Shown here: one piece after another, positions 1 to 36,880 of the stretch
How positions within the stretch are numbered: the first letter of the stretch is position 1
Layout: the number at the start of each line of letters is the position of its first letter
Origin: Pseudomonadota bacterium
GTDB lineage: Bacteria; Myxococcota; JACRCW01; JAFGSX01
Direction: 5' to 3'
NCBI GenBank assembly: GCA_043821645.1
Contig: JBDRCO010000013.1
Location: forward strand, 1 to 36,880
Length of the DNA stretch: 36,880 bases
The notes under the pieces: model-generated
The model's database searches: none
Told to the model about the DNA's origin: nothing
Seen by the model: only the letters and a program-made list of their open reading frames with translations
Position numbers and translations under genes: made by a program

Positions 1-720
1 GTTCGCTTCAAGGGGCCTCGTCCCGAGGGCGAACGGCACGATCTCCCTTCGGCGATGCGCACCATCTGCGGCCCGTTTAAAAGGAGCCTCCCCTACGTTG
101 TGACCGAAAGCTCCAAGCTGGCTCAGGTCGTGCTCTGGCTCGACGGTGGAGCGGCTGCGGAAACTCCCCCGACCACGCCCCTGGTACTCAACATCAAGCG
201 CTGCGAATGGCAGCCGGAGCTGGCCACGGCGACCCGTGGACAGGTCCTCGTCATAGGCAACCTGGACGCCGAGACCCAGCAACCTCTGCTGCGGTGGCAC
301 GACGACGGTGAATCCGCCACACCCGCGCGACGTCCACTCCACATGTGGATCCCTTCTCGCGGCCAGCAGATCGCCACCGTGCTCAGAGCCCGCGGGCTGC
401 TGGACCTGACCACCACGGCCAACCGGCCCTGGTTGCACGCGCGGGTTCGCGTCTTCGACCACACCCTTCACACCACCAGCGGAGAGCGCGGCGATTTCGA
501 GATCGGTGATGTCGCTCCCGGACCCTACACGCTGCATGCCTGGCATCCGACGCTGGGCGAGACCTCGCAGGAGGTGGTGATACAGTCGGGCCGCGATACC
601 TCTGCGCTCTTCACCTACACACCGGATGGGCCGGAGCCCAGATCAGGTGCCGGGTCCTCCGAGCGGGTTCCCACCTCGCGACCCGCCGCGAATTCCGGGG
701 AGGCGACCCATGCGCGTTGA
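1..720 (+). CDS. 5'-truncated protein with cupredoxin-like and carboxypeptidase-regulatory-like beta-sandwich domains
   Basis: Frame is open from base 1 (VRFKGPRPEG...). Motifs CEWQP...GQVLVIGNLD and GDFEIGDVAPGPYTLHAWHPTLG match this family pattern. Stop TGA at 718-720. Confidence 0.65.
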   Translation, partial: VRFKGPRPEGERHDLPSAMRTICGPFKRSLPYVVTESSKLAQVVLWLDGGAAAETPPTTPLVLNIKRCEWQPELATATRGQVLVIGNLDAETQQPLLRWHDDGESATPARRPLHMWIPSRGQQIATVLRARGLLDLTTTANRPWLHARVRVFDHTLHTTSGERGDFEIGDVAPGPYTLHAWHPTLGETSQEVVIQSGRDTSALFTYTPDGPEPRSGAGSSERVPTSRPAANSGEATHAR

Positions 721-1789
721 CCGAACGCGTATCCTCCTGGTTGCGACGCTGGGCCTGCTGATGCTTGCCGCGGGTCCCGTCCTGGCAAAGGGAGGCAAGA
801 AAGAAAAGAGCGATCGCTTCGTCGACGCCAAGCAGCGCTTCAGCCTGCGCATCCCGCATGGCTGGGAGCTGGCGCCCCTGCCGGGAGATCTGTACGGCAT
901 GATGTTCCGGCGCAAGATCGGCGATGTGCCCGCCCTGTTCCGGGCGCACGTTGAGAAGGCCCGTGACGACGACACTTTGACCCTCGCTGCGGATCGTCTG
1001 ACCCGCGATTTCAGCCAGGAGATCGGCTATCGCAAGCTCACCGACCTGCCGGCCAAGGTGAACGGGATCGAGGGTGTGCGCCGTACACACAGCGTTTTCC
1101 TGTCCGGGGATCGCAATGTGGTGCGCTACGCCGTCGACACGGTGATCCTGGCGTACGGTCACGTGCACTTCATGCATTTCGAGACGACCGAGAGCGGCTT
1201 TGCCAGCTTCAAGGAGGATCTCGAGGCGCTACTGAGGAGTTACCGGCCCCTGGTCGGGCGCAAGACCTACGCCCCGATCATCGGAGAATGGGAACTGGTA
1301 GGCGCCGCCAGTCCACTGCGGCTCAGCCTGCGGCCGGACCTGGTCTTCGCCCTTGGCGACAAGCGCGGGCACTACCGCGCCGACGGATCCCGTCTTACCT
1401 TCATCGGTTCGGACGGCCGCGAAACCTTTGACTATGACGCCGGTCAGAGTTCCCTGGTTGTGCGCAACGAGAGCCTTGGCGGCCCCATGGCCTACAGGCG
1501 CGTCGGCGCCACCGCCCCGGATCTCGCCGATGTTCCCGTCGACAGGACCGCCAGGCCGACCCTGGTCGGGCGCTGGAAGGTGGTGGACAGCGATCTGGAA
1601 TTGGTGCTTTCACCGTCGGGGAGCGTGCAGTTTGGCCCGCTGTCAGGTCGCTACAGGGTCAAGGGCGCCTTGCTCACGATCACCTCGACGGCGGGCATGG
1701 AGATGACCTATCACACCTCCTTGCGGGCCGGCCGCCTGACCCTTTCCGGCGGCGACCTCGACCGGCCACTCCTGCTCGAGCGGGAGTGA
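710..1789 (+). CDS. Secreted protein with PsbP/DcrB-like N-terminal domain and two lipocalin-like beta repeats
   Basis: GGAGG RBS before ATG 710. Signal peptide ends ...GPVLA. FSLRIPHGWE is a PsbP/DcrB-like motif. Two repeats begin IIGEWELV and LVGRWKVV. Confidence 0.6.
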   Translation: MRVDRTRILLVATLGLLMLAAGPVLAKGGKKEKSDRFVDAKQRFSLRIPHGWELAPLPGDLYGMMFRRKIGDVPALFRAHVEKARDDDTLTLAADRLTRDFSQEIGYRKLTDLPAKVNGIEGVRRTHSVFLSGDRNVVRYAVDTVILAYGHVHFMHFETTESGFASFKEDLEALLRSYRPLVGRKTYAPIIGEWELVGAASPLRLSLRPDLVFALGDKRGHYRADGSRLTFIGSDGRETFDYDAGQSSLVVRNESLGGPMAYRRVGATAPDLADVPVDRTARPTLVGRWKVVDSDLELVLSPSGSVQFGPLSGRYRVKGALLTITSTAGMEMTYHTSLRAGRLTLSGGDLDRPLLLERE

Positions 1790-1837
1790 ACCCCATTTCG
1801 ATTCTCCTTTGCGCGTCCGTCCCATAACAATCAGGGT

Positions 1838-2380
1838 GTGATCATGGCCATGAAGAATCCCTACCACGCTCGTCGCGCCTCGACCCTGATCGGGGCCTAC
1901 CTCAAACCTTTGGCCAAGGCCACGGCCCAGCAGGTCCGTGAGATGGTTCCCCGGTACAATCAGGTGGATCAGGTGGCCCTGGTGCGCAACATCGAGCTCA
2001 TCCTCGACGCCACCCGGGGGGTGCTGGAGCAGGGCGACGAACGCCGCCTGATGTCTGTGCTCACCACCATCATGGATCTCCGGCAAGCGGCAGGGTTCAC
2101 CATCCGCGATTTTGTCGTGGCCTCACTGGCCGGTTTTCCGGTGGCGCGCCGTTTTTTCATCGCGCGTTCGCCAGACGCGGTCGAAGGCTTGAGGCTGTTC
2201 GAGGCCTTCGAGTGCGTGATGCTTCCCATCACCGGCCGTATCGCGGACACCTTCTCGCGCCTCAACGAGGACTCCACCACCATCCCGGATGGAGTCTCGC
2301 TGTCGACCATGCTCAACCTCGCCGGCCTGGCCGAGAGTACCGAGTCCTTCGAGATCGCCGCGGTCGAGTACGAGGGATGA
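1838..2380 (+). CDS. Stand-alone RsbRD_N-like (globin-like helical sensor) domain protein
   Basis: All-helical pattern with VPRY...L and DLRQAAGFTIRDF, resembling the R-x-x-x-G-F motif of RsbRD_N. Start could be 1838, 1844 or 1850. Confidence 0.55.
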   Translation: MIMAMKNPYHARRASTLIGAYLKPLAKATAQQVREMVPRYNQVDQVALVRNIELILDATRGVLEQGDERRLMSVLTTIMDLRQAAGFTIRDFVVASLAGFPVARRFFIARSPDAVEGLRLFEAFECVMLPITGRIADTFSRLNEDSTTIPDGVSLSTMLNLAGLAESTESFEIAAVEYEG

Positions 2381-3333
2381 AGGCCCTCGTGCTACTGTGT
2401 CAGCGCGCAGGCGCGCCCAACGGCCGGGTGCGCGCCTCGAACCCTGTCCGACGAGCGACCCAGCCCGTGGCGCGGCATGGCCTGGTCACCCGCACCCCGT
2501 GTGCCATCGGGTTGCTGATTCTCGCGATGGCGGCCTGTCTTCCCGTGCCACCGGCCACAGGCGACGCGGGGCCAGGCGCAGACGCACGCTGGAGCGAGCA
2601 GGACGAGAGCGAGCCCAACAACGGGACCACCACCGAGGAGTTCAACGGCCTCGCGATCGGAACGCGGGCGCACGGCGTCCTGCAGCTTCCCGACGACGTT
2701 GACATCTTCCGCTTCGACGCCGAGCTCGGTGGCCTGTACGTCGTCTCCCTGACACCGGATCCGGACTCGTCCCTGCAGCCCCATCTCACCGTGATGGACA
2801 GCGGGGTGGGCACGGCTCCGGCCGGGAACAGCTACATCAAGATCCTGCGCTCCCACGGCGAGGCTCTGATCATCGAGACCCTGGCCATGGGTGTTGACGG
2901 CTTCTTCGCGGTGGTGCGCGACGCGCGAAACGTCGGCGGCGCCGGCGGCGCTGGCGATGCAGACGCCCGCTATTCGCTCACGGTGCAGGCCGTGGACAGG
3001 AGTCAGGCCACGGTGGGAGCGCTGAGCTTCACCTCGACGCAGAGCGGCCTGCTTCGCCATGCCGGCGCTGTGGACCTTTACACCTTCGAGGGCACTTCCT
3101 GGTCCGACCTGCTCGTGGACCTGCGTGCCACAGGTGACCTGGATGGCAGGCTGTTCGTGTTTGCCGACGCGACCGGGGACTGGATCGCGCGCAACGACAA
3201 TCGCAGCCAGGGCGATGTGGATCCTTTGATCGACGCGCCGCTGACCGAGGGAGGCTCGCTGCTGCTGGTGGTCGAGAACATCGCGGAGCAGGCCGCAGAC
3301 CTTCGGTACACCGTCGACGCATCCTGGCCCTGA
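2377..3333 (+). CDS. Lipoprotein with two PPC-like (pre-peptidase C-terminal) beta domains
   Basis: ATGA overlap with the upstream stop; the true start may be further downstream. Lipobox LAMAAC. Motifs ESEPNN...DDVDIFRF and AVDLYTF...IARNDN. Confidence 0.65.
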   Translation: MKALVLLCQRAGAPNGRVRASNPVRRATQPVARHGLVTRTPCAIGLLILAMAACLPVPPATGDAGPGADARWSEQDESEPNNGTTTEEFNGLAIGTRAHGVLQLPDDVDIFRFDAELGGLYVVSLTPDPDSSLQPHLTVMDSGVGTAPAGNSYIKILRSHGEALIIETLAMGVDGFFAVVRDARNVGGAGGAGDADARYSLTVQAVDRSQATVGALSFTSTQSGLLRHAGAVDLYTFEGTSWSDLLVDLRATGDLDGRLFVFADATGDWIARNDNRSQGDVDPLIDAPLTEGGSLLLVVENIAEQAADLRYTVDASWP

Positions 3334-3560
3334 GCGATCGGCGCTCGCTCTTCTCGTGCCGCCGCGTCCGGATCCCCACGGGGGTCTGTACCGGGGCGTC
3401 ACATTGCATTCTTGCGAGACGCAGCTAACATACCGTAAATAAATAGCTATCAGTTCTTTTGCCGTTCCTGATGCGGCCACCCAGAGGATCGCAACTCACG
3501 ATTTCTCGACCACCGGCCTCCTGGCCTCGTCCTTCTCGTGAATGCACAGGAGGGCGTGTC

Positions 3561-6500
3561 ATGAGCATGAGCTGCAATCGCATCAGGATGTGGAACCTGG
3601 CCCTGGCGACCCTGGGATGCGCACTGGTCTCCGGCTGCCCTGGTTATCTTGGGCTGGATCTCGACGGTGACGGTCAGCCTGACGGGGTGCTGGTGGCGGA
3701 AGATCCTGGAGCGGATCCGGGGGTCGCCGGAGTGCCGAACTTCACCTCGGCCAATCCCGACTACAGGTCGGGCTCGCACATGATGGACGCGGGCTCCGTG
3801 GCATCTGACAGCGGTTCCATGAGCTGGGAAGCTGGGACGGCCATCCCGGTCGATGCGAGTACCGTGGCGCCAGGTGACCCCGGCACCACACTCAGCACGC
3901 GCGAGATCCTCGAGGCGGACATCGTGCAGATCCGGGACGGCCGGCTGTACGCCCTTAGCGAGTACCGCGGTCTGCTGGTGGTTGATGTCAGCGTGCGCGA
4001 TGCACTGGCCATGCTCGGCCGCTACCGCACCCAGGGCACGCCCTTCGAGATGTATCTGGTCGGCGACGTGGCCTTTGTCATCTACAGCTCGTTCTGGACC
4101 TGGGTCGAGGATCCGGTCTCCGGCCAGGACCGCTGGCAGCGCACCAGCCGCATCGTGGCGCTGGACATCGCGGACCCGGCAGCCATCCACCCGCTTGGCG
4201 AGTTCGATCTGGCTGGTGAGATCAGCGACTCCCGCCTGGTCGGCAACATCCTCTACGCGGTGAGCTACGAGGACGCCACCTGCTACCTGTGCACCGATCA
4301 GCCGCGCACGGTCATCACCAGCCTCGCGGTGGGTGATGTCGACAACATCCAGATCGTGGATCAACTGGCCTTCAATTCGGACGGTTACGGCTACGGGCCG
4401 CGAAGCGTGACCGTGACCACGCAGCGCATGTACGTTGCGGGTGAGGAGTGGGGGCAAGGAGCCGCGCAATCGACCATACAGGTCGTCGACATCAGCAACA
4501 TGGGCGGCACCCTCCAGCTCGGCGCGCAGGTCGAGGCCGCCGGTCAGATCTTCAGCCGCTGGCAGATGAACGAGTACCAGGGCGTGCTGCGCGTGATCAG
4601 CCAGCCCGGTGGCTGGGGGGGCGGCGGTGACCCCGTGGTGCAGACCTTTCGCGTGCAGGCCAGCGACCAGGTCTCCGCACTGGCACGCATGACCCTGCAG
4701 CTGCCACGCCCCGAGCAGCTCATGAGCGTGCAGTTCGATGGTCCCCGCGCCTACGCCGTGACCTTCGAGCGCACGGACCCCTTGTTCCTCATCGACCTGA
4801 GCGATCCTGTACAGCCTCTGCAACGCGGTGAGCTGGAGATACCCGGCTGGCTCTACCACATGGTGCCCGCAGGCGACCGGCTCTATGCCCTGGGCTACGA
4901 CCAGGCCTGGGGGGCGCTCGCCGTGTCGCTGTTCGACGTCGGCGACCTGGACGCGCCGCGCATGCTGTCGCGGGTGGCCTTTGGCGGCGACTGGGGCGCC
5001 ATGCCCGAGGATCAGGACCGCATCCACAAGGCCTTCAAGGTGATGCCCGAGCTGGGCCTGATCACGATGCCCTTCGCGGGCTGGTCTTACAGCAACGGCT
5101 ATCGCTACCTGAGCGGCATCCAGCTCATCGACATCGTCGGCGACAGCCTGGTCCAGCGCGCGGTGGCGCCTCACCAGGGCCAGGCCCGTCGCGCCATCCT
5201 GCATGACGATCGCCTGCTCGCCCTGTCCGACGAGCGGCTCGAGGTCTTCGACATCAGCGACCGGGGCGCGCCGCAGTCCACGGCGAGCCTGACCCTGGCG
5301 CGCACGGTCTATGTGGCCGCCGAGGTGCAGGGCGTGATCGCCGAGCTGGTCTCGGACTGGTGGACAGGCGAGGGCCGGCTGGACTTCTTGTCCGCGAGCG
5401 ATCCGGACGGGGTGGCCCTGTCCAGCCTGGACCTGTCGGCGCTGCGGCCACAGGACGAAGATCCCTACGACTACTGGACCTACAGTTTTCCTTACTGGAG
5501 CACCCAGCTGCTGCGCCAGGGCTCGACGCTGTGGCTGGTGTGGTCGCAGTACAGCTACCAGACCGGGACCAACAGGCTGTCGCTGGCCAGCGTCGATGTC
5601 ACGGATCCCAGTTCGCCGGTTCTAGGGTCTCGCCACAGCCTGGACGTGAACATGGGCTGGGGCTGGTGGAGCAGTACGGCCCTGGTGCACGGAGGTAGCC
5701 AGGTCGTGCTGGTGGGCGACACTCTGGTGGTGCACACCGAGGCCGAGGGCTACCACGACGGAACACGCTGGGTCGGTCAGAGCGCCGGCCTGGCGGTGGT
5801 CGACCTGCGCGAGGCCGCGACTCCCCGGCTGCTTGCCTCCCTGTATCCGACCCCGGGCGGTGACCTCGGTGGGCTCCAGGTCCACGGCGACGAGGTGTGG
5901 ACCGTGCACCAGCAGGTGCTGGACCTCGACCCGGGACGGGTGGCGCTGTACCTGGACAGACTCGACCTGTCGGATCCAGAACGACCCTCGCTGCTGGCAC
6001 CGGTCAACATCCCGGGGGTGCTCCTCGGGCGCGATCCCACCACTGGTCAGGTGCTGACGCTGGATCTGCAGGCCAGCCGTCGTGCGGCCAATGACTGGAC
6101 ACACTGCGCGCAGCTCGCCGCGGGTCGTCGCTTCGAGTTCCTGTACGACCTGGCACAGTGCGAGATCTATCGCCAGCGCCTGCACGTGATCGAGCTCGAC
6201 GCTGGCCAGGCTCGGGTGCTGGACCGCATCGAGGTACCCCAGGGCTACCTGAACCTGGCCATGGTCGACGCGGCGCGGATGGTTGCAGAGGTCTCGGCCT
6301 GGTACGGCTGGTACACCGAGGACAGGGGGCCCACGCTGCAGGTGTTCGCGCCCGACGCCGACGGGGACTGGGCGCTGCGTTCCTCCACCACGCTGCCAGG
6401 CTGGTATCCGCAACTGCAGCGGACCAGCGAGCAGCGCGTGGTGCTCACCGACAGCTCTCCACCATCGGTCAGCGTCCTGGATATCTCGGATGCGGCAACT

Positions 6501-6632
6501 CCTGTGCTTCGATCGCGCCGCACCCTCCCGGGCTATGCATACCAGAGCGCTCTCGTCGGGGAGCTGCTGCTCACCACCTGTGGACCCTGGGGTGTGGCCG
6601 TGACCCCGCTTGATGGCAGCCTGCCCTACTGA
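3561..6632 (+). CDS. Beta-propeller domain-containing lipoprotein (Beta_propel family-like)
   Basis: AGGAGG RBS. Lipobox ALVSGC. Family motifs EADIVQ, DSRLVGNILYAVS, MNEYQGVLRVIS, AYAVTFERTDPLFLIDLSDP, GELEIPGW. Confidence 0.85.
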   Translation: MSMSCNRIRMWNLALATLGCALVSGCPGYLGLDLDGDGQPDGVLVAEDPGADPGVAGVPNFTSANPDYRSGSHMMDAGSVASDSGSMSWEAGTAIPVDASTVAPGDPGTTLSTREILEADIVQIRDGRLYALSEYRGLLVVDVSVRDALAMLGRYRTQGTPFEMYLVGDVAFVIYSSFWTWVEDPVSGQDRWQRTSRIVALDIADPAAIHPLGEFDLAGEISDSRLVGNILYAVSYEDATCYLCTDQPRTVITSLAVGDVDNIQIVDQLAFNSDGYGYGPRSVTVTTQRMYVAGEEWGQGAAQSTIQVVDISNMGGTLQLGAQVEAAGQIFSRWQMNEYQGVLRVISQPGGWGGGGDPVVQTFRVQASDQVSALARMTLQLPRPEQLMSVQFDGPRAYAVTFERTDPLFLIDLSDPVQPLQRGELEIPGWLYHMVPAGDRLYALGYDQAWGALAVSLFDVGDLDAPRMLSRVAFGGDWGAMPEDQDRIHKAFKVMPELGLITMPFAGWSYSNGYRYLSGIQLIDIVGDSLVQRAVAPHQGQARRAILHDDRLLALSDERLEVFDISDRGAPQSTASLTLARTVYVAAEVQGVIAELVSDWWTGEGRLDFLSASDPDGVALSSLDLSALRPQDEDPYDYWTYSFPYWSTQLLRQGSTLWLVWSQYSYQTGTNRLSLASVDVTDPSSPVLGSRHSLDVNMGWGWWSSTALVHGGSQVVLVGDTLVVHTEAEGYHDGTRWVGQSAGLAVVDLREAATPRLLASLYPTPGGDLGGLQVHGDEVWTVHQQVLDLDPGRVALYLDRLDLSDPERPSLLAPVNIPGVLLGRDPTTGQVLTLDLQASRRAANDWTHCAQLAAGRRFEFLYDLAQCEIYRQRLHVIELDAGQARVLDRIEVPQGYLNLAMVDAARMVAEVSAWYGWYTEDRGPTLQVFAPDADGDWALRSSTTLPGWYPQLQRTSEQRVVLTDSSPPSVSVLDISDAATPVLRSRRTLPGYAYQSALVGELLLTTCGPWGVAVTPLDGSLPY

Positions 6633-7090
6633 GCGTGCTCGAGGGTGCCCTCGCGCAGCTCGCCACCGGCCTCGTCGACGATCTGGTAGCGAATGGCGAT
6701 GCTGGCGGTCTTTGCGATCATCACCGACACCGAACAGTACTTGTCCGCGGAGAGCTGGATGGCACGGATCACGTCCTTGACCTCGAGCCCCTGGCCGCGC
6801 ACCACGTAGGTAACGTCGACGTGGGTGTACACCCTGGGCGGTGTGTCCGCGCGCAGGCCACTGATCCGGACCTCGAGGCCTGTCATGGGTTTGCGCATCT
6901 TGTCCTTGAGAATCTGCACCACGTCGATGGCGGTGCAGCCCGCGTGGGCCAGCAGCAGCAGCTCCATGGGGGTGGCTCCGCTGCCGGTGCCACCGCCCTC
7001 GATGGGGGTGTCCAGCACCACTGCATGTCCGGTCCCGCTCACGCCGATCAACTGCGTTCCCTGTATCCACCGCACCGTGGTCTCGGGCAT
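6626..7090 (-). CDS. OsmC/Ohr family (YhfA-like) protein
   Basis: GGAGGAGGA RBS before ATG 7090. Motifs GATPMELLLLAHAGCTAIDV and SADKYCSV carry the two conserved Cys. 3' end overlaps the convergent gene by 7 nt. Confidence 0.92.
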   Translation of the reverse strand: MPETTVRWIQGTQLIGVSGTGHAVVLDTPIEGGGTGSGATPMELLLLAHAGCTAIDVVQILKDKMRKPMTGLEVRISGLRADTPPRVYTHVDVTYVVRGQGLEVKDVIRAIQLSADKYCSVSVMIAKTASIAIRYQIVDEAGGELREGTLEHAQ

Positions 7091-7161
7091 GTCCTCCTCC
7101 TCTCCTGCGCCGGTTCTGTCGATGCAGCATGTCACAACTCGATGCCGCGCTGACGACGCGC

Positions 7162-7190
7162 TTGAGCGCTTCAGGGCCCGGACATATGAT
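7162..7190 (+). promoter_or_regulatory. Putative sigma70-type promoter for the HEAT-repeat gene
   Basis: TTGAGC-N17-TATGAT ending 27 nt before ATG 7218. Confidence 0.5.
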
Positions 7191-7217
7191 GCGCGCGATC
7201 CAGGTTCGGGGGACAGC

Positions 7218-8180
7218 ATGGCGAAGAAGAAGTCGAACAAGAGCAGCCGGTCGTCGAGCAGCGCGCTCGCCGGTGCCAGGGACCAGAGCGCGGCGCCGGC
7301 GGCTGCAGCGGGAGCGCCACCTGGCGACGGAGCCAGGGTGCCACCAAAATTCGACAATCCCCTCGAGGAGCGCCTGTACCAGATTGACCCGAGCTTCGTC
7401 GGCGCGCGCAGCAATCGCTTCGCCAGTGCCATCGCGCGAGGCCGGGCCGCCGTCCCCGAGCTGCTCGCGGCGCTCAAGACCGACGATGCCCTCGCACGCC
7501 TGGATGCGGTCGAGGCCCTGGGTGAACTCCGCGACCACGCCGCCCTCGAGCCCCTGCGCAGCCTCATCAACGACAAGGATCCCGACGTGCGCACGGCCAC
7601 TGCCGTGGCCCTGGTACGCATCGGTGACGATCAGCTCTTCCCGGAGATGGTCAAGGCGCTGCGCAGCGACAATGCCAGCGTGGTGGTGGGCGCCGCCCTG
7701 GTGCTGGGCCACCTGGCGGACAGGAGCGCGGTGCCCAACCTGGTCGAGGCCTTCAAGACCGACGACCTTCGCATCGGTTCCGCCGTGGCCTGGGCGCTGG
7801 GTCGCTGTGGAGACCCCGTGGCGCTTCCCTGGCTAACGACCGCGGTCCGGCTCAACTTCGTCGCAGCCAATGCCTGCGAGGCGCTTGGACGCATCGGCGA
7901 TGCCAAGGCGACACCTGTCCTGCTCAAGGCTCTGGAGTCTCCCAACGACGACACCCGCGCCTACGCGGCACGCGCTCTGGGCATCCTCAAGCACGGCTCC
8001 GCCAAGGGCGGTCTGGGCTCGATGATGGGCACCCTGGCTGCCAACCAGGTGGTGCCTGCCCTCAAGAAGTTGCTCGGCGACCGCGCGCGCAAGGTTCGCC
8101 TGTGCGCCGCCCTGGCCATGTACGAGCTGGGCGAGCAAAAGGCCGCCGGGCGTCAGATCGTTCAGGAACTCACGGCCTGA
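7218..8180 (+). CDS. HEAT-repeat (PBS-lyase-like) protein
   Basis: Repeated units such as ARLDAVEALGEL, DPDVRTATAVALVRIG, NACEALGRIGD, DTRAYAARALG. Low-complexity K/S/A N-terminus. Confidence 0.88.
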   Translation: MAKKKSNKSSRSSSSALAGARDQSAAPAAAAGAPPGDGARVPPKFDNPLEERLYQIDPSFVGARSNRFASAIARGRAAVPELLAALKTDDALARLDAVEALGELRDHAALEPLRSLINDKDPDVRTATAVALVRIGDDQLFPEMVKALRSDNASVVVGAALVLGHLADRSAVPNLVEAFKTDDLRIGSAVAWALGRCGDPVALPWLTTAVRLNFVAANACEALGRIGDAKATPVLLKALESPNDDTRAYAARALGILKHGSAKGGLGSMMGTLAANQVVPALKKLLGDRARKVRLCAALAMYELGEQKAAGRQIVQELTA

Positions 8181-8215
8181 GAGCGCCGCGTCCGTTGCAC
8201 GCGCTCTACGGCCGA

Positions 8216-8231
8216 TGTGAACTTGATCACG
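8216..8231. promoter_or_regulatory. CRP/FNR-family-like operator
   Basis: TGTGA-ACTTGA-TCACG against the consensus TGTGA-N6-TCACA (1 mismatch), intergenic. Confidence 0.5.
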
Positions 8232-8369
8232 GACTTCAGTTTTTCGAGTCCCGCGGTGGCTGAGTTGCGCCGCTCCGGTTGAACTGCACCGACTTCTCTG
8301 GCGTCACCTCGGCTTTGCACGAGCCCGTTCTGGCCCCATTTGACGGGGCCTTGCACGGATCCGACGCGG

Positions 8370-8386
8370 TTGGCACTGGCCTTGCT
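8370..8386 (+). promoter_or_regulatory. Sigma54 (-24/-12) promoter
   Basis: TTGGCACTGGCCTTGCT matches YTGGCACGNNNNTTGCW with exact GG-N10-GC spacing, ending about 55 nt before ATG 8441. Confidence 0.8.
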
Positions 8387-8440
8387 CTTTACGGCAACAC
8401 ATCGAGTTCACCAACGGCATTGCCGGCAAGGGAGGCAGTC

Positions 8441-9511
8441 ATGCGAGCGCTGTCAGCAGGGATCGTGTTGTCCGTTCTGGTCGCAGGTTTTGGTTGCGAG
8501 GGGCGCGTCCCCTTGACGCCACAATCCAGGATCGTGGTGCCTGACGCACGCATGCAGAAGGGGGGCAGCGTCCGCACCCTGGCGATCACCGACGAGGAGG
8601 AGGCCGCCACCGCCGGGGAGGACGGCGAGTGCCAGGCCTGGACCACCGAGGAGGAGAGCTACGACGCGGCGAGTGGTGCCTTCGTCTACCGCTATCGCTG
8701 CGATGCCGGAGGCGACCTCCTGCTGGTCGAGACCCGTGGTGTCGACGATGGTCTGGGCAACGGCCAGTACACCACCACTTACGACCTGCGCGCCGGCGGC
8801 CAGATCGTGTGGAGCTTCAGCTACACCACCGAGGATGACGGCCTGACCACCAACTACGCGGGCAGCTCCACAGAGGGTGAGAGCATGAGTGGCGTCTACA
8901 CCGTGCTCGAGACCGGAGAGACCCAGACCAGCGAGGTGTGGAACACCCTCGAGGGCAGCTACATCGTCGACGGCGTGTACAGCGAGGACGGCCGCTTCAA
9001 CGGCAGTTCCAGCTTCGACGACCCCGCGACCGAGCAAAGCCCGGACTGGACAGTGGTCAACCTCGAAGGCAGCGATGGGTCCTTCTCCCAGGACGTCAGT
9101 GGTGTGTTCGACGGCTGGCTGTCGACCTACACCTACAGCGTCGCGGCCGATGGCAGCGCGAGCTACAGCTTCGTCCACGACGAGCTGGTGACCAGCGTGT
9201 CGCCGGATTTCGAGGGTGCCTACAGCTACCAGGCCGACGGTTCCGGCGAGGGCCATTACCGCCAGCTGTTCGAGGATGGTTCGGTCATGGTGGTGACGGA
9301 CGCCTTCGAGGCGGACGGCAGCCTGACCGAGAGCTGGGAACTCGACGACGCGGCCACCGAGCTCGAGGTCGACCAGCGCGGCACGATTCACTTCGACGCC
9401 AGCGGGCTCGGCACAGGGAGCGTGACCTTCTTCGCCGAGGACGGCAGCCGTGAGACCTGCGAGATCCGCATCGACGTCGACGGGACCCAGACCCTGAGTG
9501 CGTGCAGCTGA
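8441..9511 (+). CDS. Acidic beta-rich lipoprotein of unknown function
   Basis: GGGAGG RBS before ATG 8441. Lipobox VAGFGC. D/E/T/S/G/Y-rich with recurring DGS/DG turns and three similar DDPAT/DELVT/DDAAT-x-x-x-P/V-D segments. Confidence 0.75.
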   Translation: MRALSAGIVLSVLVAGFGCEGRVPLTPQSRIVVPDARMQKGGSVRTLAITDEEEAATAGEDGECQAWTTEEESYDAASGAFVYRYRCDAGGDLLLVETRGVDDGLGNGQYTTTYDLRAGGQIVWSFSYTTEDDGLTTNYAGSSTEGESMSGVYTVLETGETQTSEVWNTLEGSYIVDGVYSEDGRFNGSSSFDDPATEQSPDWTVVNLEGSDGSFSQDVSGVFDGWLSTYTYSVAADGSASYSFVHDELVTSVSPDFEGAYSYQADGSGEGHYRQLFEDGSVMVVTDAFEADGSLTESWELDDAATELEVDQRGTIHFDASGLGTGSVTFFAEDGSRETCEIRIDVDGTQTLSACS

Positions 9512-9539
9512 CCCGCGCCGCCTCCCGCCCTGTTCTCTC

Positions 9540-10190
9540 TCAACCCTTGTGACAGTCCTTGCACAGCGTGGGTCCACCCTTGGCCTTGTGACAGGGCTTG
9601 CAGGTCCCATGCAGCGCGTCCTTGGCGGTCGGCTTCTTGCCCTCGGCAGCAGCGCCATGACAGCCGCCACACGCCTTGCTTGACGGCTTGCCTTCCACGG
9701 CGTGGTGGCAGTCCTTGCACACAGCGCGCGTCTGATGGCCGTGATGGGCCAGGGTCACGGGTTTCTGCTTGGCGCTGCCCTTGTTGAGGATGAGGGTCGC
9801 TGGACCCTTGCCGGCGGGAGCGGCTGTCGTCGGTGCGACCGGTGCAGGAACTGCAGGAGCAACCGTGGCTGCAGTGGCGGGCGTCGCATCGGGGACTGGC
9901 GTCACAGCCGGGTCCATGGCCGGGGCAGGTGCCGGGGCCGGCGAGGGCGGCGTGGGGGAGGGCTCAGAGGGTGCCGAGGCCGGGCTGTCAGGCGGAGCCG
10001 GGGCGACCGGCTCGGCGACTCCAGCGGAGAGTCCCGCGGGCGGTGTTTCCGGTTCCGCCGTGCCCTGGGGAGCGGCCACAGCTTGTGGGCTGTGTTGCTC
10101 GGAGGACCCCGGAGGCGCGGTCTCCGCCGGGCTGGTCGAGGTCGAGCAGGCGAGGCCGCCGGCGGCGAGGATGAGCAGTGCATATCGCAT
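9540..10190 (-). CDS. Lipid-anchored tetraheme class III cytochrome c (cytochrome c3 family) with Pro/Ala-rich linker
   Basis: GGAGGG RBS. Lipobox GGLAC. Four CxxCH motifs (CKDCH, CGGCH, CKPCH, CKDCH) plus candidate distal His residues (HHGH, CHH, ALH) in the c3 arrangement. Confidence 0.85.
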   Translation of the reverse strand: MRYALLILAAGGLACSTSTSPAETAPPGSSEQHSPQAVAAPQGTAEPETPPAGLSAGVAEPVAPAPPDSPASAPSEPSPTPPSPAPAPAPAMDPAVTPVPDATPATAATVAPAVPAPVAPTTAAPAGKGPATLILNKGSAKQKPVTLAHHGHQTRAVCKDCHHAVEGKPSSKACGGCHGAAAEGKKPTAKDALHGTCKPCHKAKGGPTLCKDCHKG

Positions 10191-10230
10191 GGAACCCTCC
10201 CGGGGTGGTGCCTGCGAGGACACGCACCCG

Positions 10231-11751
10231 TCATGCATTCATGTCACTCCAGCGCTTGGCCAGCTGGCCAAAAATCGCCAGAGCCACGATGGCCAGGCAA
10301 CCGATGGCCGCGAAGGGAAGCCACACCGCGTACTGGGGCTGGTAGGTGTCCCACAGCAGCTGCGTGGCCCGCGTGGCGTCGAGACCTGTGACGTCCATCA
10401 AGCGGCCGAAGGCCTCGGTCCGGGTCACCCCCAGGCTTGCTTCCAGGGTGCCGACCGATCCATCCCAGTGCGAACGTTGCCCCAGTGGCGTGTGTGTGGC
10501 CAGGTACTTGAGCGCGAGCACGGCCTTCTCGCCGAAGTGACCGTACACATAGCCCGCGAGCTTGCTGCCTGCGAAGCCGCCTATGCCCACCGGGATGTTG
10601 ACGTAGCCCAGGTACAGGCCCTTCTTGCCAGGCGGCGCGATCAGACCCAGGTACTCGTTCTTCTTGGGGCCGGTGAGCATCTCGCCGAGCGAAAAGAAAA
10701 CGATGCCCAGCGCCAGGAACCAGCCGCTGGCGGTGAGTCCCGCGACCAGGGTACCTACCGTCGCCATGGTCATGCCGATGAGCATGGCGCTCAGGGTGCG
10801 CATGCGCCGGACCAGCCACGAGACCGGGATGATGAGCAGCACGATCATCAGCGGGTTGATGTTGAGGAGCAGCTCCTGCGGTACCTGTGGTCCCCGGGCG
10901 GTCTGGCTGGCCCAGAAGGTGGAGCTGGAAGAGCTGCTCAGGGTCGTGGCCATGCCCGAGCTGTCCACCCAGTCGGTGATGAAGTTGGGATGCAGATCCC
11001 ACACCTGGTACATCATGAGCCAGAAGCAGGACATGATGAGCAGCCAGGCGACCAGCCGCGGCTCGGCGATGTTGATCAGGGTGCGCTTGAACACCGCGAC
11101 GGGGCTCTCGGTCTTGCTGGCGCCCGACGGCACGTCCTTGAATGTCAGTAACAAGCCAAAGTTGACGAGGGTGAACGCGGCTGCGGTCAGGAACAGGGTG
11201 CGCCAGGCCTCGACGCTGTGCGCCTCGCCCAGGATGGCGCGCGCGGTCAAGGGCGCCAGGGCCGCGCCGATGTTGACCACCCAGTAGAAGATGCCCCAGC
11301 CCAGCGACGAGATGTCCTTGGTCAGGTTCTGCGCCAGGGAGCCTTGCAGCGATGGCTTGAAGAAGGCCGTGCCCGTGGCCAGGACCAGGATGCCGGCGAA
11401 GAAGGTGAAGTAGTCGCGGCCAAAGGCGATGATCACATAGCCCAGGGTGTTCAGGGCCACCGAGAAGGCCATCGTCTTCTTGTAGCCGTAGCGATCTGCA
11501 TAGCCGCCGGTGAACATCGGCAGCACGCTTTGAAAAACAAACCACCAGGCGTAGATGGTGCCCTTGTGGGCGGCAGTCAGGTGCAACCCACCCGGGTCGT
11601 CGGCCTGCATGATGTACAGGGGCACCACGGCGCGGATGGAGAAGTACGCCAGGCGCTCGAACATCTCGATGCTATTGAGCATCCAGTAGGTGCGGCCGAA
11701 GCGGCTCGCTCGCGGTGAGCTGGCCGGGGAGTCGCTGTTGTGCTCAGTCAT
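10231..11751 (-). CDS. MFS transporter, POT/PTR peptide transporter-like
   Basis: EMFERLAYF (ExxERxxYY-like), GGYADRYGYKK, GTAFFKPS and GWGIFYWVVNIGA motifs. About 12 hydrophobic segments. Confidence 0.88.
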   Translation of the reverse strand: MTEHNSDSPASSPRASRFGRTYWMLNSIEMFERLAYFSIRAVVPLYIMQADDPGGLHLTAAHKGTIYAWWFVFQSVLPMFTGGYADRYGYKKTMAFSVALNTLGYVIIAFGRDYFTFFAGILVLATGTAFFKPSLQGSLAQNLTKDISSLGWGIFYWVVNIGAALAPLTARAILGEAHSVEAWRTLFLTAAAFTLVNFGLLLTFKDVPSGASKTESPVAVFKRTLINIAEPRLVAWLLIMSCFWLMMYQVWDLHPNFITDWVDSSGMATTLSSSSSSTFWASQTARGPQVPQELLLNINPLMIVLLIIPVSWLVRRMRTLSAMLIGMTMATVGTLVAGLTASGWFLALGIVFFSLGEMLTGPKKNEYLGLIAPPGKKGLYLGYVNIPVGIGGFAGSKLAGYVYGHFGEKAVLALKYLATHTPLGQRSHWDGSVGTLEASLGVTRTEAFGRLMDVTGLDATRATQLLWDTYQPQYAVWLPFAAIGCLAIVALAIFGQLAKRWSDMNA

Positions 11752-11936
11752 GCGCGGTCCTCGGAGGGCTGCGTGAGTGGCTCGAGGCGCGAGGCGAGGT
11801 CAGGGAGCACAGGTCCACTCGCCTCTGAGTCAGTATTGAGAAAGCCCCGGAACAGAGGCCTGCGCCAGGGGCGCCATCGACGATTCATGGGGAGAAGCGA
11901 AGGAAGAAGGGCGGCCGTGCAAGATGGCGCTGCGGG

Positions 11937-12101
11937 TCAGATCTTGCTTTCCTTGAACCACACGTGCTTGCGCAGCTTGGGGTCATACTTCTTGATCCGC
12001 ATCTTGTCGCGCGCGGTCCGCTTGTTCTTGCTGGTGGTGTAGAAGTAGCCCGTCCCCTCCTCGGAGACCAGGCGGATCAGCTCTCTCACCTTGGATGCCA
12101 T
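11937..12101 (-). CDS. rpmG: 50S ribosomal protein L33 (no Zn-binding Cys motifs)
   Basis: [28 protein letters not shown]...[27 protein letters not shown]. Confidence 0.97.
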
Positions 12102-12165
12102 GATCGTTCTCCTCGACGCACGCCAGCGCTCCACCGAGGAGCCAGCAGGTCGTGCCGCGGCGCCC

Positions 12166-12183
12166 AGGGGCTCGCAAGCCCCT
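12166..12183. other. Short hairpin between rpmB and rpmG
   Basis: AGGGGCT-CGCA-AGCCCCT, a perfect 7-bp stem with no U-tract. Confidence 0.4.
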
Positions 12184-12190
12184 CAAAGGC

Positions 12191-12415
12191 TTACTTAATG
12201 AGCCCGTGTTTCCTGAGCGTCTCGCGAAGGTCCGCCTTGGTCAGGGTTCGGATCGCTCGCGTGCTCACCTTGAGCCGGATCCAGCGCCCCTCTTCGGGGA
12301 TGAAGAATCGCTTGCTCTGGATGTTGGGCCTGGTCACCCGCTTGGTTCGATTGTTCGCATGGGACACCTTGTTGCCCACCATGCGCTGCTTGCCGGTCAG
12401 ACTGCATTTTGCCAT
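12191..12415 (-). CDS. rpmB: 50S ribosomal protein L28
   Basis: CSLTGK...GNKVSHANNRTKR...PNIQSKRFF...LKVSTRAIRT. Adjacent to rpmG. Confidence 0.97.
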   Translation of the reverse strand: MAKCSLTGKQRMVGNKVSHANNRTKRVTRPNIQSKRFFIPEEGRWIRLKVSTRAIRTLTKADLRETLRKHGLIK

Positions 12416-12511
12416 GACGCCACCTAATCGCAGGCCAGCCCTCCGGGGCAGGCTCAGGAGGGCGGGTCATCCCATGCTGATGGTGGGCTGTCAACGAGAA
12501 ATCACGAATCA

Positions 12512-12730
12512 TCAGGCCAGGACCGCGGCCCCGGCATAGGTCTCCATCCACGGTACCTCGGCGTGCTGGACCAGGCGCAGCAGCGCGCGCAGGACAGCGG
12601 TCTGGATCTGGGGTGCATCGGGCGCCCCCAGGGGGTAGCCAAGGGCAAAGGGAACAGCCAGAGCACGCGGGGGGCCAACCTTGCGTGTGATCTCGGGCAG
12701 CATCGTGATGGATGCGGTGGTGATGCTCTG
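12512..12730 (-). pseudogene. C-terminal remnant of a glycine/betaine/D-proline reductase selenoprotein B-like (GrdB/PrdB-like) gene
   Basis: ITTASITMLPEITRKVGPPRALAVPFALGYPLGAPD resembles the conserved segment downstream of the Sec/Cys site in this family. No in-frame N-terminal part is present. Confidence 0.6.
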
Positions 12731-12882
12731 TCGAGAATCGCACGCGGCACCGGTGTCAGATCGCGCGGTCCGGGTTCGCGAGGCGGGTGGATCTGCCTCT
12801 TGTTTCCCGTTCCTGTAACTCCCTGACAGGCAGCGAAACCAAGCCCCGAACATCAACTGCGCTCGACGCGCCGGAGGCTGCG

Positions 12883-13230
12883 ATGAAGAAATCCACGACC
12901 CTGATCGCCCTGACCACCCTGTCCCTGCTACCCGTCGCCGCGATGGCCGCCCTGACCCTCGGTGAGAGCGCTGGATTCCTCAAGGGAGGAGGCACCACGC
13001 CGACGCATGATTTTCCGGTGCTGGCCCGGGCCTTCTCGAACGACATTTCGGCTCCGGAGGCAGCGGGGCTGCGCACGGTCAAGGTGTCCGTCCCCGTGGA
13101 GCAGATCAGCACGGACAACTACCTGCGCGATGTCCACATGCGCTCGGCCATCTTCGGCGCGGGGTTGGCCAGGGCGCGACCAAAGCCCGCGACCATCTGT
13201 CCCGAGGACACGGGCAGGCAGTGCAGGTAG
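12883..13230 (+). pseudogene. Truncated secreted YceI-like protein
   Basis: GGAGG RBS and signal peptide. VSVPVEQISTDNYLRDVHMRSAIF is a YceI-like T-x-N-x-x-RD-x-H motif. Resemblance ends near 13160, so the C-terminal half of the barrel is missing. Confidence 0.55.
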
Positions 13231-13285
13231 GGGCCGGGGAGATCGCCCAGCGCGAGCTGCTGCGCACAGGCCCCGAAGATCTCGA

Positions 13286-13664
13286 CGTGGCAGCGTGCAC
13301 CACGGCGATGGCGGCCATCGCGCCCAGGATGCCGCCCTGAACGTAGAAGCCCGTCTCGGTGAGGTACTTGACCGGGTGCCGCCAGAACGTGCCGCCCAGC
13401 GCCACGATGTGCATGGCCTTCGATCCCAGCCACACCACAAAGCCCATCAGGGGGATTGAGCAGGACGAAGTTGTCGACCAGAGGCGAACCCTTGAGGGTC
13501 ATGTACAGGGCGGTGTTCACGATGATGGAGATGGCTGCCAGCATGGCAAACACGCCGTAGCCCACGATCTGAAAGTTCTTGCCGCGATAGACAACGGGTC
13601 TGTCCTGCGAGGGACGGGCGACACGGACCACGCCACTGGCCAGGTGTTCGAGCAGGTGGGTCAT
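13286..13664 (-). pseudogene. Frameshifted, truncated Lgt-family-like (prolipoprotein diacylglyceryl transferase-like) membrane protein
   Basis: GGGAG RBS and ATG 13664. VGYGVFAMLA is in one frame, then a shift near the C5 run at 13450-13454 gives WLGSKAMHIV...HPVKYLTETGFYVQGGILGA. No downstream GRxGC/GN-type motif. Confidence 0.5.
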
Positions 13665-13767
13665 GAGCTGTGCTCCCGTGCGTGATAACGGCACGGTCTC
13701 GCCGACGCACGGGTCGTGACAGGGACAGCGATGAAAGAGAAGGCGGGGTCGGCGTGGGGGCCAGTGC

Positions 13768-14472
13768 TCAGATCTCGCTGCCCGGAGTCGGGCGCGAGGT
13801 CGTGTCATAGGCGGCGTGCAAACCGAAAGTGTGCTTGCCACCGGCGAAGGGAGGCAGGGGAGAGTAGGTGTCCTTCTTGGGACCCACGAAGCCCATCTCT
13901 CGCAGCACCGAGCCCACGGGCTTGCGCTGGTACTCCACGCCCTTGCCGGCCTTGAAGGGCACGTAGGGCTTCTTGGGGTCGGCCACGAAGCGGGCCACCA
14001 GGTTCTCGAGATACTGGCTGGTGGCCTCGAACTCAGGGGTGTGGGCGATGGCACCGGTGGGGCAGGGGTCGACACACAGCCCGCAGAACATGCACTTGCC
14101 AATATCGATGTCGAAGCGGGTCATGACACGCTTGCGCTCGTCGGCCACCTTCTCCACGGCCATGGAGATGACGTCGATGGGGCAGGCGCGTTCACAGGCC
14201 TGACAGGCCGTGCAGATGTCCATGTCGACTTCGAGGATGCCCCGGTAGCAGATGGGTAGCTTCTGGCCGATGTCGACGCGCTCGAGGTCCTTCATCAGCG
14301 AGTTCAGGCGCCCGTCGTATCGATCTGGATACTGGATGGTCCCGGGCTTGCGCAGCATCCACGACATGGTCACGGCCATGCCCTCGCCGACGGCCCTGAG
14401 CGCGGACCAGATCGAGGCCACATAGCGGGTCAGGGCGCCTCTGTCGTCGGCAACCTGAGTTGAACTGGTCAT
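13768..14472 (-). CDS. nuoI: NADH-quinone oxidoreductase subunit I
   Basis: TIQYPD, YRG and two 4Fe-4S motifs (CTACQACERACP, CMFCGLCVDPCP). Follows nuoH. GAGGAG RBS. Confidence 0.93.
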   Translation of the reverse strand: MTSSTQVADDRGALTRYVASIWSALRAVGEGMAVTMSWMLRKPGTIQYPDRYDGRLNSLMKDLERVDIGQKLPICYRGILEVDMDICTACQACERACPIDVISMAVEKVADERKRVMTRFDIDIGKCMFCGLCVDPCPTGAIAHTPEFEATSQYLENLVARFVADPKKPYVPFKAGKGVEYQRKPVGSVLREMGFVGPKKDTYSPLPPFAGGKHTFGLHAAYDTTSRPTPGSEI

Positions 14473-14500
14473 CGCGAAATCTCCTCGCGCGGGTCCGGGA

Positions 14501-15799
14501 CTACAGCGCGAACTTGATGAGCACCTTGTCGCGGGCGTTGGTGATGGCGAATGCGACGCGCCGGACGTACCAGACGAAGGCCCCCAGGCAGAAGGCGAAG
14601 GTGCCCAGCCTGAGCAGCATACCCACGACCTCGCCGACTCCGGCATGCTGGAACAGGGCCGCGGTGTCCGACATCGGCAGCCAGTGCATGAGAACCATGA
14701 TCGCCAGCATGGCGACGAAGGACAGGGGTACCAGCACCTTCCAGCACACCGACATCATCTGGTCGACGCGGATGCGCGGCAGGGTCCAGCGGAGCTGGCT
14801 GATCACGAACACCACGACCCAGGTCTTGACGAAGATGACGACGAAGGACATGGCGGTGAGCGTCCAGAAGGCCCAGGTGTCGAGGCCCAGCGTGCTCAGC
14901 ACGCCCGGCGTGGCCGTGGCGTACCAGGGCAACCCCTCGACCAGGCCAAAGGTGGGGATGTTGCCACCGCCCAGGAAGGCGACGACGGCGAGCACGGCCA
15001 TGATCCAGACGTTGGCCAGCTCGGCCAGGTAGAAGAGCAAGAAGCGCCAGCCCGAATACTCGGTGGTGTAGCCGGCCACCAGCTCGCTCTCGGCCTCGGG
15101 CAGGTCGAAGGGCACGCGCGAGCCTTCCGCCAGGGCTGCGATGAAGTAGATGACAAAGGCCATCAGGGCAAAGGGGCTGTGCGTCGCGAACCAGTCCCAG
15201 GGCAGCCAGCCCTGGGCCGTGGCCAGACCATTGATGCTCATGGTGCCGGCCAGCATGACGACGACGAGCAGGGCGGTGGCGTGGGGGATCTCGTAGCTCA
15301 CGATCTGGGCCGCCGAGCGCAGGCCGCCGAACAGCGACCACTTGGAATTGCTGGCCCAGCCCGACATCAGGACGCCGCAGACCACCAGCGAGGTCACGCT
15401 GAGCAGGAACAGCAACCCCACGTCGAGATCGGCGCCGATGAGCGTGCCACCGAAGGGCACCACCGCGATGCCGAGAACGATGCCCAGCACCGCAAGCAGG
15501 GGACCGATCTTGAACAGGGGGTGGTCCGCATCGGCGGGGATCAGGTCCTCCTTGAAGAGCACCTTGAGCGCGTCGGCGACCCACTGGATCAAGCCCTGGG
15601 GCCCGACCCGGTTGGGGCCAATGCGGCTCTGCATGCGGCCCGCGATGCGGCGCTCGAGAAAGATGAACACACCGGCAAACACCAGCACGTAGGCAAAGGG
15701 GATGAGGATGGCTGCCAGGGCACCGGCCGCGTACATCCACTGCGTCCAGGCCGGGCCCACGCCCCACTGCTGCATCAAGCTATCGACGACGGATTGCAT
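14501..15799 (-). CDS. nuoH: NADH-quinone oxidoreductase subunit H
   Basis: ERRIAGRMQSRIGPNRVGP, SNSKWSLFGGLRSAAQIVSYE, RVPFDLPEAESELVAGYTTEYSG, RWTLPRIRVDQ. Confidence 0.96.
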   Translation of the reverse strand: MQSVVDSLMQQWGVGPAWTQWMYAAGALAAILIPFAYVLVFAGVFIFLERRIAGRMQSRIGPNRVGPQGLIQWVADALKVLFKEDLIPADADHPLFKIGPLLAVLGIVLGIAVVPFGGTLIGADLDVGLLFLLSVTSLVVCGVLMSGWASNSKWSLFGGLRSAAQIVSYEIPHATALLVVVMLAGTMSINGLATAQGWLPWDWFATHSPFALMAFVIYFIAALAEGSRVPFDLPEAESELVAGYTTEYSGWRFLLFYLAELANVWIMAVLAVVAFLGGGNIPTFGLVEGLPWYATATPGVLSTLGLDTWAFWTLTAMSFVVIFVKTWVVVFVISQLRWTLPRIRVDQMMSVCWKVLVPLSFVAMLAIMVLMHWLPMSDTAALFQHAGVGEVVGMLLRLGTFAFCLGAFVWYVRRVAFAITNARDKVLIKFAL

Positions 15800-15839
15800 C
15801 GCGAGACCCTCGTCCTGTGACCCCACCCGAGACTGCGCC

Positions 15840-15868
15840 GGTATAACCGGTCTCGACGACGCGGGCAA
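15840..15868 (-). promoter_or_regulatory. Putative promoter of nuoH-nuoI
   Basis: Minus strand TTGCCC-N17-TATACC, ending 40 nt before ATG 15799. Confidence 0.45.
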
Positions 15869-16030
15869 CGCGAAAACCGTCGTGGCTGTGCGGCCGTAGC
15901 CGCTCTGGCGCGACCTGCTCCCGGCCCTGCAGTGCCGAGGATATTTGCGGCCGCGCGGGCCTTCACTTCCGCGACAAAATCTATTTATATACTAGGAAAT
16001 AACTCAAGGGGGGTGCGAAGAGGTCTCCGG

Positions 16031-16348
16031 ATGGTCGACGTCCCCCGCCAGAATTGCTGGGAGTACAAGCGCTGCGGTCGCCAGCCTGGTGGTCCTCACG
16101 TCCAGGACCTTGGTGAATGCCCCGCGGCAACCAAGCGCGGTCTCGACGGAGCGCACGGCGGGCGGTGCGCAGGTCGCGCCTGCTGGGTGGTCGTGGGTAC
16201 CCTGTGCGACGGCAAGGTTCAGGGTACCTTCGCGGCCAAGATCGCAAGCTGCGAGAAGTGTGACTTTTACCTGAAGGTACGCCGGGACGAGGGAGTCGGC
16301 TTCCAGTTCTCAGCGATGCTCCTCAAGCAGCTCCGCGAGGCTGGCTGA
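16031..16348 (+). CDS. Small Cys-rich 'two-CW'-type domain protein
   Basis: NCWEYKRCGR...ECPAA...GRACWVVVGTLCDG...SCEKCDFY. Preceded by an AT-rich stretch at 15976-16007. Confidence 0.75.
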   Translation: MVDVPRQNCWEYKRCGRQPGGPHVQDLGECPAATKRGLDGAHGGRCAGRACWVVVGTLCDGKVQGTFAAKIASCEKCDFYLKVRRDEGVGFQFSAMLLKQLREAG

Positions 16349-16355
16349 CCGCACC

Positions 16356-19208
16356 TTAGTGGGGTCGACGGCGTAGCCCGAACAGGGTGACCAGGCCGAG
16401 GGCCCACAGCACCGCCGGCTGCGGTGAGCCGCGCCCCGCCTGGGCACACAGCAGCGTCGCCTCGTGGCCCGGTTCGTCGACGTGGGGCATGCGGTCGGTG
16501 GGCGAGGGCAGGGCACAGCTCTCGTCCGTCTCGCCATCGCAGTTGTTGTCGACGTCGTCACCGCAGACCTCGGTGGCGGCAGGGGACCTCGCCGGATCCC
16601 TGTCATCGCAATCGAGCTGCGTGCAGAACCCATCCTTGTCCACGTCGAGGCAGGCCGCGCAGCCCTCATCGACCTGGCCATCGCAGCTGTTGTCCAGGGC
16701 ATCGCCACACAGCTCGGCCGCGCCGGGGTAGGTGTCCGCCCGCCCGTCATCGCAATCGAGTGCTGCGCAGAAACCATCGGCATCGCCGTCGACACAGCCC
16801 TCGCAGCCCTCGTCCACATCTCCATCGCAGTCGTTGTCGGCCTGGTCCCCGCAGCGCTCAGCCTGGCCGGGGTTGACGGCGGCGTCGTGGTCGTCGCAGT
16901 CGCGGTTGGCACAGAACCCGTCCTCGTCCTCGTCGGTGCAGGACACGCAGTCCTCGTCCACGTCACCGTCGCAGTCGTTGTCGACATGGTCCCCGCACTG
17001 TTCCGCGGCACCCGGGTTGGCGCTGGCATCCTGATCGTCACAGTCGCGATTGCTGCAGAACCCATCCTGGTCATCATCGGTGCAAAACACGCAGCCTTCG
17101 CCTACCTGACCATCGCAGTTGTTGTCGAGCTCGTCGTCGCAGCGCTCCACGGCACCGGGATGCACCGCTGCACGGGAATCGTCGCAATCCACATCCGAGC
17201 AGAACCCATCCTGGTCCACGTCGATGCAGACCACACAGCCCTCGTCGACCTGGCTGTTGCAGTTGTTGTCCCGGCCGTCGCCACAGACCTCGGTCAGGCC
17301 CGGTCTGACGTCGGAGCGGCTGTCGTCGCAGTCCTCGGTGCTGCAGCTCCCGTCGCCGTCTGCGTCGATGCAGACCACGCAGCCCTCGTCGATCTGGCGG
17401 TTGCAGTTGTTGTCGCGACCGTCGCCACAGACCTCGGCCAGGCCCGGCTTGACGTCGGAGCGGCTGTCGTCGCAGTCCTCGGTGCTGCAGCTCCCATCGC
17501 CGTCGGCGTCGATGCAGACCACACAACCCTCGTCGATCTGGTTGTTGCAGTTGTTGTCACGGCTGTCGCCACAGACCTCGGTCAGGCCCGGCCTGACGTC
17601 GGAGCGGCTGTCGTCGCAGTCCTCGGTGCTGCAGCTTCCGTCGCCGTCGGCGTCGATGCAGGTTACGCAGCCCTCGTCGATCTGGCCGTTGCAGTTGTTG
17701 TCGATGCCGTCGTTGCACAGCTCGGCCGCGCCCGGATAGCGGCGTGCGTCCAGATCATTGCAGTCGGCGCTGGCGCAGGCCCCGTCCTGATCCTGGTCCG
17801 TGCACAGGCACACACCGGCGCCCTGCAGTTCAGGAATGCGCTGGGTATCGCACAGCGCGTCGGCGGCACAGTCCGACTGGCCCAGGCACAGGGGCTTGCA
17901 CTGGCCGGTGGCACCTCCAGCCGGGCCGACACAGAACAGGCCATCCGCGCATTCGACCGGCTCCCGGGGCCCCAGTCTGCAGCTCGCCCCTTCCGCGTGG
18001 CTGAGGCTGGCAAAACAATCCGTGGCGCCCGTTGCGGTGGGACCGCAGGCCAGAGTCGAGGCGCACTCTCCGCCTCTGAGGTCGCAGTTGGCGGGAGGCA
18101 TGCAGAGATCGATGGCAGAAGCACACTGGGTCCCGATGCAGGTCTGGTAGGCCTGGGTCGTGCTCGCGGAGGCGCACTCGGTGTCAAAACACCGCAGCAT
18201 GGCATCGAGGGCGGCCTGGGCGTCGCTGGTGCCGGTGTCGTAGCAGTCGAGCTGACAGGTCGCGCTATCATCGCAGGCGACGAGGCAGTCGTAGACCTGC
18301 TCGCAGTCGTGGGTCTGGCAGGCGCTGTTGTCGCAGCTTCCGTCGCCCTGGCAGGCCTGGGTGCAGAAGCACAGACCCGGGTCGCTCTGGCAGCTCGGTG
18401 GCACCTGCCCCAGCACGCCGGCGATCCAGGGCGCGTGGCGATCCACCCGGGTGTGGTTGTAGCTGCCCTTGCAGGGATCACCTCCGGACGAGGCCACGCT
18501 CGAGTTGATGCCGATGACACGCCATGTGCCGTTCTCTTGCAGCAAGCCCGGGCCGCCGGAGTCGCCAAAGCAGACGCCGGTCCCCGAGAAGTTGCCGACG
18601 TAGACCGAGCTGCCGATGCTGGAGACCAGGATCTGGGTCGAGCGCTTGAGGCCACCGCCGGTGACGTTGATGCCCTCGGTGGCGCCGAAGCCCACGTAGA
18701 GCACCGGGTGACCGACCAGGGCCGCGCTCAGCGACTGCTGGTTGTAGGCGTAGATCGGTGCACCCTGCACGGCCTGGGCGAGGCGCACCATGGCGATGTC
18801 GTTGCGCAGGTTCTCGCTGTCCCACTGCGGGTGGCGGTGGAAGCTCTGGACCGGCACCAGGGTGCCGCTGGCCGGTGGACCGCCGTCGGCGGCGGGTCGC
18901 GCGTCCGGGCCAAGGTAGAAGCGCACCGTCGACGGGTCGAGCAGGCCGCCCGCCTCGTCCTCGACGCAATGGGCTGCGGTCAGTACCCAGCGCGGGTCGA
19001 TGAGGGAGCCCGTGCAGAAGGAACCCTCGTAGCCCCAGAAAGGAACCTGGGCGACCAGGGCGCCCACGCCATTCCAGCCGCTCTCGACCACGCCACCGAC
19101 GATGGGGTGCCGCTGCGAGGGGTCCTGGACCTCGATCGCGTCTCGCGGTGTACAGGCCACCAGCAGCGCCGCCACCAGAACTCCGCTCCCTCTCGTCCCA
19201 AGGCGCAT
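16356..19208 (-). CDS. Surface S1 (trypsin-fold) serine protease with Cys-rich region, nine Asp/Cys metal-binding-type repeats and MYXO-CTERM-like tail
   Basis: Lipobox-like LLVAC, IVGG, WVLTAAHC, NDIAMV, CFGDSGGP. C-terminus LLCAQAGRG...WALGLVTLFGLRRR. Alternative start at 19232. Confidence 0.9.
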   Translation of the reverse strand: MRLGTRGSGVLVAALLVACTPRDAIEVQDPSQRHPIVGGVVESGWNGVGALVAQVPFWGYEGSFCTGSLIDPRWVLTAAHCVEDEAGGLLDPSTVRFYLGPDARPAADGGPPASGTLVPVQSFHRHPQWDSENLRNDIAMVRLAQAVQGAPIYAYNQQSLSAALVGHPVLYVGFGATEGINVTGGGLKRSTQILVSSIGSSVYVGNFSGTGVCFGDSGGPGLLQENGTWRVIGINSSVASSGGDPCKGSYNHTRVDRHAPWIAGVLGQVPPSCQSDPGLCFCTQACQGDGSCDNSACQTHDCEQVYDCLVACDDSATCQLDCYDTGTSDAQAALDAMLRCFDTECASASTTQAYQTCIGTQCASAIDLCMPPANCDLRGGECASTLACGPTATGATDCFASLSHAEGASCRLGPREPVECADGLFCVGPAGGATGQCKPLCLGQSDCAADALCDTQRIPELQGAGVCLCTDQDQDGACASADCNDLDARRYPGAAELCNDGIDNNCNGQIDEGCVTCIDADGDGSCSTEDCDDSRSDVRPGLTEVCGDSRDNNCNNQIDEGCVVCIDADGDGSCSTEDCDDSRSDVKPGLAEVCGDGRDNNCNRQIDEGCVVCIDADGDGSCSTEDCDDSRSDVRPGLTEVCGDGRDNNCNSQVDEGCVVCIDVDQDGFCSDVDCDDSRAAVHPGAVERCDDELDNNCDGQVGEGCVFCTDDDQDGFCSNRDCDDQDASANPGAAEQCGDHVDNDCDGDVDEDCVSCTDEDEDGFCANRDCDDHDAAVNPGQAERCGDQADNDCDGDVDEGCEGCVDGDADGFCAALDCDDGRADTYPGAAELCGDALDNSCDGQVDEGCAACLDVDKDGFCTQLDCDDRDPARSPAATEVCGDDVDNNCDGETDESCALPSPTDRMPHVDEPGHEATLLCAQAGRGSPQPAVLWALGLVTLFGLRRRPH
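16515..17810 (-). repeat. Nine tandem 144-nt (48-aa) coding repeats, D-x-D-x-DG...DCDD...PG..E.C.D..DNNC.G.VDEGC (MopE-like putative metal-binding motif)
   Basis: TTGCAGTTGTTGTC recurs at 17257, 17401, 17545 and 17689 (period 144). Units 2-4 are nearly identical. Confidence 0.92.
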
Positions 19209-19374
19209 CTCGTTCTCACTTTCCGTCGCCATCGCGACCCGGGAATCTCTATCCCTTGCGTGGCTACTTGGGAGACGCCGCTGGTCAGAAAATGTCGCAT
19301 TGTGACGACGGGCACAGGGCTACGGTGCCTGGCCGTGCGCTCCATCACGACCCGTTCGGAATTCGGACACAGGA

Positions 19375-19390
19375 TGTGCTCGCGGTCACA
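19375..19390. promoter_or_regulatory. CRP-family-like operator upstream of the protease gene
   Basis: TGTGC-TCGCGG-TCACA (1 mismatch to TGTGA-N6-TCACA), intergenic. Confidence 0.45.
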
Positions 19391-19441
19391 TTCGAGATCA
19401 GGGTGATCGACGTCAGGGATCGATGGCGCCGCAGGGCGTGT

Positions 19442-21166
19442 TCAGTGCAGGGTGACCATGCGCCACCACTGCGACAGCTCGCGCAGCTGGCGCGCCCGGG
19501 GGGCCACGCAGTCGTACTTGGAATGGTGAATCAGCACCATGTCCCCGCTGGCCAGCCCCGAGGTGTCACAGGGCGGATCCAGGTCGTAGGGGCGCACCTC
19601 GATGGGCGAGAAGTAGAAGTAGACGCTGGGCTGATAGTACAGGGGGACGTTCCAGCGTTGCCTGTCCACGATCAGGTAGGGGATCGGATCCTTCTCCCAG
19701 GCGGCAGCGTACTCGGCGAAGGTATCCGGCGGCTGCGGCGCCCACACGCGCCGGGCGCTGCGGTCGAGGCCAGCTCCCAGCATCCACATCACGGCACCCA
19801 GTGCGAGACCACGGCCGGCCAGCATCAGCAGACCATGCGCACGCACCAGCTCGGCTGCCGGGAGCACCTGCAGCAGCCATCGATGGAGCCCCTGCGCGCA
19901 CAGCAGACCGGCCAGCGCAACCAGGAACCACCAATGAAGGTGTTTGGCGTCGTCGTGGAGGATGCACAGCGCCGCTGCCACCAGCGGGATGCCCAGCAGG
20001 CCCAGGTGGCGCTCGCCCCGGCCCAGCCAGCGCCCGAGCACGATGCCAGGACCCAGGGCAAATAAAGGAAAGATGGGGATCATGTACCAGGAGCGGTGCT
20101 TGTCCGCGATCTCGCCGAACACCAGCAGGTGGCTGGCCAGGAGCGCCGTGCAGGCAAGCAGGAGAAACCGTCTCGTCTCCGCCGAGGGTGCGCCGAGGAT
20201 GAGGCGTGCGGTGCGCTGCCACCGCGTCGAGGGCGGCGGGACCTCGTCTGTCGCCAGGCTTGCGGGCTGCACCAGCGCCAGGGTCAGCAGCGCCAGCAGA
20301 CACAGACTGCCCACGACCACGAGCCAGGGCTCGCCGAAGCGCAAGAAGGTCTGCCACAGATCGTCAACCTTGCGCGGCACGTGAGGATCGGCCGCGAGCT
20401 TGGCCGGGATCTGGTGCAACGCTGCTCCGACACCTCGGTCGAGGGTGAAGGGCACCATCCACAGGCCGAAGAACGCCAGGGCTACGACGATCGTGACACC
20501 GAAGCGCCGCCACAGCCGGCGAGGAGAGACCAGCAGCGTCGGATCCAGGGTCAGCTCCGCCACCACGACTGCACCCAGCGAAGCGAAGCCGACCATGTGC
20601 TTGACCCATGCACCGTAGCCGACCACCAGCCCCAGGAGGACCTGCAGGATGCGCTCTGTGCGAGGGTCAGATTCGTCGCGGGTGCGGCTGGCAAGCCACA
20701 GCGCGAGAAGGAAGACCGCGGTCAGGGTGTTCTCGAGCCAGATCACGCGGCCGAGCTCGATCCAACCTCCGATGGTCAGGGCCAGCAGGCCCGTCAGCAG
20801 GCCTGCCAGCGACGAGCTCGCGATGATCGAGGCCAGGAGCGCGAGCAGCACCGTCGAGGCGATACCGGCGAGAATGGTGGGCAGGCGCACGGCCGCCTTG
20901 CCGCGTCCAAAGATCTTCAGCGACAGTGCCGCCGGCCACAGGGCTCCAGGGGGCTTGCCCAGGGTGCGGTAGTGACTGAACTCACCGCGGGGGTAGAGAG
21001 GATTGTCACCCCGGGACAGCTCGAGCGCCGCCGCTGCGTACAGCGCCTCGTCGCTCTTGACGAGGGTGGGATCGGCGTAGCCACGGCCGAAGAACCACGT
21101 CGCCGCCAGCAGCACGATTCCGAGCGCCGCCGGTCGTGCCAGCGCGCGGGACGCCGACAGGTTCAT
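19442..21166 (-). CDS. ArnT/PMT-like GT-C membrane glycosyltransferase
   Basis: SDEALYAAAA, GKPPGALW, FGRGKAAVRLP and WYMIPIFPLFAL motifs. Polytopic. Starts 3 nt after the nuoD stop. Confidence 0.82.
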   Translation of the reverse strand: MNLSASRALARPAALGIVLLAATWFFGRGYADPTLVKSDEALYAAAALELSRGDNPLYPRGEFSHYRTLGKPPGALWPAALSLKIFGRGKAAVRLPTILAGIASTVLLALLASIIASSSLAGLLTGLLALTIGGWIELGRVIWLENTLTAVFLLALWLASRTRDESDPRTERILQVLLGLVVGYGAWVKHMVGFASLGAVVVAELTLDPTLLVSPRRLWRRFGVTIVVALAFFGLWMVPFTLDRGVGAALHQIPAKLAADPHVPRKVDDLWQTFLRFGEPWLVVVGSLCLLALLTLALVQPASLATDEVPPPSTRWQRTARLILGAPSAETRRFLLLACTALLASHLLVFGEIADKHRSWYMIPIFPLFALGPGIVLGRWLGRGERHLGLLGIPLVAAALCILHDDAKHLHWWFLVALAGLLCAQGLHRWLLQVLPAAELVRAHGLLMLAGRGLALGAVMWMLGAGLDRSARRVWAPQPPDTFAEYAAAWEKDPIPYLIVDRQRWNVPLYYQPSVYFYFSPIEVRPYDLDPPCDTSGLASGDMVLIHHSKYDCVAPRARQLRELSQWWRMVTLH

Positions 21167-21169
21167 GGC

Positions 21170-22315
21170 CTAGCGGTCGACCTCAGGGGCCACCACGTCG
21201 AGGGACGCGATGAGAGCGACCAGGTCCGCGATCATCAGGCGCGGTGACAGGTGTTCCATGATCGACATGGCCGAGAAGCTGCCGGTGCGGATGCGTGCGC
21301 GCTGGGGCTTGTCGGTCCCGTCGGAGACCAGGTAAAAGCCCATCTCGCCACGGGCGCTCTCGACCCGGGCATAGGTCTCGCCCACCGCGGGCTTGAGCTT
21401 CTTGGGGACCTTGGCCCGGACGTCGCCCTCGGGCAAGCCCTCGATGCACTGCCGCACGATCTTGATCGACTCGCGGATCTCCTCGACGCGCGCGTAAAAC
21501 CGCGCGTAGCAGTCGCCCTCGATGCCATGCGGCCCCTTGCCCACGGGAACCTTGAACTGCAGCTCGGGATAGGCCGAGTACGGAACGTCGCGGCGCAGGT
21601 CGAAGTCCACGCCGCTGGCGCGCAGGTTGGGGCCCACGAGCGCGTAGCCGATGGCGTCCTGGCGCGAGATGGGCGCCACGCCGGCGAGGCGATCGATGTA
21701 GATGGGGTTGAAGGAGATGAGCCGGTCGAACTCGTCGATGATGGGCTCGAGGTGATACAGCCAGCTCAGGATGCTGCGATCGAGGCCGGGGTAGAAGTCG
21801 CGAGACACGCCGCCGACCCATACGTAGTTGTAGGTCAGGCGCGCACCGCAGATGTACTCCATGATGTCGTTGAAGGTCTCGCGTTCGCGAATGAGCATCA
21901 AAAACGGCGTGTAGGCGCCAATGTCCATCGCCATGGAACCCGCGGCGATGAAGTGGCTGGCGATGCGCGTGAGCTCGGTGGCGATGGTGCGCAGGTACTG
22001 CGCCCGTCGTGGCACCTCGATGCCCAGCAGGTTCTCCACCGCCATGGCCCAGCCCTGGTTGGGGAACATGGCCGCGCAGTAGTCGATGCGATCGGTGTAG
22101 GGCATGAAGCCCAGGTAGCCGACCTTCTCGGCGATGCCCTCCATGGCCCGGTGCAGGTAGCCCACCTCGGGCACCGCGCGGCTGATGACCTCGCCGTCGG
22201 TCTCCACCAGGAAGTTGAGGACGCCGTGCGTCGCCGGGTGGTGCGGTCCCATGTTGAGGACCATGAGCCCGTCCTTGGGCTGCTTCCACGACGCGACAAA
22301 GGGATATTGTTCCAT
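21170..22315 (-). CDS. nuoD: NADH-quinone oxidoreductase subunit D
   Basis: [55 protein letters not shown]. Lacks the NiFe-binding CxxC motifs of hydrogenase large subunits. Confidence 0.95.
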
Positions 22316-22346
22316 GGCGGGCCCTCGCAGTTCTGTGACGGGTGGC

Positions 22347-23387
22347 TCAGCTCGCGCTGGTCGTGCCCTCGGCCGCTGGGGTGGTCGTGGCCTGTGCCGG
22401 AGTCTCGGCAATGATCTCCCCTGCGGACAGGGCGCCGCTGCGGATCTGCTCGACGATGACCGCGGCCAGATCGTCCGGATCCTTGCGGGGTCGGCTTCGG
22501 ATCACGGCGCCGCTGGCGATGATCCGGCCGTGCTTGCGGCGCACGCGGGCATCGAGGTCGCGGATGGCCGCGCCGGGGTTCGAGGTGTAGACCACGTACA
22601 GGGCGCAGGCCTTGTGCTCGAGGTCAGGCAGCAGGTCGATGAACGAGCCCATGGCCTCCGAGGTGCTCGCGAAGAGCAGCCCGTGGGCATTGGCGCCAAA
22701 GATCAGCAGGTCGTAGTCCTCGAGCTGGCTTGGCTTGGCCTGGCTCACTGCCACGACCTCGACCGCTATGCTGGCCACCGCCAGACGATGGGTCAGGATC
22801 TCACCGGCCTCCCGGGCGCCCTTGCCGCTGTCGTCGAACACCAGCAAGGCCCTGAGGGGCCGCTGGGTCTTGAGCAACTCGGTGCGCTCGCTGAACAGGG
22901 TGTTGCTGAAGGTGCGCGTCGTCTTCATTCCGTGGTACTCGGCGGGCTCCTGCCAGTCCTTGCGCAGGGGGTGGCCCGGCCAGTCCTCGGGGAGCATCAG
23001 GCGCCGCAGCTCGCGGTGGTTGTTGAAGACCACTCCGAGCAGGTCGTACTGCTCGCGCTCGTGCCATTCGGCGGCGGGCCATACCGCGCTGACAGTGTCG
23101 ACGGCCGGATTGTCGTGCGGGATATCTGTCTTGAGCACCAGCAGGTGGTGGTGCGTGTACGAGTACAGGTGGTAGGTCATCTCGAAGCGCTCGGGCGGCA
23201 CGTCGGCGGCGGTCAGGCAGGACAGGTTGTCCAGGGCGATGCTGTCGGCATCGCGCAGCCAGGTGGCGACCACGACCAGGCGCGCGGGCTGGACCCGGAT
23301 CCAGGTCTGGGCCTTGTCGTTCTTGACCTCGACGACGGCGTCCCCGAACTGCTGCTGCACCTTGCTGGCAATCTCGTCGAAGGTCAT
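22347..23387 (-). CDS. nuoC: NADH-quinone oxidoreductase subunit C fused to a C-terminal flavodoxin-like domain
   Basis: N-half: [40 protein letters not shown]-half: LRALLVF..., [29 protein letters not shown] overlap with nuoA. Confidence 0.9.
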
Positions 23388-23812
23388 GGGGCAGTCCTTT
23401 CTGCGGCACCGGCCTGGATGTCGCGGTCATCCCACAGCCGCTTGACCCACTCGAGGTCGCCCTTGCGCCACACGTAGGCCAGGCCCACCAGCAGGATCAG
23501 GACAAACAGCGCCAGCTCCACCATGGCCACGGCCCACTGCGGCGATGCCATCCAGGACCTGTAGACCACGCCGATGGGGAAGGTGAAGGCGATCTCGACG
23601 TCGAAGACCACGAACACCAGGGCCACGATGTAGAAGCGCGGATTGAAGTTGAACCAGGCACCCCCGACGGGAACCTCGCCGCACTCGTACACCATTGCCT
23701 TGCCAGGGGTGTAGCGCCGCGGCGCCAGGAAGCGCTGCGCGGCGAGTCCCCCGAACACGACCACACAGGCCAGAACGGCCAGCACCAGGACCACGGTAAA
23801 GTGAAAACCCAT
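23384..23812 (-). CDS. nuoA: NADH-quinone oxidoreductase subunit A (copy 1)
   Basis: YECGEVP, RFYIVALVFVVFDVE, LAYVWRKGDLEW. Confidence 0.94.
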   Translation of the reverse strand: MGFHFTVVLVLAVLACVVVFGGLAAQRFLAPRRYTPGKAMVYECGEVPVGGAWFNFNPRFYIVALVFVVFDVEIAFTFPIGVVYRSWMASPQWAVAMVELALFVLILLVGLAYVWRKGDLEWVKRLWDDRDIQAGAAERTAP

Positions 23813-23869
23813 GACGGAGACTCCACCCTGTCGCCGCGCCGCGGCGCTCATATAAATGGCTGCCGCAAT

Positions 23870-23898
23870 CTTCTAAGAGACGCTGCGCGAGGTGTCAA
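23870..23898 (-). promoter_or_regulatory. Putative sigma70 promoter of nuoA-C-D
   Basis: Minus strand TTGACA-N17-TAGAAG: perfect -35, weak -10. Confidence 0.4.
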
Positions 23899-24049
23899 GG
23901 CGATTGGGGCGAGCTCAGGACCTCGCACGCGTTCCCGGGAGCAGCGCATCAGGAGGCCTCCGCGGCGTGGCGTTCTCGCTCGCGCGCCACGAGAGTCCAC
24001 GCTATGACCGCCGACGCCAGACGCATGGGTGCGTGGGGCAGGGGAGCAG

Positions 24050-26506
24050 GTGGTCGAGATCCGCCGATACCTGTCGCGGTGCTGGGAATACACCTCCGGG
24101 GCTGCCCGACGCGGGCCCGGGGTGCTGGTCCTGACCGCCGTTGCCACGGCACTCGCGCTGGTCTTCTACAGGCCCTATGGCGAGACCTTCGGCACCAAGC
24201 TGGTGACCGGGCACGTCGATGCCTACTTCGTGCTGTGGGGCGTCGACTGGGTGCAGCGGCAGTGCTTTGGCCTGTGCGGCCCCCTGTTTGACAGCAACGT
24301 CTACTTCCCGCACCGCTTCAGCCTGCTGCACGCGGACCCCATGATTGGCCAGGCCCTGGTGACCCTGCCCCTGCGCTGGCTCGACGCCGGACCCGCCGCC
24401 ACTTTCAACACGCTGCAACTGCTGGGGCTGGTGAGTGCGGGTGTCGCCATGGCATTGCTGGCCGCCGAGCTCACCGGGCACCGATGGTCTGCCCTGGTGG
24501 CGCTGGTGGTGTTCGGCTTCTTCCCGGCGCGGGCCGCGGCCGTGACCAATGCGCTGTCGCAGTACAGCTTCGGCTTGCCCCTCATGCTGTGGGCTCTCGT
24601 ATCCTGGACGCGTCGCGGCCGGTCCTGGTCCATCTGGGCCTGCGGCGGAGCCTTCGTGCTGCAGGCCTGGTTCTCGACCCAGATGGCGCTGTGGACCGCT
24701 CTGGGCTTCGTCGTCACGGCACCCTGGATCCTGCTCGGGGGTCAGGCCTGGCGCACCCGGCAGCAGCTGCGGCAGCTCGGCCTGGCGATGATCGTCTGGT
24801 TGGTGATCCTGGCGCCGCTCGTCGTGGGCTACCTGCGCATGGGCCACGATCTTGGCTTCACCCGTTCGATGCGCGAGACCGTGGCCTACTCGGGCAGCAC
24901 CGACGCGCTGTGGAACGAGCGCGGCATGTTGCAGAACGACCCCTGGTTGCAGGGAGAGGCCAGCAAGGGCGGCGGGCACCTGGGCTTGCTGCTGTGCGCG
25001 CTGGCGGCGGCGGGCTGTGCCGTGTTGCTGTGGCGGCGCGCGCGAGGTGACCGCGCGGCCCTGTGGCAGCACCTGCTGCCGGGCCTGCTGCTGCTCGCCC
25101 TCGGCGTCATCGTCTACCTGGGGCCAACCGACAAGTCCCACGGCGATAGCAGGGCGCTGTTCTGGTACGTGCGCGAGCTGGTGCCGGGCTTCAAGGGCGT
25201 GCGCGTTCCTGCCCGGGGCTTGATGCTGGCCTACGTCGGGCTGGCGCTGCTGGCCGCCGAGGGCGCGCGTGGCCTGTTCGCATGGGCGCGCTGGCCCGGG
25301 GTCCGACCCCTGGCCGCCGTGAGCCTGGCCGCGGCGCTGTTCTGGTTCTGGCTACCGCGACCCCAGAACCCTGTCATGCCGAGCGTGATCACCGACGCTG
25401 CCGTCGTCATGCGGGACCTGCCGGCCGGCGCCGTGGTCTTGCCCTGGCCAAGTTTTCGCCACTACCACGACGGGGCGCTGCGGGACTACGAGGCCACTGC
25501 CCACGACAAGCACATCGTGGGCGGCTACACCGGGATCTTCACCTGGCTGTATCGCCAGTGCTTTCTCGAACTGGATCAGTTTCCCGGTGGGCGCTCGCTC
25601 GAGGTGGCCGCGGCGCTGGGGACCACGCACCTGGTGCTGGACAGCCGCCGACTCGACGGCAAGAGAAGAGACGCGCTCGGGCGGGCTCTGTCCGACGGCC
25701 GCGTGCAAGGTCCCGTGCTGACGCGCGGCCCCTTCGAGGCCTACGTGCTGGTTCGAGGCGAGCTGCGGCAATTCGGGGCGCACGATCTGCATGCCCTGGC
25801 GCCCCTGAGCGCCCTGGCCGAGCAGCACGTCGAGGCGGGGAGCTGGGCCACCAGCGCGCTGCAGCTCCCGGCGGACTTCGCAGCCCAGCTCAGGATCAAT
25901 CCGACCCAGACCTGGAAGGGTCGCGTGCGTCTGGCGTGCCCCCACGGCCGCGACGATGCAGATGCGGTGGTCGCCGCGCCACCCATCGTCGACGACGAGC
26001 ACCGGCTGGTGTCCTTCAGCTACCGGGCCCCCGCCCAGCCCGGGGTCTGCGATGCCATCTTCGAGCTGCAGGGCACGGCTCTCGGCACCGGGCGTGTCGA
26101 CGTGGTGGCTGCCGGTCCGGGCACACCCCGGGCCGAGATCGAGATCCTGGATGCGCCGGCGTCGACCTGGGCGGACTGCGGCGTGCGGCTCCACCTTCGC
26201 ATCCGCAACACAGGCCCGGTGGTGCTCCGCGCGCGCTCCGACGTCGGCTGGCCTCCCTTCAAGGGGGAGTTTCAGGTCGAGTGCCGCTTCACGGGTCCGG
26301 CGAGTGAGACCCTGCGTGTGGTCTCCGAATGGGGCGACGGCGCGCTGCACGCGGATCTCGGCCCGGGGGACAGGAGCGAACGCACGCTGCGCATCCGGGC
26401 ACCGCGCAAGGGCGGGCACTACAAGCTGCAATGCAAACCGGTGCTGGCCTACACCTCGTTCATCGGCGATGGCAGCCCGGTGCGGGAGATCGACGTGGTG
26501 CCCTGA
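24050..26506 (+). CDS. Polytopic GT-C/YfhO-like membrane protein with C-terminal extracellular Ig-like domains
   Basis: GGGGAG before GTG 24050. Motifs FDSNVYFPH, LVPGFKGVRVPAR, IVGGYTG. C-terminal LRIRNTG...DLGPG...IRAPRKGGHYKL Ig-like domain. Confidence 0.7.
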   Translation: MVEIRRYLSRCWEYTSGAARRGPGVLVLTAVATALALVFYRPYGETFGTKLVTGHVDAYFVLWGVDWVQRQCFGLCGPLFDSNVYFPHRFSLLHADPMIGQALVTLPLRWLDAGPAATFNTLQLLGLVSAGVAMALLAAELTGHRWSALVALVVFGFFPARAAAVTNALSQYSFGLPLMLWALVSWTRRGRSWSIWACGGAFVLQAWFSTQMALWTALGFVVTAPWILLGGQAWRTRQQLRQLGLAMIVWLVILAPLVVGYLRMGHDLGFTRSMRETVAYSGSTDALWNERGMLQNDPWLQGEASKGGGHLGLLLCALAAAGCAVLLWRRARGDRAALWQHLLPGLLLLALGVIVYLGPTDKSHGDSRALFWYVRELVPGFKGVRVPARGLMLAYVGLALLAAEGARGLFAWARWPGVRPLAAVSLAAALFWFWLPRPQNPVMPSVITDAAVVMRDLPAGAVVLPWPSFRHYHDGALRDYEATAHDKHIVGGYTGIFTWLYRQCFLELDQFPGGRSLEVAAALGTTHLVLDSRRLDGKRRDALGRALSDGRVQGPVLTRGPFEAYVLVRGELRQFGAHDLHALAPLSALAEQHVEAGSWATSALQLPADFAAQLRINPTQTWKGRVRLACPHGRDDADAVVAAPPIVDDEHRLVSFSYRAPAQPGVCDAIFELQGTALGTGRVDVVAAGPGTPRAEIEILDAPASTWADCGVRLHLRIRNTGPVVLRARSDVGWPPFKGEFQVECRFTGPASETLRVVSEWGDGALHADLGPGDRSERTLRIRAPRKGGHYKLQCKPVLAYTSFIGDGSPVREIDVVP

Positions 26507-26546
26507 GGTCTTGACGCCCCGCGCGTCGAGACACAGCGGATGGGTC

Positions 26547-26575
26547 TTGCCCTTCGCCGCGGTCACGCCTATATC
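26547..26575 (+). promoter_or_regulatory. Putative promoter of nuoA-nuoB
   Basis: TTGCCC-N17-TATATC, overlapping TATCAT, ending about 48 nt before ATG 26624. Confidence 0.45.
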
Positions 26576-26623
26576 ATGCGTGGACTGGCGGGCGCGGATC
26601 GCGTCCCGCCCGAGGACAGTGCC

Positions 26624-26980
26624 ATGCTCGCTTCGTACTCCGGTCTCGCCCTGATGGCCCTCATCGGCGTGTTTCTGGCCCTGGTGTTCCTGGCGGGTTC
26701 CATGTTCCTGGGCCCCAAGGACGCGTCGGGCAGCAAGGAAGAGCCCTGGGAGTGCGGCACCGTGTCCGTCGGCAGCGTGCGCCAGCGTTTCAGCGTGCGC
26801 TTTTACATCGTGGCCCTGCTGTTCGTGGTGTTCGACATCGAGGCGGTGTTCCTCTTCCCCTGGGCCGTGCTGTATCGCGAGCTGGGATGGTTCGGCCTGG
26901 CCGAGATGTCGGTCTTCGTCGCCATCCTGCTGGTGGGGCTTGGCTACGTGTGGAAGAAGGGCGCCCTGGAGTGGGAGTGA
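26624..26980 (+). CDS. nuoA: NADH-quinone oxidoreductase subunit A (copy 2)
   Basis: GAGGA RBS. PWECG, FSVRFYIVALLFVVFDIE, YVWKKGALEW. Confidence 0.94.
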   Translation: MLASYSGLALMALIGVFLALVFLAGSMFLGPKDASGSKEEPWECGTVSVGSVRQRFSVRFYIVALLFVVFDIEAVFLFPWAVLYRELGWFGLAEMSVFVAILLVGLGYVWKKGALEWE

Positions 26981-26986
26981 TCCGAG

Positions 26987-27523
<537 letters not shown>

Positions 27524-27563
27524 GCACGCGTTCTCCGCCCCTTCGCCACGAGGCAAAAGTAAC

Positions 27564-27655
27564 GCCAGGGATGCCCTGGCCGCTACCCCACGCGCGACCT
27601 GCGGGCTGATTTCGGTCTGCCGTTTAGCGATCGATGGGATCGACTGGCAGTCGAT
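27564..27655. terminator. Inverted repeats between convergent genes
   Basis: GCCAGGG-ATG-CCCTGGC (27564-27580) and ATCGACTG-G-CAGTCGAT (27639-27655). No clear U-tracts. Confidence 0.35.
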
Positions 27656-27664
27656 AGTGCGGAC

Positions 27665-28747
27665 TCAGTCCGTTGACGCGTTGATCGCGTTGCGCGCCTG
27701 GTCGACGTACTGGGTTTCCTGGGCGCGTTTGCCGACGACGAGCAGATAGTGCTGCAGCATGTCGCCGACGTGACCCTTTTGATCATTGCGCTCGTCGAGC
27801 CGCGTGCGGTTGATGCCGTCCTTGAAGAAGTCCATCCAGTGTTCGGCATTCGTCCCGGCCTCGGCCTGGCCTCGCACGACCTCGTCGGCGATGAGACGCT
27901 CGAGCGATCCCTGGGGTAGGGCATGGGGACCATCGAACAGCTCGTCGTGGGTCAGCGTGGCCGTGCTGTTGCCCGTCTCGCGCTCCTTGCTCTCGGTCTG
28001 GGTCTGGATGTGGTCGAGCAAGCGCTCGGTGGCGGCCGCGATCTCGCCATGGCGCTCGGGGCCCGTGTTGCTCAGCAGCCCTTCCTGTGCTGCGCGGTCG
28101 GTGATGCGTTGCAGGTCCTGGTGCGGCAGGTCGTTGGTCGGGCCCTTGCCCGCCAACCGCAGCTTGAGTTCGCGCACGCCGGCGTCCAGGTTGGCACCGG
28201 TCAGGAATCCCTGCGACGTGTAGTGCTCGGGGCGCAAGGTGTAGCCCAGGCCAAGCCCACCGCTCATCACGTCGCCTCGCGTGGCCTCGCCATACAGGCT
28301 GGTGTGCCCCGAGTAGTTACCGAAGTTGGCAAAGTCGTACACCGCCCGCGCCAGGGGGTCGCGCAGCTCGTCGAGCTCGCCTCTCCAGCGCCTGTCGGTG
28401 ACGATACCGTCGCCGTTGGCGTCGAAAGTGCGCAGCTGGGTCACTGCACCGTCGATGGCAGCGTCGATCCTGGGCTGCCCGGGGTCCGAGCCCCGTCTGT
28501 TGGCTGACAGCAGGCCCAGGGTGTTCAGGCCGCCCTCGACCGGTGGCGTGCTCGAGCGGTCCGTGGCCACGTGGCTTCCTGCCCGGGAGCCGCGGTCCAT
28601 GCCATCGGCCTGGCCCGTCGTCGTGGTCGGGTTGGTGGTGGGATCGGTGACGGCCGAACTGCCTGTCGTGCCCGGGGTGGTGACCTGCGACGTCGTGGCA
28701 GCTGGAATCGTGGTGGCGGCCACGTCAGAACGGCGGCGAATTCCCAT
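27665..28747 (-). CDS. Hypothetical protein with Thr-rich disordered N-terminus and an EF-hand-like loop
   Basis: GAGGTGA RBS. Coding-like codon bias. FDANGDGIVTD motif. No signal peptide. Confidence 0.7.
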   Translation of the reverse strand: MGIRRRSDVAATTIPAATTSQVTTPGTTGSSAVTDPTTNPTTTTGQADGMDRGSRAGSHVATDRSSTPPVEGGLNTLGLLSANRRGSDPGQPRIDAAIDGAVTQLRTFDANGDGIVTDRRWRGELDELRDPLARAVYDFANFGNYSGHTSLYGEATRGDVMSGGLGLGYTLRPEHYTSQGFLTGANLDAGVRELKLRLAGKGPTNDLPHQDLQRITDRAAQEGLLSNTGPERHGEIAAATERLLDHIQTQTESKERETGNSTATLTHDELFDGPHALPQGSLERLIADEVVRGQAEAGTNAEHWMDFFKDGINRTRLDERNDQKGHVGDMLQHYLLVVGKRAQETQYVDQARNAINASTD

Positions 28748-28805
28748 GCTTCACCTCAAACGAAGATTCCTGTGGGGAGCTTTTTTCACGAACGCGCGGA
28801 CCCAC

Positions 28806-29942
28806 TCAGTCGCCCGCCGAGCCCAGCATCTCGGACCCCTCGACGCCGGAGATGTAGGCGTCCAGGATGTTGTAGGCCCACACCGCAGCGGTGGCCCCGA
28901 GCAACACATGGCCGACCACGAACTGGGTCTGGGCCAGCTGGTAGCGGCCCTGCAGGTTCTGCTGGAACTTGTCCGAGCCCGCGGTCAGGTTGTCGTCCTC
29001 GGGCTTGTAGGGCGTGTAGTAAAGCAGGTGCGTGAGCAGGCCTGCGGTCTCGAAGCCGACGCCGCCGAGCAGCAACGCCCCGGTCACACCCGTGAAGACC
29101 CAGCCCTTGGTCGCTTCCTGGTTGTAGTGCTGACCCCAGCCTGGCAGGACGGCGGAACGAAAGGCTGCATCGGCCTTGCTCCGGAGGACCACGGCATTCG
29201 ACGACAGCGCCACCAGGTCGGCGGCCGGCAGGTCGGTCTCGACCACGCTCACCACGGTGGCGGTCTCGGTCTCCAGCATCTTGGCCGTGACCTTGTAGCG
29301 GTCTCCCAGCAGGGCCACCTGGCCCAGGATGAGCACGTCGGCGTTGGCGATCTTGCCCACCTCGGCAGCCTTGGTCTCGTCGGTGACGCCGGTCTGCTGC
29401 AAGGCCATCTCACCGAGCACAGCATTCAGGCGCGCGCGCTCGACCAGGGCCAGGCGATGATCGCGCAGCAGGGTGGTGGCCAGCACGTCGGTGACGACGA
29501 GGCCCAGACCCTTCTCCTTGCTGTCCGCGTCCACGGCCTCGAAGGGCAGCACCGCGAAGCGCAGGTAGCGCGCGTTCTTGCTCAGCTTGCTGGTGTCCGC
29601 CGCGAGCTGGTCACCCATCTTGCGCAGTCGTAGCTCGACATCGCGCGGTTCCGCCTCCGTGGTGCTTGTCTCGGCGCGCTCGGGTGTCGCCGGAGCGGGT
29701 TCCGCAGCCGCCGGGGCTGGCGCGGCAACCACGGGCGCGGGAGTGGAATCCTCCGGAGCGACGAGAGGCGGTGCGTCCTCGATGGGCGTCGCTGCGGGTT
29801 CCGTGGCCTTCGGCTTCTTCTTTGCGGCGGCCTTCTTGGCCGCGGCGACCCAGGACGACGCGCCCGCGACGCATTCCACCGGCAAGGACGCCGGACAGGA
29901 CAGGGCCAGTGTCAGCACCAGCGATTCAATCATCGTGTTCAC
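28806..29942 (-). CDS. Exported CsgG/FlgO/TolB-N-like domain protein with C-terminal DUF5683-like membrane segment
   Basis: AVLPFE...LVERARLNAVLGEMALQQTG...VGKIANADVLILG (CsgG/FlgO-like). FRSAVLPGWGQHYN (DUF5683-like). Pro/Ala linker. Confidence 0.78.
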   Translation of the reverse strand: MNTMIESLVLTLALSCPASLPVECVAGASSWVAAAKKAAAKKKPKATEPAATPIEDAPPLVAPEDSTPAPVVAAPAPAAAEPAPATPERAETSTTEAEPRDVELRLRKMGDQLAADTSKLSKNARYLRFAVLPFEAVDADSKEKGLGLVVTDVLATTLLRDHRLALVERARLNAVLGEMALQQTGVTDETKAAEVGKIANADVLILGQVALLGDRYKVTAKMLETETATVVSVVETDLPAADLVALSSNAVVLRSKADAAFRSAVLPGWGQHYNQEATKGWVFTGVTGALLLGGVGFETAGLLTHLLYYTPYKPEDDNLTAGSDKFQQNLQGRYQLAQTQFVVGHVLLGATAAVWAYNILDAYISGVEGSEMLGSAGD

Positions 29943-30164
29943 CCCACTTGCGATGAGAACCGACTATGAGCCTACAACAGGTTGCCCTGTCAAGCTGGCT
30001 GGCGCGCGCCGAAGGGCTCCACAGTGTGTCCGTTCCGCACTCACAGCTTCACCCCTCTGGACGGGAGGAGTTGTGCGGGCCGGCACGAGCCCGAGGCTTC
30101 TGCGAGGTGGGCGCTGCTCGTGTTGCGTGCTAGTGTCCGCCCATTCATCGAGGGGACGCGAATC

Positions 30165-33100
30165 ATGAAACGCACGTCGTTGTTGCTCCAGGCGCTCGTC
30201 TGCTCTCTGGTCCTTACCCTGGCAGCCTGTCAGGACTACTTACCTGCCAATCCCTACGACCCCAATGCGCGCCCGGACGAACAAAAGCGAGGCGAGATCC
30301 TGGGCACCCTCGAATTCGACCTGCGCGCCGGTATGTCCGAAATCCTGCGTGGCATCCGCGTTGGCGTCCTGGGCAACACCGGCGGAGAGGTCGCGACCGT
30401 GTGCAGCGAGGCCGCCACACCCGATGTCGAGGTGACCTGCGTCGATCTGGACAGGCAGGTACGCTTCCGTTTCGGGGAGCTGCCCACTGACGAGTATATC
30501 CTGACTGTCGACGGGGTACCGCCTGACTACCTTCCGGCCTCCGTCCCTCGCGTGACGCTTGCTCCTGGCGAAGTCCAGGACCTTGGTGTGTTGCGCTACC
30601 GGGCCTTCGACATCCCATCGGGGACCCAGGAGCACTGGACTGGCCGGGTGCTCGGGCAGGCCCAGCTCGCGGACGGTGAGGGGGGCGCCGCGCGGGTCCG
30701 ACTCTATGTGCGGTCCAGCACCGGCCTCGGCCTTTATGACGAGACCCTCGCCGACGAGGCGGGTGCCTTTGGCTTCGACGGCATTCCCCCCGGAACTTTC
30801 GCCGTGGCCGCCGACCTGGACGGCTACACGCCGGACTACAGGGCTGGTTTCGAGATCCAGGGACCGTCGGTCGCGGTGGAACAGAACACGCAGTCCTTCA
30901 CGGGTAGCCAGTCCCTGATCCTGTACCCCGTGACCGCGGTGCTCATTCCTGCGCTGCAGCAAACCTTGGGGCACTACTACACGCGCGAGAACAGCGCGCC
31001 GGTGCAGGTGCTGCAGTTCGGCGGCATGAACCAGATGCGGCTGGCCGCGGAGCCCACCTTCGCCAGCGGAACCCAAACCTGGCTGGACTACAGCGCATCG
31101 ACGGATGTGGCCTTGCCGGACCGAGAGGGAACCCTCGAGATCTACGCGCAGTTCAGGAATACCCAGGTCCCGGGCTTCACCTTTCTTTCGCGCAGCTTCT
31201 CGACGCAGGTGGTTCGCGACATCACAGCTCCCGAAGTCCTCGCCGCGCGGGTGCGCGGTCGCAACCCGGGGGCGCTGGGGAGAGTCTGGCTCGACCAGGA
31301 CGGGGCGCTGCTCAGTGTCGAGATCGACGGTCAGGACACCGTGAGCGCGGTCTACGGCATGGTGCTTTTCCACGACGCCCAGAACAGCGCGGGCGATCCA
31401 CTGGCCCTGAGCTTTGCCCTGGGTGAGTCTCCACCGGGGTTGGTGCGCCTGGACGAGGAACTCGGACTGACCTCGGGCGAGGGCGAGAAGAAGATCTTCG
31501 CATACCTCAAGGATCGAGCGGGCAACGTGGGTGCGCCGGGCGAGGTGGATGTCTGGGTCGATACCACGGCACCGGTGATCGCGGGCCTGGTGCTGGAAGG
31601 TGGTGTCGGCGTGACTGCCGACGCGGAGATCTCGGTGGCGTTGCAGGCCTCGGATGCGAACGGCCTCGTCAGCATGCAGGTGTGGGAAGAGGGCCAGGCT
31701 GTACCGTCGCCGGTCGCGTTCAACGTGAGTTCGACCTTGATCCTGCAGCCACTGGACTACGCGAATGGCAGTCGCCAGGTCAACGCGGTGGTGTTCGACG
31801 TGGCCGGCAATGCCTCGCTGGCGGCCTCGCAGACCATCCTCTTCGATGACCGCGGCAGCATGAGCGGTCTCGTGCAGATCGAGGATGCGGCGAATGGCAG
31901 CGCCGGGGACAGCGCCGGTGTGACGGCGGTGGTCGACGGACAGACCTATCCGGCTCAGTTCACGGCGACCGCGAACCGCGGCGAGTACAGCTTCGTGGTG
32001 GCGACCATCCCGGCGGCGTCCAACCGCCAGCTGGTCCTGCAAAAGGCCGACTACGCCGATGCCCTGGCACGGGCGCCCTTTGCGGTCGTCGCTGGCCGTG
32101 CCACCGACGTGGGCGTGCTGCGGCTGCAACTGGCACGCGGCTCGGTCGAGGGCTTCGCTCTGCTGCAGGGCAAGGACGACCACGCCGGCATCAACGTGAG
32201 CGTGCAAGGCACGAACCTGAGCGCCACCACCAGCGACACAGGTTTCTTCCACATCGACGGCCTCAAGGCCGGGGTGCCCTACATCTTGACCTTCCGGCGC
32301 GACGAAGACTGGACGGTGGAGACCCGGCCCGACGTGGTGGTGCCCGCGGCGACAACCCTGGTCCTGGAGCCGACAGTGGTCCTGGTGCCGCTGGCGGGGA
32401 GCTTTCGCATCGCCGAGGGGGCCTACACGCGTGTCGCTCGGCTGACCCTGCTGATGAGCTACGACGGAGCCACCGAGTATCGGGTCAGCGAGACTCCGGA
32501 CTTCGCCGGGGCCAGCTGGAACAGCTTCTCCAATGCCGTCGGTCCGACGACAGGCTATCCCTTCGACCTCCTGGTCGACGCCACGCATGGAGATGGCCTG
32601 CGCACGATCTGGGTACAGTTTCGCGACCCCGCGCCAGGTACGGGTTTCTTGAGCGATCCCCGCAGTGACGTCATCACCCTGGACAGCCAGGAACCCCAGA
32701 ACCTGTCACTGGCCGTCAACGGTGGCGCAACTTACACCCGCGAGCTGGCGGTGAGCCTGACCTTCGGTGGCACCGATGCCAATCCCATCGAGCAGTACCA
32801 GCTGGCTTACCGCGACTCGACGAGTGCCGGGGATGTCCTGGAATCGGACTGGGAGCAGGCGCGGACCTACACCGGGCAACCCGTCGGAGTGGTGTTGCCC
32901 GGCGCCCTGAGCTTTCGCACCGCGAGGGTGTGGCTCCGCCTGATCGACGCGGCGGGCAACGTGAGCGCGCCGCACCTGGCGAGCATCATCGTAGATCCGG
33001 CGGCGCCGACAGGTGGTCACCTGGTGATCAACAGTGGCGAACAGCTGACCAGCAGCTTCACGGTCACCCTGACGATGACCGCCAGCGATGACAGCGCGAT

Positions 33101-36100
33101 CGAGATGCTCATCGGCAACGACGCGGTGCCCGCCACGGGAGCCTGGCAGGCCTTCTCGGCGAGCACGGCCTGGGTGCTGCCGCCGGCGACCCAGGGTCCC
33201 AAGACCGTGTGCGTGGCCTTTCGCGACGCTGCGGGCAATCGCACCCAGGACTACTGCGACGACATCGAGTACGACAGCGTGGCGCCTCCGGTTCCCGCGG
33301 TGACGACGACAGCCGGGATCTACACCAGCAATCCGACCATCGCTCTGGACTTCACCAATACCAGCGCCGTGGCCACCATCGAGGTGGCGACCAACGCTGC
33401 CTTCGCCAGTGCACGCAGCTATCCCGCCCAGGCACAGGTGCAGTACGACCTGGGCGACCCAGATGGCACCAAGTTCGTGTTCGTGCGCTACCTGGATGCC
33501 GCCGGCAACACCAGCGCCGCCGCGGTGCTGACCATCGTGCTCGATCGCCAGGCACCGGAGGCAGTGTCCTTCGTCATCGCGGACGGCGCGTACACCAAAC
33601 GCCTGCGCACGCCCCTGGAGCTGACGGCCCTGGGCGCCAGCCAGATGAAGATCACGACCAACGCCGATTGCAGCGGTGGCACGTGGGAGAGCTTCGCTGC
33701 CCAGGGCTACGTGGATCTGGTGGCGCCGGACGGTCTCAAGGATGTGAGCGTGCAGTTTCGCGACCAGGCCCAGAATCCGACGGGTTGCCTGCACAGGACC
33801 ACGACTCTGGACAGGCAAGCGCCGGTTCTGCAACCGACGCCCGTGACCTTGAGCGACGTCAAGGTCACCGTGACAGGCGGCAGCGTGATCAGCAGCATCA
33901 CCGTGCGGCTCGATCTCGACGTCGAGGTGGCCGACGCCTACGAGATGAAGCTGAGCAACCAGGACGGTCTACCCGACGCGTCCTGGGAGCCGTTCCGCGC
34001 TTATGTGACGGACTGGCCGGTGAGCCCCACCGAGGGCAGCAAGACCGTCTACGCGATGCTTCGCGATAGGGCGGGCAACACCACGACGCAGTTCTCGGGA
34101 TCGCTGTTCGTCCGCACCAAGGGCGACATCACGGGGACGGTCACGCAGGAGAGCAGCTCGGATACCACGGGTTTGTCCTTCTACCTGGACGGCAACCCGG
34201 TGACGCCGACCTTCAGTGGCAATCGATTCACCATCGCGGATGTGCTGGTCAAGTTCTACTCCTCCCTGCTGCTGCAGAAGGTGGGCTACGACAGCAGGAG
34301 CGTGACCGGCATCCAGGTGCAGCCCGCATCGGCTGTCGATGTGGGGAGCGTGTCCCTGCTGCTGTCCCGGGGCAACATCGAGGGCTACGCCAAGCTGGCG
34401 GACATGAGCACGCACGAGAACATCTTCGTCGAGGTGCTCAACACCGGCTACAACGCGCGCACCAACTCCGAGGGCTACTTCTACATCGAGAAGGTGCTCG
34501 TGGGCACCTACGACCTGCGCGCCGGAAAGGACGGTTACTCGTCGCAGAGCGCAACGGGCCTCGTCGTCACCACCGGTGCCACCACCCCGGCCTCCACCAA
34601 TCTCCTGCCCCTGCTCCTGCCCGTGCTGTCCGGCGATTTCAGCATCAACAACAATGCTGCCTATACCAGCGGCACCACGGTGCACCTCAACCTGAGCCAG
34701 GCCGGGGCGACGCAGTACCGTGTCAGCGAGAGCCTGTCGCTGTTCAGTGATCCCGACACGGGATGGGTGGGCTATCCGGGGGATGGCGACTACGACTTCA
34801 CCCTGGAGACGACGGACCAGGGGACGCACACGATCTATGTGCAGTTCAAGGTCGGCGGCACCGCCACTGAGGTCTATGAATCCAGCATCATCCTGGATAC
34901 CACCGCGCCGGCTCGGGGCAGCATCGAGCTCGCAGGAGGCGCCACGGCCGTCAACGTCCTGGCGGTGAGCGTGACCGTCGGCTCCAGCGACACCAACGGC
35001 ATCTCGAAGATGGCCTTCAGCACGAATGGCAGCACCTTCGCGCCGCCCGTCACTTTCCAGAATCCCTACACCTACACCTTCACGGGAGGGGAGGGCACCA
35101 AGCGCCTGTACGTGCAGTACATCGATCCGGCCGGCAATCGCTCGTCCCTGCCCGCGGTCAGCGACGACATCCTGTACGACGTCACTCTGCCCACCGGAAG
35201 CATCGTCATCGTCAATGCCTCGGGGATCGCCTACCCCGGCAACACCACTCGAAGCAACGCCGTCTACGTCCGTGTGGCCTCGACCGATGGCCTGGAGATG
35301 AAGCTCTCGAACTCGAGCGGCTTTCCCGGCGTGACCTGGCGACCCTACGACGGCAGCCTCATCCCCTGGAACCTCGATGGAGGCGACGGGCCCCGTGCCG
35401 TGTACGTGGCGCTCAAGGACAGGGCAGGCAACGTGGCGCAGGGTACCGCGGGGCTTGACGCCTCGATCACGGTCGACAGCACCGCCCCGGTGGCGCCGGT
35501 GTTCAACATCACCCAGGGGGCCTACACGGGTGGTCGCACCATCCAGCTCAATTTCAGCAACTCGAATCAGGCGGCGACAGTTCATTTTGCCAGCAACCGT
35601 GAACTCGGCGTGGTGCAAGAGGAGACCGCGGCGACCTCACTGACCTTCGACCTGCCCGATGTGGACGGGCTGCACTTGCTCACGCTGACCTACCTCGATG
35701 TGGCGGGCAACGAGAGTCAGCCCTCGAGCGCCAGCATCACGCTGGATCGCGATTTCCCGAAGGTGCTCGGCTTCTCGGTCGAGGGCACGGGCTACACCAA
35801 GGCGGCAAGCGTGACGCTGCTGCTCGAGGCCTCGGGTGCCAGCGAAATGCGCTTCAGCAACACGACCAGCTTCAGCTCAGCGTGGGAGCCCTACCAGTCA
35901 CGGCGACAAGCCTGGTCCATCAACACCACGGGTCAGGGTCCCAAGAGCATCTACGTGCAGGTGCGGGATCTGGCTCTCAACGAGACCGCAGGGGCAAGTC
36001 CGGCGACGGTCACCTATGACACCTTGCCTCCGGCGGGCACGCTGGTGCTGGCCGGTGGTCAGGCGGTGGTGAATACCCCGTCGATCGTGGTCGAGGTGAC

Positions 36101-36880
36101 GGGTGCATCGTCCGACACCACAGGTATCGCTGTCGGGGACGCGGCCCTGGACTGTGAGAGCACAGCCTACCTGGGCTTCGTGCCGCGGCTCGACTACACG
36201 CTGCCAGTGGCCAACGGGCCGAACACGGTGAAGGTGTGCCTGCGCGATGAGGCCCGCAATACCACGCCACTCAGCGGCCTGGTCAACCATGACGACGTCA
36301 AACCCCAGATTGCGGTGCTGGCCCCCGAGAACACCAACCACGCAGATGGTCGGGTCCCGGTGACGGTGACGGTATCGGGTGAGACCCAGAACGTGAACGT
36401 GACCCTTTCGAGCCCGGCAGCCAGCGCACCCGTCATCTTCACCATCGTGCCCGCGAGCGATCCGACCGGCAACGGCAGCATTTCGCTGACGCCTGCGGCC
36501 GGTGGTGCTCCCGACGGCAGCGTGCTGCTCACGGTGGAAGCGCGCGACCAGGCTGGCAACCTGACCACGGTCAACCGTATCGTGCTGGTGGATCGGGAGA
36601 AGCCGGGCCTCGACGCCCTGGGCTGTGCCAGCTGCATCGACACGGGAAGCGCGCTGCTGAGCACGAGCGCGGCCATCTCCCTGGCGGTCACTGCGAGTGG
36701 GGCCAGCGAGATGCGCATCACCGGCAACGTCACCTCGTCGACGGCGTGGCAGCCCTTTGTCGCTCTCATCGGCGCCACCCTGAGCTCGACCGCCGGCAAC
36801 AAGACCGTGAATGTCGAGCTGCGCGATGCCGTGGGCAACCTGTCGTCGCCCACCCTGCGCACCTTGACCATCAACCTGGA
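30165..36880 (+). CDS. Giant surface lipoprotein (>2230 aa, 3'-truncated by window) with carboxypeptidase-regulatory-like and repeated Ig-like domains
   Basis: GAGGGG RBS. ATG 30165 gives MKRTSLLLQALVCSLVLTLAAC (lipobox). The same frame still reads ...RDAVGNLSSPTLRTLTINL at the right edge. About 14 D-x-AGN-type repeats. Missing from the ORF track because it has no stop in the window. Confidence 0.9.
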   Translation, partial: MKRTSLLLQALVCSLVLTLAACQDYLPANPYDPNARPDEQKRGEILGTLEFDLRAGMSEILRGIRVGVLGNTGGEVATVCSEAATPDVEVTCVDLDRQVRFRFGELPTDEYILTVDGVPPDYLPASVPRVTLAPGEVQDLGVLRYRAFDIPSGTQEHWTGRVLGQAQLADGEGGAARVRLYVRSSTGLGLYDETLADEAGAFGFDGIPPGTFAVAADLDGYTPDYRAGFEIQGPSVAVEQNTQSFTGSQSLILYPVTAVLIPALQQTLGHYYTRENSAPVQVLQFGGMNQMRLAAEPTFASGTQTWLDYSASTDVALPDREGTLEIYAQFRNTQVPGFTFLSRSFSTQVVRDITAPEVLAARVRGRNPGALGRVWLDQDGALLSVEIDGQDTVSAVYGMVLFHDAQNSAGDPLALSFALGESPPGLVRLDEELGLTSGEGEKKIFAYLKDRAGNVGAPGEVDVWVDTTAPVIAGLVLEGGVGVTADAEISVALQASDANGLVSMQVWEEGQAVPSPVAFNVSSTLILQPLDYANGSRQVNAVVFDVAGNASLAASQTILFDDRGSMSGLVQIEDAANGSAGDSAGVTAVVDGQTYPAQFTATANRGEYSFVVATIPAASNRQLVLQKADYADALARAPFAVVAGRATDVGVLRLQLARGSVEGFALLQGKDDHAGINVSVQGTNLSATTSDTGFFHIDGLKAGVPYILTFRRDEDWTVETRPDVVVPAATTLVLEPTVVLVPLAGSFRIAEGAYTRVARLTLLMSYDGATEYRVSETPDFAGASWNSFSNAVGPTTGYPFDLLVDATHGDGLRTIWVQFRDPAPGTGFLSDPRSDVITLDSQEPQNLSLAVNGGATYTRELAVSLTFGGTDANPIEQYQLAYRDSTSAGDVLESDWEQARTYTGQPVGVVLPGALSFRTARVWLRLIDAAGNVSAPHLASIIVDPAAPTGGHLVINSGEQLTSSFTVTLTMTASDDSAIEMLIGNDAVPATGAWQAFSASTAWVLPPATQGPKTVCVAFRDAAGNRTQDYCDDIEYDSVAPPVPAVTTTAGIYTSNPTIALDFTNTSAVATIEVATNAAFASARSYPAQAQVQYDLGDPDGTKFVFVRYLDAAGNTSAAAVLTIVLDRQAPEAVSFVIADGAYTKRLRTPLELTALGASQMKITTNADCSGGTWESFAAQGYVDLVAPDGLKDVSVQFRDQAQNPTGCLHRTTTLDRQAPVLQPTPVTLSDVKVTVTGGSVISSITVRLDLDVEVADAYEMKLSNQDGLPDASWEPFRAYVTDWPVSPTEGSKTVYAMLRDRAGNTTTQFSGSLFVRTKGDITGTVTQESSSDTTGLSFYLDGNPVTPTFSGNRFTIADVLVKFYSSLLLQKVGYDSRSVTGIQVQPASAVDVGSVSLLLSRGNIEGYAKLADMSTHENIFVEVLNTGYNARTNSEGYFYIEKVLVGTYDLRAGKDGYSSQSATGLVVTTGATTPASTNLLPLLLPVLSGDFSINNNAAYTSGTTVHLNLSQAGATQYRVSESLSLFSDPDTGWVGYPGDGDYDFTLETTDQGTHTIYVQFKVGGTATEVYESSIILDTTAPARGSIELAGGATAVNVLAVSVTVGSSDTNGISKMAFSTNGSTFAPPVTFQNPYTYTFTGGEGTKRLYVQYIDPAGNRSSLPAVSDDILYDVTLPTGSIVIVNASGIAYPGNTTRSNAVYVRVASTDGLEMKLSNSSGFPGVTWRPYDGSLIPWNLDGGDGPRAVYVALKDRAGNVAQGTAGLDASITVDSTAPVAPVFNITQGAYTGGRTIQLNFSNSNQAATVHFASNRELGVVQEETAATSLTFDLPDVDGLHLLTLTYLDVAGNESQPSSASITLDRDFPKVLGFSVEGTGYTKAASVTLLLEASGASEMRFSNTTSFSSAWEPYQSRRQAWSINTTGQGPKSIYVQVRDLALNETAGASPATVTYDTLPPAGTLVLAGGQAVVNTPSIVVEVTGASSDTTGIAVGDAALDCESTAYLGFVPRLDYTLPVANGPNTVKVCLRDEARNTTPLSGLVNHDDVKPQIAVLAPENTNHADGRVPVTVTVSGETQNVNVTLSSPAASAPVIFTIVPASDPTGNGSISLTPAAGGAPDGSVLLTVEARDQAGNLTTVNRIVLVDREKPGLDALGCASCIDTGSALLSTSAAISLAVTASGASEMRITGNVTSSTAWQPFVALIGATLSSTAGNKTVNVELRDAVGNLSSPTLRTLTINL

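Follow-up and report, generated by a model that had tools for sequence, protein, structure and literature searches.

A flavodoxin-like domain fused to NuoC in an 11-subunit complex I paralogue of an uncultured groundwater bacterium

We found that a nuoC gene of an uncultured groundwater bacterium (genome of 7.07 Mb, 94.7% complete) runs on in one reading frame from a NuoC domain into a flavodoxin-like domain. The gene, here called nuoC*, lies in a stretch of 36,880 nucleotides which was analysed as a whole and is referred to as the window. By orthology its product is a subunit of an 11-subunit paralogue of complex I that has no N module (NuoEFG) of its own. The extra domain keeps the flavodoxin fold and seems to have lost the flavin site, and we give about an even chance to its being an FMN-free docking or capping module.

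The fused gene and its recurrence

The layout of the gene is as follows.

22347..23387, minus strand: nuoC*, NuoC plus flavodoxin-like domain, 346 aa (P0001), from the open reading frame and its translation; one of five homologues of the same architecture
22938..23387, minus strand: NuoC (30-kDa subunit) domain, residues 1-150 (PF00329 and Foldseek)
22857..22937, minus strand: conserved linker, residues 151-177 (EYHGMxTTRTFS and a helix; alignment of five sequences)
22440..22856, minus strand: domain of flavodoxin fold, residues 178-316, in which the FMN phosphate loop (185-191) is degenerate and reads DDSGKGA (AlphaFold2, Foldseek and hhalign)
22350..22439, minus strand: low-complexity tail rich in Pro, Ala and Thr, residues 317-346 (pLDDT and regional identity)

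The N-terminal 150 aa are a clear member of the NuoC/Nqo5/NDUFS3/NdhJ family (PF00329) by sequence and by fold, and the gene is flanked by nuoA and nuoD. PF00329 (Complex1_30kDa) matched residues 30-147 with 133.8 bits against a Pfam cut-off of 22.5, the NCBIfam model NuoC_fam (TIGR01961) scored 117.9 bits, just under its cut-off of 122.45, and the NuoCD/NuoBCD-type models NF008728 and NF009808 also matched this part. Unlike an ordinary NuoC, which has 163 aa in the same genome, NuoC* has about 195 additional C-terminal residues. A model of the full-length protein matched chain C of several solved complex I structures (Foldseek, E about 1e-11 to 3e-11, probability 1.00). It had a pTM of 0.47, low confidence at residues 116-173 and no fixed orientation between the domains, and Foldseek returned NuoC chains only; the domain was then modelled and searched alone. 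Seven linker residues (Y151, G153, M154, T156, R158, T159 and F160) are invariant in all five fused sequences, and the linker has low pLDDT when the protein is modelled alone. In the tail, pLDDT falls below 50 for residues 322-346.

The initial annotation of this DNA had described a NuoC frame continuing without a stop into about 140 further residues, and this was borne out: the frame is open over 346 aa. The ATG of nuoC* overlaps the TGA of the upstream gene, nuoA', as ATGA, with AAAGGA 8-13 nt upstream, and this overlap couples the two genes translationally. At the other end, the nuoC* TGA (22349-22347) is followed 31 nt further on by the ATG of nuoD, which is preceded by GAGGG. An independently assembled contig of 604 nt from run X1 covers 22425-23028, including the junction between the domains, with 1 differing letter, and pieces identical to the locus are present in sequencing runs of other studies. 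A joint which skips 22268-22957 was seen in contigs of runs X1 and X4, with 205 other letters between the two sides and 7 mismatches in 48 letters; we take it to come from ordinary nuoC-nuoD genes of other organisms and not from a variant form of nuoC*.

We searched proteins longer than 277 aa with a profile of the domain (5.8 billion clusters, 8000 candidates scored) and obtained 5 proteins at E ≤ 1e-3. All five contain PF00329, are 341-364 aa long and form singleton clusters. They come from metagenomes: apart from P0001, two from metagenome contigs (L024 and L025), one from the genome G001 (loci L020, L026 and L043) and one from a short contig. The public name of one member is "NADH-quinone oxidoreductase subunit C". 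Apart from the source genome, the family is represented by G001 alone, which carries the fusion. In our genome samples the domain was present in 2 of 2 genomes of the order and 2 of 4 of the class, and it was matched at E ≤ 1e-3 in 5 of 401 genomes of the phylum sample. The match was strong in 2 of these (the source genome, G000, and G001); the remaining three scored 20-22 bits and lay in unrelated long frames. Scans for the fusion confirmed 2 of 529 pattern matches in metagenomes and 1 of 21 in genomes, the latter being the G001 contig. Known from 5 sequences of one family-level lineage of uncultured bacteria, the fusion is very rare.

Gene order around the fusion is shared as well. In L025 and the G001 contig, nuoB-nuoA is divergent from nuoA'-nuoC*-nuoD-glycosyltransferase, and L025 extends to nuoH. 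This order recurs in the window, where additional genes interrupt it, and on the shorter contig L024 only nuoA'-nuoC*-nuoD is visible. The neighbouring genes in the window are listed below.

23384..23851, minus strand: nuoA' (11-subunit type), overlapping nuoC* as ATGA (PF00507)
21170..22315, minus strand: nuoD (11-subunit type), 381 aa, ATG at 22315 (PF00346)
19442..21166, minus strand: GT-C/PMT_2-type membrane glycosyltransferase between nuoD and nuoH (PF13231, PF02366)
14501..15868, minus strand: nuoH (11-subunit type), true start may be internal (PF00146, 347.6 bits)
13768..14472, minus strand: nuoI (11-subunit type), 234 aa, with a C-terminal extension of about 70 aa (Fer4 families)
26540..27523, plus strand: divergent nuoA-nuoB pair, assigned to the canonical, N-module-bearing complex I (PF00507, PF01058)

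The nuoD genes are 81-83% identical among four loci, the glycosyltransferase gene has the same position in L025 and L043, and the nuoI product is 71% identical to the L025 copy.

In the two closest pairs of fused proteins, the flavodoxin-like domain had identities of 64% and 63%, whereas the NuoC part gave 49% and 75% and the tail 13% and 37%. Over the tail window (residues 321-346) the five pairs that we compared had identities of 3-37%, and the two pairs from within a subgroup 13-37%. We also calculated Nei-Gojobori dN/dS per region, which was near 0.5-1 and about 1 even for the NuoC domain. As a measure of selection it was set aside as uninformative (GC3 about 0.9, very divergent pairs), and amino-acid identity by region was used instead. 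By that measure the domain is about as conserved as the NuoC part and far more so than the tail; it is a maintained domain and, by its model, a folded one.

That the fusion is an artefact, whether a misjoin, a missed stop or frameshift, or a neutrally decaying remnant, is therefore a reading we hold to be very improbable. All members do come from metagenome assemblies, and the crude dN/dS values could be taken as a sign of neutral decay; but the undoubted NuoC domain gives equally high values, and the domain, whose model has a pLDDT of 89, is much more conserved than the tail. The ATGA coupling to nuoA', the start of nuoD 31 nt on, the bridging contig and the four further proteins of the same architecture from other assemblies led us to conclude that the fusion is real and that the frame is no misjoin: five separate assemblies share it without a stop.

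Identity of the extra domain

Modelled alone with AlphaFold2, the domain gave a pLDDT of 89.3 and a pTM of 0.86, with five strands and five helices arranged as five beta-alpha units. Foldseek against the PDB returned 369 matches at E ≤ 1e-3. The matches listed are the flavodoxins of D. vulgaris, C. beijerinckii and M. elsdenii, flavodoxin-tagged constructs and receptors, the flavodoxin domains of flavodiiron proteins and one FMN protein; their TM scores were 0.62-0.77 when normalised by query and reached 0.80 by target. In the ESM Atlas the domain had TM scores of 0.81-0.88 to Flavodoxin_3 clusters.

By sequence, Pfam assigned no family, even at E ≤ 1, to residues 160-346 or to the domain alone, and the NCBIfam flavodoxin matches were below threshold (TIGR01753, E 3.6e-5, 24.3 bits against a cut-off of 123), so that the domain falls under the cut-off of every curated flavodoxin model in Pfam and NCBIfam. 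Phmmer against PDB sequences found flavodoxins only, at E 0.012-1.3. With a profile of four fused domains, 29 PDB sequences were found at E ≤ 1, of which 28 were flavodoxins or flavodoxin-tagged constructs, the top match being Megasphaera elsdenii 2fz5 (E 4e-4).

When 1.84 billion representatives were searched exhaustively, 10 proteins reached E ≤ 1e-3, and the sole other cluster at E ≤ 1e-10 was P0002, a second NuoC fusion. Five small proteins (140-183 aa) and one Fe-S/FAD protein of 758 aa among the 10 match Flavodoxin_1, _3 or _5 in a Pfam scan that left out P0003, P0005 and P0008; it should be noted that the 758-aa protein matches Flavodoxin_3 only, and below threshold. When the fused domains were aligned by hhalign to these five small proteins, free relatives with Pfam flavodoxin domains, the probability was 99.4% (E 1.3e-21, 141 columns).

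Taken together, the alignments and models indicate that residues 178-316 are a flavodoxin-fold domain of flavodoxin ancestry, as the initial annotation had proposed for the C-terminal 140 aa. Its bounds of 22856-22440 coincide exactly with residues 178-316, the modelled beta-alpha domain, its reading of the loop as DDSGKGA was correct, and all the motifs it listed are present: LRALLVF (178-184), VEVVAV (209-214), the stretches at 222-231 (10 residues) and 249-267 (19 residues), GAAIRDL and GRII.

A CheY-like receiver domain, an idea suggested by LLVFDD, was also considered and rejected. The position of the acceptor Asp at the end of strand 3 is an invariant Gly (Gly231), there was no Response_reg match at E ≤ 1, and the Foldseek matches listed are flavodoxin-fold proteins, not receivers.

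The host enzyme

The genome holds two complex-I-type copies each of NuoC, NuoD, NuoH and NuoB, two of NuoA (both in the window) and two NuoJKLMN sets. There is one nuoG, which sits between the canonical nuoD and nuoH in a nuoC-D-G-H cluster on contig C58, and one nuo-type nuoE-nuoF pair. We assigned the subunits by tblastn identity to a relative with compact operons, G236 (locus L053), in which a nuoABCDHIJKLMN operon without nuoEFG is divergent from a canonical nuoABCD... cluster. The C58 cluster groups with the canonical cluster of G236. The identities to the EFG-less operon and to the canonical cluster of G236 were as follows.

NuoA', window: 50% to the EFG-less operon against 38% to the canonical cluster
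NuoC*, window: 45% against 33%
NuoD, window: 62% against 39%
NuoH, window: 51% to the EFG-less operon, with no match in the part of the canonical cluster compared
NuoI, window: 51% to the EFG-less operon, with no match in the part of the canonical cluster compared
NuoB, contig C87: 69% against 48%

For NuoJ to NuoN, only the proteins of the EFG-less operon served as queries; they matched the genes of contig C94 at 45-57% (J, K, L, M and N) and the set on contig C70 at 33-40% (J, M and N), with a partial C70 match of 50% for NuoL and a match on C94 only for NuoK. The plus-strand pair of the window goes the other way (NuoA 49% canonical against 38%, NuoB 64% canonical against 49%) and is not part of the NuoC* enzyme.

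By these comparisons NuoC* is a subunit of a complete 11-subunit complex I paralogue (NuoA'BC*DHIJKLMN) without an N module of its own, its genes being scattered over three contigs. That the NuoC* set lacks its own NuoEFG agrees with its orthology to the EFG-less operon of G236 and with the single nuoEF and nuoG. The initial annotation had allowed that nuoEFG, absent from the window, may be elsewhere in the genome, and the single nuoEF pair and nuoG were indeed found there, with or matching the canonical set. On inspection of the translations, NuoI keeps its cluster motifs (CxxCxxCxxxCP, twice) and NuoD its quinone-site motifs (HPATHG and PYTDRIDY). The NuoB encoded in the window shows CC...C...CP, and this NuoB is of the canonical type.

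A single NuoEFG could also be common to both sets of Q and P modules. The extra domain would then be unconnected with any alternative donor and might help in assembly, stability or regulation, say by letting the N module bind or keeping it away. A passage of PMC4453560 cites a proposal of this kind for Syntrophobacter fumaroxidans, and the count of one nuoEF and one nuoG against two full sets of the other 11 subunits would fit it. We nevertheless think this rather improbable: nuoG sits within the canonical nuoC-D-G-H cluster, and the orthologous operon of relatives is nuoABCDHIJKLMN without EFG, beside a separate canonical cluster. The count itself is also to be read with the completeness of the genome in mind, since at 94.7% a second N module might be unassembled.

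The flavin site and the role of the domain

Flavodoxins bind the FMN phosphate with a loop after strand 1 of the form S/T-x-T/S-G-x-T. At this place the sequence is Y-(E/D)-S-x-x-G-x-T in each of the five free relatives. In the fused proteins the loop reads F-D-D-S-G-K-G-A in two of five and H-D-G-(K/E)-(R/E)-T, two residues shorter, in the other three; by alignment, an FMN phosphate loop of the flavodoxin type was absent from all five. Of 18 columns which are invariant in the five free relatives, 6 are unchanged throughout the four fused domains that were compared (D226, G231, G236, P254, L256 and A262). These are all core or turn positions, none lies in a flavin-site loop, and none of the four phosphate-loop invariants was kept across these four domains. 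Likewise lost in the fused domains are further invariants of the free relatives: the Cys-Thr pair in strand 4, and a Pro and a Thr in the loop behind it.

The FMN phosphate-binding loop is thus gone from the domain, as are the flavin-site residues that never vary in its free relatives, and we infer that it no longer carries FMN. As flavin contacts differ between flavodoxin families, a lack of conservation measured against five distant relatives is no more than suggestive. The initial annotation had offered the domain as an alternative electron-input or regulatory module, with the caveat that FMN binding may be lost and that it may serve docking or regulation. Electron input would depend on FMN and is not supported as stated, since none of the five proteins has the FMN phosphate loop and even the length of this stretch varies among them; the docking or regulatory role of the caveat is the better supported part.

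How the domain came to be there may be approached through NuoC proteins without it. Some NuoC match was found in 358 of the 401 genomes of the phylum sample, and the nearest non-fused orthologues of NuoC* have at most 53% identity over partial and at most 49% over near-full-length matches. Three non-fused orthologues (L045, L048 and L050) have the linker, the helix and a low-complexity tail rich in Pro and Ala or in Ala; therefore the flavodoxin domain was inserted into a C-terminal extension that already existed. A small flavodoxin gene would have been captured into the C-terminal extension of NuoC in an N-module-less enzyme, in one family-level lineage, so that its product lies after the C-terminal linker helix and ahead of the Pro/Ala-rich tail. 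The captured domain would then have lost its flavin site and been kept, free of FMN, as a tethered module with a structural or docking function at the top of the Q module (NuoC/NuoD/NuoI) on the cytoplasmic side, a position in the complex which we infer. There it might cover the surface which NuoG covers in the canonical enzyme, or it might bring a soluble electron donor, either ferredoxin or a dehydrogenase, to the first of the NuoI clusters. Cyanobacterial NDH-1 has ferredoxin-docking accessory subunits, and a docking role would presumably resemble that of its small accessory subunits.

The domain may instead be a working, non-canonical FMN-binding flavodoxin, a built-in one-electron input to the NuoI clusters that replaces NuoEFG. 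We consider this unlikely, though less so than a shared NuoEFG. The electrons would come from a low-potential donor system such as 2-oxoacid:ferredoxin oxidoreductases or a flavodoxin reductase. The flavodoxin ancestry and the intact fold are what such a carrier would have, and its host is the very complex I paralogue that has no N module of its own. Subfamily relatives are fused to Fe-S/FAD redox proteins (P0007 and four of the ESM Atlas matches listed), and complex I variants that use flavodoxin are known, as in C. jejuni, an example cited in PMC4453560 and PMC11238625. Each loop variant also retains Gly and basic residues (SGKGAR, GKRTQR and GEETRR) at the N-terminus of helix 1, which could still hold phosphate. 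Arg/Ser loops do so in other flavodoxin-fold FMN proteins.

Against an input module stand the phosphate loop without its Ser/Thr residues, the 2-residue indel between the two fused subgroups, and Asp185, which is invariant in the fused proteins at the position of the flavodoxins' Ser/Thr. Where clostridial and Megasphaera flavodoxins have the flavin-stacking Trp, the aligned residue of the fused proteins is Ser, Ala, Thr or Gly and not a conserved aromatic, though the aromatic or Met residues that flank the isoalloxazine ring (50s and 90s loops) also vary among true flavodoxins. Pfam gave no flavodoxin match at E ≤ 1, and the 24 bits to TIGR01753 are far from its cut-off of 123. Classical flavodoxins are strongly acidic; the fused domain, with a net charge of -2 to +2, is about neutral. 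An FMN-free docking or capping module thus remains our preferred reading, held at even chances.

Relation to known systems and implications

Fusions at the C-terminus of NuoC have precedents. NuoC* is like the NuoCD and NuoBCD fusions of the E. coli-type NUO13 and deltaproteobacterial NUO12 enzymes, as treated in passages of PMC4758237, in that the C-terminus tolerates a covalent extension; it differs in that its partner is a domain of a foreign soluble protein and not a neighbouring core subunit, while nuoD stays a separate gene. The extra domain itself is like short-chain flavodoxins and the small Flavodoxin_3 and Flavodoxin_1 proteins (PF12641, PF00258) in its predicted five-strand alpha/beta fold, in homology and in the core Asp, Gly, Pro, Leu and Ala positions. 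Unlike free flavodoxins, it is covalently part of a subunit of a membrane complex, and its FMN phosphate loop and strand 4 Cys-Thr pair are lost. The initial annotation knew of no NuoC-flavodoxin fusion, and our searches of full-text articles gave no description of one.

The host enzyme, as a nuoEFG-less paralogue, resembles other N-module-less enzymes (Nuo11, cyanobacterial NDH-1, the complex I of C. jejuni, and Fpo with FpoF). In these the input or docking function is on separate proteins, whereas here a flavodoxin-derived domain, apparently without a flavin site, is fused to NuoC. According to passages of PMC12361115, PMC11238625 and PMC4453560, N-module-less complex I-like enzymes probably draw their electrons from ferredoxin, flavodoxin or additional input proteins, and the complex I of C. 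jejuni is given as flavodoxin-dependent (Weerakoon and Olson 2008, as cited in PMC4453560 and PMC11238625). In the parts of PMC11238625 and PMC4453560 that concern bacterial 11-subunit complex I-like enzymes, the electron donor and its docking site are treated as open questions.

The tethered flavodoxin-derived domain would be a natural marker for a binding place on top of the Q module, whether it still carries electrons or is a relic that now serves as an adaptor. As an adaptor, it may be an example of a cofactor protein that was recruited and apparently stripped of its cofactor site to become an accessory domain of complex I. The domain is small (150 aa) and expressible and so amenable to direct tests of flavin binding and of partners. 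Should it still bind flavin through its non-canonical basic loop, which we regard as a minority prospect, the 11-subunit complex I would be a self-contained, flavodoxin-headed quinone reductase. A redox input domain joined to NuoC, a subunit of the Q module, would then be a first, and it would physically mark where low-potential donors feed an N-module-less complex I.

Divergent nuoA genes and their surroundings

Both nuoA genes of this genome, the only two that it contains, were found within the window and are transcribed divergently:

23384-23851, minus strand: nuoA
26540-27523, plus strand: nuoA together with nuoB

This pair seems to be what is left of two nuo operons that stood back to back, an arrangement which is intact in the relative G236. 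The canonical, NuoEFG-bearing complex I set has since been dispersed to contigs C58, C72 and probably also C70, and the 11-subunit set, which lacks its own NuoEFG, to C13, C87 and C94. The following genes lie between the two nuoA genes and beyond them:

24029-26506, plus strand: multi-pass membrane protein of 825 aa, between the nuoA genes, with a weak match to DUF6044 (E = 1e-3)
28806-29942, minus strand: CsgG/FlgO/DUF5683-like lipoprotein, upstream of the giant open reading frame
29982-36878, plus strand: giant open reading frame of at least 2299 aa, extending past the end of the window, with CarboxypepD_reg and Big_13 domains

The gene for the membrane protein is missing from the corresponding position in G001, the only other genome of the same family, and in L025, a metagenome contig which also carries a NuoC fusion. 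The lipoprotein gene also adjoins the nuo locus in both of these.

Genes within and downstream of the 11-subunit cluster

In the 11-subunit set, nuoD is separated from nuoH by a gene for a GT-C/PMT_2-type (ArnT-like) membrane glycosyltransferase in all of the loci which reach that far (n = 3), and in the window a protease gene is inserted between this gene and nuoH:

19442-21166, minus strand: glycosyltransferase (L025: 6790-8451; L043, the G001 contig: 4471-6156)
16356-19232, minus strand: secreted trypsin-like protease of 958 aa that carries nine putative metal-binding repeats of the MopE type (PF11617, 310 bits)

On L025 the place of the protease is taken by another gene, one with no Pfam family. 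The nuoH-nuoI end of the cluster is followed directly by two short open reading frames, and then by further genes:

11937-12415, minus strand: two short open reading frames resembling, by eye, ribosomal proteins L33 and L28
9540-11751, minus strand: class III (c3-type) multihaem cytochrome gene (PF02085) overlapping an MFS transporter gene at the end of the latter

C-terminal extensions of NuoI and non-fused NuoC

The window and L025 encode NuoI proteins of the 11-subunit set that share 71% identity, and both have a conserved C-terminal extension of approximately 70 aa and an insertion ahead of the first cluster motif:

13768-14472, minus strand: nuoI (L025: 11793-12473)

Non-fused NuoC proteins of the 11-subunit type were found in other families of the phylum (L045, L048 and L050, from genomes G236, G271 and G298, respectively). 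They end in a conserved linker and a helix, followed by a long tail of low complexity, either Pro/Ala-rich or Ala-rich. This extended NuoC C-terminus is in its own right a feature that is not known to have been described.

Related redox complexes elsewhere in the genome

Contig C45 (locus L029) carries NuoB/C/D-like, NuoH-like and antiporter-like genes of a group-4-hydrogenase-like or Mbx-like membrane complex. On contig C23 (locus L032), genes for NuoE and a NuoF-like protein of 637 aa adjoin 2-oxoacid:ferredoxin oxidoreductase genes; this locus may supply low-potential electrons.
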